NCBI GenBank assembly: GCA_011391125.1
Contig: JAABRE010000006.1
Location: forward strand, 33,131 to 97,130
DNA from: Synechococcales cyanobacterium S06
GTDB lineage: Bacteria; Cyanobacteriota; Cyanobacteriia; Cyanobacteriales; JAABRE01
DNA: 64,000 nt
Direction of reading: 5' to 3'
Part shown: positions 1-64,000 of the stretch, in pieces
How the letters are laid out: each line of letters begins with the position of its first letter
Position numbering within the stretch: the stretch's first letter is position 1
Program-made: the position numbers and the translations under genes
Notes under the pieces: model-generated
What the model saw: the letters and a program-made list of their open reading frames with translations, nothing else
Databases searched by the model: none
Told to the model about the DNA's origin: nothing

Positions 1-150
1 ATTAAAGATTATCTTAACATCGAAAATGATCACGATTTACCAGAAATGATTGATGAAAATACTAGAAATATTTTACCTTTAAGACCAATTAATAAAGGTT
101 TTAGCCCTAAAAAACCTTATTCTCGCTCTTCAAAAAAGGACAAATTTTAA
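1..150 (+). CDS. 3' end of an ORF running in from the left edge (possibly a restriction endonuclease paired with the convergent MTase)
   Basis: Frame +1 is open from base 1 (IKDYLNIENDHDLPEM...KKDKF) to TAA at 148-150, convergent with the MTase; the function is a guess. Confidence 0.4.
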   Translation: MKDYLNIENDHDLPEMIDENTRNILPLRPINKGFSPKKPYSRSSKKDKF

Positions 151-168
151 GTTTTATTCCCTTAAGTA

Positions 169-1143
169 TTAGCCAAAATTCAATAACATTTGTTCTGATT
201 TTTCAGTATTTTGTGATTTCTTCTTTGTGTTTAAATTGCTTAAATTGTTAAGCAAACTGGATTGATATTCGTCTATTCTTTCTTTTATTTTTTTAATATA
301 TTTTTCCTCTTTTTCAATTCCTAAATAATGACGATTAAGATTTAAACAAGCTAAAGCTGTTGAACCTGAACCCATAAAAGGATCTAAAACCAGCATATTT
401 TCATTACTACTTGCTGTAATAATTCTTTCAATTAATTGAATCGGTTTTTGGGTTGGATGGTATCTTTGTTCTTGGTAAAAATTAAGATCACTCCAAACAT
501 CTGTCACACCCATTTCAATGTTAAAAACTGATGCTATGTCTTCATAAGGATATTGAAAATCCAGAATATTTTGTAATTTTTCCCACATTTCTTTGGTGGG
601 AACTTGAGCTAAAATATTATTACCTGTGTAGAGTGACCACATTCCACCTCCATTAGATTTAACTCCTAATTTTTCATTAATTTCTAATGATGTTAAACCT
701 AATTCTTTTTGTCTTTGTTTGAGAATTTTTTTGATAAAAGGACGACTATCATAAATAAAAAATAATAAACTTTCTGTCACATTAGGAAACATTTTATATC
801 CTTTGGTAGCACGTCCTCCTATTGCCTTGATTCCTTTATCTATAATAATTTGTTGTCGAAAATTAAATCCTAAATCAATTATTGGTTGATATAAGTAAAA
901 TAAGTTTCTTAAATAACCAAATAAATATAAACTTCCCGATAATTTAATTACTCTTGATATTTCAGGAAGCCATTGTAAACACCATTTTACATAATCTTCT
1001 TCGGTTCGCCATTGATAATCCCATTTTTGTTGTACCACTTTCCAATAAGGAGGATCAAGAATTATTAAATCCATACTTCTATCTGGTAATTCTTTTAATA
1101 TTTCGATGCAGTCACCATGAATAATTTGATCGATATATTTCAT
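169..1143 (-). CDS. Beta-class N6-adenine/N4-cytosine DNA methyltransferase
   Basis: DPPY near the N-terminus, HPTQKP, and DPFMGSGST SAM-binding motif near the C-terminus. Confidence 0.9.
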   Translation of the reverse strand: MKYIDQIIHGDCIEILKELPDRSMDLIILDPPYWKVVQQKWDYQWRTEEDYVKWCLQWLPEISRVIKLSGSLYLFGYLRNLFYLYQPIIDLGFNFRQQIIIDKGIKAIGGRATKGYKMFPNVTESLLFFIYDSRPFIKKILKQRQKELGLTSLEINEKLGVKSNGGGMWSLYTGNNILAQVPTKEMWEKLQNILDFQYPYEDIASVFNIEMGVTDVWSDLNFYQEQRYHPTQKPIQLIERIITASSNENMLVLDPFMGSGSTALACLNLNRHYLGIEKEEKYIKKIKERIDEYQSSLLNNLSNLNTKKKSQNTEKSEQMLLNFG

Positions 1144-1349
1144 TTTATTTTCCTTTAATTTTTTTAAAACAATAAACTATATTATAGCACTTTTCAAATG
1201 GATAAACCACCTTGTTGGTAAGGTTAACGGGAGAGTCTGTCAATATATTAGACTCTAATATTTAAGATGGTGGGTAACTACGCGAATCAAAATTTAGTCG
1301 TTTTTCCTCACAATTAATCTCGCTGCTAACCCACCCTACCATGTATTCT

Positions 1350-2315
1350 TTAATAAAAAATATTGTACCAAAATAAAGGCGAAAAATTAGGAATTAAATT
1401 TGTTATCGTTAGACAAATTACACCAATAACCATAATCAAAGAGGCCAAAATTCTTTCTTGAAAATGGGCTTCTTTAAATAACAAATTCCCGAAGATTACT
1501 TTGAAAATGTTACTTAATCTTTTGACGGCGATGGCATATGCTGTTACAGTCAAATTTAAAGCCACCATTTGAGAAAACATTACTCCTGCATTAATTAAAC
1601 CTATACAAATTAAAATTAACCACTCTTGAGGTTTAGGAAAATTCGACGCATTTTTAATTTCTTTAATCACAAAAGGAAACAGAAAAATCCCAATGGTAAA
1701 TAAGACAATACAGCCCCAAAAAATGGTTTTTTGGAATTCATTTGTTCCTGTAAGACTACTAAGTGCAACTTTGGATAAACTCATGGTTACACTCCATAAA
1801 AAGGCTGCGATAACGGTGTTTCTTAAATTCGGATTAATCCAAATGGATTTCAGTGGTTCTAAATAATTTTTATCTAAACTTTCAAGATTAAGAATATAAG
1901 AGCCAATAAAAATCAAAAAAACGCCAATTATTCCGCCAAAACTAGGTAATTCAGTGGCAATATTATAATTAGAAATAAACAGAAATAGGGGCGAAATAAA
2001 TAGTAAAAATACAGGAGTTAAGCAAGTTAAAGGAGCGATTAAAGATAAATCGGCATTTTGTAAAGAACTATAATAATTTCCATAAGCAATTACATTAAAA
2101 ATCCCACATAATAATAAACAAATCCAAAAAATATAACTATCAATGCTGGGAATACCTAACCAAATCACAAAGGGAATTAGAAACAAACTACCAAAGAAAG
2201 TTATGCCCCAGCTAATGGTATAAGGTAAAAAATTAGCATTTTTTAAACCTTTGGTACTAATCAGATCTATGATGGTATCAAAAATGGCTGAACTCAAAGC
2301 AAAAGCAAACCACAT
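1350..2315 (-). CDS. EamA/DMT family transporter
   Basis: ~10 hydrophobic helices in two repeats; ADLSLIAPL motif. Confidence 0.8.
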   Translation of the reverse strand: MWFAFALSSAIFDTIIDLISTKGLKNANFLPYTISWGITFFGSLFLIPFVIWLGIPSIDSYIFWICLLLCGIFNVIAYGNYYSSLQNADLSLIAPLTCLTPVFLLFISPLFLFISNYNIATELPSFGGIIGVFLIFIGSYILNLESLDKNYLEPLKSIWINPNLRNTVIAAFLWSVTMSLSKVALSSLTGTNEFQKTIFWGCIVLFTIGIFLFPFVIKEIKNASNFPKPQEWLILICIGLINAGVMFSQMVALNLTVTAYAIAVKRLSNIFKVIFGNLLFKEAHFQERILASLIMVIGVICLTITNLIPNFSPLFWYNIFY

Positions 2316-2501
2316 AAAATAATTTTCCTAATCAAAAATGTCAAGACATCTAATACCAATTAATTTCCTTTAATCTGTAATACGCTAATTTTCATCCAAT
2401 TTTTTGAATATTTATTTCAGGAAAATCGGCTTGCTATTCCTCTGGCCAATTGTAGTAGTAATTGTCCGAATTACTACTACAATTTAATCTTTTCCGATTA
2501 G

Positions 2502-3428
2502 TTATTTAACAATTTCTACAGGAGAAACTGCTAATTTAACTTCACTTTTGGTCACGGTTTTTTCTAATTTTTGTTTGATAAATTCCTGTTGTTTTGAACG
2601 AGCGATCGCGTATAAAATTATCGCTGGACCTAATCCTAAAATAATACCTAAACCCACGGGGATATAAATACCTCCAGCTATGCTCATAATCATGGCAAAA
2701 CCGAAGTTTCCAACATACACTATTAAGGGTAAATTTAGGTTAAGATCCGCTAATTTTACGGGCTTCAAATTCCAAATTAAAGTTGCCACGGTCATAAAAA
2801 CAACCCCAGTTCCAAACCAACCCGCAAAGTTTTGATAGGGCATTCCAAAAAAGGCGCCGGGTTGATCCCATGCCCAAAATGGCACTGAAGTTTGACTCAT
2901 GGCTGGATCTAGGACAAAATCCCAAGAAGTTAGCAGTAAAGAACCAAGGGCGATCGCCCCTGTGGTAGTTAACCAACTTGCCTTAAACCTACTTTCCAAG
3001 CCAACTCTGGCTAATAAATAGGCGCTAAAACCAAGATAAAACCATGATAAAGGAATGGTAAAAGGTACTAAACCCGCAATTTTATAGCCCAAATTTTCAA
3101 GATAATGATAATGACCGAAGGGGAAACCAGTGCTAGTGCCTAATAATTCACTGCTGAGAGAAAGACCAATAGAAGGAATCATAAAACCTAACCAGTGTTG
3201 GAGTCCCAAACTACGGTAGGCGTAAATAGCGACGGAGATGGTGGCCAACACCATATAAACCACAGCTCCACCGGCCATTGACCAACGAAACACCACTTGT
3301 CCAAATTCTGATAAACCCAGAATTACATTAAGATTAGGGATAACAAGCAAGATGCCGATCAAGCCAAAAGCCATGGAAATCAGATGACCAATCAAAAACC
3401 AATTCTCAATACTTACTGTTTTTTTCAT
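2502..3428 (-). CDS. cruF: Carotenoid 1'-hydroxylase (myxoxanthophyll pathway)
   Basis: SELLGTSTGFPFGHY, WDFVLDPAM and GMPYQNFAGW motifs typical of CruF. Confidence 0.85.
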   Translation of the reverse strand: MKKTVSIENWFLIGHLISMAFGLIGILLVIPNLNVILGLSEFGQVVFRWSMAGGAVVYMVLATISVAIYAYRSLGLQHWLGFMIPSIGLSLSSELLGTSTGFPFGHYHYLENLGYKIAGLVPFTIPLSWFYLGFSAYLLARVGLESRFKASWLTTTGAIALGSLLLTSWDFVLDPAMSQTSVPFWAWDQPGAFFGMPYQNFAGWFGTGVVFMTVATLIWNLKPVKLADLNLNLPLIVYVGNFGFAMIMSIAGGIYIPVGLGIILGLGPAIILYAIARSKQQEFIKQKLEKTVTKSEVKLAVSPVEIVK

Positions 3429-3636
3429 CTAAAATTTATCCTTTTTTCTAAGCATTATCCATTTGATTAATTATAGTTTATAAAGTTTTGTTACATTTTT
3501 TGTATTTTTGTATAGAAAAGGGTTCTTAATTTCGAGAGAAAGCGGGAAAATTAATCTCAATAGCTACAAAAATGGTTAAGATAAAGGCAATTGACAAATG
3601 ATTTATAATGCGCTTAATCGCAACTAAAAACTAATT

Positions 3637-4857
3637 ATGAATATAACTTCTAAAAATAAACAAATAATAATTCGGCCGGTACAATATCGAGACTTAGAGT
3701 CCATCGCACTTTTAGCCACAAACCATTGTAATAGTCAACAGGAAGCGGAAACTTTAGTACAACAATTGATATCCATTCGTCCCTGGTATCCTCTATTCAA
3801 GTTTTTAAGTTTATTTCCGAATCCGTTGAGACATGATTTTAATGTCTATATTGCGGAACAGAATGAACAATTGCGAGGTTTAATCCAAGTATGTCCCTTT
3901 AATCGTACTCGTAGTACCTGGAAAGTGGAGCGTATTTTAGTTAATAATAATGTGTTTCAAGACACTTTATTAACAGGAAGAAAAAGCGTTGGTACTCAAT
4001 TATTAAGATACTGTTTAGAACACATTTGGGAAGCGAGAACATGGGTATTAGAAGTTAATATTAATGATGACAAAACTTTAGCAATTTATCGGGAAAATGG
4101 CTTTCAACCTTTAGCAGAAATGACCTATTGGGAATTAAAGCCAGAATTGTTAAGTAAATTAGCAGAAACTGAGCCTGATTTACCCAATTTATTAAATGTT
4201 AGTAATGCGGATGCTAACTTATTATACCAGTTAGATTGTGTGGCCATGCCGCCGATTTTAAGACAAGTTTTTGATCGTCATTTGAACGACTTTAAAACTG
4301 GTTTATTCGCCTCTTTAATTAATAAATTAAAACACTGGTTTGGTAAAAGGGAAATTGTGAAGGGATATGTATTTGAACCGCAAAGAAAAGCGGCGATCGG
4401 TTATTATGAATTAGAACTTTGTAAAGATGGAACGACAGCACATAAAGCGCAATTAATAGTGCATCCAGCCTATACTTGGTTATACCCTAAATTAGTGTGT
4501 CAAATGGCACAAACCGTAAACAATTATCCCAATCAAAGCTTAGAATTAGCATCAGCAGACTATCAACCAGAAAGAGAAGAATATTTAACCAAAATAGGCG
4601 CTTATCCTCTTGACAATACTTTATTGATGTCACGTTCAGTCTGGCATAAAATCAGAGAAATTAAGCCATTAGAGGCCTTACAATTATCAGAAGTATTGCA
4701 AGGACTTCAACCAGTTAGAACACCAATACCCAGTCGATTTTCCTGGTTACAAAATTCAGTAAACTTAAAACATATTCATGAAAAAAACGAAGCTAAAAAC
4801 CATACTTCGGGGAAAAAAGAAAATAGCAATTTAACGGATTTTGAAGATCAAAATTAG
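3637..4857 (+). CDS. Cyanobacterial GNAT-family acetyltransferase
   Basis: GTQLLRYC...WVLEVN...ALAIYRENGFQPLA-like GNAT motifs. Confidence 0.8.
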   Translation: MNITSKNKQIIIRPVQYRDLESIALLATNHCNSQQEAETLVQQLISIRPWYPLFKFLSLFPNPLRHDFNVYIAEQNEQLRGLIQVCPFNRTRSTWKVERILVNNNVFQDTLLTGRKSVGTQLLRYCLEHIWEARTWVLEVNINDDKTLAIYRENGFQPLAEMTYWELKPELLSKLAETEPDLPNLLNVSNADANLLYQLDCVAMPPILRQVFDRHLNDFKTGLFASLINKLKHWFGKREIVKGYVFEPQRKAAIGYYELELCKDGTTAHKAQLIVHPAYTWLYPKLVCQMAQTVNNYPNQSLELASADYQPEREEYLTKIGAYPLDNTLLMSRSVWHKIREIKPLEALQLSEVLQGLQPVRTPIPSRFSWLQNSVNLKHIHEKNEAKNHTSGKKENSNLTDFEDQN

Positions 4858-5165
4858 ACTCCCCCTCTCCTCGTGGGAGAGCAAGGAAACTGTTTCAAAG
4901 TAAATTTTGCTATTTTTGAAACTCTTGCCTAATATGAGTTTAAATACCTTTTTCATAATATTTAAAAAACAGGTTTTAACTATTATGAAATATTCTCCCC
5001 TCACCCTCAGGGAGAGGGGTTGGGGGTGAGGGTCTTAAAATTTTGAGATTGACGCAACAAACGGTTTCCCTGTGTGGGAGAGAGTTGGGGGTGAGGGTCT
5101 TAAAATTTTGAGATTGACGCAAGAAACGGTTTCCCTGTGTCGGAGAAGGGTTGGGAGTGAGGGCA
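4858..5165. repeat. GGGAGAGGGG/CCCCTCTCC-type intergenic repeats, including a ~65-bp tandem duplication
   Basis: GTTGGGGGTGAGGGTCTTAAAATTTTGAGATTGACGCAA-AAACGGTTTCCCTGTGT occurs twice in tandem (~5019-5075 and ~5084-5140), between convergent genes. Confidence 0.85.
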
Positions 5166-5168
5166 AAC

Positions 5169-6035
5169 TCAAAGAGTCAAAGCAATTTGATAAATGTAAT
5201 TTCGACTCTGGGAAATTAACTCAGTTAAATGACGACTTGCTTGAGTTTTACTCATACCTTGAGCTAATAATTGTTGTAATTCGGCCTTAATTTCTTCATC
5301 GGAAAGATCGGGGATATTCTGCTCATTATTACCCGCAACTATCAGGGTAAATTCGCCGAGAATTTGCGTTTTATTTTGATATAAATTAACAGCATCTTCT
5401 AAATTTCCGCGCCAAAATTCCTCATATAACTTAGTTAATTCCCTAGCAATAGTAATTTTTCTTTGATCACCAAAAACCGTTTTTAAATCGGTTAAAGTTG
5501 CCAAAATTCGATGGGGAGATTCATAAAAAATAATCGTTCGAGACTCACTTTTAAAACTTTGTAAATGGGCAATTCTTGGCTTACTTTTAGGAGGTAAAAA
5601 ACCCTCAAAAATAAACTTATCAGTGGGTAGGCCTGACGCAACTAAAGCAGTAATTGCAGCCGTCGGACCAGGAATGGGAATAACAGTAATTCCCTCATTT
5701 ATACAATAATTAATTATCTCATAACCGGGGTCAGAAATACCCGGCATTCCTGCATCAGTAACTAAGGCAATATTTTCCCCCTCTTTTAAGCGATTTAATA
5801 ACTCATTTTCCCGCAATTTACTATTATGTTGGTGGTAACTAATTTGGGGAGTTTTAATCTGAAAATGATGTAAAAGTTTACCAGTGTGTCGGGTATCTTC
5901 TGAGGCAATTAAATTAACATTTTGTAATATTTTCAAGGCCCGAAAAGTAATATCCTCTAAATTACCAATGGGAGTACCAACAATATATAAAATACCGACT
6001 TTAGTTGAGTCTTGACTGTTCATTTTAAGCAACAA
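5169..6035 (-). CDS. rsmI: 16S rRNA (C1402) 2'-O-methyltransferase
   Basis: LYIVGTPIGNLEDIT, EDTRHT, DAGMPGISDPG, ARELTKLYEE. Confidence 0.95.
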   Translation of the reverse strand: MLLKMNSQDSTKVGILYIVGTPIGNLEDITFRALKILQNVNLIASEDTRHTGKLLHHFQIKTPQISYHQHNSKLRENELLNRLKEGENIALVTDAGMPGISDPGYEIINYCINEGITVIPIPGPTAAITALVASGLPTDKFIFEGFLPPKSKPRIAHLQSFKSESRTIIFYESPHRILATLTDLKTVFGDQRKITIARELTKLYEEFWRGNLEDAVNLYQNKTQILGEFTLIVAGNNEQNIPDLSDEEIKAELQQLLAQGMSKTQASRHLTELISQSRNYIYQIALTL

Positions 6036-6219
6036 GATATTGTGACTATTAATAATATTTGCTAGTTAAAAATAAAAGGTAAAATGTAAAGTAATATTAC
6101 AATATATGAGATTTTTGGTTTTTATTTTTGTAGCCATTGCTATAATAAAAAAAAATTATCATACCTACTTTTTTAAGTTTAACTAATAAAATATCTTAAT
6201 ATTATCCTAAAATAAGGCT

Positions 6220-6906
6220 ATGAACACAGAAAATAAAACACCAATTAAGATCGATCAATATTTTATGAATGCTCGCACAAGATTCGATTTAATTGACTTA
6301 ATACCCAATGATGTAACGAGAGTTCTGGAAATTGGTTGTGGAATCGGTAAGACTGGTAAAGCTCTTTTTGAGAAGAAACAATGTAAAATAGTTGGTTTAG
6401 ATATTAGTGATCAAGTTATTTCAATTGCTAACCAACAAAATTGTTATGAAAAATTAATTGTCGCTGATTTAGATCAATCATTTATTCCCACAGAAATTGA
6501 AAACGAAAAATTTGATTGTATTCTATATCCAGATGTTTTAGAACATTTAAAAGACCCCTGGAAAGTTGTTAATATTCATACTAATAATCTCTTAAATGCC
6601 AACGGATATCTGATTGCTAGCATTCCGAATATTCGACATTTTTCTATTCTTAAAGACTTATTTTTAAAAGGAAATTGGCAATATCAAAATATGGGAATTT
6701 TAGATCGAACTCATCTTCGTTTTTTTACAAAAAAAACCATGGTAAATTTATTTCAGCAATCAGATAACCAATTAACAATTAATCTGGTAAAATCCAGAGG
6801 TTTATCTGGTCCAAAATATCTCAAAATGCTTAATAAATTAATGTTTAATTATTTAGAAGAATTGTTAACTATTCAATATTTAATTGTGGCACAAAAAAAA
6901 GAGTAA
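6220..6906 (+). CDS. Class I SAM-dependent methyltransferase (glycan-associated)
   Basis: VLEIGCGIG, DVLEHLKDP, GILDRTHLRFFT. Confidence 0.85.
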   Translation: MNTENKTPIKIDQYFMNARTRFDLIDLIPNDVTRVLEIGCGIGKTGKALFEKKQCKIVGLDISDQVISIANQQNCYEKLIVADLDQSFIPTEIENEKFDCILYPDVLEHLKDPWKVVNIHTNNLLNANGYLIASIPNIRHFSILKDLFLKGNWQYQNMGILDRTHLRFFTKKTMVNLFQQSDNQLTINLVKSRGLSGPKYLKMLNKLMFNYLEELLTIQYLIVAQKKE

Positions 6907-6911
6907 AAACG

Positions 6912-7670
6912 ATGAAAAATTTAGTTATTATATCCTTGTGGACAGAAGGTAGTATTCAACCGCTGTTAAATTTACTTAAACAAATAACTATCATTGAAGC
7001 AGGAGTAGATTTTGAACTGGCAATTGTTTGCAATACCAATAATTCAAATCAAGAAAAATTTTTATTAAATTTAGAATCTAAAAAAATAAAAATTTTAATC
7101 CGAGAAAATACAGGTTTTAATATAGGAGCTTGGGATTATGGGTGGAGAAATTTACCACCTTCGGATAATTATTTATTTCTCCAAGATGATTGTTATATCT
7201 TACGTAGAGGATGGCTTAAAGCATTTGTAGATAAATTTGAGCAAGACTCAAATATGGGACTTTTAGGAGAATCTTTGAATTGGAATTTTTTATGGGAAAA
7301 AGCCCCTCCTAGTAAGAAAGAAGATGCCATATTGTATAGAAATTTTTTGGCGAAAAATCAAATACCAGAAGGAGATACTGCAAGACATTTACAATCTTTG
7401 ATATTATTTACATCACGTTCAATTTTAGAGCAAATTAATGGTTTTATAATTGCTGATACTTATAGAGAAGCGATCGCGTCTGAAATTGCCATTTCCCAAA
7501 AAGTAGAAGCTTTAAATTATGAAATAAATCAAGTAAAACCTAATCATCCTTTTTACTATATTTGCCATCCTCAATGGAAAAATAGAAGGCGAAAAATGGA
7601 TAGATTAACTAATTTTATTGCTAATCCATATTATCCTTTTTTAATCGAAAACATAAAAAAAATATTTTAA
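6912..7670 (+). CDS. Putative glycosyltransferase (GT-A-like)
   Basis: RENTGFNIGAW and FLQDD (DxD-like); polysaccharide gene context. Confidence 0.55.
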   Translation: MKNLVIISLWTEGSIQPLLNLLKQITIIEAGVDFELAIVCNTNNSNQEKFLLNLESKKIKILIRENTGFNIGAWDYGWRNLPPSDNYLFLQDDCYILRRGWLKAFVDKFEQDSNMGLLGESLNWNFLWEKAPPSKKEDAILYRNFLAKNQIPEGDTARHLQSLILFTSRSILEQINGFIIADTYREAIASEIAISQKVEALNYEINQVKPNHPFYYICHPQWKNRRRKMDRLTNFIANPYYPFLIENIKKIF

Positions 7671-7693
7671 GTATAAAAAAATAATAATGAATT

Positions 7694-8551
7694 ATGAAAA
7701 AACAAGGCTTATTTATCGGATTAACCACCTTAGATTTCATTTATTTAAGTGAAAAATTACCCGGAATAAATGAGAAAATTGTCGCAGAAAATGACACAAT
7801 TGCAGCAGGAGGACCGGCTACAAATGCAGCAGTTACCTTTAGTTATTTAGCCAATGAATCCAAATTAGTTACAGTTTTAGGTAAACATATCATTAGTAAT
7901 TTAATTAAGGCAGATTTAGCGGATTTTAATATTAATATTTGTGATGTTTTTCCTGATAATTGTAGTTCTCCTCCCGTATCTTCCATTATAGTTAATAAAG
8001 GGACAGGATTACGCTCAATCATCTCCATAAATGCCACCAAAATTCAGGGAAAAAAGGAGCAATTACCTGCTAATATTTTAACGGGAATAGATATTATTTT
8101 AATAGACGGTCATCAAATAGAAATCAGCGAATATTTAGCTAAATTAGGTAAGCAAAATAATATCCCCATTGTCATAGATGGTGGAAGTTGGAAAACTGGT
8201 TTTGAGCGAATTTTACCCGTTGTCGATTATGCAATTTGTTCCGCTAATTTTTATCCCCCAAATTGTCATAATCAAGAAGAAGTTTTTGCTTTTTTATCTA
8301 CTTTTAATATCCCGAATATTGCCATTACCCAAGGAGAAAAACCACTGCAATATTTAACTAATAATATTCGGGGAGAAATCACAGTCAATCCCATTAAACC
8401 AGTGGATACATTAGGAGCAGGAGATATATTTCATGGCGCATTTTGTCACTATATTTTACAAGAAAATTTTACCACAGCCTTACAATCTGCGGCTAAAATT
8501 GCTTCCTATTCTTGTCAATATTTCGGTACAAGAAACTGGATGAAAACCTAG
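7694..8551 (+). CDS. PfkB family carbohydrate kinase
   Basis: GGPATNAA and VDTLGAGDIFHGAF signatures. Confidence 0.9.
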   Translation: MKKQGLFIGLTTLDFIYLSEKLPGINEKIVAENDTIAAGGPATNAAVTFSYLANESKLVTVLGKHIISNLIKADLADFNINICDVFPDNCSSPPVSSIIVNKGTGLRSIISINATKIQGKKEQLPANILTGIDIILIDGHQIEISEYLAKLGKQNNIPIVIDGGSWKTGFERILPVVDYAICSANFYPPNCHNQEEVFAFLSTFNIPNIAITQGEKPLQYLTNNIRGEITVNPIKPVDTLGAGDIFHGAFCHYILQENFTTALQSAAKIASYSCQYFGTRNWMKT

Positions 8552-8552
8552 T

Positions 8553-9530
8553 TTAATTAAGTTTAAGTCTGGTTTTCATTCTGTCTATTTTTAACCTAAA
8601 ATAGCGTTTAAAAAATAAACTTCTTCTCTGCAAATCAGACATTTTTATCCATTTTTTATACTCAGGAAAAGCATAATTTTCAAAAAAATTGATCCAATCT
8701 TGAGTAATTTTTTCCTGACTAAATTCCTGAACTCTTTCTTGTCCATTTTTTATCATAGACAAATATAATTGGGGATCATTTTTTAGCATTTTTATAGCTT
8801 CAATTGTCTCGTCAAGAGAATTAACCATCAGGAAATCTAACTCAGATTTTCTCACCGCTAAAAAACCAGATTCTGGAGCTAAAATTGCCGGAACTTTACC
8901 TAACCAAGCATTAATTAATTTGATTGCTCCTTTATTAATATAAATCTTTTTTTGAAAATCCCTAACTGCGACAATAACATCAATGTTACTGTAATCATTC
9001 CATTTATTGCTCTGAAAAATAGGCAACCAATTGCAACCAATATCTTTTAATTTATCTATCCATTGTGAGGATAATAAAACTTGATCTAATTGGCCTTTAC
9101 TCCCTATATAAGCGATATTTTCGATCAAAGAACCACGTTTTTCTTGACGAGGTATTATTCCCGACATTGGCCAATGTTGTAAATAATAAGGAAACCAAAT
9201 TGAATTAATATTTTGCTGAAAATCATTGATATTATGAGTAATATGTATATGAGCTGAAGGATGATATTCTCGATCGCTTTTTGCACAAATTAACATTAGC
9301 TTTTCCAAAAAAGGATAACTATTTCCTAATGTATCTCGATCTGCTAAAATAATTCCTTCAGTGGGCATTTTGGTAGCAATTTCACAAGGTAAACCGGCTT
9401 TTTTAAAATTAAAATATGTTTGTCCAATCCAAGGTGTAAAATTACTATGATGAAAAACCCATTGACGATAATCCTTTTCCAATAATTCCTGCTGTTGTTT
9501 ACTGGGACCGTAAAAATAAATTTTTTCCAT
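8553..9530 (-). CDS. Putative glycosyltransferase (GT-B-like)
   Basis: C-terminal KLINAWLGKVPAIL...GQERVQEFS resembles the GT1/GT4 C-domain. Confidence 0.55.
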   Translation of the reverse strand: MEKIYFYGPSKQQQELLEKDYRQWVFHHSNFTPWIGQTYFNFKKAGLPCEIATKMPTEGIILADRDTLGNSYPFLEKLMLICAKSDREYHPSAHIHITHNINDFQQNINSIWFPYYLQHWPMSGIIPRQEKRGSLIENIAYIGSKGQLDQVLLSSQWIDKLKDIGCNWLPIFQSNKWNDYSNIDVIVAVRDFQKKIYINKGAIKLINAWLGKVPAILAPESGFLAVRKSELDFLMVNSLDETIEAIKMLKNDPQLYLSMIKNGQERVQEFSQEKITQDWINFFENYAFPEYKKWIKMSDLQRRSLFFKRYFRLKIDRMKTRLKLN

Positions 9531-9590
9531 TTTTTTTCCTTATTGTCTCAATTATTTTTTAAAATAACACAAGTTTAATTAACCAAAAAA

Positions 9591-10538
9591 ATGTCCTATA
9601 CTCACGAAAAACAAATCGCCATTGAAGCTTGCATCGCTGCTGCTAAAATATGTGAACAAGTCCGCCAACATATCCCGGAGGCGATCGAAAAAAACGATCG
9701 CTCCCCCGTCACCGTCGCTGATTTTGGCGCACAGGCGATCGTCTGTAAAGCTTTAGCAGAAGCATTTCCAGCCGATCCCGTTGTCGGGGAAGAAGAGGCC
9801 GCCACCCTGAAAACCAATCCTGAAACTTTGGCCAAAGTAACGGAATATGTACAAGCAATCATACCCGCAGCCACCCCAGATAATGTCGTCAACTGGATTG
9901 ATCACGGGAAAGTTGAGTTGGGAAACCGTTATTGGACATTAGACCCCATTGACGGAACAAAAGGATTTTTGCGCCAAGACCAATATGCGATCGCCCTTGC
10001 GTTGATTGAAGAAGGCGAGATTAAAGTCGGCGTATTAGCCTGCCCAGCCTTATCATTCAACGGTGAAAAGGGTTTGTTATTCGTTGCCGTAAGGGGCGAA
10101 GGTGCAACCATGGTCAACCTAGCTGGCGGTACACCCCAACCCATAAAAGTAAGCGAAAGTCCCGAAAAAATGAGGTTTGTGGAGTCAGTGGAATCAGGAC
10201 ATGGTGATCAAAGCAAACAAAATGCGATCGCCCAGCAAGCTGGAATAACCAGTCCATCTTTGAGGATGGACAGTCAGGCAAAATATGCGGCTGTCGCAGC
10301 AGGGGAAGCGGCCTTATATTTGCGTCTCCCTTCGCCAAAAACGCCCGATTACAGGGAGAAAATCTGGGATCATGCGGCCGGAGTCATTGTGGTGGAAGAA
10401 GCGGGCGGAAAGGTCACAGATATGGAGGGAAAACCCCTTGATTTTAGTTTAGGGGCAAAACTGATTAATAATCAGGGAGTTATTGTTAGTAATGGCGTAA
10501 TTCATGACACTGTAATTGCAGCTTTACAAGGGAATTAA
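9591..10538 (+). CDS. 3'(2'),5'-bisphosphate nucleotidase (HAL2-like)
   Basis: SPVTVADF, WTLDPIDGTKGF, DSQAKY, EKIWDHAAG. Confidence 0.9.
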   Translation: MSYTHEKQIAIEACIAAAKICEQVRQHIPEAIEKNDRSPVTVADFGAQAIVCKALAEAFPADPVVGEEEAATLKTNPETLAKVTEYVQAIIPAATPDNVVNWIDHGKVELGNRYWTLDPIDGTKGFLRQDQYAIALALIEEGEIKVGVLACPALSFNGEKGLLFVAVRGEGATMVNLAGGTPQPIKVSESPEKMRFVESVESGHGDQSKQNAIAQQAGITSPSLRMDSQAKYAAVAAGEAALYLRLPSPKTPDYREKIWDHAAGVIVVEEAGGKVTDMEGKPLDFSLGAKLINNQGVIVSNGVIHDTVIAALQGN

Positions 10539-10628
10539 AGCCATTTAAAATGAGGGAAGGTGGGCAATAAATATAATTATTTTCTGATCAGAATAGATTA
10601 AAAAATTGCCCACCCTACTTAAGATTAC

Positions 10629-10904
10629 CTATAACTTATGTTCTGCTAATATTTTTTCCACCTTCGCTTCTTCAATTTTAGAACTAATTTTATTAGATTC
10701 ATGAATATCCCTTTGGGTTTTAGTCAAACTCACCGTAGAACCCACGGTAAATAATAAACCCATCCCCATATAACCCTTAATCCAATTATCCACAGGAAGA
10801 TAGATAATGCCCAGGGAAGTAGCACCAATTGAAACCACAAAAGATAACCATGTTTGAAGAATCCATGCGGTGCTATGATCTTGATTAATAACTTGTTTTG
10901 CCAT
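10629..10904 (-). CDS. YiaA/YiaB family two-helix membrane protein
   Basis: W..QTWLSF...DNWIKGYMGMG...SLTKTQRD. Confidence 0.8.
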   Translation of the reverse strand: MAKQVINQDHSTAWILQTWLSFVVSIGATSLGIIYLPVDNWIKGYMGMGLLFTVGSTVSLTKTQRDIHESNKISSKIEEAKVEKILAEHKL

Positions 10905-11009
10905 TTTTTATTACCTCGAAAAAAATAAAATTATTAAAGAATAACTGCGTCACAATTAACAATTATTAATTTTAAAAAATTGGTCTGTGTGACACACCCG
11001 ACAAAATGA

Positions 11010-11258
11010 TTAAATTCCAGAATTAAGTTTTTTGGCCTCAGATAAATCTGGTTGGGTTTTGGTAAAAATAAGGGAAGAAGCCAGGGAACAAATTAACCCC
11101 ATGGCCAGATAACCTTTAACCCAATTATCCACAGGAACATAAAAAATTCCGATGGAAGTAATTGTAATAGAAAAGATAAAAAATATTACTGTAAAAAATA
11201 CCCAACTAGGAGTAATGCCTAAATTTGCCATTTGCTTTGTCATAACTAACCTCCTCAT
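11010..11258 (-). CDS. YiaA/YiaB family paralog
   Basis: PVDNWVKGYLAMG...TKTQ matches the adjacent gene. Confidence 0.7.
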   Translation of the reverse strand: MRRLVMTKQMANLGITPSWVFFTVIFFIFSITITSIGIFYVPVDNWVKGYLAMGLICSLASSLIFTKTQPDLSEAKKLNSGI

Positions 11259-11527
11259 AAATCTATGGTTTTATCATAATTGCCAATTTTTAATTAGAGA
11301 TTAACCAGTATGACACTTTGATAACTGTCTCGACCAGAAAAATATAATTAAACGGAATCAAACTAAAAAATGTTATGAAAATTAGATATTGATCACCTAA
11401 ATATTTAGATAAAGAAATGTAACAATAAATTGTATTAAATATGAATATAATTTATTTTGAAATAGTTAGAAAAAAGAGATGGTTGTCACTGTATTCTTAC
11501 TAATTAGTAAATTTAGATAACGAAAAA

Positions 11528-12610
11528 ATGGGAGCTAAAAAACGTATTGGAATTTTGACCAGTGGAGGAGACTGTGCTGGTTTAAACGCTGTCATTCGCG
11601 CCGTTACCCACTGTGCTATTAGTGTTCATGGTTGGGAAGTGATCGGGATTTGTAAAGCAACCCTTGGATTAATGACCAATCCGCCCCAACTCATGCACTT
11701 AGATGTCAACAAAGTTGACCGTTGGTTAACCATGGGGGGGACAATGTTGGGAACCACCAACAAAGGTGATCCTTTCGCCTTTCCCATGGCTGACGGTTCA
11801 GTCAAAGACCGTTCCCAAGAAATCATTGACAATTATCATCAACTTGGTTTGGATGCTTTAATCGGCATTGGTGGCGACGGAAGTTTGGCCATTTTGCGCA
11901 AATTGGCCCAACAAGGTGGCATAAATTTAATTGGCATTCCTAAAACTATTGATAACGATGTCGGAGCGACGGAACGTTCCATCGGTTTTGATACGGCGGT
12001 CAATATTGCCACCGAAGCCTTAGACAGGTTGCATTTTACTGCTGCTAGTCATAATCGAGTGATTATTGTTGAAGTTATGGGGAGAGATGCGGGTCATATT
12101 GCTTTAAATGCCGGTATTGCTGGCGGAGCCCATGTCATTCTCATTCCCGAAATTCCCTACAAATTAGAAAATATTGCTACTTACTTGACCAAACGACAAG
12201 CTGAAGGTCAGGATTATTCAGTCATCGTGGTTTCGGAAGCAGTTTGCAGTGAAAATGGGCAACCAATTCAACAAATGCAAGCTTTTGGTCAAGCTCGTTT
12301 AGGCGGAATTGGTCAATATTTAGCGGAAAAAATCGCTGACCTGACTAATGCTGAAACTAGGGTGACAGTTTTAGGTCATACCCAACGTGGGGGCATTTCT
12401 TCACCATTAGATCGGATTTTAGCGTCATCTTTTGGCGTCGCTGCTGTGGAATTAATCGCCCAAGAAAAGTATGATCAAATGGTAGTCTGGCAAAATCGTC
12501 AGGTTGACTATGTCCCCATTGCCGAAGCGATTAAAAATTACCGCAATGTCGATTCTGAAGGCACTTTAGTTAAAACGGCTAGAGGTTTAGGAATTTGCTT
12601 GGGAGATTAA
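11528..12610 (+). CDS. pfkA: 6-phosphofructokinase
   Basis: ILTSGGDCAGLNA, GGDGS, PKTIDND, EVMGR. Confidence 0.95.
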   Translation: MGAKKRIGILTSGGDCAGLNAVIRAVTHCAISVHGWEVIGICKATLGLMTNPPQLMHLDVNKVDRWLTMGGTMLGTTNKGDPFAFPMADGSVKDRSQEIIDNYHQLGLDALIGIGGDGSLAILRKLAQQGGINLIGIPKTIDNDVGATERSIGFDTAVNIATEALDRLHFTAASHNRVIIVEVMGRDAGHIALNAGIAGGAHVILIPEIPYKLENIATYLTKRQAEGQDYSVIVVSEAVCSENGQPIQQMQAFGQARLGGIGQYLAEKIADLTNAETRVTVLGHTQRGGISSPLDRILASSFGVAAVELIAQEKYDQMVVWQNRQVDYVPIAEAIKNYRNVDSEGTLVKTARGLGICLGD

Positions 12611-12617
12611 CGACTTA

Positions 12618-12683
12618 ATAGACATCTTGGGAAACTCAAAAAATTGATCTTTTCACTTGACTTAGTTTAACAAGATGTCTATT
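12618..12683. repeat. Inverted repeat AATAGACATCTTG...CAAGATGTCTATT (MITE-like ends or bidirectional terminator)
   Basis: 13-bp perfect inverted repeat between convergent genes; related to the ends at 39581-39692. Confidence 0.6.
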
Positions 12684-12720
12684 GACTAGATTTAGGGAGG
12701 GTAGAGCGCATTTTCAGCTC

Positions 12721-13122
12721 TTAAAACTTCAGGCCAATTTGGCCATTAATACCACGAATTGAATGATAACCCGCACCTAAAACAATATTGCTAGACACAT
12801 CAAAATGCACCCCCGCCGAATAGGCGAAGTTTTCATCACCAGAATAATAACCGACACCCACATAAGGAGAAACTGCGGGTAAACTGATAAATTTGAGGAT
12901 GTCGCCACCAGTTGCACCGTCTTTTCCCGTGCCGATTTCCACACCAAAGCCAAAAAATTTCGCTCCGATTCCATAGCTGATATCTTCATCCTTGACTCCC
13001 GCAGTGCCCCAAACTTGGGGAAGAAGCTGACTTTTGGCTTCTTGACAGGGTAAAATAGCGAAACCAGCCATTAAAAGGCCACAAAACCAACTTTGTTTGA
13101 TTAAATTTAACATTTTTCTCAC
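12721..13122 (-). CDS. Small exported, probable outer-membrane beta-barrel-like protein
   Basis: Signal peptide, Gly/aromatic alternating strands, C-terminal Phe. Confidence 0.5.
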   Translation of the reverse strand: MRKMLNLIKQSWFCGLLMAGFAILPCQEAKSQLLPQVWGTAGVKDEDISYGIGAKFFGFGVEIGTGKDGATGGDILKFISLPAVSPYVGVGYYSGDENFAYSAGVHFDVSSNIVLGAGYHSIRGINGQIGLKF

Positions 13123-13250
13123 ACCAATAAATTACCTTTTGATTTCATTATAGAATCTTATTCTACTAAAAATGTTCCCTTAATTTTTGGGGACAATAGT
13201 TCAGTAAAAATAAATAAATTAGGCAAAATTTTGAGAAAATTAAGTTCAAA

Positions 13251-16200
13251 TTATAAGAAAACTTTAATAGTTTCCATTAAATTTTGCATTTTTATTTCCA
13301 GTAAAGCATTATTACCAAAAGAAATTAATCTACCTCCATAACCTCGAGTTGGTTCATTGAAAGTTAAAATATTACCACCGTGAGATTGTACCACAATTGT
13401 TCCGATGATTATTTCTTTAGTTTTGCCATCGATTCTAATTTCTTTTCTAGTTAAAGTATCCTTAATCGTTAACTGTTGAATTAAACTAAACAACTCAATA
13501 ATTAAATAATTAATTTCAAAATTAACTACATTTCCCTTAGTATGAATAACTATTCCTTGAGGAAGTCCAATAATTTTGCCTTCAATTAATTCAGGGCGAT
13601 TTGGAGGAGATTGGGGTATTTCTTGGTTAATTAAAGTTAAATTAATGGTCCAAATTTCGGCTTGTTTTTCTAATTCAGAACGAATTTTTTTGAATTGATT
13701 AATTTTTAATTGCGCTTTAAACTCCTGCTCTTGTTTTAATTTAGTCGCTAACCAACGATGACGAGCAAATTCGCGAATTTTGCCATCTTCTGAATTGATA
13801 TAGTGCTGGTAAAAATGCAAAGTTGCTTCAAGAGCGCCAATTTTTTCCAATGCGATACCTAAATGTGGTATTAGTAAATATTTTTGCCAATGATGACTGA
13901 CAATTATATTTTTCCTGATAATTTTTTCATAATTATCCTTATCTTTTTTACTAAGATTTTGAGGTTTTAATTCTGAACAAGCTATTTCATAAATAAAGTC
14001 ATATTTTAAACCCGTATTTTCCGCTTCCACACTGGTTAAAATCGGTAAATATTTATTTAAAGCTGATAATAAATCAGCCCAATATTGATTACGAGTATAA
14101 AATCTAAGTAAAATTACCACCGGTTTAATTGTCACTTTATTTTCCGTTGCTTTGTCAAAACATTCTTTAACTTTTTGATAATTTTTTAAGATACAATAAC
14201 CGACAAATGCTTGTTTATAAAATTGTTTAGCTTCAAAAGCTGGAATCACATATTCTAACCAAAATATTTCTTGGGGTTTACCATTTTGTTCCCATTTTTG
14301 AATAATTTGTTCATTTTGTTGAGCCGTACTTAAAAGAGCTAATTCTTGTTTAATTAGCTCTTCTTTTTTATTGTCTTCGACAATTTTTTGAATAACTTTA
14401 TTGAGATTTTGTTTATTTTTATCTGCCAAAAATAAACAAGATTGAGCGATTTCTTTAACGGGTAAAGATGCTACATGACTGAGATGAATTAACACATAAC
14501 CAATGCGTTTTAATTGCTCTGGAGGCCAGATTTTACTAGAATTGATAATGTTATTAACAACTTCAATGTAAGCATCAATGGCGGTTTGCCATTGTGGATA
14601 AGGTAGCAAATTTTTCAAATTATAAGATTCATTACTAATTAAAACAGTAAACTCTTTTAACTGGCTATTTATCTTGGTTTTATTATCATCAGTGATAAAC
14701 CAAGCCATAAAATTAATTAAAGGTTTAACTTTTTGAACAGCATCAGTCAGCAAATCAGGGGATTTATTTTGAGCTAAAATGACTAAATTTGCCCAATCAC
14801 AACCTTGCCAAAAACAGTCCCAAGCTTCCCTAATTTTTCCTTGACTTAATAATAATTCACCGGCTTGAGAGAAATTTCTTTCTAATTTTAAAGCTTGAGC
14901 TTCACAAAATATAGCTTGAGTTTGATCATTTAATTTTTGATAAGCCCCACCAGCTCGCCTTAATAAGTCGGGATTTTCGGAATTTATCCCCTCAATTTCT
15001 AAAGTCTTGGCAATGGCAACTAAATCATGATCGGCCAGGGCTTGTGGACTTTTGCCCCAAGCAATTAAACAAATTAAATCTCGCCATTGTTGGTGATTTG
15101 TTTTCGGTGGTAACTTATTAATAAATAAGTCTAATTCTGCTTCAGAAACTGCGTGTTTCCAAATCTGATTTTCCCCTAATTCTGAATCCACAATAAATAA
15201 TCTTTCCGTAGCACGAGAAGCCGCCACATAAAGCTTATTTAAAAAGTATTTTCCCTCCTCAGTAGTTTGCTCATTTGCCAACCATAAATCCGGGGGACAA
15301 ACTTCACCAAACTTATATAAAATAACCTGTTTAAATTCCAAACCTTTAACAGAAATTGCGCTTAAAATATTCCAAGGAGCGGTTTGGGAATTAGGAGGAA
15401 TAAAACTAGATAATAATTCATCTCCTTTAATATAATCAATTTCTCCACCTTCATCACAAGGAATAATAACCACAGTATCCTGTAACAAAGGTTTAATAAT
15501 TTCTCGACTAATATTAACATCTAAAATAAATTTTTCGGGTTGAAAATCGCCATATTTTCGGGCTTGTTGGGGCATAATATCAGAAATATGACACAATTCT
15601 CTTCGCCATAACTGAATTAAATTACTAACACCAACAATCGCTTCTATAGAGCGATAATTAAATTTCAATTCGACAAAATTCATCTCTAAATTTAACGTAC
15701 CAGTGGGAGCTAAAGCCGTAATAATCTCATTATAAAAAGTAGCTTTCAAAGCACTCCAGCGAAAACCAGTCGGGTTTAAAGTTTGTAAAGGATCTCCAGC
15801 AAAAGCAAAGGGCAAACATTCGATATATTCATGTTCTAAATCATAATTACAAAACACAGATAAACGCATCACTAATTGTAACTCTAAACGAGTAAAATCT
15901 TGGGCCTCATCACAAAAAATCGCCGTATATTCAGGCCGATAATATTTAGACTGTAAAACAATTCTAATTAAATCCTGATCATCCCATTCTCCCTCTTGTT
16001 TCGTATATTTTTCATACCATTTCCACACCGTATGATAAATATTTTCAAACTCCTCCACAGAAACAACACGCTCTTTTTTCGGGATTTCTTGATAATCATT
16101 AATATCACTATAAGTATCCCGTTCATCTAAATGATAACCCTTAATAAAAGTTCTAATTACCAACCAACAAAGTTCCGCCGAATAATCAGGCCAAACTGAC

Positions 16201-17528
16201 TTCATTAACTGACGAAAACGATAAAAAGAAACATATTTACGCTCCTGAAAAAGTTCCCTTTCAGATACAGGTAATAAATTTTTCAAAAATAAGCGAAAAG
16301 GTTGGAAAAAAGGACTCAAATTTGGTACTTCTTCTATAGTTCCTGTTTTCGCCAAAAAGCGATGATGAGATTCTAATAAACGCATGACCCGATCTTGAGC
16401 ATATTTAGTAATCGGTTCATTGTAAGCTAAAAATAATGGGTGAGGTTTTGTATAATAATCTAAATTATTTTCCCGACAAAAATGCAAATGACGATCGCAA
16501 TAATCAGCAAAAAGATGAAATAATAAAGTCGATTTTCCACTACCAGCTCTACCATTTAAAAATAAAGGTAAAGAAGGATTAGAAGTCGAAACTGCGTGAA
16601 GTATTCCTTCTTCTTCCGCCGATAAAGCTAAATTGGTATTTTCATCATTTTCAATAGTTTGCCAAAGCTTTTCATCAGCTAAAAGATAACTAGGATAAGC
16701 TCTTCGGGCCAAAGAAGTTAAATCATCCCAGACAAATTCCGTGGTTAATAAATTATGATTAGTTTCGGGAATAAATAATTGATGTTCCGATTTAATCGCC
16801 GTTAAATTATCAATAATTCCCGCTAATTCTTCCCCATTGGGTTCACTTAAAAAAGGAGCAATTAATAATAAAATATTTCGCGGAGGTTGATCGGCCGTCG
16901 TAATTAAACTAAACAATAAATAACAACCATTTTCACCATATAACTTAATATTAGACCAATTAGTATTCGTGCCTAAATTCCCTTCAGAATCGGCAATTTT
17001 TGAGATTAATTCACTATAAAAAAGCCATTTTTCTTGAATTTCTGGCACTTTAAAATTATCTAACCAAGTTTGACTTTCATAAATAACCACCCCATGATTA
17101 TCAAATTCCCAACTAGGACGTTCTAGCCAAATTTGCAACTCATTACTTAGGGGTAACAGAGAAGAATAATTTTTTTCTTGGGATGAACTTCGTTGCTTCA
17201 GCCATTCTTTGATTGTTGCGTCTATATTGTCTAAACTTTGATGGCCAAACTCACGTTTGAGCAAAAAATTCTCATAATCGCTATCTCCGCGACGAAAAAT
17301 GGTTAACCAACACAAAACATAATCCTTACCAAAACGACGAATACGGGCAATTAAGCGCAAATTACCCTCTTTGCGCTTTAAATAGGGATAAACACGCTCA
17401 AAACGCGATTGTACCGCCTCCAAGCTCATTTTTTCTAACTCATGGCAGATTCTGTCGATATGCTCCTGAATACCCTGGATGTCAACTTGATCATTAAAAT
17501 AATTAGTCCTATAAACCAACATAGTCAA
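13251..17528 (-). CDS. Large SF1 (UvrD-like) helicase/ATPase with TPR-like C-terminal region
   Basis: GRAGSGKST, IFCDEAQD, AGDPLQ, NYRS, KGLEF and LYVAASRA SF1 motifs. Confidence 0.8.
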   Translation of the reverse strand: MTMLVYRTNYFNDQVDIQGIQEHIDRICHELEKMSLEAVQSRFERVYPYLKRKEGNLRLIARIRRFGKDYVLCWLTIFRRGDSDYENFLLKREFGHQSLDNIDATIKEWLKQRSSSQEKNYSSLLPLSNELQIWLERPSWEFDNHGVVIYESQTWLDNFKVPEIQEKWLFYSELISKIADSEGNLGTNTNWSNIKLYGENGCYLLFSLITTADQPPRNILLLIAPFLSEPNGEELAGIIDNLTAIKSEHQLFIPETNHNLLTTEFVWDDLTSLARRAYPSYLLADEKLWQTIENDENTNLALSAEEEGILHAVSTSNPSLPLFLNGRAGSGKSTLLFHLFADYCDRHLHFCRENNLDYYTKPHPLFLAYNEPITKYAQDRVMRLLESHHRFLAKTGTIEEVPNLSPFFQPFRLFLKNLLPVSERELFQERKYVSFYRFRQLMKSVWPDYSAELCWLVIRTFIKGYHLDERDTYSDINDYQEIPKKERVVSVEEFENIYHTVWKWYEKYTKQEGEWDDQDLIRIVLQSKYYRPEYTAIFCDEAQDFTRLELQLVMRLSVFCNYDLEHEYIECLPFAFAGDPLQTLNPTGFRWSALKATFYNEIITALAPTGTLNLEMNFVELKFNYRSIEAIVGVSNLIQLWRRELCHISDIMPQQARKYGDFQPEKFILDVNISREIIKPLLQDTVVIIPCDEGGEIDYIKGDELLSSFIPPNSQTAPWNILSAISVKGLEFKQVILYKFGEVCPPDLWLANEQTTEEGKYFLNKLYVAASRATERLFIVDSELGENQIWKHAVSEAELDLFINKLPPKTNHQQWRDLICLIAWGKSPQALADHDLVAIAKTLEIEGINSENPDLLRRAGGAYQKLNDQTQAIFCEAQALKLERNFSQAGELLLSQGKIREAWDCFWQGCDWANLVILAQNKSPDLLTDAVQKVKPLINFMAWFITDDNKTKINSQLKEFTVLISNESYNLKNLLPYPQWQTAIDAYIEVVNNIINSSKIWPPEQLKRIGYVLIHLSHVASLPVKEIAQSCLFLADKNKQNLNKVIQKIVEDNKKEELIKQELALLSTAQQNEQIIQKWEQNGKPQEIFWLEYVIPAFEAKQFYKQAFVGYCILKNYQKVKECFDKATENKVTIKPVVILLRFYTRNQYWADLLSALNKYLPILTSVEAENTGLKYDFIYEIACSELKPQNLSKKDKDNYEKIIRKNIIVSHHWQKYLLIPHLGIALEKIGALEATLHFYQHYINSEDGKIREFARHRWLATKLKQEQEFKAQLKINQFKKIRSELEKQAEIWTINLTLINQEIPQSPPNRPELIEGKIIGLPQGIVIHTKGNVVNFEINYLIIELFSLIQQLTIKDTLTRKEIRIDGKTKEIIIGTIVVQSHGGNILTFNEPTRGYGGRLISFGNNALLEIKMQNLMETIKVFL

Positions 17529-17597
17529 TTCTCCCTAAACTACTATTATCTATTGTGATGCAGCAGGGAAATTATTAGAGTATCAATAAGCTTATGT

Positions 17598-17816
17598 TTA
17601 GATTTTCAATCCTTCCTTACTCTGTTTTAACTGCTTCCACAAATCTTGTATTTTTTGATAAGCTTCCTCAGAGGATAACTTTCCTGCGGTATGTAAAGAA
17701 GAAATATAAGCTATTTTAGTGGCAAATTCCTGTAAATTACTGTTAAAAGCCAATGTATTTGGACGAAAATGACCCCGATAACGGCTTGACCCATAAAGAA
17801 AACTGTTCTGATCCAT
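17598..17816 (-). CDS. Conserved small cyanobacterial hypothetical protein
   Basis: FLY..SRYRG.F.P..LAFNSNLQEFA motif common in cyanobacteria. Confidence 0.75.
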   Translation of the reverse strand: MDQNSFLYGSSRYRGHFRPNTLAFNSNLQEFATKIAYISSLHTAGKLSSEEAYQKIQDLWKQLKQSKEGLKI

Positions 17817-18334
17817 TTTTTCTTAAACTGACTATAGGGTTATTAATGATTTTTTATTTATATTTCTTAATTATATCTTAATCTTGGTTGGATTCTTGTT
17901 CATCTATCTTGCTTACCTTGACTAATTTTTAAATAAAAGACAGCTCCAAAAAAATATATTTGATCGTCAGCAAACCAGGGTAGAGACATACAATGGTAGA
18001 TATCTATCATGGTTTTTCCCAGATGTCTAATGACAGCAGTTTGGTTGATCAATTTGTCTGAATGCCAACGCTACCATAATTATATGGGACTAAACTAATC
18101 AAATATCAATTATTTATATTTCCTAATATTTAGTTATTTAAACTTTATTAAATTATTTCTCCTCAACCGAAATAACTTGATATAATTCTCTGACTAGGCC
18201 TACTTAACCTTTTCCTAACAGGGTGAACAATCGATCGCCCTTCCCAAAAAAGTCAGCAACTAAATACCAAGTTAGTTCACAGACTACAAAACGCGTAACT
18301 TTATTTACTTATTATTGAAGATAATAGAACTTCG

Positions 18335-21300
18335 ATGCACCATAACGAAACTGTCTCCATGAATCATCAACTGCCAGAAAAACAAGGACTATACGATCCA
18401 CAATTTGAACATGATGCCTGCGGTGTAGGTTTTATTGTTCATCAGAAAGGGCAAAAATCCCATGACATTGTCCAACAAGCACTGACCATCTTAATTAATT
18501 TAGATCACCGGGGAGCTTGTTGTGAACCGAATACCGGTGACGGAGCGGGAATTTTGATGCAAATTCCCCACAAATTCCTGACCAAAGTAGCCGCCGCCGA
18601 AAACATCAGCTTACCAGAAGTAGGCAACTACGGCGTTGGCATGATTTTCAGTTCACCCGATCCCGAAAAACGCCAAAAAGCAAGACAACTTTTTGAGGAA
18701 ATTGTAGCCGAAGAAGGGCAAAAAGTCCTCGGTTGGCGGATAATTCCCACGGACAATTTATCCTTGGGCAAATCAGCAAAAGCGTCAGAACCCTTTATGC
18801 AACAGGTGTTCATTGATCGCCACCCGGAACTGAAAGACGATTTGGCATTTGAACGCAAATTATACATCATCCGAAAAAGGACCCACTTTGAAATTCACCG
18901 CGAAGGAGGAGACAAACACTGGTACGCGGCGAGCATTTCCTGTCGTACCCTAGTCTATAAAGGGATGTTAATGCCCGAACAGGTCGGCAAATATTACCTC
19001 GACTTAAACGATCCTGACATGGAAAGCGCCCTGGCCTTGGTCCATTCGCGTTTTAGCACCAATACTTTCCCCAGTTGGGAACGATCTCACCCCTACCGTT
19101 ACATCGCCCATAACGGTGAAATTAACACCATGCGAGGTAACATCAACTGGATGAATGCGCGTCAGTCGCTTTTTGAGTCAGAATTATTCGGCGATGACCT
19201 CAAAAAAGTGCGCCATGCGATCAACATTAACGGTAGTGACTCAGGTATTTTCGACAACGCCCTGGAATTGTTGACCTTGTCAGGGCGATCGCTCCCCCAC
19301 GCTGTTATGATGATGGTACCCGAACCTTGGTCAGGTCACGAGTCCATGAGTCCAGAGAAAAAAGCCTTCTATAAATACCATTCCTGTTTAATGGAACCAT
19401 GGGACGGACCGGCGAGTATCGCCTTCACCGATGGTACAATCATGGGAGCAGTGCTAGATCGCAACGGTTTACGACCTTCTCGGTATTATGTCACCAAAGA
19501 TGACCTCGTAATTATGGCATCGGAAGCGGGAGTTTTACCCATCGAACCTGAAAGAGTAGCATTCAAAGGTCGTTTACAACCCGGTAGAATGTTCCTAGTT
19601 GACATGAAAGAAGGCCGAATCATCGACGACGAAGAAATTAAGGCCAAAATTGCCACCGAAAAACCCTATCAACAGTGGTTAGACGCTAATTTAGTGGAAT
19701 TAGACAGCTTACCCGACGCTGAAAATGTCCCCAGCAGCGATCTTGCAACCATTACCCAACGTCAAATGGCCTTCGGTTACAGCTTTGAAGAAATCAGAAT
19801 GTTGCTGAGTCCCATGGGTAAAAACGGCGTTGAAGCAACCGGCGCAATGGGTACAGATACCCCATTAGCAGTGCTTTCCAACCGTCCGAAAATCTTGTAC
19901 GATTACTTCCAGCAGCTTTTTGCCCAAGTTACCAACCCGCCGATTGATTCAATCAGGGAAGAAATCATCACTTCCGCCGTCACCACCATTGGTTCTGAAC
20001 ACAATTTATTAGCACCAACCCCCGAAAGTTGCCATTTAATCGAACTAAAAAGCCCAATTCTCAGTAACGCTGACTTAGCCAAAATTAAACAGCAAACTGA
20101 ATTTAGCAATGTTACCCTTGAGATTCTTTTTAACCCCAAAAATGAGGTAAAAGGTCTTGAAGAGGCATTGGATGGTGTTTTTAGCGCTGCTGACAAGGCA
20201 ATTAGCGAGGGATGCAGCCTCATCATTCTGAGCGATCGGGGTATCAGCAAAGACAAAGCACCAATTCCTGCCTTATTGGCAGTTGCTGGCTTACATCACC
20301 ACTTGATTAGAACCGGTACTCGCACCCGTGTTGGCATTGTCCTCGAATCAGGAGAACCTCGGGAAGTCCACCATTGCGCAGTTTTAATCGGTTATGGTTG
20401 TGGCGCAATTAATCCCTATTTGGCCTTTGAAACTTTAGAGCAAATGATTGCCGAAGGTTTATTGGTCGGCGTTGATCACAAAACCGCTTGTAAAAATTAT
20501 ATCAAAGCAGCCACCAAAGGAGTCACCAAAATTGCCTCTAAAATTGGCATTTCTACCCTCCAAAGTTATCGCGGAGCCCAGATTTTTGAGGCGATCGGCC
20601 TGAATAAATCAGTCATTGACAAGTATTTCAGTTGGACTGCTTCGCGGATCGAAGGTTCAGATTTGGCGGTCATTGCCAAGGAAGCGATTTTACGCCATAG
20701 TCATGGTTTCCCCGAACGTCCCACTGCAAATCCTACCTTGGATGTTGGTGGCGAATATCAATGGCGCAAAGATGGCGAAAAACACCTGCTGAGTCCCGAA
20801 GCAATTCACACCTTGCAAAAAGCGGTCCAGTTAGGCGATTATAACTTGTATAAGAAATATGCCAGTGAAATTAACGAGCAGAATCAGCAAACCTTTACCC
20901 TGCGCGGTTTATTGGACTTCAAAAAACGCGAGTCCATTCCTTTAGAGGAAGTTGAACCCCTCGAAGCGATCCTGAAACGCTTTAAAACAGGGGCTATGAG
21001 CTACGGTTCAATTTCTAAGGAGGCCCATGAAGCGTTGGCCATTGCCATGAATCGCATCGGCGGTAAATCCAACACCGGGGAAGGAGGGGAAGACCCCGAA
21101 CGTTACACCTGGACCAACGAAAAAGGGGACTCTAAAAATAGTGCCATCAAACAGGTTGCTTCGGGTCGTTTTGGGGTGACCAGTTTGTACCTTTCCCAAG
21201 CTAAGGAAATTCAGATCAAGATGGCGCAAGGGGCAAAACCCGGCGAAGGTGGTCAACTTCCGGGGTTAAAAGTCTATCCTTGGATTGCCAAGGTTCGTCA

Positions 21301-22933
21301 CTCAACCCCCGGTGTCGGCTTAATTTCACCCCCTCCTCACCACGATATTTATTCCATTGAGGATTTGGCGGAGTTAATCCACGATCTAAAAAATGCCAAT
21401 CGGGAAGCAAGGATCAATGTGAAGTTGGTTTCAGAAGTTGGCGTAGGTACAATTGCGGCCGGTGTAGCCAAAGCTCATGCTGATGTTGTCCTCATTTCTG
21501 GCTTTGACGGAGGAACTGGTGCATCGCCTCAAACTTCAATTAAACACGCAGGATTACCTTGGGAGTTAGGTTTGGCGGAAACTCACCAGACTTTGGTCCT
21601 CAATAATTTGCGTAGTCGGATTGTGGTGGAAACTGACGGACAGTTGAAAACTGGTCGGGATATTGCGATCGCTGCGTTACTCGGAGCGGAAGAATTTGGC
21701 TTCTCCACCGGTCCTCTGGTCACGTTAGGTTGTATTATGATGCGAGTTTGTCATCTAAATACTTGTCCCGTGGGAATTGCGACCCAAAATCCCGATTTAC
21801 GGGCGAAATTCACCGGTGATCCCGAATATACGGTGAATTTCATGAAGTTTATCGCGACGGAATTGCGCGAAATTATGGCCGAGTTGGGTTTCCGTACTTT
21901 AACGGAAATGGTTGGCCGGACCGAGGTTTTGGAAGCGAAAAAAGCGGTGGATCATTGGAAAGCTAAGGGAATTGACCTTTCTAACCTGCTTTATCAACCC
22001 GAAGTCGGTCCTGAAGTCGGTCGCTATTGTCAGATTCCCCAAGACCACGGGTTGGCAAAATCCCTCGACATGACGACTTTGTTAGATTTGTGCAAAGGGG
22101 CGATCGAAAATGGTGAGAAAGTTTCTGCAACTTTGCCCATTACCAATGTTAATCGCGTAGTCGGTACGATTTTGGGTAACGAAATCACCAAAAAACATTG
22201 GGAAGGTTTACCAGAAGACACCGTCCACCTCAAATTTAATGGTAGTGCAGGTCAAAGTTTAGGCGCGTTCGTACCCAAGGGTGTGACCATTGAATTAGAA
22301 GGCGATGCTAATGATTATTTAGGTAAGGGTTTGAGCGGTGGCAAAATCATCGTTTATCCGCCCAAAGTGTCAACTTTTGTCGCTGAGGAAAATATCATTG
22401 CTGGTAATGTTGCCTTTTACGGTGCAACCAGTGGGGAAGCCTACATTCGCGGTGTCGTTGGCGAGCGTTTCTGTGTGCGCAATTCCGGCGTTGCTGCGGT
22501 GGTTGAAGGCGTGGGCGATCATGCTTGCGAATACATGACCGGTGGTAAAGTTGTCGTGTTAGGTAAAACTGGTCGCAACTTTGCTGCGGGAATGAGCGGC
22601 GGTATTGCATACATCCTCGATGAAAACGGCGACTTTGCCCAACATTGTAATACCAGTATGGCGGATTTGGAAACCCTTGATCCCGAGGATATGGACACAG
22701 TGCATACATTAATCAGCAATCACGTCAAATATACGGAAAGTTCAAAAGGTGCGCAAGTATTAGAGAACTGGGAATCAATGTCCGCTAAATTCGTGAAAGT
22801 GATGCCCCGGGATTACAAACGGGTGTTAAACGCGATTAAGGAAGCGTTGGAAGCGGGTTTAAGCGGTGATGACGCACTTAATGCAGCTTTCGAGAAAAAC
22901 GCGGCCGATGTCGCCAGAATTGGTGGTAGCTAG
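18335..22933 (+). CDS. gltB: Glutamate synthase large subunit
   Basis: EHDACGVGF (Cys1), [38 protein letters not shown] (3Fe-4S); start may be the Met at 18359. Confidence 0.97.
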
Positions 22934-22985
22934 GTTCGTTGTTGCGCTTTAGCGCTAACGTAGGTGGGCATTGCCCACCCTACTA
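22933..22985. repeat. REP-like elements (GGTTCGTTGTTGCGCTTTAGCGCT plus GTAGGTGGGCATTGCCCACCCTAC)
   Basis: Short GC-rich hairpins; the same motifs recur elsewhere in the window. Confidence 0.8.
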
Positions 22986-23065
22986 ATCTTTCCCGTTATT
23001 TCGTTATAAAAAACCAATTTGCATTATAATTAAACTTATGTTATTAACTATGAAATATAAAGTCA

Positions 23066-23572
23066 ATGAAAAAAAACACATTAACTGTAATTGGGATTTT
23101 CTTATTAATTTTTGGTGTGCCATTCTTAATAGAATCTTTTAGAGTTCAAAAATTTCTTAATACACTTAATAGAATTTCTGATAAATCTTTTTCTGATCAG
23201 AAATTAACTCAAGAAGAGATAAACAATGTATCAAGCTATTATAATTATTATGGAGGAGATGTTAAGGCAATAAATACAGGTCAATTTTTATGTCAATTAA
23301 TCAAAGAAAGATACCCTTTACCTCCCTTTATTACAGTAAATGAAGTTACTAACCGCGAATATTTAGATGGATATTTAGGTTTTTATGTAATTTCACCTTT
23401 TTATGCTGGTTTTGCTTTTTCTAATGGAGAATTATATAAAAGTCTTAGTTATACTGAAGATTTATTTACAATTGTAGATGATCAAGTTCCTGAAAATTTT
23501 GATGTATTATCTTCAGCTATTTTTGCAGCTTCTGTGGAGGTTTATTGTCCTAAATATAAATTTAATGAATGA
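23066..23572 (+). CDS. Hypothetical membrane-anchored/exported protein (cassette 1)
   Basis: N-terminal hydrophobic segment; very AT-rich. Confidence 0.65.
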   Translation: MKKNTLTVIGIFLLIFGVPFLIESFRVQKFLNTLNRISDKSFSDQKLTQEEINNVSSYYNYYGGDVKAINTGQFLCQLIKERYPLPPFITVNEVTNREYLDGYLGFYVISPFYAGFAFSNGELYKSLSYTEDLFTIVDDQVPENFDVLSSAIFAASVEVYCPKYKFNE

Positions 23573-23610
23573 TATTTTCTAACTAAAGTTGTTAAAATTT
23601 AGCACAGGTT

Positions 23611-23663
23611 AGCTATTTTTAGCTTACAATATTAACAGATAAATAGGGCGATCGCCCTTTCTA
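23611..23663 (+). repeat. Cassette-boundary repeat R1
   Basis: AGCTATTTTTAGCTTACAATATTAACAGATAAATAGGGCGATCGCCCTTTCTA. Confidence 0.95.
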
Positions 23664-23688
23664 ATAAATTTTATTTAAGGAGGTAATT

Positions 23689-23901
23689 ATGACTAATACC
23701 TATACGGCAATTATTCAGGAAGATGGAGATTGGTGGATTGGTTGGATCGAAGAAATTCCGGGGGTAAATTGTCAAGAAAAAACCAGAGAAGAATTATTGA
23801 AAACCTTAAAAATTACCCTAGAAGAAGCTTTAGAATTTAATAGACAAGATGCTATTAATGCAGCAATTGGTAACTATCAAATTGAAAAAATTGCCGTATG
23901 A
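23689..23901 (+). CDS. hicB: HicB family antitoxin (short form)
   Basis: YTAIIQEDGDWWIGWIEEIPGVNCQEKTREEL; AGGAGG RBS. Confidence 0.85.
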   Translation: MTNTYTAIIQEDGDWWIGWIEEIPGVNCQEKTREELLKTLKITLEEALEFNRQDAINAAIGNYQIEKIAV

Positions 23902-24086
23902 AACGTAAAGAATTTATCCAATATTTGCGTTCTCAAGGTTGCGAAATAATTAGGGAAGGAAGTAATCATTCTTGGTGGTGTAATCCAGAATTTAATACTA
24001 GAAGTGCTATTCCTCGACATAATGAAATTAAGGATATTTTGGCTAAAAAAATCTGTAAAGACCTTGGAATTCCACCAATTAAGTAG
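23898..24086 (+). CDS. hicA: HicA family toxin
   Basis: REGSNH...IPRHNEI...KKICKDLGI; ATGA overlap with hicB. Confidence 0.9.
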   Translation: MKRKEFIQYLRSQGCEIIREGSNHSWWCNPEFNTRSAIPRHNEIKDILAKKICKDLGIPPIK

Positions 24087-24114
24087 CTTAAATTAGTTAA
24101 AATTTAGCAAGGGT

Positions 24115-24168
24115 AGCTATTTTTAGTTTACAATATTAACAGATAAATAAGGGCGATCGCCCTTCCTA
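24115..24168 (+). repeat. Cassette-boundary repeat R2
   Basis: AGCTATTTTTAGTTTACAATATTAACAGATAAATAAGGGCGATCGCCCTTCCTA. Confidence 0.95.
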
Positions 24169-24202
24169 CCAAATTTTAAATATATATTATTGTTTAATCA
24201 GA

Positions 24203-25048
24203 ATGCTTACACAAGAAATAATTAATTTAGGTGAACCATATTTTCAGAGTGAAAATTGTTTGATTTATAATTTAGATTGTTTAGAATCAATGCTAAAAAT
24301 GCCGTCTGAATGTATTAATTTAACAGTGACAAGTCCACCTTATAATATTGGTAAAGAATATGAAAATATTTTACCTTTATCGGATTATTTAAAATGGTGT
24401 GAAAAATGGATTCAACAAATTTATAAATTAACCGTTAATGATGGTTCTTTTTGGCTAAATTTAGGTTATTTATCAATTCCAAATTCTGCTAAAGCTATTC
24501 CTATTTCTTATTTACTTTGGGATAAAATTCCTTTTTATTTAATTCAAGAAATTGTCTGGAATTATGGAGCAGGAGTAGCCGCCAAAAACTTTTTTTCTCC
24601 CCGCAATGAGAAGTTTCTTTGGTATGTTAAAAATCAGGAAAATTATACTTTTAATTTAGATGAAATTAGGGATAAAAATGTTAAATATCCTAATCAAAAA
24701 AAGAATGGTAAAATTAAAGTCAATCCTTTAGGAAAAAACCCTACTGATGTTTGGCAAATTCCGAAAGTAACATCAGGAAAAGATAGATCATCTCAAGAAA
24801 GAACCTCTCATCCTGCTCAATTTCCTTTGACAGTAATTGATCGAATTATTAAGGCTTCTTCTCATCCTAATGATCTAATTTTAGACCCCTTTTTAGGATC
24901 AGGAACTACGGCGATCGCGGCTTTAAATTTAAACAGAAAATTTATCGGTTTTGAAATACGTCAAGATTACTGCGATCTTGCAGTTAATAGAATTAATAAT
25001 TTTTGCCAAAATGAAACTATTAAAAAGTCTCAATTATCTTTATTTTAA
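24203..25048 (+). CDS. Beta-class N4-cytosine DNA methyltransferase (M.ScaI-like)
   Basis: TSPPYN, HPAQFP, DPFLGSGTT; convergent with the REase. Confidence 0.88.
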   Translation: MLTQEIINLGEPYFQSENCLIYNLDCLESMLKMPSECINLTVTSPPYNIGKEYENILPLSDYLKWCEKWIQQIYKLTVNDGSFWLNLGYLSIPNSAKAIPISYLLWDKIPFYLIQEIVWNYGAGVAAKNFFSPRNEKFLWYVKNQENYTFNLDEIRDKNVKYPNQKKNGKIKVNPLGKNPTDVWQIPKVTSGKDRSSQERTSHPAQFPLTVIDRIIKASSHPNDLILDPFLGSGTTAIAALNLNRKFIGFEIRQDYCDLAVNRINNFCQNETIKKSQLSLF

Positions 25049-25645
25049 AGGTAATTCTAATAGTTTATAACGTTGGACTTCCGGACTTAATCTAGCCTGT
25101 TGTCCAGTTTGAGCTTTTTGACCTAACCAGTCAAACTCATCTAACCAACCAAAACGAATTTTATTAATTTTAGGTAGTTCATTTTCAATTTTTGAGTTAA
25201 TTTTAGGAAAATTTACTGCTAAATAATAACCTGATTTATTTTTTTTTGTTTGTTGTCCAGTAGTGCTTTTTTGTGCGTAACTACGATTACCATAAATACT
25301 ACCAGAACTAGAAGAAGTTTTTAATTCTATTGAAAAATAATCATTAGGAATATAAACAATATCTTTGTCATAATCTTTGTCTTCTTTTCGCCATAATTCA
25401 GGATATCTCGTCGCAAATTCTAAAGGGATAAGTTCATGTAATAATGTTCCTAAAAATTGAGGACGAGGGAATAAATCTATACCTATTTTATACTTTCTAC
25501 TTGTAATTTCAGAGGTAAATAATTCTGCCCACATTTTATTAACTATTTCCACTATTTCTTCCGTATTAATAGGGTGTTGGGCAATTAATTCTTTTGTTTT
25601 TGTTTCCCAATTTTCTGTTGATATTCCCTGATATGGTGAAATCAT
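25040..25645 (-). CDS. ScaI-family type II restriction endonuclease
   Basis: SPY...W..KT.ELI..HP, PQ..G..LHELIP, KDIVY...SIELKTSS (PD-ExK), GNRSYAQ, RFGWLD, TGQQARL recalled as the ScaI family pattern. Confidence 0.75.
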   Translation of the reverse strand: MISPYQGISTENWETKTKELIAQHPINTEEIVEIVNKMWAELFTSEITSRKYKIGIDLFPRPQFLGTLLHELIPLEFATRYPELWRKEDKDYDKDIVYIPNDYFSIELKTSSSSGSIYGNRSYAQKSTTGQQTKKNKSGYYLAVNFPKINSKIENELPKINKIRFGWLDEFDWLGQKAQTGQQARLSPEVQRYKLLELPLK

Positions 25646-25867
25646 TTATTCAATTCCTTTAAATAATTCACTTAATGACATTTCCAAAGTGGTAGCAATC
25701 TTTAAAAGATTCAAAAAAGCAACGTTTCTTTCACCTCTTTCAATTCCACCAATGTAATTACGATGTAGTCCACATAATTCGGCAAATTCCTCTTGAGATA
25801 ACCCTTTTGCCATTCTGAGACTACGCACTTTTACACCTAATTTTTTTAACTCTGAATTTTGTTTCAC
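25646..25867 (-). CDS. R-M controller (C) protein, XRE HTH
   Basis: [27 protein letters not shown]; directly upstream of and abutting the REase. Confidence 0.85.
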
Positions 25868-25917
25868 ATCCCCACTATATGGGATCAGAGTTCTTTTTCC
25901 TACACACTATGAGTGTG
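25868..25917 (-). promoter_or_regulatory. C-box operator(s)
   Basis: Palindrome CACACT-ATG-AGTGTG (25903-25917; ACTCATAGT core on the - strand) and a second ATCCC-N8-GGGAT at 25868-25885 abutting the GTG start. Confidence 0.7.
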
Positions 25918-25943
25918 ATCCGTGTTTTTGTGTTAAACTAATT

Positions 25944-27053
25944 TTGTTATTGATTTATTTAAGTAAAATGCAAAAAAATAATAATTTGTTAAATAAACAC
26001 CCTTATAAAATCCTTAAAAATCCCCAATCAACTAACTTTAATGTCATGGAATTATTTGCCGGTTGTGGGGGAATGGCCTTGGGTTTTGAAAATGCAGGTC
26101 TTCAAACTAAATTATTAGTAGAAATTGATAAAACCTGTTCTGAAACTTTGGCAAAAAATCGCCCTCATTGGCATATTATTAATCAGGATGTTACCCAATT
26201 AAAGTTTAGTGAATATAATAGTCAAGTTGACATTGTCGCTGGTGGTTTTCCTTGTCAAGCTTTTAGTCATGCTGGGGAAAGAAAGGGTTTTTTAGACACT
26301 AGAGGAACTTTATTTTTTGAGTTTGCTAGATGTGTAAAGGAAGTAAACCCCAAAATGGTGATCGCCGAAAATGTGCGCGGTTTAATTACCCATAAAAATG
26401 GCGAAACTTTAGCGATAATTTTAAATACTTTAGATGAATTGGGTTATAATTGTAGTTATAAATTACTTAATGCGAGTTATTTAGATGTTCCTCAAAAAAG
26501 AGAGCGAATTTTTATTATTGCCACCCAAAAAGACCTTAATATTAAACCAATTTTTCCGACTGAAAATTCCTATATTATTACTTTAAAAGAAGCCTTAAAA
26601 GACTGTCCAAAATCACAGGGAGTTAGCTATAATCAGAGGAAAAAAGAGATTATGGACTTAGTACCCGAAGGAGGAAATTGGCGTAATTTACCCGAAGAAA
26701 TCCAAAAAGAATATATGAAAAATAGTTACTATCAAGGAGGAGGAAGAACGGGTTTTGCGAAAAGATTATCATACAATGAACCTAGTTTAACCGTTACTTG
26801 TTCTCCTGCTCAAACACAAACTGAAAGATGTCATCCCACGGAAACCAGACCTTTAACAGTAAGGGAATATGCGAGAATTCAAACATTTCCTGATAGTTGG
26901 GAATTTATGGGTTCATTAACTGGCCAATATAAACAAATTGGTAATGCAGTTCCTGTTAATATGGCCTATCATATTGGTAAATGTTTAATAGAAATGTTAA
27001 CAGGAAAATCAGAAAGTTATCGCCAAGAATTAAGGCAATTATCTTTATTTTAA
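25944..27053 (+). CDS. C5-cytosine DNA methyltransferase (Sau96I/Eco47II-like, possibly GGNCC)
   Basis: FAGCGG, GGFPCQ, ENV, QKRERIF, QIGNAVP; the TRD TCSPAQ.QTERCHP resembles GGNCC enzymes; start probably ATG 25968. Confidence 0.9.
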   Translation: MLLIYLSKMQKNNNLLNKHPYKILKNPQSTNFNVMELFAGCGGMALGFENAGLQTKLLVEIDKTCSETLAKNRPHWHIINQDVTQLKFSEYNSQVDIVAGGFPCQAFSHAGERKGFLDTRGTLFFEFARCVKEVNPKMVIAENVRGLITHKNGETLAIILNTLDELGYNCSYKLLNASYLDVPQKRERIFIIATQKDLNIKPIFPTENSYIITLKEALKDCPKSQGVSYNQRKKEIMDLVPEGGNWRNLPEEIQKEYMKNSYYQGGGRTGFAKRLSYNEPSLTVTCSPAQTQTERCHPTETRPLTVREYARIQTFPDSWEFMGSLTGQYKQIGNAVPVNMAYHIGKCLIEMLTGKSESYRQELRQLSLF

Positions 27054-27069
27054 TCTTGTAATTATACTC

Positions 27070-27123
27070 TATTTTTAGCTTAGAATATTAACAAATAAGT
27101 AGGGCGATCGCTTTTTCTATTTG
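27070..27123 (+). repeat. Cassette-boundary repeat R3
   Basis: TATTTTTAGCTTAGAATATTAACAAATAAGTAGGGCGATCGCTTTTTCTATTTG. Confidence 0.9.
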
Positions 27124-27230
27124 CTTTCGAGAAAAACGCTGCTGACGTAGCCAGAATTGGTGGTAGTTAGGTTCGTTGTTGCGCTAAAGCGCTAAGGTAG
27201 GTTGGCAGTGCAACGGCCTACCAACTAATT
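27123..27230 (+). repeat. Duplicate of the gltB 3' end ([15 protein letters not shown]) plus its downstream REP-like sequence
   Basis: 27123-27170 matches 22886-22933 with 5 substitutions, all at synonymous third positions. Confidence 0.95.
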
Positions 27231-27310
27231 ATTAACAAAAATTGTTTAATATACAGATTTATTGTAAAATATAACAAGGTTAAATTTAAACAAAAAATAA
27301 AGTAAAAATT

Positions 27311-27892
27311 ATGGCAACTAAACTTTTACCTGCAAAAGTACAGAAAGAAATTGCTAGACTCTCTGAAAAATCTCAAAATACCATTACCCGTGACGACCTA
27401 GAAAAATTAGTTTTACTTGTCTATCCTAGTAAATCTGAACAGAAATCTAACCATAATATTAAACTATCTATTTCAGAAAAACCTTTAAAACTTGCGGAAA
27501 TTAAAGAAGCAATATATAAACGTTTTGATGTTAAAAATACTGACGAATTAAAGAAATCAGGCCAATTTCAAATGGCCACTGATGGACTGGGAAAATTAAA
27601 TTTTAATAACAAAGAAACATGGGAAATGTTATATCGTAAATGGATTGATATTCTTCCCGATGAAACCAATCAAGAAGGTTATGGTTGTATTAATGGTATT
27701 GACATTTTTAAATATTCTCGACCTTGGCAAGTTTTTAATTTAGACGGAAAAACTGCCACTAAAGAAGATGTCAAAAAAGCTTTTTATCAATTATCTAAAA
27801 TTTATCATCCTGATAATCAAGAAACAGGCGATCGAAAAATCTTTGAACGTCTTAATAAAATGTATGATAGTTTAATTGCAGGAATATCTTAA
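27311..27892 (+). CDS. Protein with C-terminal J domain
   Basis: DVKKAFYQLSKIYHPD...FERLNKMYDSL. Confidence 0.8.
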   Translation: MATKLLPAKVQKEIARLSEKSQNTITRDDLEKLVLLVYPSKSEQKSNHNIKLSISEKPLKLAEIKEAIYKRFDVKNTDELKKSGQFQMATDGLGKLNFNNKETWEMLYRKWIDILPDETNQEGYGCINGIDIFKYSRPWQVFNLDGKTATKEDVKKAFYQLSKIYHPDNQETGDRKIFERLNKMYDSLIAGIS

Positions 27893-27973
27893 GGCGATCG
27901 AAAAATCTTTGATAGTTTTAATCCAATTTAATTTAAAATAGTCTAAATTGCTAATTACGGGAGTGTCTTAGAA

Positions 27974-29243
27974 ATGACAAATTCAAACATAATTAACAGA
28001 GAAGATTTTTTTTATTACTGAAGAATACGTTTTAAAAGGTCTGGAAATAAATAAGGAAGTTTTAGAAATAATTATAGCCACCATAGAAAAAGATGAAAGT
28101 TTTATCTGGGAAGAAAATGTCCATTTCAGATATGTTCCTAAAAAGAATAAAACTAGACTTTTTGCTAGACAAGGTCTCATTGTGATGGGAGAATTTTTTG
28201 ATACTTCTTTTGATACTTCTGAAGAATTAACAAAATTAAAAACACTACTACAAAAAAAAGACAACGAGATAGAATTAATTAAAATTGACCATGAAATTAT
28301 TGAGAATACTTTAAAGGTTTTAGGTAATAATTCAGATAAAATCTTAGTTAAAGGAAATCGCCATTGGATGAATTTTAGCGATGTCCGCAAACTCTTTAAA
28401 ACCACTACACCTCGTTTAAATCAGGCCTTTGAAGATATTGCCCGTTCTGATCTACCATTATTTATAGAAGAAGATTTTGATGACATAGAAGATCAACGTT
28501 ATTATTCTTTTTCAGGTTTAGAAAGAATTGGTAATGAATTATCTAATACCTTAACTAGAAAATCTAAAGCTTTATTTGTTAACAGAGCCAAGAAAAAATC
28601 TCCTGACCAAATACAAAAAGTCTATAGTCCTATTCTTCCCTCAGAACAGAAGATTACAAGTGCTATGACACAAGCAAGAACACAACAAAATAAGGTCTGT
28701 CAAGTTACAGGGGAATCTGATCCAAAATTAGCAGTACATCATCTTTATGATAAAAGTACCTATCCTGAATTAGCTATAGATCAAGATAATCTTATCCTGA
28801 TTAAAGAGCCAATACACCATAATTTTCATGCTTGGAATGAAGGTTTTGATAAACCCTGTACTATAAATGATTTTATCTCTTATATCAAAACAATGCAACC
28901 TGAATTTTATGAGCATATTGCATTTGAACTTGATAAACGTCAACTAGCTTTACAAACAAAATTAAAATACCGTTCTAAATTCAAACCATTAGAACCAGCT
29001 TCAACCAAATCCATTGATACAGAATCACCTAAAAATAAGATAACTTCTCAGGAATCAATTAATAGAAATATTCTTGGCAAAACTACTTTTGCAAATATCA
29101 ATAATGAACAAGTAGAAGGTAAAATCTTAGCAATTTCTACTACATACGGTTCAGATCAAAAACCAATTATTTCTCTTTGTTTTCAAAAAAAGGAACATAA
29201 ATATGGAATTTGGTTGCCTTCTTCAGCTTTTATTAATCAATAG
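27974..29243 (+). CDS. HNH-like endonuclease domain protein; 5' part frameshifted at a T8 run
   Basis: CQVTG...LAVHHL...NLILI...H.NFH; the frame of ORF 28182 is open back to ~28008, and ATG 27974 joins it if T8 (28006-28013) is read as T7. Confidence 0.65.
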
Positions 29244-29280
29244 CTGATTAGAGCGGTTTAAAATGCTAAGAATTGCGATC

Positions 29281-29360
29281 TATTTTTAGCTTACAATATT
29301 AACAGATAAATAGGGCGATCCCGCCGGAATCCGCGCGGAGCAGGTGCGCCCTTTCTAGTT
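29281..29360 (+). repeat. Cassette-boundary repeat R4 with a 27-bp insertion inside HIP1
   Basis: ...TAGGGCGATC[CCGCCGGAATCCGCGCGGAGCAGGTGC]GCCCTTTCTAGTT. Confidence 0.92.
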
Positions 29361-29391
29361 AGTAAATATTTGAGGAAAAAATTTTATTTCT

Positions 29392-29832
29392 ATGCCATCA
29401 AGAGACATTATTCATAATATTGTTAAACAAGCAATCATTAAAGATGGCTGGAAAATAACCGATGATCCCTATACTATTTCTTATGGGGAAAGATTTTTAT
29501 TTATTGATTTGGGAGGTCAGCAAATTAAGGAAAATTCTCAAGGAGAGTTTATTGGAGCAGAAAAAGAAAATCGAAAAATTGCCATTGAAATTAAAGATTT
29601 TCGCAGTAAATCAGATATTTCTGCTTTACAACAGGCCATCGGCCAATATACTCTTTATCAACTTCTTTTAAAGGAAATTGAACCTGATAGAAATATTTAT
29701 TTGGCCATCACAAATTTTACTTATGACAATATTTTTTCTGAACCTATTGGTCAATTAGTTATTAATAAACTTCCCTTAAAATTAATTGTTGTAAATTTAG
29801 CAAAAATGGAGGTTAAATTATGGATTCATTAA
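29392..29832 (+). CDS. xisH: XisH family protein
   Basis: RD..H..VK.A.IKDGW.ITDDP, IDLG, KIAIEIK.F, AIGQY. Confidence 0.9.
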   Translation: MPSRDIIHNIVKQAIIKDGWKITDDPYTISYGERFLFIDLGGQQIKENSQGEFIGAEKENRKIAIEIKDFRSKSDISALQQAIGQYTLYQLLLKEIEPDRNIYLAITNFTYDNIFSEPIGQLVINKLPLKLIVVNLAKMEVKLWIH

Positions 29833-30146
29833 CAAATAAACGCCAAATAATTAAAGAAGTTCTTAATTATTATTCTCAATTTAAACCTTCCCATGGTGAT
29901 ATTCGTTTAGAAACTATTTTTGACGAAAATCAAGATAGATATGCTTTAATGCAAATAGGATGGGACAGGGGAAAAAGAATTAGGGGAAATTTAATTTATT
30001 TAGCTATTCGTGACGGAAAAATTTGGCTAGAATACGATGGAATAGAACAAGGAATTATTCAAGATTTAATTAGTCAAGGTATCCCCGAAAATGAGATTAT
30101 TTTAGGTTTTTTAACTGATGTTTCTTCTGTATCCTTAAGTGCATAA
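29820..30146 (+). CDS. xisI: XisI family protein
   Basis: FDE..DRY....GW, DGKIWLEYDGIE.GI..DL...GIP...I.LGF. Confidence 0.9.
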   Translation: MDSLTNKRQIIKEVLNYYSQFKPSHGDIRLETIFDENQDRYALMQIGWDRGKRIRGNLIYLAIRDGKIWLEYDGIEQGIIQDLISQGIPENEIILGFLTDVSSVSLSA

Positions 30147-30156
30147 AAACGCCATC

Positions 30157-30212
30157 TTTTTTAGCTTATAATATACATATATCGGGGCGATCGATCGCCC
30201 TTTCTATCTGTT
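30157..30212 (+). repeat. Cassette-boundary repeat R5 (degenerate left half, GCGATCGATCGC apex)
   Basis: TTTTTTAGCTTATAATAT...GGGGCGATCGATCGCCCTTTCTATCTGTT. Confidence 0.85.
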
Positions 30213-30229
30213 TTAATTTAATTAAAATA

Positions 30230-30574
30230 ATGATTTTTCCCCCTCGACCTATTAATAATGAACAAAAATTCATAACCACTCAAAATCGCCTTGATTTTCT
30301 CTTGGATAAACAGGAATTAAATCAAGATGAACGAGACTATCTTAAAATTTTAGGGATGTTAATTTACGATTATGAGGAAAAATATGAGACTATTCCTAAT
30401 CTTGAAGATATGGAAATAATTAGCTCACTTTTGACCGATTATAATTTAACAATTCAAGATTTATTACCAATTTTTGTAGAGGAATCAACTATTATTAATA
30501 TTTCGGAAGGAAAAAGAAAAATAACGTCAGAAGAAAAAGCAAAATTAGAGATTATGATTAATAATTTATTATGA
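30230..30574 (+). CDS. HigA-like antitoxin (orphan, probably N-terminally truncated)
   Basis: FPPRPI.NE...DYL.ILGMLI.DYEE plus a C-terminal HTH; no toxin upstream. Confidence 0.7.
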   Translation: MIFPPRPINNEQKFITTQNRLDFLLDKQELNQDERDYLKILGMLIYDYEEKYETIPNLEDMEIISSLLTDYNLTIQDLLPIFVEESTIINISEGKRKITSEEKAKLEIMINNLL

Positions 30575-31638
30575 TTAATAATGGTGAATATAAAATTCTT
30601 AAAAATCCCCAATCAACTAACTTTAATGTCATGGAATTATTTGCCGGTTGTGGGGGAATGGCCTTGGGTTTTGAAAATGCAGGTCTTCAAACTAAATTAT
30701 TAGTAGAAATTGATAAAACCTGTTCTGAAACTTTGGCAAAAAATCGCCCTCATTGGCATATTATTAATCAGGATGTTACCCAATTAAAGTTTAGTGAATA
30801 TAATAGTCAAGTTGACATTGTCGCTGGTGGTTTTCCTTGTCAAGCTTTTAGTCATGCTGGGGAAAGAAAGGGTTTTTTAGACACCAGAGGAACGTTATTT
30901 TTTGAGTTTGCTAGATGTGTAAAGGAAGTAAACCCCAAAATTGCGATCGCCGAAAATGTGCGCGGTTTAATTACCCATAAAAATAGCGAAACTTTAGCGA
31001 TAATTTTAAATACTTTAGCTGAACTTGGGTTATCATTATAGTTATAAATTACTTAATGCAAGCTATTTAGATGTTCCTCAAAAAAGAGAGCGAATTTTTA
31101 TTATTGCAACCAGAAAAGACCTTAATATTAAACCAATTTTTCCGACCGAAAATTCCTATATTATTACTTTAAAAGAAGCTTTAAAAGACTGTCCAAAATC
31201 ACAGGGAGTTAGCTATAATCAGCGTAAAAAAGAGATAATGGACTTAGTCCCAGAAGGAGGAAATTGGCGTAATTTACCCGAAGAAATCCAAAAAGAATAT
31301 ATGAAAAATAGTTACTATCAAGAAGGAGGAAGAACGGGTTTTGCGAAAAGATTATCATACCATGAACCTAGTTTAACAGTTACTTGTTCTCCTGCTCAAA
31401 CACAAACAGAAAGATGTCATCCCGAAGAAACCAGACCTTTAACAGTAAGGGAATATGCGAGAATTCAAACATTCCCAGATGATTGGGAATTTATGGGTTC
31501 ATTAACTGGCCAATATAAACAAATTGGTAATGCAGTTCCTGTTAATATGGCCTATCATATTGGTAAATGTTTAATAGAAATGTTAACAGGAAAATCAGAA
31601 AGTTATCGCCAATAATTAAGGCAATTATCTTTATTTTA
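30571..31638 (+). pseudogene. Disrupted second copy of the C5 methyltransferase at 25944
   Basis: Near-identical to ~26004-27053; +1 insertion near 31024 (GAACTTGGG vs GAATTGGG) and a GAA>TAA stop at 31613. Confidence 0.9.
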
Positions 31639-31651
31639 ATCTTGTAATTAT

Positions 31652-31678
31652 AGCTTATTTTTCACTTAAAATATTAAG
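31652..31678 (+). repeat. Cassette-boundary repeat R6 (left-half remnant)
   Basis: AGCTTATTTTTCACTTAAAATATTAAG, at the same position after the MTase copy as R3. Confidence 0.55.
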
Positions 31679-31727
31679 TAAAGTTGAGATTATTTAAAGA
31701 TAAATTGACTTAGTTTAAACAAAAAAA

Positions 31728-32513
31728 ATGAAAACTGACCACATTTTTTATCGCATTTTTAAAGATTTACCCACAACTTTTTTTGAGTTATGGGAAAACT
31801 CACCCCAACAGGTGAACAATTACCGTTTTGATTCGGTAGAATTGAAACAAACAGCCTTTAGAATTGATGGAGTATTTTTACCCGACGACATTGACAATCC
31901 TATTTATTTTACGGAGGTACAATTTCAAAAAGATTGTACTATTTATGCTCGTTTATTTTCTGAAATATTCACTTATATTAGAGAAAATGATCCTAAAATA
32001 CGTTGGCGAGCTATGATTATTTTTAGAAGTCGTAGCATTGAACCAACAATTAGAGAAAGAGAATCCGTAGAACCATTGTTAGATTGTCCCTTTGTAAAGC
32101 GAATTTATTTGAATGAATTAACAGTAGATGAAAATACTCCTTTAGGAGTGCAAATTATTCACCTAATTGTTACTAAGAAAAAGCAGTTTTTAGAGACATC
32201 AAACAAGTTAATTCAGCAAGTAAAACAACAATTTACCGATGAACAAACTCGGTTAGAAATGTTAAATTTGTTAGAAACAATTATCTTAACTAAATTACCC
32301 AAAATGAGTCGCAAGGAGTTAGAGAATATGTTTGGAGTTAATGATTTAAGAAAAACCCGTTTTGCTCAAGAATTACTTGAGGAAGGGGAACAAGAAGCGA
32401 AAATTAAAATAATTCCTCGATTATTAGGAAAAGGATTTTCCCTTGAAGAAATTGCTGCAATTGTCGAATTAGATATTAAACAAGTGCGACAAGTTATTGC
32501 TAACTTGAATTAA
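31728..32513 (+). CDS. Rpn family / DUF2887 PD-(D/E)xK protein
   Basis: MKTDHIFYRIF, FDSVELKQTAFRIDGVF, EVQFQKD. Confidence 0.88.
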   Translation: MKTDHIFYRIFKDLPTTFFELWENSPQQVNNYRFDSVELKQTAFRIDGVFLPDDIDNPIYFTEVQFQKDCTIYARLFSEIFTYIRENDPKIRWRAMIIFRSRSIEPTIRERESVEPLLDCPFVKRIYLNELTVDENTPLGVQIIHLIVTKKKQFLETSNKLIQQVKQQFTDEQTRLEMLNLLETIILTKLPKMSRKELENMFGVNDLRKTRFAQELLEEGEQEAKIKIIPRLLGKGFSLEEIAAIVELDIKQVRQVIANLN

Positions 32514-32634
32514 TTTTAGGGTGGGTAATACCCACCTTTTTGTTATTAATTAATATTTGAACATAAAAGAAGAGGAATCAATGAATTTTATTAATAGATT
32601 ATATAATTGGTTTTTAAGTGGTTTAAAAAGAAGT

Positions 32635-32690
32635 TATTTTTAGCTTACAATATTAACAGGTAAATCGGGCGATCGCCCTTTCTATCTGTT
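32635..32690 (+). repeat. Cassette-boundary repeat R7 (most complete hairpin)
   Basis: TATTTTTAGCTTACAATATTAACAGGTAAATCGGGCGATCGCCCTTTCTATCTGTT. Confidence 0.95.
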
Positions 32691-32723
32691 ATAATCTTCT
32701 CAAATAAAACTTAGTTTTTTGAT

Positions 32724-32954
32724 ATGGAAACCTTAGAAATTCGCCAACAAATTAATGAATATCTTGAGCAACTTTCCCCTGATAAATTATTAGTTGCTGC
32801 TGATTTTTTAGCTTATTTAAGCCAAAAAGAATCTGATGATCCTACCCTCGAATTATTGAAAATTGACGGGATTGAAGAAGCTTATCAAAATGCGAAAAAA
32901 AATATTATACAAGGTAAGGTGATCTCAGTTGACCAACTTAAACGAAAATATTAA
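32724..32954 (+). CDS. Putative antitoxin
   Basis: Small acidic ORF upstream of and overlapping the RelE gene. Confidence 0.7.
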   Translation: METLEIRQQINEYLEQLSPDKLLVAADFLAYLSQKESDDPTLELLKIDGIEEAYQNAKKNIIQGKVISVDQLKRKY

Positions 32955-33213
32955 TTATCTGGTTCTTATTAGTATTGATGCTCAACCGTTTTTTGAGTCG
33001 GCTGCTCCATCTTTACAAAAGAAATTAGATCGCTGTTTTGACCGTTTAAAAATTGACCCTTATAATTATCCTAATATTAAACCATTAAAAGGTGTTTTTT
33101 CTGGTAGTTATCGTTATCGTGTTGGTGATTATCGAGTTATTTATGAAATAGATGATAATTTAAAACAAGTGACAATTATTTTGATTGCACATCGAAATAA
33201 AATTTATGAATAG
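32929..33213 (+). CDS. relE: RelE/ParE family toxin
   Basis: IKPLKG...YRYRVGDYRVIYEIDD...I.HRNKIY. Confidence 0.9.
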   Translation: MTNLNENINYLVLISIDAQPFFESAAPSLQKKLDRCFDRLKIDPYNYPNIKPLKGVFSGSYRYRVGDYRVIYEIDDNLKQVTIILIAHRNKIYE

Positions 33214-33225
33214 TTAAAATAGATA

Positions 33226-33285
33226 AGCTATTTTTAGCTTACAACATTAACAAATAAATAGGAGTTATATTTCTTTCTATCTGTT
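33226..33285 (+). repeat. Cassette-boundary repeat R8 (HIP1 apex replaced)
   Basis: AGCTATTTTTAGCTTACAACATTAACAAATAAATAGGAGTTATATTTCTTTCTATCTGTT. Confidence 0.88.
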
Positions 33286-33337
33286 ACAATCTTAATGAAA
33301 GTTAACCTTAATTTTTTAGTATGAAAAAATTAAAAAT

Positions 33338-33826
33338 ATGGAATGGAAAAATGTCTGTGAAAATAAAGATTTGCGTAATTTACCCTTTAAAATTGAGTTA
33401 AATAAATGGGGTCAAATTGTCATGAGTCCAGCTAAAATTAAACATTCTTTTTATCAAGGTTTGATTGCAGAATTATTAAATTCTTTCTTAAAAACAGGTT
33501 TTGCTTTTCCTGAATGTGCGATCGATACTAATGATAATACGAAAGTTGCTGATGTGGTTTGGTGTTCAGATCAAAGATTAACAATAATTGAAAATGAAAC
33601 TTCTGCTTCCATTGCTCCTGAAATTTGTATAGAAATTATTTCTTCTAGTAATACTTTTGAAGAAATGGAAACTAAAAAAAATTTGTATTTTGAAGTACAA
33701 GCTCAAGAATTTTGGCTTTGTGACCAGGAGGGAAATATTACATTTTATAACCCAGAAGGTGAATTAGAACAATCAAAGTTAGTTCCCCAATTTCCTAAGA
33801 AAATTAAACAAAGGGTTATTTCTTAA
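33338..33826 (+). CDS. Uma2 family endonuclease
   Basis: G.IVMSP, VADVVW, APEICIEIIS, EFWLCD. Confidence 0.88.
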   Translation: MEWKNVCENKDLRNLPFKIELNKWGQIVMSPAKIKHSFYQGLIAELLNSFLKTGFAFPECAIDTNDNTKVADVVWCSDQRLTIIENETSASIAPEICIEIISSSNTFEEMETKKNLYFEVQAQEFWLCDQEGNITFYNPEGELEQSKLVPQFPKKIKQRVIS

Positions 33827-33889
33827 TCTGTGTAGATAATGTTATCAATCTATTAAAAAAAGACTTGAAAAATTACAGGGATAAATACA

Positions 33890-34171
33890 ATAAATCATAA
33901 ATATTTTGGTAGTAATTTTGATGATTTTTTAGCGGAAGAATGCTTATTAGAAAAGATAGAAGTAACGGCCATTAAAAAAGTTATTGCCTATCAAATAGAA
34001 CAAGAAATTAAACAAAAAGGTTGGACAAAAACAGAAATGGCAAAAAAAATGAACACCAGTCGTTTATTATGAAATCTTTTATTAGACCCAAACAATGCTT
34101 CGGTTAATTTACAAACTATTACCAAAGCTGTCTTTATTTTATGCAAAAAATTGAAAATTGAACTGGTTTAA
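33890..34171 (+). pseudogene. XRE-family antitoxin pseudogene
   Basis: Manual translation (I)NHKYFGSNFDDFLAEE...AIKKVIAYQI...TKTEMAKKMNTSRLL*NLLLDPNNASVNLQT...KKLKIELV*; ATA in place of a start codon, internal TGA at 34070. Confidence 0.8.
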
Positions 34172-34178
34172 ACCAAGT

Positions 34179-34228
34179 TATTTTTAGCTTACAATAGTAA
34201 CAAATAACTATGGCGATCGATCGCCTTT
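34179..34228 (+). repeat. Cassette-boundary repeat R9 (last copy)
   Basis: TATTTTTAGCTTACAATAGTAACAAATAACTATGGCGATCGATCGCCTTT. Confidence 0.85.
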
Positions 34229-34264
34229 ATTAACAAAAAAAATAACCAATTACTAATTATTACC

Positions 34265-34906
34265 ATGTTTTTTCTCCCTCATTCGAGATTTTTCGGCGCT
34301 ATATTGACTGCGACAACCCTGATCCTGTCTGCTTGCACTTCCCCAGAACCAACTTCAACTCCTGGCTCAAAAAATCATGCTCAGATGATGGATCATAGTA
34401 CCATGAGTTTGGGACCTGCTGATGGGGAGTATGATCTTCGCTTCATTGATGCCATGATTCCCCACCATGAAGGTGCTGTGGTAATGGCCAAGGATGTGTT
34501 GGCAAAATCAAAACGACCCGAATTGCTAAAACTTGCTACGGGGATCATCAATGCTCAAGATGAAGAAATTATTAAAATGAAGGAATGGCGAAAAACTTGG
34601 TATCCAAAAGCACCTGAAACACCCATGGCCTGGAATTCTGCCATGAATCATAGCATGAATATGTCCCCAGAGCAAATCCAAGCAATGCGTATGGATCTGG
34701 ATTTGGGGGTTGCTGATGCTGACTACGATCGCCGTTTTATTGATGCAATGATCCCACACCATGAAGCAGCTGTAGTAATGGCCAAGGATGTGTTGCAAAA
34801 ATCGAAGCGGACAGAAATGCAGCAATTAGCCAACAATATAATTGCGTCACAACAAAAAGAAATTGACCAGATGAAACAATGGCACAAAAATTGGTATGGT
34901 AATTAG
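34265..34906 (+). CDS. DUF305 (CopM-like) Met/His-rich metal-binding lipoprotein
   Basis: Lipobox LSAC; duplicated D.RFIDAMIPHHE.AVVMA. Confidence 0.85.
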   Translation: MFFLPHSRFFGAILTATTLILSACTSPEPTSTPGSKNHAQMMDHSTMSLGPADGEYDLRFIDAMIPHHEGAVVMAKDVLAKSKRPELLKLATGIINAQDEEIIKMKEWRKTWYPKAPETPMAWNSAMNHSMNMSPEQIQAMRMDLDLGVADADYDRRFIDAMIPHHEAAVVMAKDVLQKSKRTEMQQLANNIIASQQKEIDQMKQWHKNWYGN

Positions 34907-35039
34907 TATCTCTATGGAGAAATAAGCTTTGCACAAATTGCCTAATAATTGAGATTTTTGAGGAGCAAATTATAAAAAAAGCTCCTCAAAAAGAGAAGTA
35001 ATTATAGACAAAAACTCCCCTAAATTTTTCTTGAACTGA

Positions 35040-35765
35040 TTACAACTTCACGAGAACTCCTGGTTCTTTTTGTATCGGTAAAACATCCAATAAATCAATG
35101 TTGGCGCAATATCTTAAATCTTCGTGACAGTTTAATCTTAATAAACGCTGACCATGACTAGATTTATGGAACAATTCTAACAAGTTAGCTTCCCATTGAA
35201 GATAAAGGCTTTGTGCAGCAATTACCTCATCGTTGCCCACTTCCACCGTTGCACCTTGACTGATTAAACCTTGGACGATCGCCCCAGCACAGACCGTATC
35301 TTCAAGGGAGTAACCACCTTCCCAACCTGAACCAACCAACCACACTGTGTCGGGGTTTTTGTCTAACAAATAAGTAACCACCGATTGACGATTGATCATT
35401 GCTCCAGTCATCACCGTTGCTGAAGCTTGCACCCGTTGTAAAGAGCGAGTTCCGTTGGTGGTCGAGATAAACAAGCGCTTACCGGCCATTAATTCGGAAG
35501 TACAATCAAGGGGAGAATTACCTAAATCGCAACCTTCAACTTGAGCTCCACCTCTTTCCCCTGCTCGCAAGCGTTTCTCTAATGGCCAAGCCTCACTTTT
35601 GCTCATTAATTCATTAATGTCGCTAAAAGCTTGCACAGCTTCTGCACCAACATGAAGAGCAGTTGCAATAGTGGTAGTAGCGCGCAAAACATCAATAGCA
35701 ACGGCACAATCAGGCAAATGGTCAGTGGGAGTCAACTCCGGTGTATGCCAGACAAATAATTTCAC
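35040..35765 (-). CDS. comB: 2-phosphosulfolactate phosphatase family protein
   Basis: [28 protein letters not shown]. Confidence 0.9.
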
Positions 35766-35986
35766 AATTTCTCCTCTTTTTATTACAATGAAGTTAATTA
35801 AATGTATAAAAAATTATCTCATTAATCGGGCTAAATTGCCCATATTTTTAATTATAATTGATCGGGGAGCATTTGCTTATTTTTTAATCTGAAATTTTGC
35901 TCCCAAAATAATCTTAAATATTACCATCCCTAATAATTTATACTTGGCCAGGTTATAAAGTTAGCTGGTGAAGATGAGGAAATAGA

Positions 35987-36051
35987 TAATAGGTAATAAG
36001 TAATAGGTAATGGGTAATAGGTAATAGGTAATAAGTAATAAGTAATAGGTA
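35987..36051. repeat. Heptamer tandem repeat (TAATAGG/TAATAAG)n
   Basis: ~9 imperfect 7-bp units. Confidence 0.85.
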
Positions 36052-36149
36052 AAAAAAGCGAACTATTTTTTGCTCAATAAGCTCAAATTGTCACCTTATC
36101 AAGTATTTTATCAAATAGATCATCAATTATTAAAATACTCCAATTAAGG

Positions 36150-37133
36150 TTAAACAATAATTAAAAGTTGTCCCATTAATTTTCTAATTAAACTTTGCCA
36201 TTCTTTGGTATTACTTAATTGATAAATATCAATTTCTTGACCAGATTCTTGACTATAATTTTTAAAAAATTCGATCCAGTGAAGGATAGTTTCCGTGGGG
36301 GAAGAAATTTTATAAGTCCAAGATTTTTCTAAATATTCTGTCATCTCTTGAATATGATCTGTATGATATAAACGCCAAGCACACCAAATCAAGGTATAAT
36401 AACGACATTCTTTCTCCCATTCTTTAACTTCATCTGATAAATTAGATTGGGAGAAAAATTTATCTAATACTTCCATAGATTCCCGTGATTGTACTATGGT
36501 ATTAAGGGAATCATTGCCATCATGTTCTCGATAATATAAAGTAATTTCTTCTAACCATTTTGTCTCATAACCGGCTAAAGTTAGACGAAAAATTAAGTCT
36601 AAATCACAGACTTGTGTCAAGTTATGATCTAAACCTCCTACTTGCAAAATTGCCTCTCGACGAAACATCATTGCTCCTAATAAAACAGGTTTCCACCATA
36701 ACCAATTTTTCAAATTTAACAAGGGTATTTTTTCCCATGGTTTCATGGTTCCTTTAATTTTATTTTCAGGATCAATTCGATACCAACCACTATGAATTAT
36801 TGTTGGTTTGGATGAATTTTGAAAACCCTTTAGTTGCATTTCTAGCTTATTTTTAATCCAATAATCATCCTGATCTAAAAATGCGATATACTCTCCCGTG
36901 GCCATTTCTAAACCTTTATTTCTGGCAGCTGCAACTCCTTGATTATTTTGGTAAATATATTTGATTTTCTCAAAATAAGGCCCTAAAATTTGTTTACTAC
37001 TATCAGTAGAACCATCATCCACTACTATTATTTCATAGTTAGTGTAGGTTTGGTTAAGTACACTTTCGATCGCTTCATTAAGATATTTTTCCCCGTTATA
37101 AACGGGAATAATTACACTTACTTGATCCTTCAT
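36150..37133 (-). CDS. GT2 glycosyltransferase
   Basis: VSVIIPVYN, VVDDGSTD, FLDQDD. Confidence 0.9.
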   Translation of the reverse strand: MKDQVSVIIPVYNGEKYLNEAIESVLNQTYTNYEIIVVDDGSTDSSKQILGPYFEKIKYIYQNNQGVAAARNKGLEMATGEYIAFLDQDDYWIKNKLEMQLKGFQNSSKPTIIHSGWYRIDPENKIKGTMKPWEKIPLLNLKNWLWWKPVLLGAMMFRREAILQVGGLDHNLTQVCDLDLIFRLTLAGYETKWLEEITLYYREHDGNDSLNTIVQSRESMEVLDKFFSQSNLSDEVKEWEKECRYYTLIWCAWRLYHTDHIQEMTEYLEKSWTYKISSPTETILHWIEFFKNYSQESGQEIDIYQLSNTKEWQSLIRKLMGQLLIIV

Positions 37134-37137
37134 AAGA

Positions 37138-37575
37138 TTAACGTAATATCCTGATAAATTCTAAAGGTAGACCATCACTATCCGCAATAAAGATTACTTC
37201 ATAAATGCGATCGCCTATTTGTTGTTGACCGGGTTTTAATAACACTTTTAAAGGTGAAATTTGCTCAGGATTTTTCGCATTTTCCTGCCTAAATTTTTGC
37301 TCTAAATCAGTTAACCAAGTCGATAAATTTGGCGTAATTTCTGTTAAGTCAAAGGACAAATGATAATAGCCAACATAATGTTCATCATGAAAGGGATCGG
37401 CTGCTGGTTTAGGTTCAGGAATTTGAATTAACTCAATTCGCGAACCCAAACCTTCTAACCAACAAGCAAGGGTGTAACCGGTCGTAAATTTTTCTTGTAC
37501 TGTGAAATCTAATAACTCATAAAAGGCGATCGCCCGATGGATATTAGCAGTACGAATTGAAACATGGTGCATCAT
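37138..37575 (-). CDS. VOC/glyoxalase family protein
   Basis: HHVSIRT...FY, IELI, HLSF, D.DG.PLEF. Confidence 0.85.
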   Translation of the reverse strand: MMHHVSIRTANIHRAIAFYELLDFTVQEKFTTGYTLACWLEGLGSRIELIQIPEPKPAADPFHDEHYVGYYHLSFDLTEITPNLSTWLTDLEQKFRQENAKNPEQISPLKVLLKPGQQQIGDRIYEVIFIADSDGLPLEFIRILR

Positions 37576-38063
37576 TCAAATAAGCGAAAATAAGGATAAC
37601 GTTGTGGAACTCCGGGTTCAGTTTCAAAATCAAAATTAATCACTTCCCAACGTTCTTCATCGCTAGATTCAGGGCTAAATTCCACAGGAATATTATATAA
37701 TTTAAATGATTTAAGATCATTCGTATTCCTTTCTAAATAACAAGTAATTAAATCTTGATAACGATGGGCAATAATGATTTTCGTGACTTGATTACCGGAA
37801 CGATAAAGATTATCTAAAGCTTCGTGAATTTCAAAACGAATACCATCCGGGTGAATATGTTGGCGATACCACTCATGCTCCCAGCTTCGCCAATGACGAC
37901 CTGATTGCAAGTGGACTAATTCCTCAGTTTTGGGGTCGGCTTCAAAAGCGCCATGACGATGACACAAATAACTATCTGTCAAAGTCAAAGCGGCAATTTG
38001 TTGACGACAATGGGGACAGGAAATTTCTGGACCAAATATAGGATATTGAAAACTTTGATTCAT
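37572..38063 (-). CDS. Conserved cyanobacterial Zn-finger protein (TIGR02652-like)
   Basis: YPIFGPEI.CPHCRQ.I.ALTLTD.YLC.RHGAFEA. Confidence 0.8.
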   Translation of the reverse strand: MNQSFQYPIFGPEISCPHCRQQIAALTLTDSYLCHRHGAFEADPKTEELVHLQSGRHWRSWEHEWYRQHIHPDGIRFEIHEALDNLYRSGNQVTKIIIAHRYQDLITCYLERNTNDLKSFKLYNIPVEFSPESSDEERWEVINFDFETEPGVPQRYPYFRLFE

Positions 38064-38153
38064 TATCAGTTATTTTAAATTTATTGTCATTATAGCGATT
38101 AGCTGTCAGCTTTTTTAGCCGACATGGCAATTAAATTTATTTAGTAAAATTCT

Positions 38154-38672
38154 GTGAATAATCAATCTTTTTGGCCTCCCGTTGACATTTCCCAGGCTGC
38201 TTTTATCGCTCCCAATGCGGTAGTTATCGGCCATGTTTCCCTCGGAATCGGAGTCAGTGTCTGGTATGGTGCAGTAGTTCGGGCCGATGTGGAACGCATC
38301 GAAATTGGTGCTTATAGCAATATCCAAGATGGCGCAGTTTTACATGGCGATCCCGGCCAAATCACGGTTTTAGAAGATTATGTCACCGTTGGACATCGCG
38401 CCATTATCCATGCCGCACACATTGAAAAAGGTGCTTTAATCGGCATGGGAGCGGTTATTTTAGACGGAGTCAGGGTTGGTGCAGGAAGCATTATTGGCGC
38501 AGGAAGCATTGTCACTAAAGACGTTCCGGAGCGATCGCTCATGGTCGGTATTCCCGCTCGAAAAGTGCGCTCCGTTTCCCTGGCCGAAGCCGAAGAATTA
38601 ATCGAACACGCCCGGCGTTATGAAAAATTGGCCCAAGTTCATGCGGGTACAGGTACAGAGTTAGGTTTTTGA
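38154..38672 (+). CDS. Gamma carbonic anhydrase-like hexapeptide-repeat protein
   Basis: SNIQDGAVLH, VTVGH.A.IH. Confidence 0.9.
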   Translation: MNNQSFWPPVDISQAAFIAPNAVVIGHVSLGIGVSVWYGAVVRADVERIEIGAYSNIQDGAVLHGDPGQITVLEDYVTVGHRAIIHAAHIEKGALIGMGAVILDGVRVGAGSIIGAGSIVTKDVPERSLMVGIPARKVRSVSLAEAEELIEHARRYEKLAQVHAGTGTELGF

Positions 38673-38766
38673 ACAAAAATTTTTCGATCGCAAAATGTAC
38701 CCATTGCATTACACTACCTAAGATGAGAATATTTTAAGAAAAGTTAACAAAGAGAGGATTGTAAAT

Positions 38767-38883
38767 ATGGATTGGCGAATTTTAGTGGTTTTAAGCCCCC
38801 TGCTTCTCGCGGCTGCTTGGGCTTTATTCAATATCGGTGCGGCCGCCATCGGTCAAGTCCAAACTTTATTGAATAAAAAATAA
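38767..38883 (+). CDS. psbY: Photosystem II protein Y (not in the ORF track)
   Basis: [38 protein letters not shown]; GAGAGG RBS upstream. Confidence 0.92.
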
Positions 38884-39185
38884 TTTTTGCCCCTGGTAGT
38901 GATGATTGATTAATTGTCACTACTATTTTGGGTTCTGTTTTTATAATTCTATCTAGCAACTCCTGTCTTTGGTGCAAAGTAGTTATTAAGCAAAATATTA
39001 ATTTTTATTACAAATACTTGACAAAAGACGCGGTTTAGCAGTCAGAGTCTTGATTCTTAACAAATTGAAACCTAAAAAAACTGGGTTTTTGATATGATAG
39101 ATCTAGGGTTAATAAATAACGGCAAAACTTTTTAAGTTTGTCAAAATTTGCCCGAATAACTATTAGTTAGAATAGAGATAAACTT

Positions 39186-39545
39186 ATGGATGCGATCGAA
39201 ATTACAGGAATACGTTGTTATGGTTATACAGGATTTTTGCCCGAAGAACGAGTTTTAGGACAATGGTTTGAAGTGAGTTTAACACTATGGTTAGATTTAA
39301 CAAAAGCAGGGAAAAGTGACGCTTTAGAAGATACTTTCGATTATAGACAAGCAATTTCCCTAGTTAAACATTTAGTTAAAACAGCAAAATTTGCTTTAGT
39401 AGAAAAATTAGCAAATGTAATAGCTGAAGATCTTTTAAAATTAAACAGTCTGGCAAAAGTAAGAGTACAATTAGTAAAAGTCTCACCACCCATCGCCGAT
39501 TTTGGTGGCACAATAAAGATCGATATTACCAGAAGCCAGTCATAA
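39186..39545 (+). CDS. folB: Dihydroneopterin aldolase
   Basis: GYTGFLPEE..LGQ.F.V, DYR, LVEKLA. Confidence 0.9.
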   Translation: MDAIEITGIRCYGYTGFLPEERVLGQWFEVSLTLWLDLTKAGKSDALEDTFDYRQAISLVKHLVKTAKFALVEKLANVIAEDLLKLNSLAKVRVQLVKVSPPIADFGGTIKIDITRSQS

Positions 39546-39580
39546 ATCCAAGGCGCGCCCATCATGAAAAGGTTAATTAT

Positions 39581-39692
39581 TAGACTTCTTGCACCAAGTC
39601 AGGTAATAGGTAATAGGTAATAGGTAATAGGTAAAGAAATTGACGCTTTCTGTCGGAAAATTGATTTTATTCTTAGTTTCGCAAGAGGTCTA
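39581..39692. repeat. MITE-like element TAGACTTCTTGC...GCAAGAGGTCTA with internal (AGGTAAT)n
   Basis: Imperfect 12-bp terminal inverted repeats enclosing ~5 heptamers. Confidence 0.6.
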
Positions 39693-39925
39693 TTGATAAG
39701 AATTGTTACCAATTGTTAAAGAAATAATTAGCTTAAACAAAAGCTAAATCAAGTTAATCAGGGAGGAACAACTAAATGACACCTCAATTATCAGTAAACT
39801 TACTTAGATAAACCCGATCAAATTAATATTTTGTAACAATTTAGCTTAACTTTTCGGGCAAAAATATGGCAAATTAGAAATATAAGGCTTTAAATAGAAT
39901 AAGTCGAAAAATAATTTATTTAGGG

Positions 39926-40117
39926 TTGCAAAAAATCAAAAATATGAACTTAAGAATTAGGCAAGTAACACAACCAGTTTGGGAATACGTAAACCAACCC
40001 ATTTTTGACCGTCAATCAGTGTGGAAACCGGGTCAATTTTGGTACGTGTATAAAATAAATCTGTTAGAACGTTGTTGGCAAAAAGAAAGTACATCCCAAA
40101 GCCATTTTTCCCAGTGA
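39926..40117 (+). CDS. Small hypothetical protein
   Basis: W.Y.NQP.F....VW.P..FW..Y...LLERCW resembles a small cyanobacterial family; start probably ATG 39944. Confidence 0.5.
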   Translation: MQKIKNMNLRIRQVTQPVWEYVNQPIFDRQSVWKPGQFWYVYKINLLERCWQKESTSQSHFSQ

Positions 40118-40202
40118 AGTACCGTTAACCATTGACAATTATCAATTATGTTTATTTTTATGTATTAATTTATTATTATTTTCAAACGGGATTGCTCAGA
40201 TC

Positions 40203-40532
40203 ATGAAAAAAAATCAATTCATCTATCAAGAATTTGGAACTAATAGTAATGAAGAAACTTTTGAAAGGGGAAAACCAGTCTTACCTCCACCTCAACAAAA
40301 TGTGAGGGTACAAACTTCAAAAAGTGGTAGAAAAGGTAAAATTGTCACGATAATTAATGGTTTTCAAACCAGTGAAGCTATTTTAAACCAATTATTAAAA
40401 GATTTAAAAGCTAAGTGTGGTACTGGAGGAACAATTAAAGATGAAACGATGGAAATTCAAGGAGATCATAAACAAAAAATCCTAGAAATTTTACTTAAAC
40501 TAGGATATAAAGCGAAAATTAGTGGTGGTTAA
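40203..40532 (+). CDS. yciH: SUI1 family translation initiation factor
   Basis: GRKGK.VT, LK.KCGTGGT, EIQGDH. Confidence 0.9.
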   Translation: MKKNQFIYQEFGTNSNEETFERGKPVLPPPQQNVRVQTSKSGRKGKIVTIINGFQTSEAILNQLLKDLKAKCGTGGTIKDETMEIQGDHKQKILEILLKLGYKAKISGG

Positions 40533-40570
40533 TTATTAATTATTAATAGTTAATGATTATCAACTATCAA

Positions 40571-41830
40571 CTATTTTTTGACTTGTTGAGTCAGCACTTC
40601 TAAGGCTTTGGCAAATTGGGGATCTTTGGGAGTACCCACTAAAGTGCGATCGCCCTGTAAATCCTTGCGTTGTTGTTCGGATAATTCATAGACAATATCA
40701 GGATCAATACCATGTTTATGAATATCTCGGCCATTGGGAGTGAGATATTTGGCAATGGTAACGGCCAAACCTGAACCATCCCCCAACGGTCGCACAGATT
40801 GAACTAAACCCTTACCAAAAGTCCGAGTACCAATGATCGTAGCGCGTTTATGGTCTTGAAGCGCTCCCGAGAGAATTTCACTCGCACTAGCAGAACCTCC
40901 GTCAACCAAAACAACTAAAGGTTTATCCGTCAAAGCGCTCGCATTCGCCTTTTGTTCCTCCATGGTCCCCACCCGATTGACGGTGGAAACAATGATGCCA
41001 TCATCAATCCACATTCTAGCGATGTCCACACTAGCATAAAGTAAGCCCCCCGGATTAGAACGTAAATCAAGGATATAACCCTTAACCTGTTCTTTTTCCT
41101 CATTTTGCATCGCTTGTCTCATTTCTTGGGCTGCTTGAGCGCTAAACTGAGTTAAACGGATATAACCAATTTTACCCAGGGAGCTATTTTCCACTCTCGC
41201 TTTGACGGGGTGAAGTTCAATGGTTGCTCTCGTCACCGTATAGTTAAATTGCTTGCCATTTCTTTCAACGGTCAAGCTAACTGTCGTACCTGGTTTTCCG
41301 CGAATCATTTTAACTGCGTCATTCACGTCCATTCCCTTGGTATCTTTGCCATCAATTTTCGTGATAATATCCTTCGACAAAAGACCAGCATTAAAAGCAG
41401 GGGTATCTTCAATGGGAGCCACAATAATCAGGCGATCGGTTTTTTCATCCTTCGTAATTTGAATACCAACCCCGGTTAATTCCCCAGAAGTGTCAATTTG
41501 CATATTGTTAAATTCTTCGGGATCCATAAAACGAGTGTAGGGATCTTCTAGTTTTTGGAGCATTTCGCGAATGGCTTTGTAAGCTTCTTCCTTATCCTTG
41601 TAGTTGCGATCTAAATAATCACTGCGAACCTTTCGCCAATCTACTTGATTAAAAGTAGCATCAACATATTGACGATTAATAATTTGCCAAACTTCATCAA
41701 TTAATTCCTTTGGACTATCACGAAAAAAGGCTTGACTGCGCGAAAAATGAAGGCCTGCTCCTGTGATGGTGGCCGCTGACAGTAAAGTGGCGGTAGCTCC
41801 CATAATTAGGCCTCGTTTTGTAATTACCAT
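40571..41830 (-). CDS. ctpC: Carboxyl-terminal processing protease (S41)
   Basis: PDZ domain, LDLRSNPGG, SASASEI, TFGKG; the MVITKRGL N-terminus fits the CtpC paralog. Confidence 0.8.
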   Translation of the reverse strand: MVITKRGLIMGATATLLSAATITGAGLHFSRSQAFFRDSPKELIDEVWQIINRQYVDATFNQVDWRKVRSDYLDRNYKDKEEAYKAIREMLQKLEDPYTRFMDPEEFNNMQIDTSGELTGVGIQITKDEKTDRLIIVAPIEDTPAFNAGLLSKDIITKIDGKDTKGMDVNDAVKMIRGKPGTTVSLTVERNGKQFNYTVTRATIELHPVKARVENSSLGKIGYIRLTQFSAQAAQEMRQAMQNEEKEQVKGYILDLRSNPGGLLYASVDIARMWIDDGIIVSTVNRVGTMEEQKANASALTDKPLVVLVDGGSASASEILSGALQDHKRATIIGTRTFGKGLVQSVRPLGDGSGLAVTIAKYLTPNGRDIHKHGIDPDIVYELSEQQRKDLQGDRTLVGTPKDPQFAKALEVLTQQVKK

Positions 41831-42052
41831 AAGCTTTTTTAATGTAAATAATGTATATATGGGGAATATGTCTGATTCTCCTATTGTTACTTTAGCATAG
41901 CAAACTATGCTTCGGAATCATAAAACATGATTATAGTTACTAACAGTTAGCTGAGAGCTGATTAATAGTTGATTGCTGATTGTAATAGCTAAAATCAGAA
42001 ATTAATTGTGAATTATAGTAATTTCAATTAAGATTAGAACAGTAGAAAAATA

Positions 42053-42103
42053 GGTTCGTTGTTGCGCTTTAGCGCTTTTTAGGACTAAAGTCCAACAACG
42101 AAC
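42053..42103. repeat. REP-like palindrome GTTCGTTGTTG...CAACAACGAAC
   Basis: Same family as 22933, 27170, 54400, 55973 and 62479. Confidence 0.8.
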
Positions 42104-42183
42104 TAAAAACTTTTGTTTAATTTTTATTTGGAATTACTATATAAAGTAACAGATATATTAAGTTTACTAGAGCTAATTTATCT

Positions 42184-43002
42184 ATGGCAAAAAGTAGAAC
42201 AAGAACAAATAATCCGGTCAATCCAAGACAAACCCAATTAAAAAATCAGAGAACCTCAAAAACCAGGGGAACTTTGTGGCGATCGCTGATTGCCATTATA
42301 ATCTTAGGTGGTTTAGGTTGGGTCTTAATGAGACCGAAGTGGATTATTCGAGAAAGTAGTCAAATTGACATCGAAGGTAATCAAATTTTATCCCAAGATG
42401 CCGTGAGAAACATGATTGACCTGTCCTATCCCCAATCTATTTTTCAATTACCGATACCTGAGTTAGATCAACAATTAGAAAATTTACCTCCCTTGCAGTC
42501 AGTCAGGGTAACACGTCAACTTTTACCACCGAAATTAAAAGTCAGGATAACCGAAAGAATTCCCGTGGCGATCGCCTTAGATGGTTCATCACCTCAAGAT
42601 GCGGTTGGTTTTCTGGATCAAGAAGGAATCCTGTTACCAGAAAAATTTTATAGTAGTGTGAAAGAAGAATTTAAGTTACCGAAATTAAGGGTAATTGGTT
42701 TTAAGGAGGAAAATCGTTGGTCTTGGTCACAATTATATGAATTAATTAATCAAGCAAAAATTAAGGTGGAACAAATTGATGGACGAGATAGTAATAACCT
42801 AATTTTAACGACGCAATTGGGAGAAGTCTATTTAGGAGCAGATCCGAATCTTTTATTAGAACAATTAAAAGTATTAGAAGAAATGGTGGTTTTACCCTCT
42901 AAGGTTAAAATTCAGTCCATTGATTATATAGATTTAAGCAATCCGAGTAATCCCTTAATTCAAGTTTTTGAGGTCAAACAAAAACAAACTAAACACAAAT
43001 AA
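42184..43002 (+). CDS. ftsQ: Cell division protein FtsQ
   Basis: Single TM, POTRA-like region (I.GNQ.LS, ERIPVA); directly upstream of ftsZ. Confidence 0.88.
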   Translation: MAKSRTRTNNPVNPRQTQLKNQRTSKTRGTLWRSLIAIIILGGLGWVLMRPKWIIRESSQIDIEGNQILSQDAVRNMIDLSYPQSIFQLPIPELDQQLENLPPLQSVRVTRQLLPPKLKVRITERIPVAIALDGSSPQDAVGFLDQEGILLPEKFYSSVKEEFKLPKLRVIGFKEENRWSWSQLYELINQAKIKVEQIDGRDSNNLILTTQLGEVYLGADPNLLLEQLKVLEEMVVLPSKVKIQSIDYIDLSNPSNPLIQVFEVKQKQTKHK

Positions 43003-43147
43003 TTACCAAAATCGGATTTGGTCATCGGGCCTTTATATCAGATATCCTCAAAATGATGAGTGAGGTAGTTAAGCACAAAACAATTAGTTAGTACATAATT
43101 AACATTGTTCACACACAAAATTATGTATTGAATTTGGCTAAGATATT

Positions 43148-44434
43148 ATGACCATTGATAATAGACTAGAACTAATTAGTAAAATATCACAAATCCAAGA
43201 ATATTCTAACTTATCAGAACCCGTGGCAAATAATAATTTCAGTAATTCCAGTATTCCCTTTTATTTAGCTCAAGATGTGAGAAACATCCCCAAAGAGCAA
43301 AATAAGGGTAGTAACATCATTCCCAGTAACATAGCTCAAATTAAGGTCATTGGCGTGGGTGGTGGTGGTTGTAACGCCGTCAACCGCATGATTGAAATTG
43401 GCATTAGTGGCGTTGAATTTTGGGCGATTAATACCGATGCTCAAGCACTGTCCCATGCAGGAGCAATGAATCGCCTACAATTAGGGCAAAAATTAACTCG
43501 GGGACTTGGTGCAGGAGGCAATCCCGCCATCGGGCAAAAAGCCGCCGAAGAATCAAGGGACGAAATTGCCCAAGCTTTAGAAGATACGGATTTAGTCTTT
43601 ATTACCGCCGGTATGGGGGGGGGTACAGGTACAGGTGCAGCGCCCATCGTAGCCGAAATCGCTAAGGAAATGGGCTGTTTAACCGTCGGGGTAGTGACAA
43701 AACCTTTCACCTTTGAAGGTAGAAAACGCACCCTACAAGCTCAAGATGGCATTGCTGGACTACAAAGTCGAGTTGATACTTTAATCGTAATACCAAATAA
43801 CAAATTAATTCAAGTAATTTCCCCCGAAACTCCCTTACAGGAAGCTTTCCGGGTTGCTGACGACATTCTCAGACAAGGTGTGCAGGGGATTTCCGATATT
43901 ATCACCTTACCAGGTTTAGTAAATGTGGATTTTGCTGACGTAAGAGCCGTCATGGCCGACGCAGGATCAGCATTAATGGGGATTGGGATTGGTTCGGGTA
44001 AATCAAGAGCTTCCGATGCAGCCGTAGCGGCTATTTCCTCACCTTTACTGGAATCTTCCATTGAAGGTGCTAGGGGCGTAGTTTTAAATATTACCGGTGG
44101 TAGGGATTTGACCCTTCATGAAGTGAATACCGCAGCCGAAACCATTTTTAATGTGGTTGATCCCGATGCCAATATTATCTTCGGGGCGGTTATTGATGAA
44201 AAAATACAGGGTGAATTATTAATTACCGTAATTGCCACTGGTTTTAATGAAAATGTCGGCGAAGTAGTGGAAAAAACTAGGTCGATTTTCCCCCAAACAC
44301 CACCTCAACGGACAACTACGCCAACCCCACCCCCACCGATTCAACCACAAATTAGGCAACCTGAACCTCCTCCAGCTAAGGGTTTAGATATACCCGACTT
44401 TTTACAACGTCGTCGCAACCCCCCAAGAAGATAA
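43148..44434 (+). CDS. ftsZ: Cell division protein FtsZ
   Basis: GGGTGTG tubulin motif, NVDFADV, C-terminal LDIPDFL. Confidence 0.98.
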
Positions 44435-44436
44435 TT

Positions 44437-44499
44437 AATAGTTGACAGTTAATAGTTGATAGTTGATAGTTGACAGTTGATAGTTGATAGTTGATAGTT
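44437..44499. repeat. Heptamer tandem repeat (ATAGTTG)n
   Basis: ~9 imperfect units after the ftsZ stop. Confidence 0.85.
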
Positions 44500-44645
44500 A
44501 TTAATTATTAACTAATCACTGTTAATTGTTAAGAATTTAACGGCGATTGCTCTGAAAATTAAACGACTATATTTAACCTTAATTTAAGTCTGTTTATGGT
44601 TAAATATTAGCAACAAAAATTAATGAAAAATATTAGATACTTAAC

Positions 44646-45206
44646 ATGACTTATAATGGTAGTTTTAACTTAGTTTTGGCAAAATCTAATCATCAAGAAT
44701 CGAATAATTCTAATTACAATCCCTCTGTCCCGATCGCCGTTTATCGTCAACTAGCAGAAGAGTTAAATGCAACTCAAACTAGCTTAAAATATACGGAACA
44801 AAAAAACGAGCAATTAACTCAAGAAAATCAAGAATTAAGACAAGAATTAGCCCATTTAATTAAACAAAGTGAACAATTAAAACAGCTAGTTTCTAACTTT
44901 GAATTTACCGTGAATATTACCGATTTTGAATCACCAGTAACAGAAGAAAAAGCACAAATAAAGCAATTTAGGGAAGAAACCAAAGCACAAAACCCCAAAA
45001 AACCGGCCAAAAAACCGAAAACAAAGGTAAATCAGGCAAAAATGGTGGCGGAAATGCAGCCCCAAAAGTCCCATAAACTCTCGGTTTCAGACCCCGGAGA
45101 AACCAATGGTCTCTTTTTGGCGATCGCCATTATCTTCATTCTCTTAACCACCTTTGGTGCAGGATTAATAGTAATTAAAACATACTTAGGCAATAATAAC
45201 CGTTAA
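44646..45206 (+). CDS. Coiled-coil protein with C-terminal TM helix
   Basis: PSVPIAVYRQLAEEL motif, coiled coil, C-terminal anchor. Confidence 0.7.
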   Translation: MTYNGSFNLVLAKSNHQESNNSNYNPSVPIAVYRQLAEELNATQTSLKYTEQKNEQLTQENQELRQELAHLIKQSEQLKQLVSNFEFTVNITDFESPVTEEKAQIKQFREETKAQNPKKPAKKPKTKVNQAKMVAEMQPQKSHKLSVSDPGETNGLFLAIAIIFILLTTFGAGLIVIKTYLGNNNR

Positions 45207-45438
45207 ATTAGTTGATAGTTAAGAGTTGACAATTGATAGTAGTTAACTCTGATTGATTAACTAAGATTTTATTTTTGCTGATTCTTAATTGTCAAGTATC
45301 TATTATCAATTGTATAATCAGCTTGTTCATAGTAAATAAAATCTAGTCCCATAAAAATAACCGTCAAAAAAAGATACTTATCAATGATAAATTGTATAAT
45401 CCTGTTAATTTTGTAAATCAAGGTAATCCTGATAAAAA

Positions 45439-46728
45439 ATGGGTATAATTCAAGCGATTAGAGGAACTAGAGACTTATTACCAGAAGACATTGTTTACTG
45501 GCAAAAAGTTGAGTCAGTCACAAGAAAATTACTGACTCAAGCAGCATATCAAGAAATTAGGACTCCCATTTTTGAGGGGACTGACCTCTTTGAACGAGGC
45601 ATTGGGGAAAATACCGATGTAGTTGGTAAGGAAATGTACACTTTCCTTGACCGGGGCGATCGCTCGTTGACTTTACGGCCAGAAGGTACAGCTGGGGTGG
45701 TTCGGTCATATATTGAACATAAGCTACATGGTCAAGGCGGTGTTCAACGTCTGTGGTACACTGGGCCGATGTTTCGTTATGAACGGCCTCAAGCTGGACG
45801 ACAAAGGCAATTTCACCAAATCGGGGTTGAGTTGCTCGGTAGTGCCTCAGCAAGAGCGGATGTGGAAGTCATTGCCTTGGCTAACGATTTATTGGGCAAT
45901 TTAGGCTTAAAAAATCTGACTTTGTCGCTCAATTCCGTGGGCAATGGGGAAGATCGCCAAAATTATCGGGAGGCTTTAGTCAATTATTTAAGTCCCTATC
46001 AACAGGAATTGGACAAGGATTCCCAAGAAAGGTTACAACGCAATCCTTTACGGATTTTAGATAGTAAGGATCAACGCACTCAGGAAATTGCCCAAAATGC
46101 ACCGCAAATTTGGCAATATTTGGGCGAAAATTCCCGTAAACATTTTGACACGGTACAACAATTATTGACGGAGTTAGGGATTGCATACCAACTGAATCAC
46201 TGTCTAGTCAGGGGTTTGGACTATTATAGTCATACTGCCTTTGAAATTCAATCTAGTGACTTGGGGGCTCAAGCTACGGTTTGTGGTGGGGGACGCTATG
46301 ATGGTTTAGTCTCTCAATTGGGTGGTCCAGAAACGCCGGCCGTTGGCTGGGCGATCGGCATGGAACGGTTAATTTTATTATTACAGCAAATACAGCCAAA
46401 ACCCTTACCAGAACTGGATTTTTATCTAGTTTCCCGGGGGGAAAAAGCGGAATCTCAGGCTTTGATTTTGGCGCACAAATTGCGCAAGTTGGATTTTAGT
46501 GTAGAGTTAGATTTGAGTGGAAGTGCCTTTAATAAACAGTTTAAACGAGCAGATCGCTCTGGAGCGGCTATTTGTCTCGTCTTAGGAGATGAAGAAGCAC
46601 ACAAGCAAACTGTTAATTTAAAATGGATGGGTACAAAAGAACAACAGGCGATCGCCCAAACTGAATTACTCGGTATGGTTGAGCAACTGCGGCAGCAAAT
46701 TGAGGCACAAAAAAATCCTGTAATATAA
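45439..46728 (+). CDS. hisS: Histidine--tRNA ligase
   Basis: [37 protein letters not shown]. Confidence 0.97.
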
Positions 46729-46730
46729 CA

Positions 46731-48251
46731 ATGGCAAGTAATTGGCAATTTTTCCTACAAAAAAAAGGCTCTCGCTCCTGGAAAAGGATTTCATCATCAA
46801 TGGTTGATTTACCGGAGGGTGTCTATCGAGTCATGGCCTCCACCCATCTGAAAAATACGGAAGTAAAAATTTGTGTTTTTCATCAGTACGCCAAAAAAGG
46901 GGAATCAAAACAGCGTTTTTACACTTCTTCTCACGTCACTGATGAGAAGGGATTATTGCCAATTTTGCCATTTACCTATTTAAAACCGGAAGTTTGGGAA
47001 TTATTTTGTAATTTTAGTGATGATGGCCCTCCCGAAGAAACTTTAACCATTTCCATCAAAGAAATGACTGCCCAGATTAAACCCCAATTACAAATTATTT
47101 TAAATCAAGAGCATTTTATTTTAGAAAAAGATGAAAATTCAATTTTAATTTCTGGTGTCATTAAAAATCGCCAAAATTTCGGCGAGTTAACCGAACCTTT
47201 TGAGGGAAAGTTATATTCTCAATTAAGAAATTCTCACACTGGGGAAGTTTTGTTATCCAACCAAGAACCGGTTTTACAACAATTACCCTATAGTTTTAGC
47301 CAGGTTATTAATAATATTAATTGGTCCATTGAATTAATTTTAGGTGAACTAATTTTATTGGATCAGAATTTGGATATTGTCACCCGTGAATCCTTCACTA
47401 TTACCATTAATTTAGAACAGTTATTACATCGAGGGAAATATAAAAGATATAATAACCAGATTGAACTTTTACAATGGAATAAACCTGTTCATAATTATGA
47501 GCAATTACCCCATTCCGATGGTCAAGTTTTACCTCCTAAAATACCCACTAATCCTGGTTCTTATCGTACTAAAGTAATTGATTTACCACGTTTTTCTCAA
47601 TCGCCAAATAACAATTCTGCTCCTTGTTTACCCCAGAATAATGGACATCAAACCACTGAGAATTCATCTTCTTTGGTGACAAAACCTCACCATGGTTCTG
47701 GTTTATCTTTACCACAAATTAAACCGAGATCGGTTAAAGTTGACCAAGAATTTGCTAGTTTAAATTTAGAAAATCGCTTTTTTTCTCGTTTATATAATTT
47801 AGCGGTACTTCCCCAGAATAATTATCATAAATCTGAGGAGGAAAAACCATCTTTTGACGAGCAAGAAATTCCAGTTTTTCGGGGTAATATTTCTGATTTT
47901 ATTACCCAGCAACAATTAGATTTTTTATCCGTACCTAGTCCGATTTTAAATGTCTTTTCCGAGGAATTTAAACCAGGAAATCCCCTTAATATTAATCTTA
48001 AAATACCGAATTATACTAATAATATTTCTGTGAAACTTTGGTTACAAGATCGTCAAACGCGATCGCTGTTAATTGAGCCAATTTATGTCCATGGTTTCAT
48101 TTTAAATGACCAAAACGAGTTAGAAACTACCACCGAATTAACCATTCCATTTGGTAGTTTGGAAATAGTTGTCGAGGCGATCGCCATTGATCACAAAACG
48201 AAACGAGAAAGTTACAAAACCTCTTTAATTCTAACCGTTTCACCGATTTAA
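46731..48251 (+). CDS. Cyanobacterial hypothetical protein
   Basis: W.F.LQK.G...W N-terminus and VKLWLQDRQTRSLL C-terminal motif. Confidence 0.65.
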   Translation: MASNWQFFLQKKGSRSWKRISSSMVDLPEGVYRVMASTHLKNTEVKICVFHQYAKKGESKQRFYTSSHVTDEKGLLPILPFTYLKPEVWELFCNFSDDGPPEETLTISIKEMTAQIKPQLQIILNQEHFILEKDENSILISGVIKNRQNFGELTEPFEGKLYSQLRNSHTGEVLLSNQEPVLQQLPYSFSQVINNINWSIELILGELILLDQNLDIVTRESFTITINLEQLLHRGKYKRYNNQIELLQWNKPVHNYEQLPHSDGQVLPPKIPTNPGSYRTKVIDLPRFSQSPNNNSAPCLPQNNGHQTTENSSSLVTKPHHGSGLSLPQIKPRSVKVDQEFASLNLENRFFSRLYNLAVLPQNNYHKSEEEKPSFDEQEIPVFRGNISDFITQQQLDFLSVPSPILNVFSEEFKPGNPLNINLKIPNYTNNISVKLWLQDRQTRSLLIEPIYVHGFILNDQNELETTTELTIPFGSLEIVVEAIAIDHKTKRESYKTSLILTVSPI

Positions 48252-48580
48252 GTTCATCCGTGACAACTGGATTTGATGACTATTTTTTCATCAAATCCAG
48301 TGAAAAGATCGCAATCTTCTTGAGTTGGTAGTGGAGACTTTGCTCCTGTGTCACCCTACTACCATCTGCATTGCGAGCAAGAATTTTTTAAATTTTCAAC
48401 ACTCCTCAAGCTTTAATTGTTAAATTTTGTTAAGAATTGGATCACTTTTTAGATTATTTAGCTATATTTACATACGTACGCATATACGTACGTATAACTT
48501 TGCGTATAGGCAGTGAAATCAATTCTTGAAGCTTTAAAAAATAATTTTAACAATCATTAATTAACAAGAGGAATTTAATC

Positions 48581-51500
48581 ATGGAAGACGATAGTTTAGA
48601 TCAGAGTTTAATGGATCCGTTAGTGGGTGAATTGACTGAATCTCTACCCACAGTGACCACCGATAAACAGGATTACGCACCGGGCGAAACCGTGACGATT
48701 ACGGCGAGGGGTTTTGAGGCCGGTTCGACGATTACGTTGGCGATCGCCGACGACCCCAACGATCCCGGCGATGATGGCGATGCGGATGTTTATCAACCCT
48801 TTTCGATTACAGATGGGGGCGAAGGTGACTTAGACGGGGTCGCCAATGGACAAATTATTACGACCTGGATCGTGCCAAAAGATAACAACGGCACGGGTAG
48901 CGGCACTCCCGATGCGTTAAATGCCACCCTGATTTTGACAGCGACGGGCGATGGTATTGATCACAGGTTTGGCACCATCGATGACCAGGTAGCGACGACG
49001 ACGTTTACCGATGCAGATACTGATCGAGTTCCGGTGCAGTTTTTCTACGTGCCGTTCCCTGAAGACCAGCTATTGCAGGGACTCCAGGCCATTGAGGCTG
49101 GCAGTACGAGTCCTGATCCCGTGAATCCCGTTCAAACCTACATCTCGATCGCTGCGATCGCCAACAACACCATCGTTTACTACGATCAGTGGGAGAACGG
49201 CTATGATGGCGACATCGCTAACCCTCTGAATTTGTATAGCACAAGCAACTTGGGTGGCACGCAAATCTGGGGCGATGGCAATACTGCCAATGGAGCGGCA
49301 CCGGGGGTCACCACGAATGCCGGCGATGTCATCAATGCAGGAACGGTGATTGTCTTGAACAATTCCGTCAGTACCACCAATCTTTCGGCGATCGACTTTG
49401 ATGGTCGGGACAAGATCGCCGCAACCCAAACCATCGCTGTGACTAAAACTGGCTGGGCTTCGGGTTCAAACACTCTGCTGGCAGGATCAGTGGAAGTTTT
49501 CGATACCAACAACTGGGGAACGGACTATCGTGCTCCGGTGGGCGTAAACATCCCTGACGCTACCGATTTTCAGATGTTTGAGTACACCAGTTTGGCGATT
49601 ATGGCTGGTGAAGGGGGAGCACTCATCAGCTTCGATAATAATAACGACGGTGATTTTCTTGATACTGGAGAGTTCCAGAATCAGATTTTGTTAGAGGGAG
49701 AGAGCCGCTTTATCAATGGTGGCGTTAATGTGGGGGCAAAGGTCTCATCCGACAAGCCAGTACAAGTGGATATCCTCACCGGTGACATCGGCTCCAGCTA
49801 CGAGAGCCGAGATTCGGCACTGTTACCGACCAATTTGTGGTCCAGCAGTTACTATACACCGGTATCAACCCCCGACCAAGCCCAAGAGAGAGCCGGAACT
49901 GACACGACGGTCTGGCTATACAATCCCGGCACAAGTCAGATCTCCGTCACCTATGAACGGCGTGAGAGTGGAGTTTTAACCTCCTCCACAATTACTGTCC
50001 CCGGTGGTACAGCCGGCGGCTATGTCAAGCAAATCATTCCCGATGGTTCGGGAGCGCATTTCTTTACTCTAGGTAACGAGAAATTCTACGCCTTCTCGAC
50101 CACCAACTCTACCGATACGAATACAAACGGCAACCAAGCATGGGACTGGGGGTTCTCGCTCATTCCCCAAGATTCGCTGACACCTCAGGTGCTCATTGGT
50201 TTGGGAATCGGTCGCGATCCCACATCCTCCATCAGTCCCAACGAAAACGGTAATCCGGTCTGGGTTACGCCCGTCGGCAATGGTGAGACGGCCGTCGATG
50301 TCTATGTAGATTTCGATGCCAATCCTTCCACCGGCAGCCTCACCGATCCCAACGGCAACAAATACGACCAGAAGCTTAGCCTCAAGGAACTCGAACGGGC
50401 TAAGGTTTACGACACGGACGATGGCAACCAAACCGGGACACTGATCTATACCCTAGGGTCTGGCGTCAAGCTGGCGGCAGCCTGGGGACAAGATCCAACG
50501 ACAGCTAACCGTTTGGCTCCGGGTTTGGATGTGGGTACGGGAGTCGTCCCCCTACCGCTATTTTCGGCAGGCAAGAACGGCACGCTGTCTGACGATAAGG
50601 ATAACAGTGGAAATGTAAGCCCAGGCGATGAAATAATCTATAAAATTGTCGTCAACAACACCAGCCGCGCTCCCGTGCCTAATATTCTGCTGAAGGATAA
50701 CCTCCCCGCCGATACGACTTACGTTGCTAATAGCACCACATTCAAGAATGCTCTTGGCGTTACGACCCCAATTGCTGACGATGCTGACGATGGTTCGGGG
50801 ACAGCTTTCCCTCTGGATGGAAGCGGTAGCCTCCTCGACAATGTCACCGCTCTGCCAGTTGGCGGGTCATACGAAGTGACCTTCAAGGTGACCATCGACA
50901 GTTTCCCCAATTTAACCCCAGGCACCACACAAATCCTGAACACAGGTTCAGCCACCGCCGTCGGTACCACGATCCCCTTTTCAGATACGACTCCGCTCAA
51001 CTTCAGCACCAATATTAATATCGAGAAGTTCACTAACGCAGAAGATGCGGATAGTGAAACAGGACCGTTTATCTTGGTTGGCAGTCCAGTAACTTGGACT
51101 TACAATGTCACCACGACTGGTAACGTTTGGCTCTCAGGCATTTCTGTCACCGATAGCGTATCCGGTGTCAATCCCACCGCTGTAGATGCCAACTACGACG
51201 GCAAGAACGACGGCGACACAAACCAAGACAACATCCTCCAACCCGGCGAAACTTGGCTCTACCAAGCTACCGGTACCGCCACCCCCGGACAGTACAGCAA
51301 CATCGGCACTGCAACTGGCAACCCTGTTTACAATGACGGCACCACACCAATTCCTGGCTTGTCTAGTCCTAGCGATACCGACTGGAGCCATTACTTTGGT
51401 GCCGCTCCCTCGCTGACCATTGACAAGTTTTTCACCAACGCAGATGACGCAATTGTGGATACCGCTGGTGAAACCATTGAGTACACCATCGTGGTGGACA

Positions 51501-53209
51501 ACACCGGTAATGTTGACCTCACCAACGTAGTGTTAACCGATGCCTTTGCTGGTGGTGCAACCTTAACCAGTGGTGATACCAACACCAACAACATCCTGGA
51601 AACCACAGAAACTTGGACTTACACTGCTGATTACGTTGTTACTCAAGCTGACCTCAATGCTGGTGGTACTTTGACCAACGTGGCGACGGTGGATACCAAC
51701 CAAACCGACCCACAATCTGATGATGCCATTAGCACGGTACAGCAAAATCCATCCTTAACCATTGATAAAGTTGCAAATAATCAATCCGTGACCGCAGCAG
51801 GTCAAGTAATTAATTACACCTACACCGTGACCAATACAGGCAACCAAACCCTAACTGGAGTTACCTTAAGTGATGACAACTTCACCCCAAGTAATACAGG
51901 TGATGATTTTAATCCGATTTTCTTTGGTGGGGATATCAATGGGGACAACAACTTAGATGTTGGAGAAAGCTGGATTTATACAGCCAGTCATACTGTGACT
52001 CAAGCAGAAATTGATGCTGGTACAAATTTAGTTAACGTTGCCACAGCTGATTCTAACCAAACCGAGCCAAAAACTGACACTGAAACTGTTGAAATCCCAC
52101 AAAACGACCTCCCAACCAACATTGAAATCGACAAGGTGACTACCAATGGAACCCTAACGGGCGACGGCATCACGGTTGCGGCCGGAAGTGCTATTCAGTG
52201 GATATATACAGTAAAGAACACAGGGGTTTTAAGCCTCAATAACGTCAGCGTGACCGATGACAACGGTACTTCAGGCGATCCAAGTGATGACTTCCAGGCC
52301 ACCTTAAATACCAGTACGGATGTTGGTAATGACGGCATTCTCTCTCCTAATGAGACCTGGACTTACACGTACTCGAGTACGGCGGTTGCTGGCAGCTATA
52401 ACAATATCGGCACGGTTACATCTGAGACTGTCAGTTTGAGTGATAATCGCACCCCCACCGCTAATGACTCTAGCAGCTATACCGGCGAATCAGCCATTAC
52501 GCCGCCAGGTGTTCGTACTCCTGGTTTCTGGCAGAACACCACATGGCAGAGGTTCTGGGATGGCCACGCCAATAATCAACCGGCACAAGCTGGGACTACC
52601 AACTTCCCCACTGGCGACCTGTTCCATTCGCCTTACACCAATTCTGCCACAGCTGGACAAGTCCTCGATCCGGTGACTAACAGTTATCAAATCGGGCTGC
52701 TCATCGGCGACTACAACCGCAATGGCATGACTGACACAGGGGAAGATACCCTCTTCTACACCCTTGATCAGGCACGCAAGATTGTTGATTCTAGTCAGCA
52801 CCCGAAAGGAGGGCAAAAAGATGATCGGTACACCCTCGGACGTGATCTCGTGGCTAGTTGGTTGAATTATCTCGCTGGCAACCCCATTGATACCGCCAAT
52901 TCCACCGATAAGGATGCCCGCTACTACATCAACGAGGCTGTTGATTGGCTGCAAGCCTTAACCCCAGACGAAAATGGCGATCAAAAGGGCGATGGCGCAC
53001 TCAATCAACTGGTCAACAGCACGGTAAATAGCCCGACTGTCAATTCCTACTGGAACACTGGTATTACCAGCGCAACGGGTTTACCAAGTCCCTACAACTT
53101 GAACACTGCTGCTGGTTTCTCCCTAGATGCTGGCAACACTATCCACACACAACTGGATAAGTATAACAATGGTTTAGGCTTGGCTGATGGGGTCTTCCAC
53201 GGAGGCTAA
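48581..53209 (+). CDS. Large acidic surface/adhesin-like protein with Ig-like DUF11/DUF7507-type repeats
   Basis: Repeated I.K...G..I.YT..V.NTGN..L..V.V.D...GETW.YT modules; DxNxD Ca-binding-like loops. Confidence 0.75.
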   Translation: MEDDSLDQSLMDPLVGELTESLPTVTTDKQDYAPGETVTITARGFEAGSTITLAIADDPNDPGDDGDADVYQPFSITDGGEGDLDGVANGQIITTWIVPKDNNGTGSGTPDALNATLILTATGDGIDHRFGTIDDQVATTTFTDADTDRVPVQFFYVPFPEDQLLQGLQAIEAGSTSPDPVNPVQTYISIAAIANNTIVYYDQWENGYDGDIANPLNLYSTSNLGGTQIWGDGNTANGAAPGVTTNAGDVINAGTVIVLNNSVSTTNLSAIDFDGRDKIAATQTIAVTKTGWASGSNTLLAGSVEVFDTNNWGTDYRAPVGVNIPDATDFQMFEYTSLAIMAGEGGALISFDNNNDGDFLDTGEFQNQILLEGESRFINGGVNVGAKVSSDKPVQVDILTGDIGSSYESRDSALLPTNLWSSSYYTPVSTPDQAQERAGTDTTVWLYNPGTSQISVTYERRESGVLTSSTITVPGGTAGGYVKQIIPDGSGAHFFTLGNEKFYAFSTTNSTDTNTNGNQAWDWGFSLIPQDSLTPQVLIGLGIGRDPTSSISPNENGNPVWVTPVGNGETAVDVYVDFDANPSTGSLTDPNGNKYDQKLSLKELERAKVYDTDDGNQTGTLIYTLGSGVKLAAAWGQDPTTANRLAPGLDVGTGVVPLPLFSAGKNGTLSDDKDNSGNVSPGDEIIYKIVVNNTSRAPVPNILLKDNLPADTTYVANSTTFKNALGVTTPIADDADDGSGTAFPLDGSGSLLDNVTALPVGGSYEVTFKVTIDSFPNLTPGTTQILNTGSATAVGTTIPFSDTTPLNFSTNINIEKFTNAEDADSETGPFILVGSPVTWTYNVTTTGNVWLSGISVTDSVSGVNPTAVDANYDGKNDGDTNQDNILQPGETWLYQATGTATPGQYSNIGTATGNPVYNDGTTPIPGLSSPSDTDWSHYFGAAPSLTIDKFFTNADDAIVDTAGETIEYTIVVDNTGNVDLTNVVLTDAFAGGATLTSGDTNTNNILETTETWTYTADYVVTQADLNAGGTLTNVATVDTNQTDPQSDDAISTVQQNPSLTIDKVANNQSVTAAGQVINYTYTVTNTGNQTLTGVTLSDDNFTPSNTGDDFNPIFFGGDINGDNNLDVGESWIYTASHTVTQAEIDAGTNLVNVATADSNQTEPKTDTETVEIPQNDLPTNIEIDKVTTNGTLTGDGITVAAGSAIQWIYTVKNTGVLSLNNVSVTDDNGTSGDPSDDFQATLNTSTDVGNDGILSPNETWTYTYSSTAVAGSYNNIGTVTSETVSLSDNRTPTANDSSSYTGESAITPPGVRTPGFWQNTTWQRFWDGHANNQPAQAGTTNFPTGDLFHSPYTNSATAGQVLDPVTNSYQIGLLIGDYNRNGMTDTGEDTLFYTLDQARKIVDSSQHPKGGQKDDRYTLGRDLVASWLNYLAGNPIDTANSTDKDARYYINEAVDWLQALTPDENGDQKGDGALNQLVNSTVNSPTVNSYWNTGITSATGLPSPYNLNTAAGFSLDAGNTIHTQLDKYNNGLGLADGVFHGG

Positions 53210-53264
53210 ATCCAGTCGAACAATTTAAGTTAGGCGGGAATCTTTCCCGACTAAACTAGAGTAA

Positions 53265-53298
53265 AAATCCCTGCCCAGATTACCTTGGGCAGGGATTT
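53265..53298 (+). terminator. Hairpin downstream of the surface-protein gene
   Basis: AAATCCCTGCCCA...TGGGCAGGGATTT. Confidence 0.7.
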
Positions 53299-53454
53299 AA
53301 ATTTTCAGACTAACGTTTTTACCACAATTACCATCACATTTACCACAATTTTTTCTCAATTAGAGAAAGACAAATAATTTTAAATTTATCATTAAATTGC
53401 TCTCCCTACAGTTTAATAAAGTCAAGAAAACTAAATGCTTTTTAACTGATATGA

Positions 53455-54423
53455 TCAGCTAATCTTAACTTTTTTGGCATATTGATAAACCGCTTTTACG
53501 TTATACCAATTAAGGAAAATTCGGGCGATTTCTAAGGCTAATTGGGGTTTATTTTGCTTTAGTAACCACTGTAATAAAGGTTTCATCGTGTTTTCATTTA
53601 AAAGGCCTCCTAATGTTAATATTCCCCATAAAATACGGTGTAAAACAGTCATTTGGATCATCATTTTTACCGCCAAAGTTGGGTGTTTTTGGTAAAATAA
53701 AACCCCCATTTTCCCTCTTTGTTGTTCCTGTTCAATTAAGTTGGGAATTTGCTCTAAATTAAAGGGAGGGTGCCAATGATAACCCACGGCTTCGGGACAT
53801 TTGATTAATTTTAACCCTAATTTTTTTAACCTTACGCCTAATTCTAAATCTTCCCAACCATATAACTGAAAATTGGTATCAAATAAACCAGCTTTTTCTA
53901 ACCAGTTACGATGAATTGCCACATTTCCTGTCGCAAAATAGGCAGCAGAATAGTCGGTAATTTTATATTTTTCGGCGGTAGGATTATCAAAATTACAGGT
54001 ATTTATAACCGCTCCATAGGTAAAAATAGGATTATTTTGCTCAAAATCTTTGCCGATCCCTAAAGCATTGGCGTGAAATTCTAAGAAGGTTTCTGTTACT
54101 ACTAAATCACTATCAATAAAAACAATTATATCTCCTTTTGCCTGCATTACTCCTAAGTTTCTGGCAATAGCTGGTCCTTGGTGATTTTGCAAAAATAACT
54201 TTACATGGGCTAACTTTTGTTTATTTTCTGTTAGCCAAGCTATGGTTTCATCGGTCGAACCATCATCCACCACAATTATTTCATAATCCTTAAAAGTCTG
54301 GTTTTCTAAAGCTAATAAACACTTCTCTAAAATCGGTAAACGATTATAAGTGGGAATAATTACACTAAACATTTGATTAATAAATTTATACTTTTTCGAT
54401 TTGTAGTTGCGATTTATTGCCAA
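53455..54423 (-). CDS. GT2 glycosyltransferase
   Basis: SVIIPTYNR, VVDDGSTD, FIDSD, YGWEDLELG; true start likely at MFSVIIP. Confidence 0.9.
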   Translation of the reverse strand: MAINRNYKSKKYKFINQMFSVIIPTYNRLPILEKCLLALENQTFKDYEIIVVDDGSTDETIAWLTENKQKLAHVKLFLQNHQGPAIARNLGVMQAKGDIIVFIDSDLVVTETFLEFHANALGIGKDFEQNNPIFTYGAVINTCNFDNPTAEKYKITDYSAAYFATGNVAIHRNWLEKAGLFDTNFQLYGWEDLELGVRLKKLGLKLIKCPEAVGYHWHPPFNLEQIPNLIEQEQQRGKMGVLFYQKHPTLAVKMMIQMTVLHRILWGILTLGGLLNENTMKPLLQWLLKQNKPQLALEIARIFLNWYNVKAVYQYAKKVKIS

Positions 54424-54551
54424 AGATAGCGCTAAAGCGCAACTACAAACCCAAATGTTAACAATCTGTAAAAAATCTTAACCTATTTTCTGGTATTAAA
54501 AATGGGGATCAAGTTACCCTAAAAAAGGAATCTTAAAAAAATAGGAACATT

Positions 54552-55970
54552 ATGGCAAAACGCACTTTTGGAGTCATTGGTTTAGCAGTCATGGGCGAAA
54601 ACCTCGCTCTCAACGTTGAAAGTAGAGGCTTTCCCATTGCAGTATATAATCGAACTGCTGCAAAAACCGAAGACTTTATGGCTAAAAGAGCAATTGGTAA
54701 AGATGTCAAAGCCGCTTACAGTCTTGAGGAATTTGTGCAGGTTTTGGAAAGACCCCGCAAAATTTTAGTGATGGTGAAAGCAGGCCAGCCAGTTGATGCC
54801 GTAATTCAAGAGCTGAAACCCTTATTAGAAGAGGGAGACATGATTATTGACGGCGGAAACTCCCTCTATGAAGACACCGAAAGACGCACCATTGAATTAG
54901 AAGCCACGGGTTTAGGCTTTGTTGGCATGGGAGTCAGCGGCGGAGAAGAAGGAGCACTCAACGGACCAAGTTTAATGCCCGGAGGCACAGAAAGTGCCTA
55001 TAAAGAATTAGAGCCCATTTTAGTGAAAATTGCTGCCCAAGTTGACGACGGTCCCTGTGTCACCTACATCGGTCCGCGGGGTGCTGGACATTACGTCAAA
55101 ATGGTCCACAACGGGATTGAATACGGCGATATGCAGTTGATTGCGGAAGCTTATGATTTACTGAAAAATGCCGCAGGATTGAGCAATGACGAGCTACACG
55201 AAGTATTTGCGGCTTGGAATGAGACAGATGAGTTAAATTCCTTTTTAATTGAGATTACTGCCGATATTTTTAAGTATATTGACTCCGAAACTAATCAGCA
55301 TTTAATTGACTTCATTGTCGATTCCGCCGGACAAAAAGGCACTGGCACTTGGACTGTCATGAATTCCTTACAATTAGGAGTGCCAATTCCTACCATTTAT
55401 GCAGCAGTTTATGCTAGGGCTATGTCATCCTACAAAACTGAGCGGGTTGCTGCTTCTAGCCAATTGACTGGACCAGTGGTTAAATTCGATGGCGAAGTGG
55501 ATCGGTTAGTGAATCAAATTAGAGATGCGCTATACTGCTCCAAAATGTGTTCCTATGCCCAAGGAATGGCACTTATTAGCAAGGCTTCGGCAGATTTTGA
55601 CTATAATCTTGATTTGGGAGAAATCGCCCGTATTTGGAAGGGTGGCTGTATTATTCGAGCAGGTTTCCTCGATAAAATTAAGTCGGCTTTTCATGACAAC
55701 CCCAGTTTGCCGAATTTACTGTTAGCTCCTGAGTTTAAACAATCAATTTTAGACCGTCAGGAAGCTTGGCGGGAAGTATTGATTACTGCGAACAAACTTG
55801 GTCTGGCAGTTCCTGCTTTTAGCGCCTCTTTAGATTATTTCGACAGTTATCGCCGAGCTACTCTACCCCAAAATTTAACCCAAGCTCAACGTGATTATTT
55901 CGGCGCACATACCTATGAACGCACCGACAAACCCCGTGGCGAATTTTTCCACACCGAATGGAGCAAATAA
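54552..55970 (+). CDS. gnd: 6-phosphogluconate dehydrogenase, decarboxylating
   Basis: GLAVMG, VSGGEEGA, KMVHNGIEY, QAQRDYFGAHTY. Confidence 0.97.
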   Translation: MAKRTFGVIGLAVMGENLALNVESRGFPIAVYNRTAAKTEDFMAKRAIGKDVKAAYSLEEFVQVLERPRKILVMVKAGQPVDAVIQELKPLLEEGDMIIDGGNSLYEDTERRTIELEATGLGFVGMGVSGGEEGALNGPSLMPGGTESAYKELEPILVKIAAQVDDGPCVTYIGPRGAGHYVKMVHNGIEYGDMQLIAEAYDLLKNAAGLSNDELHEVFAAWNETDELNSFLIEITADIFKYIDSETNQHLIDFIVDSAGQKGTGTWTVMNSLQLGVPIPTIYAAVYARAMSSYKTERVAASSQLTGPVVKFDGEVDRLVNQIRDALYCSKMCSYAQGMALISKASADFDYNLDLGEIARIWKGGCIIRAGFLDKIKSAFHDNPSLPNLLLAPEFKQSILDRQEAWREVLITANKLGLAVPAFSASLDYFDSYRRATLPQNLTQAQRDYFGAHTYERTDKPRGEFFHTEWSK

Positions 55971-56098
55971 GTTGGCTCGTTGTTGGGCTTCAGCCCAAGC
56001 AGATTCAGGGCTAGAGCATCAACAACGAACTGGATTAACTTGGCTCGTTGTTGGGCTTCAGCCCAAACATAGGTGGGGCTAGAGCATCAATAACGAAC
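55971..56098. repeat. Tandem pair of REP-like palindromes (GGCTCGTTGTTGGGCTTCAGCCC...GGGCTAGAGCATCAAyAACGAACT)
   Basis: Two ~60-bp units between convergent genes. Confidence 0.85.
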
Positions 56099-56796
56099 TA
56101 AATTAAATGTTGATAATGGTTTAAAGGTAAATTGGTGCGATTTTTTAGGTCGATTACTGAAGAATATAAGCCATTTTTTTCCCTTTCGACTACTATTTTT
56201 CTCGCTATTTCTGGAGTTATTCCACTTTCGATTAATTGACTTTCAGAAAACTTATTTAAACGTTGCCAAGAAATTGCAAAATCCTGATTAATATCATAAC
56301 TAAATGTTACTAAAGGTTCGATTTTATACACATAACTTTCAGGTATTCCAGCGACATCGGTTAATTCTTCTATGCTAGTAAAAGTAAAACCATCTTTTCT
56401 GATTGCTTCGATTTGATTAGCATAAACGATGGGTAAATCTAAATTATATACTAAGTCATCTTTTGAGGCTGTATTTATATCGATTTTACCTCGATATTCT
56501 GCGACAATATTCGCAGTTTCTCTGTCCGTAATAGCTACTTTTTTAAGACTGGTTTTTAGTAAATATTTTTTCTTTAAATAAAAAGATGTTCCTATTTGAA
56601 ATAACCAGATTAAAGGGAAGATTTCAGTAGAAGCTAAAATTAAGCTGATTCCTGTAATACCTAATCCTAACCAAATCCAAGGTTTAGTTTTCGTCTGATT
56701 TCCTGCATATACGAAACTTAATCCTCCGAAAACAGGAATAAAAGAATACCATAACCAGTTAGGTGTTTTTCTTAAAATAGTAGATAAATCTGACAT
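56098..56796 (-). CDS. Membrane protein with helix-hairpin-helix (ComEA-like) domains
   Basis: N-terminal TMs; KIDINTASKDDL, F.SIEEL..VAGI. Confidence 0.75.
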   Translation of the reverse strand: MSDLSTILRKTPNWLWYSFIPVFGGLSFVYAGNQTKTKPWIWLGLGITGISLILASTEIFPLIWLFQIGTSFYLKKKYLLKTSLKKVAITDRETANIVAEYRGKIDINTASKDDLVYNLDLPIVYANQIEAIRKDGFTFTSIEELTDVAGIPESYVYKIEPLVTFSYDINQDFAISWQRLNKFSESQLIESGITPEIARKIVVEREKNGLYSSVIDLKNRTNLPLNHYQHLI

Positions 56797-56800
56797 ATAT

Positions 56801-57157
56801 TTATAAAGAATCTAAGAATTTTCTTCGTTTTTGTTCATATTCTTCTGCTGTTATAATATCAGAATCATATAATTGTTTTAATTCCTTTAAAGTTGTAATT
56901 TTATCATGGGAAGATTCGTTAATATTACTAGGAATTAAATGGGGATTATATTTAATATTGAAAGCTTGTTCCGTCATGGAAATCAAACCAATAAACTCAA
57001 AAAAAGCGAGAATACTAGGAATATAAGTCCAGCAAAAAATTAAATAAAAAACACCTGCTTTTGTCTCCCCTAAATAAAATTTATGAAATCCTAAACCTCC
57101 ACCAAAAAAAGCTAATACTGTTGCTGTAGTTTTATTTTTTACGATTGTATTGCTCAT
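56801..57157 (-). CDS. TM2/NINE domain plus SHOCT domain protein
   Basis: LAFFGGGLGFHKFYLG; LKELKQLYDSDIITAEEYEQKRRKFL. Confidence 0.85.
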   Translation of the reverse strand: MSNTIVKNKTTATVLAFFGGGLGFHKFYLGETKAGVFYLIFCWTYIPSILAFFEFIGLISMTEQAFNIKYNPHLIPSNINESSHDKITTLKELKQLYDSDIITAEEYEQKRRKFLDSL

Positions 57158-57160
57158 ATT

Positions 57161-57397
57161 TTATTCCATCACTTTAAATTTGTCTTTTTTTTTGTTAGTT
57201 TTGGCGAGTTTTCCCATTAGAAAATATAATAACACGATCCCAATTTGTGCCTCTAATAAAACAACATAACCTTTGAGAAAAAAGTTAAGATTTGTTACGG
57301 AATTTAACGAAAATATTACAATTCCCAAGGTGAGATAGGGAAAAAATCGCCATTTATTTTGCAATAAAGTCCAATTGTGTTTGTCCTCTTGATTCAT
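57161..57397 (-). CDS. Small membrane hypothetical protein
   Basis: Two TM helices; tightly spaced with the downstream genes. Confidence 0.55.
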   Translation of the reverse strand: MNQEDKHNWTLLQNKWRFFPYLTLGIVIFSLNSVTNLNFFLKGYVVLLEAQIGIVLLYFLMGKLAKTNKKKDKFKVME

Positions 57398-57953
57398 ATT
57401 ATCCCAATTAAATTAATAGGATGGTCATTTTTGAGAGCTATTTTTTGCTTCTGGTTTGTAAATTTATTTTCTAAAATGTCGATCTTACTCTAGGATAACT
57501 CTTTTTTCTCGCCTAGTAGTAACGATAATCACAACTTTTCTAAGCCAATTTTCCAAGAAATTGTAATCTTGTCTTTTTTCTGTTTGTTTACTTTGCAAAT
57601 ATCCATCTGTTTATTCAAGTATTTAATAAATTTTAATAATTTTTTCCCTGATCCCTATCCATAATTTCACTGATCCCAATTAATACCATTAATGTTATTC
57701 TAAATTATAATTATCGAAAAATCTAACCTAAAAAGGTTGCTTTATTTGTTTCTTAGTGTTAAACTCTTTTCTCTGTAGTTATCAGGTATTTTCGTTAAAA
57801 GACAACAAAGTGTTCAAATTAATCTAACTTTGCGCATAAGATCACAGACAATAGATACTTTTACCTTCATAATAGATAAAATATTCTTTTTGATCATTAA
57901 TGACAAGACAATCAAAATAACTCCATTTAAGTACATTTTAGGAGGTGTAGGAC

Positions 57954-58148
57954 ATGATTCCATCCGTCAACTATACTCAATTTATTCGTTTTCTCCAAGA
58001 AGAATTAAGACTGTCTAATGATTCTATCGCCATTGCTGAACGTTCATTGCAAAAAAATCCTGGTCCTTTACCAATGATACTTTGGCAATACGGTTTAGTC
58101 ACTCTTGAAGATTTAGACAGGATATATGATTGGTTAGAAACGACTTAA
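57954..58148 (+). CDS. DUF2949 family protein
   Basis: FLQEEL.LS..SI.IA...PLPMILWQYGLVTLE.L..IYDWLE; AGGAGG RBS. Confidence 0.88.
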   Translation: MIPSVNYTQFIRFLQEELRLSNDSIAIAERSLQKNPGPLPMILWQYGLVTLEDLDRIYDWLETT

Positions 58149-58367
58149 AAATATCTTCATTAAACCATAATTGATGACTTATTTTTGAGGTTGTAATTTA
58201 TGTCAGAAGATTCTTATTTAGGTGACGATTTTTCCGAGTTAATATTCAATTATAAAAGGTCTTTTCTAAGACCTTTTATTTATGTTAAAAATAATTTAAT
58301 TAATCAGTTTGTTGCTGCACTTTACCACTAAAAAAAGAATATAATATATAAATTTAACAAATTTTAA

Positions 58368-60368
<2,001 letters not shown>

Positions 60369-60403
60369 TTGATAATGAATATTTGTTATTGGTTATTGCT
60401 AAA

Positions 60404-60443
60404 ATAACTGATAACTGATAACTGATAACTGATAACTGATAAC
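60404..60443. repeat. Heptamer tandem repeat (ATAACTG)n
   Basis: ~5.5 units abutting the cruG ATG. Confidence 0.9.
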
Positions 60444-61598
60444 ATGGCAACATTTTCCTTCTTTTTATTAATATTCCAAGGTTTTCCCAGTTTAATTTTT
60501 TTAGCTTCTTTGATAAAAGGCGCAACCCGTAAACCTCCTTTAACCCCGTCTCAACCCACTCTTGAATTATTGGGAAAAGTTAGCGTCGTTGTCCCTACCC
60601 TCAATGAAGCGGCCAGAATTGACCCCTGTTTACAAGGATTAACTCGCCAAAGTTACGAGGTGAGGGAAATTATCGTAGTGGATAGCTATTCAACTGATGG
60701 CACAGCCGACAAGGTGAAAAATCAGGCCAACACTGACCCCCGTTTCCGTGTCATCAATGATCCACCCCTCCCCCAAGGTTGGGTAGGAAGGCCATGGGCG
60801 CTGCACAATGGCTTTTTAAACAGTTCTCCCCAAAGTGAATGGATTTTGGGAGTTGATGCAGACACGCAACCTCAACCCGGTTTAGTGGCCAGTGTGGTTG
60901 AAGCTGCCAACGAGGAAGGTTATGATGTGTTGTCCTTGTCTCCCCAATTTATCCTCAAATACCCTGGAGAATGGTGGTTACAACCCGCTTTATTGATGAC
61001 TTTGCTATACAGATTTGATTCTGCAGGTGTAAAAAAACAAGCTCCTGACAGAGTAATGGCCAATGGTCAATGTTTCCTCGTTAAACGTCGTGTGTTGGAG
61101 CAATTAGAAGGTTACACGAGTGCGAAGGATTCTTTCTGCGATGATGTTACTTTAGCGCGATTTGCCGCCAAAAATGGCTTCAAAGTCGGTTTTTTGGATG
61201 GTGCTAAGGTGATCAAGGTGCGAATGTATCAAGGGATGGCCGAAACTTGGCAGGAGTGGGGAAGGTCATTAGACCTCAAAGATGCCGCCTCCCAAGGCCA
61301 ATTATGGCTGGAATTGTGGGTTTTATTAGCTATACAGGGCTTAAATTTACCTTTATGTATTGTCCTATTGTATAACCTATTCTTCGGCGCAAATTCCTTA
61401 TTTTTTGTGATTGTTCTGGGACTCAATGTATTTTTAATCTTGATTCGTTTTGCTATGTTGCTGGCGATCGCCCCATCGTATCAAAAGCCAATCCCGATAT
61501 TTTTCTGGTTGTCACCGTTTGCTGACGTTTTAGCCGTAGCGCGTATTTTCCTATCAGCGCAACAAAAGCCGAAAAATTGGCGGGGAAGGGATTATTAG
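60444..61598 (+). CDS. cruG: Carotenoid 2'-O-glycosyltransferase
   Basis: GT2 with GWVGRPWAL, VMANGQCF, EWGRSLDLKDA and a C-terminal WRGR.Y. Confidence 0.85.
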   Translation: MATFSFFLLIFQGFPSLIFLASLIKGATRKPPLTPSQPTLELLGKVSVVVPTLNEAARIDPCLQGLTRQSYEVREIIVVDSYSTDGTADKVKNQANTDPRFRVINDPPLPQGWVGRPWALHNGFLNSSPQSEWILGVDADTQPQPGLVASVVEAANEEGYDVLSLSPQFILKYPGEWWLQPALLMTLLYRFDSAGVKKQAPDRVMANGQCFLVKRRVLEQLEGYTSAKDSFCDDVTLARFAAKNGFKVGFLDGAKVIKVRMYQGMAETWQEWGRSLDLKDAASQGQLWLELWVLLAIQGLNLPLCIVLLYNLFFGANSLFFVIVLGLNVFLILIRFAMLLAIAPSYQKPIPIFFWLSPFADVLAVARIFLSAQQKPKNWRGRDY

Positions 61599-61665
61599 GT
61601 AAGAGGTAAATGATTTGTCAGAAATCGGATTTCTCTCCCCGTAAAATAAGATAAAAAACAGATTT

Positions 61666-62331
61666 TTAGGAGCAGGGAAAACGTTTTCTGAAAAGATTTG
61701 TTACCACACTTGAACTATTTTGGTTTGCAAGTTCAAAGTATTCTGCTATTAGTTGAGAGAGGTTAAAATTGGGGAAATAAATACTATCAGAAACAAGGGA
61801 ATAACTATCAGTTTCAAAACGATAAATTAGCAGTTGATCGTTTTTATAAATCCACACTTCTGGGACTTTATAGGGAAGATAATCATTGACATTTGTATAA
61901 CTGGTAACGTCAATTTCTAAGACTAAATCTGGTGCAGGTTCTTTAGTCCAATCAAGCCTATCTTTCCCCATGGTAACTTGCCAATTCGTGATATAAAAAC
62001 TATAGTCAGGTTCAATTCCACTTATTTCGGGTAAGTTCATGGTAATGGGAGTAAATGCTTCATATTTTTTACCTAAATGATCTAGTAAAATTTTAATTAC
62101 ATCAGCAATTATATTTGCTTTTCGGCCATGTTTAGGAAGAGGTGACATTAATAATATTTCTCCTTGTCGATATTTTATGCGTGGATTGGGTTTTTCGCCT
62201 TTTCGCTCAAGAAATGTTTGATAATCTGTCCAATTACCAACTAAATGAACTAATGTCCCCGGAGACAAATGGATTTTTTCTGGTGTAACAATGGCAATCA
62301 TTTTTATTCTCTGGTATAGGATAATTAACAA
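61666..62331 (-). CDS. Uma2 family endonuclease
   Basis: LMSPLPKH, EPD.SFY, PDLVLEIDVTS, VPEVWI. Confidence 0.88.
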   Translation of the reverse strand: MLIILYQRIKMIAIVTPEKIHLSPGTLVHLVGNWTDYQTFLERKGEKPNPRIKYRQGEILLMSPLPKHGRKANIIADVIKILLDHLGKKYEAFTPITMNLPEISGIEPDYSFYITNWQVTMGKDRLDWTKEPAPDLVLEIDVTSYTNVNDYLPYKVPEVWIYKNDQLLIYRFETDSYSLVSDSIYFPNFNLSQLIAEYFELANQNSSSVVTNLFRKRFPCS

Positions 62332-62643
62332 TTAGTAATTAGTAATTAATAAGTATTTAATTTTATTGTATTTAGAGGAGGAAAAAATAAGAGTTTTTCT
62401 TAAATTTAAACGTCTTATTTTAGCTAGAGTAATTGTCAATACTAAATAGGGAAGTGTAATTAAAGATAAAACGAATAAGGGTTCGTTGTTGCGCTTTAGC
62501 GCTCCTAAACTTAATTACGAAGTTAAAAAATACCTTTCTCTTTTTACTAATAATTATAACCATCTACTTATATCTACTAACTATTTTACTAATTTCTGAG
62601 AAAATGTGACAATAGAAGTTTGTACCTTTATTTAGTAGTATCC

Positions 62644-64000
62644 ATGAGTCAGCAGTTTGATTATGATTTAGTGATTATTGGGGCCGGTGTTGGCGGCCAC
62701 GGCGCTGCTTTACACGCAGTAAAATGTGGTTTAAAAACAGCAATTATTGAAGCTGCCGACATGGGGGGAACTTGTGTCAACCGTGGTTGCATCCCTTCTA
62801 AAGCTTTACTTGCAGCTTCCGGCAAAGTTCGGGAATTAGCTGATCAATCCCACCTCGAAAGTATCGGCGTTCAAGTCAGTGGAGTAAACTTCAAGCGGGA
62901 GGCGATCGCCGCTCATGCAACCGATTTAGTCAATAAAATTCGTGGTGACTTAACCAACAGTTTAAAACGTCTGAAAGTTGACACAATTCACGGTTGGGGA
63001 AAAGTCGCAGGTCCACAAAAAGTCAGTGTCACCACGGACAAAGGCGAAAGAATCATTACTGCTAAAGACATCATGTTGTGTCCAGGTTCAGTCCCCTTTG
63101 TACCTCCCGGCATCACCATTGACGGGAAAACCGTATTCACCAGCGATGATGCAGTGAGACTAGAATCATTACCCAAATGGATGGCCGTCATTGGTAGTGG
63201 TTACATTGGGTTGGAATTTGCCGACGTTTACACCGCTTTGGGTTGCGAAATCACCATGATTGAAGCGCTCGACGAGTTGATGCCCGGATTTGATCCTGAA
63301 ATCGCCAAAATTGCCAAACGCGTCTTGATTGATTCCCGTGACATCGAAACCTATACGGGAGTTTTCGCAACTAAAATAACCCCCGGAAACCCCGTTGTCA
63401 TTGAACTTACCAACGCAAAAACTAAGGAAGTGGTGGAAGTTTTGGAAGTTGACGGATGTCTCGTGGCCACTGGACGAATTCCTGCAACCAAAAACCTAGG
63501 TTTAGAAAGTGTCGGCGTAGAAACCGACAGACGCGGTTTTATTGATGTTGACGATCGCATGGCAGTAATCAAAGATGGTCAACCTGTGCCCCATTTATGG
63601 GCAGTGGGCGACGCAACTGGTAAGATGATGTTAGCTCACGCAGCTTCCGGTCAAGGTGTAATCGCAGTCGAAAACATTTGCGGACGCGCCCAAACCGTTG
63701 ACTATCGTTGCATTCCAGCCGCAGCCTTTACCCACCCTGAGATTAGCTACGTTGGATTGACTGAACCAGCGGCGATCGAATTAGGGGAGAAAAAAGGCTT
63801 TAAAGTTGCAACTGCAAAGACTTATTTTAAAGGAAATTCTAAAGCTTTGGCTGAAAAAGAAACTGAAGGAATGGCCAAAGTTATTTACCGTCAGGATACG
63901 GGGGAATTGTTGGGCGTTCACATCATCGGGATTCATGCGTCAGATTTGATTCAAGAAGCGGCAAATGCGATCGCCAATGGGGCAAAAGTCCAGGACCTTG
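62644..64000 (+). CDS. lpdA: Dihydrolipoyl dehydrogenase (runs off the window end)
   Basis: Manual translation [22 protein letters not shown]...[13 protein letters not shown]; [10 protein letters not shown]; MLAHAAS. Confidence 0.95.

Follow-up and report, generated by a model that had tools for sequence, protein, structure and literature searches.

Organization of the locus

The window, which refers to the entire stretch of 64,000 nucleotides that was analysed, contains an AT-rich and strain-variable accessory island of 11.3 kb between gltB and a gene encoding a DUF305 protein. The island is composed of about nine co-oriented modules with one copy of a repeat, termed U, between successive modules. 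Its GC content is 29.8%, compared to 35.7% for the genome (4.8 Mb in 168 contigs, searched as a whole) and 43-47% for the flanking genes (46.9% for gltB and 43.3% for the DUF305 gene). The gltB product shows profile matches to the GATase_2, Glu_syn_central, Glu_synthase and GXGXG domains. Cargo families were assigned with Pfam and NCBIfam profiles, and the genes are arranged as follows:

18335..22933, + strand: gltB, large subunit of glutamate synthase, chromosomal flank to the left of the array
23066..23572, + strand: module 1, 168-aa hypothetical protein (ORF; no family above cut-off)
23689..24086, + strand: module 2, hicB-like gene and hicA (HicA_toxin E=1e-10; UPF0150-like match of the HicB-like protein E=8.5e-5, below the Pfam cut-off)
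24203..27053, mixed strands: module 3, N4/N6 methylase (+), ScaI-like endonuclease (-), HTH C protein (-), C5 methylase (+)
27311..29243, + strand: module 4, DnaJ-domain protein (193 aa; DnaJ 3e-9) and 353-aa protein
29392..30146, + strand: module 5, xisH and xisI (XisH 3e-48, XisI 3.5e-33)
30230..31615, + strand: module 6, 114-aa ORF and second C5 methylase, frameshifted through a 1-nt insertion at 31024
31728..32513, + strand: module 7, Rpn-family / DUF2887 PD-(D/E)XK protein (DUF2887 1e-69)
32724..33213, + strand: module 8, 76-aa ORF and ParE/RelE toxin (ParE_toxin 1e-10)
33338..34072, + strand: module 9, Uma2 nuclease-fold protein (Uma2 2.6e-16) and HTH remnant
34265..34906, + strand: DUF305 gene, right chromosomal flank (DUF305 1.4e-51)

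These profiles support most of the cargo named in a first-pass annotation of this DNA, including hicBA, the ScaI-like R-M-C block (N6_N4_Mtase 9e-63, RE_ScaI 2e-68, HTH_3 1e-15, DNA_methylase 2e-91), the C5 methylases, the J-domain protein, xisHI, rpn (92.9 bits against TIGR01784, over its cut-off of 52.1), relE and uma2, but not its assignments of HNH and higA. For the 353-aa protein, the HNH leads are weak (PtuB E=0.003; Atlas HNH clusters 0.78-0.82), and the 114-aa ORF called higA is without Pfam or NCBIfam match and instead shows similarity to the N-terminal part of PD-Lambda-2_B (E=3e-9). The proposed antitoxin remnant behind uma2 corresponds to a weak HTH_37 match (E=0.004), which is terminated by an in-frame stop. 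Both C5 methylases are part of a duplication, with 26004-27091 and 30589-31677 being 96.3% identical with a single gap.

Copies and distribution of the junction repeat

Eight clear copies of U and one remnant were identified, all located on the + strand and, according to the ORF list, all intergenic:

23611..23673, + strand: c1 (repeat, core and profile searches)
24115..24178, + strand: c2 (repeat, core and profile searches)
27067..27122, + strand: c3, right arm ends ...CTATTTG and abuts a gltB fragment (gltB')
29278..29367, + strand: c4, with a GC-rich mini-insert of 28 bp (29321-29348) that interrupts the HIP1 centre
30153..30222, + strand: c5, left part diverged, GATC-duplicated centre, right arm full
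31652..31677, + strand: c6, remnant, left ~20 nt only
32632..32701, + strand: c7, most complete, full 38-bp palindrome and TATAAT-like tail
33226..33296, + strand: c8, HIP1 centre replaced, outer arms kept on both sides, right arm full
34176..34229, + strand: c9, terminal copy, abuts the chromosomal flank

The nine directly oriented intergenic copies described previously are recovered at positions that agree within 2-5 nt, one of them (c6) as a weak remnant. With up to three mismatches, a 22-nt core of U finds seven matches in the window, every one on the + strand (starting at 23616, 24120, 27072, 29283, 32637, 33231 and 34181), and none of 100 shuffled sequences contains any. The diverged copy at 30158 carries four mismatches to this core and is detected by nhmmer with E=3e-10; the remnant at 31652-31677 scores poorly when taken alone (E=0.48), but the methylase duplication extends into its first ~20 nt. 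Across the 168 contigs of the genome, the core with up to two mismatches matches the seven array copies only, while 11 further matches with three to four mismatches look like chance. A profile built from U, when scanned over the genome, gives eight strong matches, all at the gltB locus, and U was found neither in 150 other genomes of the order nor in 185,579 species genomes or in phage and plasmid collections. The motif had previously not been noticed elsewhere in the window, but an exact 18-nt piece of U is located on the minus strand at 16419-16436 within a coding ORF.

This confinement to a single locus leaves a practically negligible probability for U being an ordinary dispersed repeat (REP, MITE or terminator) or a chance similarity. 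In favour of such an origin are the abundance of HIP1 (1727 copies) and short hairpin-plus-T matches at some copies of U, but the genome has no more than 36 copies of the extended centre GGGCGATCGCCC, three of these in the array, and the shuffles together with the eight strong profile matches within 11 kb of one contig refute it.

Conservation of the repeat

The core common to all copies encompasses about 45-55 nt (from about -5 to +48) and holds an imperfect 38-bp palindrome with a 15-6-15 layout centred on HIP1. The centre and both arms are retained only in c7. In c4 both arms are present and the centre is interrupted, in c5 and c8 only the right arm is full, and the right arms of c1, c2, c3 and c9 are shortened or altered. 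Arm pairing amounts to 80.9% vs 79.8% in shuffles, 218 of 500 shuffles attain the observed covariation score and folding z-scores are weak (-2.6 to +1.9). Conservation is one-sided, with a strongly kept left part, and is found at the level of sequence and not of structure. The cores of c1 and c4 are identical in 41 of 41 positions, and that of c1 is 98% identical over 43 columns to the single U of a JGI metagenome contig (L051), whose flanks are 79-95% identical and whose U shares its right side with that of c9. A core that is better conserved than its surroundings fits an ongoing exchange between copies.

Long duplications around inserts

Beyond U, the array contains an 89-nt direct duplication of the gltB 3' end:

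22886..22974, + strand: DR1, last 48 nt of gltB and 41 nt downstream
27123..27211, + strand: DR2 (gltB'), pseudo-copy of the gltB 3' end, 89% identical to 22886-22974

Both repeats bracket a segment (22975-27122) with a complete R-M system. This block shows three properties given for long-target-duplication inserts by Furuta et al. 2010 (PMC2853133), namely R and M genes within the insert, an insert of <20 kb and a duplication of >30 bp. Similarly, c1 and c2 are 90% identical over 91 nt around an insert of ~415 bp consisting of just an RBS and the two ORFs of hicBA, and the homology between c7 and c8 extends over ~125 nt with 76% identity. The extended homologies beyond the core are private to each pair of copies.

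Relatives with different modules

Related sequences differ from the array by whole modules, with breakpoints located within U or at most ~35 nt away, which conforms to the expectation that gains and losses between strains occur at the repeats. In contigs of a sequencing run from another study (X6), 27098 is joined to 29281 (shorter side 61 letters) and 27107 to 29314 (45 letters). Both joins have the order methylase, single U, xisHI and lack the module with gltB', the DnaJ-domain and the 353-aa proteins, and thus represent an empty site; the 28-bp mini-insert of c4 is also missing. In the same run, a c1-type U precedes the 114-aa ORF and, as we infer from the lengths of the pieces, a methylase 3' end appears to precede U and hicBA. 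The X6 sequences are Logan contigs placed at 90% likeness from a mixed community and may include chimeras joined at repeats, and three further runs (X1-X3) possibly derive from the source sample itself and do not count as independent. The metagenome contig L051 shows the order methylase, U, DUF305 with a single U, and its junction coincides with the 11-nt microhomology TCTTTATTTTA about 25-35 nt to the left of U, which points to joining that would not be site-specific.

Recombinases and relation to known cassette arrays

The repeat, ORF and family searches uphold the description of the locus as co-oriented accessory modules bounded by one repeat, and also its lack of a recombinase, since the 99.7-kb contig does not encode any recombinase of the tyrosine, serine or Y1 type. 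Elsewhere, the genome contains one tyrosine recombinase that is intact but divergent, on a contig of 2.1 kb (27.9 bits vs the XerD cut-off of 329.6), an XisF-like large serine recombinase and seven Y1_Tnp matches. In the whole-genome profile search, no U-like sequence was found to adjoin any recombinase gene.

Sites of the attC type have a length of 57-141 and outer boxes with the consensus RYYYAAC/GTTRRRY. The integron-like or CALIN-type classification that was suggested initially is not supported, since IntI is absent from the entire genome, the palindrome is short (38 bp, in a core of ~45-55 nt), its outer boxes deviate from the consensus, and U is conserved in sequence, not structure, without covariation and with most copies missing one arm. 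Sedentary chromosomal integrons carry TA-rich cargo, in which they resemble the array. Modules bounded by pdif sites are found on Acinetobacter plasmids, depend on Xer and have sites that alternate in orientation. The array shares with them small TA and accessory modules and short palindromic sites of a recombinase that would be encoded elsewhere; it differs in being chromosomal with sites that are all direct, and the only intact tyrosine recombinase of the host is far below the XerD cut-off.

Compared to integron arrays and CALINs as portrayed by Cury et al. 2016 (PMC4889954), there are similarities in the spacing of the modules, which are co-oriented, for the most part lack promoters and lie within less than 4 kb of each other, in the alike, imperfect palindromes that follow each of them, in the absence of a nearby integrase and in sites that are most alike within the array. 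Tandem accretion of integrative elements and of cis-mobilizable elements (CIMEs), as described by Guedon et al. 2017 (PMC5704250), likewise leads to integrase-less units with att-like direct repeats that are stacked head to tail beside the 3' end of a housekeeping gene, whose end is duplicated. Unlike CIMEs, the units of the array are 0.4-3 kb long with one to four genes, are devoid of decayed integration or transfer genes and have the gltB 3' end at only one of nine boundaries, with U at the others. Our searches did not find a cognate ICE, IME or integrase.

Origin of the array

As best explanation we tentatively favour, at a likelihood just short of even, serial integration at a single landing pad, by long target duplication or in Campbell-type manner, followed by recombination between copies of U. 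All copies would then descend from one intergenic sequence, where foreign or intragenomic DNA would have entered repeatedly with duplication of the target, each event yielding U-insert-U or gltB3'-insert-gltB3'. With several copies in place, modules would be deleted, duplicated and re-ordered by recombination that is general or microhomology-driven and that would also keep the core homogeneous, and no dedicated machinery of the integron type would be required.

Insertion of R-M genes with long target duplication was reportedly described by Nobusato and colleagues in 2000. In the part of PMC2853133 that was accessible, R-M and other genes are inserted in this way, Microcystis is listed as an example, and the inserts lack transposase and integrase and have on either side direct repeats with a length of tens to hundreds of bp, which are absent elsewhere in the genome and single-copy in genomes without insert. 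The array conforms to this pattern, as its R-M block, the typical cargo of such inserts, is located within the gltB 3' duplication, the 91-nt duplication of U surrounds hicBA and the single-U site of X6 is empty. It differs by about nine serial uses of one target, for which we found no description in the same part, by a cargo of mostly TA and nuclease modules instead of R-M and by a repeated core that is more uniform than its flanks.

Reading the locus as long target duplication names a pattern more than an enzyme, and several features count against it. Each duplication includes the same ~45-nt core, hence something targets that core, as expected for a specific site, and the strongly kept left part of U with its imperfect palindrome looks like a recombinase site. 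Since c1-c3 are located inside the gltB-duplication block, U was present in two contexts before these merged, for which modules that carry a U along provide the simpler explanation. A less likely possibility is that U is the site of a dedicated site-specific system, consisting of 15-nt arms around CGATCG and a left accessory block, where a recombinase encoded elsewhere would excise modules as one-U circles and insert them again at another U, in analogy to integron cassettes or to integrase-less cis-mobilizable elements stacked by accretion. Such a system would account for nine co-oriented sites delimiting unrelated, mostly promoterless modules, for the palindrome on a 6-bp core, for conservation above that of the flanks, for the empty site and changed neighbours in X6 and for the foreign junction of c3, which lies exactly after ...CTATTTG, the CTG/TTA position of complete copies. 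The divergent tyrosine and the XisF-like serine recombinase provide candidate enzymes, and xisHI is located within the array. This is opposed by the completeness of c7 only, by pairing and covariation at the level of shuffles, by the absence of U-like sequence near recombinase genes or elsewhere in the genome, in the phage and plasmid collections and in the 150 further genomes from the order, and by the pair-private extended homology, which is unexpected for a short core site. Large serine recombinases are also not known to recombine identical sites.

Much less probable is single-strand mobilisation by a HUH/Y1 enzyme (IS200/IS605-like), with transposase-less modules inserted 3' of TTAC between a right end with the hairpin AAGCTA-TTTT-TAGCTT and a left end with the HIP1 hairpin 18 nt after TTAC. 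The left end of IS608 has a similar geometry of TTAC, 18 nt and a hairpin, insertion is strictly one-directional and Y1_Tnp matches exist in the genome, but U-like sequence is found beside none of the Y1 genes nor anywhere outside the locus, conservation is unbroken across the supposed TTAC junction and the folding z-scores are weak. Less remote, though still improbable, is that U mainly acts as portable promoter, 5' leader or operator, with rearrangement as by-product of its repetition. All nine copies face a downstream gene, 8 to ~190 nt before the start codon, TACAAT is found in the left part of U, the right tails of c7, c8 and c5 contain TATAAT, TACAAT or TTTAAT, and the terminal U precedes the chromosomal DUF305 gene in two lineages. 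Conversely, a consensus promoter scan detects 58 sites vs 58.1 expected in the region, those overlapping U being confined to c7 and c9 (9/12 matches each), a DUF305 homologue in a congener is without U-like upstream sequence, and neither the arrival of unrelated modules between copies nor the gltB 3' duplication is explained. There is precedent for similar promoters being reused before unrelated genes (PMC3575422), and the junction repeat of a second array (contig C12) combines a terminator-like hairpin with an inverted repeat and TTGACA, a motif that is conserved across families. Under serial integration at one landing pad, U may also provide the inserts, which are largely without promoters of their own, with signals for expression.

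The gltB-DUF305 interval

In the draft assembly of the Synechococcales cyanobacterium S06 (4.81 Mb in 168 contigs, 35.7% GC, 1727 HIP1 octamers), the window resides on the 99.7-kb contig C135, where 11.3 kb with a GC content of 29.8% separate gltB (46.9%) from a gene encoding a DUF305 protein (43.3%). A junction repeat, U, with the copies c1-c9, partitions this interval into accessory modules, whose families were assigned with Pfam, NCBIfam and PADLOC.

Features of the gltB-DUF305 interval (start positions for repeat copies)
18335-22933: gltB, with all four glutamate-synthase domains, left flank
Module 1: hypothetical protein, 168 aa
23611, plus strand: U copy c1
Module 2: HicB-like protein and HicA
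24115, plus strand: U copy c2
Module 3: N4/N6 methylase, ScaI-like endonuclease, HTH C protein and C5 methylase
27067, plus strand: U copy c3
Module 4: DnaJ-domain protein and 353-aa protein
29278, plus strand: U copy c4
Module 5: XisH and XisI
30153, plus strand: U copy c5
Module 6: 114-aa ORF and frameshifted C5 methylase
31652, plus strand: U copy c6, a remnant
Module 7 (31728-32513): Rpn-family/DUF2887 protein
32632, plus strand: U copy c7
Module 8: 76-aa ORF and ParE/RelE
33226, plus strand: U copy c8
Module 9: Uma2 and HTH remnant
34176, plus strand: U copy c9
34265-34906: DUF305 gene, right flank

The first-pass annotation had placed HNH and HigA proteins in the array. The former is a weak lead for the 353-aa protein, and the assignment of the 114-aa ORF as HigA found no confirmation. 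The C5 methylase is present in two copies of 96.3% identity (26004-27091 and 30589-31677), which include a run of 200 nt at 100% identity that suggests gene conversion between them. The second copy has a different N-terminus, is fused behind the 114-aa ORF and has one nucleotide inserted at 31024. On its left, the duplication ends inside the gene, away from any repeat.

Copies and anatomy of the junction repeat

A repeat finder and a search with a 22-nt core of U at up to three mismatches identified seven copies, all on the plus strand (23616, 24120, 27072, 29283, 32637, 33231 and 34181), compared to no match in 100 shuffles of the sequence. An eighth, diverged copy was found at 30158 with nhmmer (E=3e-10), and the remnant at 31652-31677 is recognizable because the methylase duplication extends about 20 nt into it. 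Together, these results bear out the nine repeat positions of the first-pass annotation. The nine copies are found on one strand at distances of 504-2952 nt, within the spacing of < 4 kb around gene cassettes, each between ORFs and pointing toward the next gene.

Multiple and pairwise local alignments define a core common to all copies, which covers roughly positions -5 to +38/+48 when counted from the anchor TTTTTAGC. Its left block, TATTTTTAGCTTACAATATTAACAGATAAATAGGGCGATCG, is strongly conserved, contains a small hairpin (AAGCTA-TTTT-TAGCTT) and doubles as the left arm of an imperfect palindrome of 38 bp, TAACAGATAAATAGGGCGA/TCGCCCTTTCTATCTGTTA, with the HIP1 octamer at its center. The right arm and a TATAAT-like tail are complete in c5, c7 and c8, and c1, c2, c3 and c9 have truncated or modified right arms. 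The center is interrupted by a GC-rich mini-insert of 28 bp in c4, and HIP1 is replaced in c8. Only c7 has an intact center with both arms, c5 and c8 retaining only the right arm. Within the 14 pairs of the palindrome we found no compensatory change when compared to shuffles; 80.9% of cells are paired as opposed to 79.8% in the shuffles, and the covariation score was reached by 218 of 500 shuffles. Folding of eight copies as single-stranded DNA was unremarkable, with z-scores between -2.6 and +1.9 and the HIP1 stem as the only fold in common. We thus conclude that U is conserved as sequence, chiefly in its left 40 nt, and not as structure.

Distribution of the junction repeat

Throughout the S06 genome, the 22-nt core at up to two mismatches is matched seven times, in each case by an array copy, the copy at 30158 being retrieved at four mismatches and 11 other matches at three to four. 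In a profile search with nhmmer, eight of eight strong matches (E<=3e-10) are contained within 11 kb of one contig, the next being reverse matches of the palindrome to itself and noise resembling HIP1. The scatter through the genome that the first-pass annotation had named as the mark of an ordinary REP or terminator is therefore not observed, and we rejected a REP, a MITE or a dispersed terminator. The probability that U reflects chance or a REP is in our view close to nil.

Beyond this genome, among 40 relatives, the core at up to three mismatches was found at chance level only, with single matches at two to three mismatches in nine genomes, and a reversed-pattern control matched six. A sequence-only Infernal model, which assigns 48.4-70.8 bits to the eight true copies, returned no strong match in 150 other genomes of the order (best 24.4 bits). 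An exact scan of 185,579 species genomes with a degenerate IUPAC pattern gave 22 single matches, none of them cyanobacterial by title, and no match was found in viral contigs or in plasmid and phage collections. Of two matches in a metagenome scan, one (L052) was dropped as a chance match on reading and the other is a true relative on a JGI metagenome contig (L051). Rfam, searched with window positions 22000-36500 at E<=1, contained nothing relevant, with three weak unrelated matches. As far as these sequence searches reach, U is specific to this species-level lineage.

Duplications and the possible entry of modules

Several adjacent repeats share sequence that is private to the pair. The similarity of c1 and c2 (91 nt at 90%) continues far past the common core, and the insert between them, of about 415 bp, consists of an RBS and hicB-hicA only. 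The ParE/RelE pair is flanked by c7 and c8, which are 76% identical over about 125 nt. At the left end of the array, the last 48 nt of gltB and 41 nt downstream (22886-22974) are repeated at 27123-27211 with 89% identity, directly behind the truncated right arm of c3. Since the gltB 3' end recurs at this position, the 89-nt duplication brackets a 4.1-kb restriction-modification (R-M) block (22975-27122) that contains a complete system, with a methylase, the ScaI-like endonuclease, the C protein and the C5 methylase.

Among known patterns, insertion with long target duplication comes closest, and is described as placing R and M genes in an insert of < 20 kb between direct duplications of > 30 bp that are unique in the genome, with Microcystis among the examples (PMC2853133). 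The block at gltB conforms to this description in containing R and M genes within 4.1 kb between 89-nt repeats, and no other mobile-element genes are found in or beside it, C135 carrying no integrase, resolvase or Y1 transposase. The only Rpn-family gene of the array (31728-32513) is part of a different module. The c1/c2, c7/c8 and gltB 3' duplications point to integration that duplicates its target, and single-crossover integration of a circular fragment carrying homology would give the same picture.

Comparison with a congener and environmental relatives

In a congener genome (G001), gltB is 80% identical to that of the window, has a single 3' end and is followed by a different C5 methylase with a BsaWI-like endonuclease and then by aspS. 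No U-like sequence is present in this flank or upstream of the DUF305 homologue. Because the congener carries a different R-M pair at this place, the gltB 3' flank is a landing place of R-M genes in this genus.

The metagenome contig L051 (2065 bp) contains the 3' end of a C5 methylase (92-95% identical), a single U, a DUF305 gene (81-87%) and, 3' of it at 852-1064, a DUF2887 remnant. Its U is of the c1/c2 type on the left and of the c9 type in the center and on the right side. The methylase is joined outside of U, some 25-35 nt further left, at 11 nt (TCTTTATTTTA) that the end of the methylase has in common with the region preceding c9. The DUF305 gene of the window shows an internal duplication of 119 nt (34408-34526 and 34702-34820, 79% identity), and the L051 homologue aligns without the part between the two duplicates.

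We also aligned Logan contigs of four sequencing runs to the window, among them X1, which may be the source sample, and X3 from the same study. Contigs of X1 reproduce the window and break at U. Run X6, from another study, contains relatives at about 90-99% likeness, whose contigs cross U into other neighbors. The joins 27098>29281 (shorter side 61 letters) and 27107>29314 (45) connect the methylase via a single U to xisHI, so that the module with the gltB 3' pseudo-copy, the DnaJ-domain protein and the 353-aa protein is absent and one U occupies the c3/c4 site. The join 29358>23665 (45) places hicBA behind U, on a contig whose left end, as inferred from piece lengths, would reach a methylase 3' end, and 23652>30221 (42) connects a c1-type U to the 114-aa ORF. 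The X6 contigs stem from a mixed community, in which joins at repeats can be chimeric, and were aligned at 90% likeness; they leave gaps at roughly 24.7-25.6 kb and 31.0-32.8 kb that no contig was seen to bridge. Three joints with too short sides were set aside (22956>24221, 25; 29111>33147, 24; and, in run X4, 26267>27703, 24). With the same reservation concerning chimeric joins, at least one adjacency, that of methylase, U and hicBA, is not derivable from the order in the window by simple deletion, and the differences between strains fall at or beside U, as the first-pass annotation had anticipated for gains and losses of modules.

Recombinases and comparison with integrons

The first-pass annotation had interpreted the locus as an integron-like array organized in the manner of a CALIN. 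Sites of the attC type span 57-141 bp and contain RYYYAAC...GTTRRRY boxes (R''/L'', L'/R') and extrahelical bases. The 38-bp palindrome of U, with the outer boxes TATTAAC and GTTATAA/GTTACAA, deviates from this anatomy, and U does not display the attC-type pattern of retained structure and varying sequence. PF00589 has two matches in the S06 genome, one of them broken; the intact protein is matched by XerD-type models only, far below the cut-off, and no match to the IntI model was found in the genome. An integron integrase is required for a complete integron and not for a CALIN, and we regard both assignments as unsupported on the combined grounds of the absence of IntI, the anatomy of U and the lack of covariation.

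No gene for a tyrosine, serine or Y1 recombinase was found on C135. Elsewhere the genome encodes two IS607 transposases, one XisF-like large serine recombinase and seven Y1 matches. A profile search detected no U-like sequence near any of its recombinase or Y1 genes, which weighs against mobilization by resident IS200/IS605 or IS607 enzymes. Transposase-less elements of the IS200/IS605 type are likewise unsupported, as the Y1 matches are on other contigs with no U nearby, and so are CIMEs and tandem accretion, which involve a cognate integrase and attL/attR sites, in light of a contig devoid of integrases and recombinase genes devoid of U. The closest known architectures are CALIN/integron arrays (PMC4889954) and integrase-less CIMEs in tandem accretion at a gene 3' end (PMC5704250).

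Possible origin of the array

The explanation that we consider best, at slightly less than even probability, is that modules would have entered by integration with long target duplication, with ordinary recombination acting afterwards. It draws on the homology private to adjacent U pairs, the gltB 3' duplication around the R-M block, the microhomology junction of L051, the decay of right arms in most copies, the lack of any recombinase and the failure to find U at another locus or on another replicon. Close to it, although less probable, stands a dedicated site-specific system acting at U. For such a system speak the presence of the same core inside every duplication, the occurrence of U on both sides of the gltB 3' duplication, the recombinase-like symmetry of U and a core that is more uniform than its flanks, with 41 of 41 identical positions between c1 and c4 and 98% identity over 43 columns between c1 and L051, where the flanks show 79-95%. 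A mainly regulatory role of U is improbable, and a promoter and terminator scan of the region revealed no promoter excess. HUH-type transposition, with Y1 matches remote from any U, is more improbable still. The remaining probability is assigned to mechanisms that we have not thought of.

A more specific proposal, which we regard as unlikely, is that U serves as the site of an undescribed cyanobacterial platform for the capture of promoterless defence and toxin-antitoxin (TA) modules at one chromosomal pad. A trans-acting enzyme would recognize the HIP1-centered palindrome together with the left accessory block and insert, excise and shuffle modules. Candidates would be the orphan tyrosine recombinase, the XisF-like recombinase acting with XisHI of the array, or an Rpn-family PD-(D/E)XK nuclease. 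Genes of the Rpn family are members of the window array and of a second array, on contig C12, and one neighbors the single U of L051; we treat this as a lead and not as evidence, DUF2887 being present at 8-9 loci of the genome, including C12 and C132 beside TA-rich regions. In the window, the Rpn/DUF2887 gene sits on the truncated copy c6, with 31678-31727 between the two. If the capture proposal were true, the locus would constitute a functional analogue of an integron without IntI or attC, and the C12 array would be a hint of a broader class, its junction motif being a different one that is conserved in more than one family.

What is unusual is that a single pad of about 45-55 nt has served roughly nine times in series, and that the TA and nuclease modules at it are very small and for the most part lack promoters. 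In the portions of the literature on cyanobacterial cassette arrays covered by a non-exhaustive search, no description of a HIP1-centered repeat bounding cassettes, or of such an array in cyanobacteria, was found. The array, so far confined to one lineage, is a natural experiment on the growth of integrase-less defence/TA islands and bears on their assembly and on the origin of gene cassettes, as a compact example where one short sequence has received about nine entries and environmental relatives differ at these joints. A dedicated enzyme, if involved, would make the locus a novel system of gene capture in cyanobacteria. Without one, ordinary recombination together with insertion by long target duplication would suffice to build an integron-like array, which would caution against calling every repeat-bounded array site-specific. 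In either case, this landing pad can be put to the test, and it belongs to a phylum in which natural transformability is common.

Other arrays and small elements

A k-mer screen of the S06 genome for other locally clustered repeats yielded mostly coding repeats, segmental duplications (contigs C132 and C22) and MITE-like units (C117), with C12 as the only locus resembling the window array. There, at positions 3739-9608, co-oriented accessory modules form another array, with a junction repeat of a different sequence (a terminator-like hairpin followed by GTTCGGTTATCCGTACTTGACAAA); they encode a RelE-like pair, an AAA ATPase, DUF4160 with DUF2442, DUF2887 with DUF4351 and a PD-(D/E)XK protein. 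Of 400 other genomes of the order, 18 have a 19-mer of this repeat at up to two mismatches, some of them in several copies; the 19-mer is embedded in a conserved element of about 120 nt for which no Rfam family was found. At about 5.8-19 kb of C132, co-oriented small TA-like gene pairs carry a conserved upstream motif, CAGTTAATTGAGGTGACAATTCCC..., at four starts, where the repeats accompany genes that are paralogs or segmental duplicates.

The 28-bp mini-insert of c4 (29321-29348) is absent from the X6 contigs. On contig C45, near 4334 on the minus strand, a second copy with three mismatches has the same surroundings (GGGCGATC/.../GCC), and a similar sequence is contained in one of the C12 repeat copies; the mini-insert may be a tiny element that targets HIP1. 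An element of about 75 nt at about 35977-36053 matches dozens of places in the congener genome at 79-94% identity and is probably a dispersed MITE-like repeat. Finally, 18 nt from the left part of U recur without mismatch on the minus strand at 16419-16436, within a UvrD/GajB-like ORF of 1425 aa (13251-17528) and 6.5 kb upstream of the array, where a rough estimate from base composition predicts about 0.002 such matches by chance per genome.

Follow-up and report, generated by a model that had tools for sequence, protein, structure and literature searches.

A duplicated 3' end of gltB beside a cassette-like island in a Synechococcales cyanobacterium, most likely left behind by recombination between related strains

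The 3' end of gltB occurs twice in the window analyzed in the present study (the whole stretch of 64,000 nucleotides from Synechococcales cyanobacterium S06), once at the gene itself and once at a start-to-start distance of 4237 nt, where it is fused to a copy of a private repeat family, R. This duplication is most likely a recombination scar between related strains and is largely of a known kind. The genome to which the window belongs consists of 168 contigs, amounts to 4.8 Mb, is 99.98% complete, and originates from metagenome-type samples. The features at the two gene ends are as follows.

18335 to 22933, plus strand: gltB, glutamate synthase large subunit, 1532 aa (open reading frame; Pfam GATase_2, Glu_syn_central, Glu_synthase, and GXGXG)
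22886 to 22987, plus strand: tail1, the proximal end, comprising the final 15 gltB codons with the stop codon (22886-22933) followed by REP-like hairpins (22934-22987)
27123 to 27229, plus strand: tail2, the distal end, untranslated, comprising a coding-like part (27123-27170) followed by a diverged REP-like tail

Rereading and translation of 22886-22933 and 27123-27170 gave the identical 15-residue peptide, as the initial annotation had stated, and the five differences between them (GCG/GCT, GCC/GCT, GAT/GAC, GTC/GTA, and AGC/AGT at 22903, 22906, 22909, 22912, and 22930) are all at third positions and all synonymous. In a simulation of five random substitutions in 45 coding bases, the probability of five synonymous changes out of five was 3.6e-4 and that of five third-position changes was 0.0025. 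The gapless match between the tails is 89% over 89 nt (22886-22974 versus 27123-27211) and, with one 5-nt indel, homology reaches ACTAAT (approximately 22987 and 27229); the REP-like tail is thus also duplicated, which had likewise been noted. The 4.8-Mb genome contains these two copies of the tail and no third, and the longest identical runs between them are 17-18 nt.

The last Pfam domain of gltB stops at residue 1452, and a C-terminal 13-residue motif is conserved in relatives. The private residues K and A are common to both tails, and the tail sequence was absent from all 25 other genomes with a readable gltB C-terminus, which indicates that both tails come from one narrow clade. Since an in-frame TAA is present upstream of tail2 at 27096-27098 and is followed by no ATG, GTG, or TTG, tail2 is not translated; the functional 3' end of gltB is tail1, and tail2 is a dead fragment. 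The synonymous-only pattern and the shared K and A provide good support for the earlier proposal that both tails were formerly real gltB ends, which appear to have diverged under purifying selection in two lineages; they would differ only synonymously because the gltB alleles of these lineages are approximately 10% apart.

Two potential guides to the resident tail were rejected. The codon usage of gltB prefers tail1 over tail2 by just 0.78 log10 units, which is too weak, and the distance to the sister species G001 is equal, with 11 of 48 positions differing from the G001 tail in each case. The first REP-like hairpin after gltB (22934-22957, GTTCGTTGTTGCGCTTTAGCGCTA) is the genome-wide consensus, with 31 exact copies and 320 within 2 mismatches, and further copies lie at 42051 and 62478 in the window; the tail2 hairpin, the loop of which is inverted from TTT to AAA, is a variant unique in the genome. 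The sequence GCGATCGC is also abundant in the genome, which, together with its XisH/XisI and DUF2887 genes, suggests a cyanobacterium.

The distal tail is joined to the third copy of family R, the members of which are given below.

23611 to 34234, plus strand: family R, eight full-length copies (R1 to R8) at 23611, 24115, 27068, 29278, 30157, 32632, 33226, and 34176, with the core CTATTTTTAGCTTACAATATTAACAGATAAATAGGGCGATCGCCCTTTCTATCTGTTAYAAT
27068 to 27123, plus strand: R3, intact from CTATTTTTAGC to TATTTG and without the TTAYAAT end, G27123 being common to tail2 (nhmmer E 4.8e-15)
approximately 31653 to 31682: Rx, a ninth, truncated copy

Upstream of G22886 and G27123, the two sequences are unrelated. 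R3 follows its family through G27123, reading TTTCTATTTG where the copies at 30157, 32632, and 33226 read TTTCTATCTG^TTA (a caret marks a point of crossover or breakage), and it ends in TATTTG where the same three copies read TATCTG^TT. The joint is placed within one shared G because tail homology starts and the R3 family match stops at G27123, and alignment bore out the initial annotation on this point. This G is the base that would pair with the C of AAC in the R hairpin.

The R3-tail2 joint is a real molecule. A de Bruijn graph cannot make a 1-nt overlap, and a contig from sample X1 (an independent assembly, k=31) crosses the joint, spanning 27037-29309 (R3, tail2, and unit B, described below) with 0 differences and extending from the joint by 86 nt in one direction and 2187 nt in the other. 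Another X1 contig covers 21182-23642 (gltB, tail1, and the first cassette), also with 0 differences. The depths in X1 were 6.7-7.2 for the gltB-tail1 and R3-tail2 contigs, and the contig of the methyltransferase described below had a depth of 15 versus approximately 7.3, which is consistent with two copies. X1 is probably the source sample of the genome and, hence, is not independent material. Joints in X1-X4 with sides of 22-29 nt were not trusted. In X4, cover was almost nil over 28717-29317 and 29919-30519, with unit A and the distal array being covered, and missing cover was not counted as evidence; X4 contigs have loose ends at 27056, 27289, and 28254. The X1 contig that crosses the joint matches its neighbors in depth.

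The R family is restricted to this array. A genome-wide nhmmer search returned eight matches at E <= 1.3e-10, all in the array, with the next best at E 0.008; the core 22-mer with 3 mismatches allowed gave seven matches with <=1 mismatch in the array, and in 400 other genomes of the order it gave isolated matches with 2-3 mismatches, at the level of a reversed-pattern control. Rfam yielded nothing relevant. A looser R pattern applied across genome contigs matched at least 119 stretches; among the 80 listed, there were single matches each, nearly all in non-cyanobacterial AT-rich genomes, and the search was uninformative. All eight full copies lie on the plus strand at a cassette-sized spacing of 504-3354 nt. 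R3 is one of several broken copies, with breaks elsewhere falling after TTTCTA (R1 and R2), CCTTTA (R8 and the copy on metagenome contig L189, described below), and GTAAA (Rx). We rejected the idea that Rx is broken at AA^C and mirrors R3, as with a 3-nt gap it goes on to GTAAA, and also that of half-R sites straight after each tail, for which 127-492 of 500 shuffles scored equally well.

Some further features of R were observed. A GC-rich stretch of 27 nt (CCGCCGGAATCCGCGCGGAGCAGGTGC) is inserted into the central loop of R4 at 29320-29350, and all other copies lack it. The 3' part of R at 32680-32740 and 33274-33337 reads TGTTATAAT and TGTTACAAT, respectively, resembling an extended -10, and a conserved leader of approximately 35 nt then leads to the next ATG; the central GGGCGATCGCCC-TTTCT resembles a terminator. 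From these motifs, R may serve as a terminator-promoter module between cassettes. The extended -10 TGTTATAAT in R6 is a by-eye reading, and a promoter scan gave 58 versus 58.1 in shuffles, i.e., not above chance.

The locus as a whole is built of two units in tandem, which are homologous at their ends and unrelated in between. Unit 1 comprises tail1, the unit A genes, C5 methyltransferase A, a spacer, and R3, while unit 2 comprises tail2, the unit B genes, C5 methyltransferase B, a spacer, and Rx.

22988 to 27067: unit A cargo (Pfam; repeats)
23066 to 23572: 168-aa open reading frame, unit A
23689 to 24086: HicB/HicA, unit A, between R1 and R2 (Pfam)
24203 to 25048, plus strand: methyltransferase M of a ScaI-type RM system, unit A, after R2 (Pfam)
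25040 to 25645, minus strand: endonuclease R of the ScaI-type RM system, unit A (Pfam)
25646 to 25867, minus strand: C protein of the ScaI-type RM system, unit A (Pfam)
25944 to 27053: C5 DNA methyltransferase, copy A, followed by a 14-nt spacer (Pfam)
27230 to 31682: unit B cargo (Pfam; PHROGs)
27311 to 27892: DnaJ-domain protein, unit B
28182 to 29243: 353-aa open reading frame with a weak HNH likeness, unit B, before R4
29392 to 30146: XisH/XisI, unit B, between R4 and R5
after R5: 114-aa open reading frame, unit B
30571 to 31615: C5 methyltransferase, copy B, disrupted by a 1-nt insertion and followed by the same spacer and Rx

The Pfam matches of the unit A RM region are RE_ScaI, N6_N4_Mtase, HTH_3, and DNA_methylase. 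Further gene sets in the array are those for DUF2887, ParE, and Uma2, and a DUF305 gene ends the array in the window. The initial annotation correctly described a block duplicated at the gltB end and missed the duplication of methyltransferase, spacer, and repeat at the other end. This second duplication also extends over the spacer, all 14 nt of which are identical, and the beginning of R (25944-27091 and 30530-31677); 26004-27091 and 30589-31677 are 96.4% identical over 1090 columns, with a spacing of 4585/4586. The frameshift in copy B results from a single inserted C where copy A has position 26438. Substitutions distinguish the copies at 33 sites, of which 17 are synonymous and 16 are not, and the differences cluster in 26300-26900, the middle being 5% apart and the flanking 491 nt having 3 differences (0.6%). 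Identical runs of 287 nt (26013-26299) and 40 nt (27028-27067) are shared. As direct repeats, the methyltransferase copies could recombine homologously and delete 4.6 kb. Since both ends are duplicated, either of the tandem units could be the incomer, and the earlier view of 22886-27122 as the incoming unit does not follow.

No recombinase was found among the open reading frames of 22988-31700 or on the 99.7-kb contig C135, and Pfam and PHROGs searches of unit B returned no replication or integrase gene. The genome has two tyrosine and three serine recombinase matches, all on other contigs.

We regard it as somewhat probable that the locus arose through one non-homologous joint, with a 1-nt overlap (G), between a copy of R and gltB, combined with homologous exchange between strains, and that it represents a scar of recombination in a variable island. 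The region after gltB would be a hypervariable cassette-like island of RM, toxin-antitoxin (TA), and small genes punctuated by R, in which the R3-tail2 junction would be the single novel joint, made between an R copy and codon -16 of gltB. We infer the joining mechanism and the order of events, for which two routes may be envisaged: a tandem duplication or insertion-duplication followed by differentiation through exchange with other strains, or a one-step import from a related strain, with a homology anchor on one side (gltB, or the methyltransferase with the distal array) and an illegitimate join on the other. In either case, the tail attached to gltB would stay in use and the distal tail would become a dead fragment. 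The two-ended duplication favors this explanation because the insertion of an unrelated foreign block would not predict a duplicated methyltransferase end, whereas tandem or insertion-duplication predicts homologous ends with R3-tail2 as one novel joint. The breakage of R copies at several points is as expected from repeated illegitimate events. The lack of a recombinase gene on the contig and of an integron integrase in the genome counts in its favor as well. With longest identical runs of 17-18 nt, the tails are unlikely to have undergone an internal homologous crossover, which favors a junction-specific or illegitimate event, in line with what the initial annotation had supposed.

Several points weigh against this explanation: a 1-nt overlap is short for such a joint; the joint falls on the one R base that matches the integron crossover G^TT; the 3 differences per 491 nt at the methyltransferase ends versus 5% in the middle are not predicted by a simple duplication in which the left part of one unit was later replaced, and need an extra conversion patch; strains with an empty site, a single unit, or a gltB-tail2 arrangement were not recovered; and integron integrases are present in the sister species.

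Material from other strains and relatives bears on the role of exchange. In X4, the sample of a second study, gltB, tail1, and the first cassette are contiguous and identical over 22736-23653, and tail1 and its cassettes thus occur together naturally elsewhere too. The X4 contig over 22390-22959 has 8 differences, of which the 7 listed are all in 22642-22735, with 6 of these 7 at third positions. X4 also shows 7 differences in 31 nt in 20209-20239, besides the 7 in 94 nt in 22642-22735; the differences are mostly at third positions, and the flanks are identical. These clusters look like imported recombination patches, and on such comparisons gltB reads as a mosaic between strains, with local divergence akin to that between tail1 and tail2. 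The metagenome contig L189 (2065 nt) has the same methyltransferase end, a different spacer, an R copy, the DUF305 gene (83-87% to that of the window), and an internally deleted DUF2887 gene. Its right-hand border is common with that of the window array, its array is much shorter, and the array therefore varies between organisms.

In the same-genus genome G001, the closest of those compared, the gltB end is 80% identical and has a different 15-residue tail, and there is no synteny with the window downstream of gltB. In G001 (L039), gltB is directly followed by an RM pair (a C5 methyltransferase and a BsaWI-like endonuclease) and then by aspS; RM genes may repeatedly have settled in the 3' flank of gltB in the genus. 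A metagenome scan with a fully degenerate back-translation of 14 tail residues gave 0 matches and no conspecific contig. Neither an empty site, nor a single unit, nor a gltB-tail2 arrangement was recovered from the genomes searched and the metagenome scan.

A process of this type has parallels. Homology-facilitated illegitimate recombination in transformable bacteria uses a homology anchor on one side and a non-homologous join on the other, and places donor and recipient sequences in series in one step. The gltB locus resembles it in the serial donor/recipient layout and differs in that 1 nt is shared here; the joints of this process usually share 3-10 nt, relative to which 1 nt is short.

Prophage e14 (and phage 21), inserted in icd of E. 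coli K-12, brings with it a new 3' end for this gene. The displaced end persists beyond the insert as icdC, a C-terminal pseudogene fragment, and most of the differences between the two ends are synonymous (PMC13626634), a pattern resembling that of tail1 and tail2. The gltB locus is like the e14 type in having direct repeats that include a gene 3' end with a non-functional distal copy. In contrast, e14 encodes its own integrase and excises site-specifically, whereas the gltB block and its contig are without a recombinase; the far joint at gltB is inside a local repeat, and the far side (methyltransferase and repeat) is duplicated as well.

Furuta et al. 2010 described RM inserts of <20 kb with direct repeats of >30 bp and no mobility gene, including an H. 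influenzae case in which the repeat overlaps a gene 3' end and a listed Microcystis case (PMC2853133). In gene content, insert length, and repeat length, the gltB insert agrees with such RM insertions with long target duplication (22988-27122, 4135 nt, ScaI-type R/M/C and C5 methyltransferase, repeats of approximately 102-107 nt). It is unlike the published inserts in that it also contains non-RM cassettes and three R repeats. The published repeat pairs that were examined are approximately 93-100% alike (PMC2853133), whereas the gltB tails are 89% alike, and all the differences in their coding part are synonymous, which suggests an origin in two lineages.

Among the other explanations, the one that survives best is that R represents an attC-like site for an integron-type tyrosine recombinase no longer present in this genome, and that a multi-cassette circle formed between R (G^TT) and the G^CT of gltB carried a spare gltB end and was re-inserted site-specifically at gltB or R3. 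We consider this unlikely. The position of the joint agrees with it, this being the G expected to pair with the C of AAC, and a random break in a repeat of approximately 60 nt falls on the G^TT base with P ~0.02; that one or more of five broken copies would do so has P ~0.08. The single orientation of the array (8/8 full copies), its spacing, and its TA/RM cargo are typical of chromosomal cassette arrays, and arrays without an integrase (CALIN) are common (PMC4889954). The TAAC...GTTA ends of R6 and R7 also occur in attC hairpins beside intI in the sister species and three other genomes, and the integron integrase model TIGR02249 scored above its cut-off in 38 of the 401 genomes of the order, including G001, which has three matches, two of them over the cut-off and one of these intact. 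The short identical runs in the tails, by disfavoring a homologous crossover there, also count in its favor. As a side observation, TIGR02249 matches in genus g50 (G062, G106, G141, G174, G190, G206, and G222) include several with a single in-frame TAG and a near-full score, which could be a shared pseudogene or read-through.

On the other hand, TIGR02249 had 0 matches at E <= 0.001 in the six frames of the 99.98% complete genome of the window, and the only two matches of PF00589 are on contigs C74 and C117, not C135. A crude AAC...GTT stem scan found two of the nine R copies (R6 and R7), with a span of 36-37 nt; four attC hairpins adjacent to intI in cyanobacteria span 77-80 nt. The folding of R copies is weak, with z-scores of -3.1 to +1.0, and a z of -1.9 was also recorded for the best copy; R3, at z +1.03, folds no better than its shuffles, and the outer stem is present in the minimum-energy fold of R6, partly in that of R7, and in R4 in the centroid structure only. 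Approximately 25 conserved nt of R sit 5' of and outside the hairpin. Moreover, the repeat unit does not end at the supposed crossover: R6 and R7 (32623-32740 versus 33214-33337) are 76.6% alike over 124 columns, and their likeness continues for approximately 45 nt after G^TT, ending only where unrelated genes begin at their start codons. R1, R2, R8, the L189 copy, and Rx break at other positions, and the integron-type joint is a single instance. The gltB site, G^CT, fits the loose GNT that is sufficient for integron secondary sites (PMC10127599); it does not fit the GWT consensus that a preprint derived from more than 5e5 genomic insertions (10.1101/2022.09.11.507474). Compared with CALIN and with attC x attG recombination (PMC4889954 and PMC10127599), the R array is similar in its orientation, TA/RM cargo, TAAC...GTTA ends, and joint at the G of G^TT, and differs in the lack of an integrase, its short and mostly incomplete hairpin, its conservation past the crossover, its other breakpoints, and GCT instead of GWT. 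The integron-type crossover that the initial annotation had pinned to one base is not supported on these grounds.

We do not place this possibility lower because of an acrB-type locus in G001. On contig C161 (L202, 300-4760), there are four copies of the final ~190 nt of an AcrB-family gene, and the G001 genome has no others. Three modules lie between these copies: a ParE-like TA pair, an intact intI accompanied by a cassette and attC-family hairpins, and another two open reading frames. A GGCGATCGCC site within the gene marks the start of three of the four copies, and T2, the fourth, starts approximately 10 nt further in; an attC-type hairpin at 3608-3685 ends in ...CGATCG^TT exactly at the start of a copied acrB 3' flank. 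This locus shows that the duplication of a gene end round inserted modules recurs in the genus, once beside an integron. The fuller proposal would be that the R array is a degenerate integron-like array, the integrase of which was lost here and kept in the sister species, that G^CT, 48 nt before the gltB stop, is a secondary or attachment site, and that circles with a spare gltB end move between strains without inactivating the gene, the acrB-type copies of G001 being a second case; we hold this to be rather improbable.

An assembly artifact appears very unlikely. The methyltransferase copies may have been mis-phased, such that the chromosome would read gltB, tail1, unit A, methyltransferase, Rx, and DUF2887, and unit B would be a separate 4.6-kb circle or belong to another strain. 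The phasing of the two copies is less safe than the joint because of their identical runs of 287 and 40 nt, because Logan contigs break at these copies and are chimeric between them, and because the X2 and X4 contig over 31613 has the copy-A base beside Rx; the metagenome-type origin of the 168-contig assembly adds to this concern. However, the R3-tail2 joint would be real under mis-phasing too, given the X1 contig that crosses it, the depth of unit B in X1 equals that of the chromosome (7.2-7.3 versus 6.7-7.4), unit B is without a replication or integrase gene of its own, and the assembler placed both methyltransferase copies in one 99.7-kb contig. An in-place duplication in one lineage (an RM unit inserted with a long target duplication), followed by drift and without foreign DNA, is hardly credible even though the insert has the layout of such units, as an untranslated tail2 would drift at all codon positions and not accumulate five synonymous changes out of five, and as the tails are 10% apart versus 0.6% at the methyltransferase ends.

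Under the explanation that we prefer, a joint between R and gltB together with exchange between strains, the locus would be a clean, datable scar and would illustrate how a defense-gene island beside a housekeeping gene is rebuilt by strain exchange with the gene end kept intact. The 96%-identical methyltransferase copies can mislead short-read assembly and are a ready substrate for the loss of 4.6 kb. If the integron-like alternative were true, the locus would reveal cassette traffic through a site in an essential-type gene, with the gene end carried along, and a short, unusual class of attC in cyanobacteria, and it would bear on the origin of chromosomal cassette arrays without an integrase.
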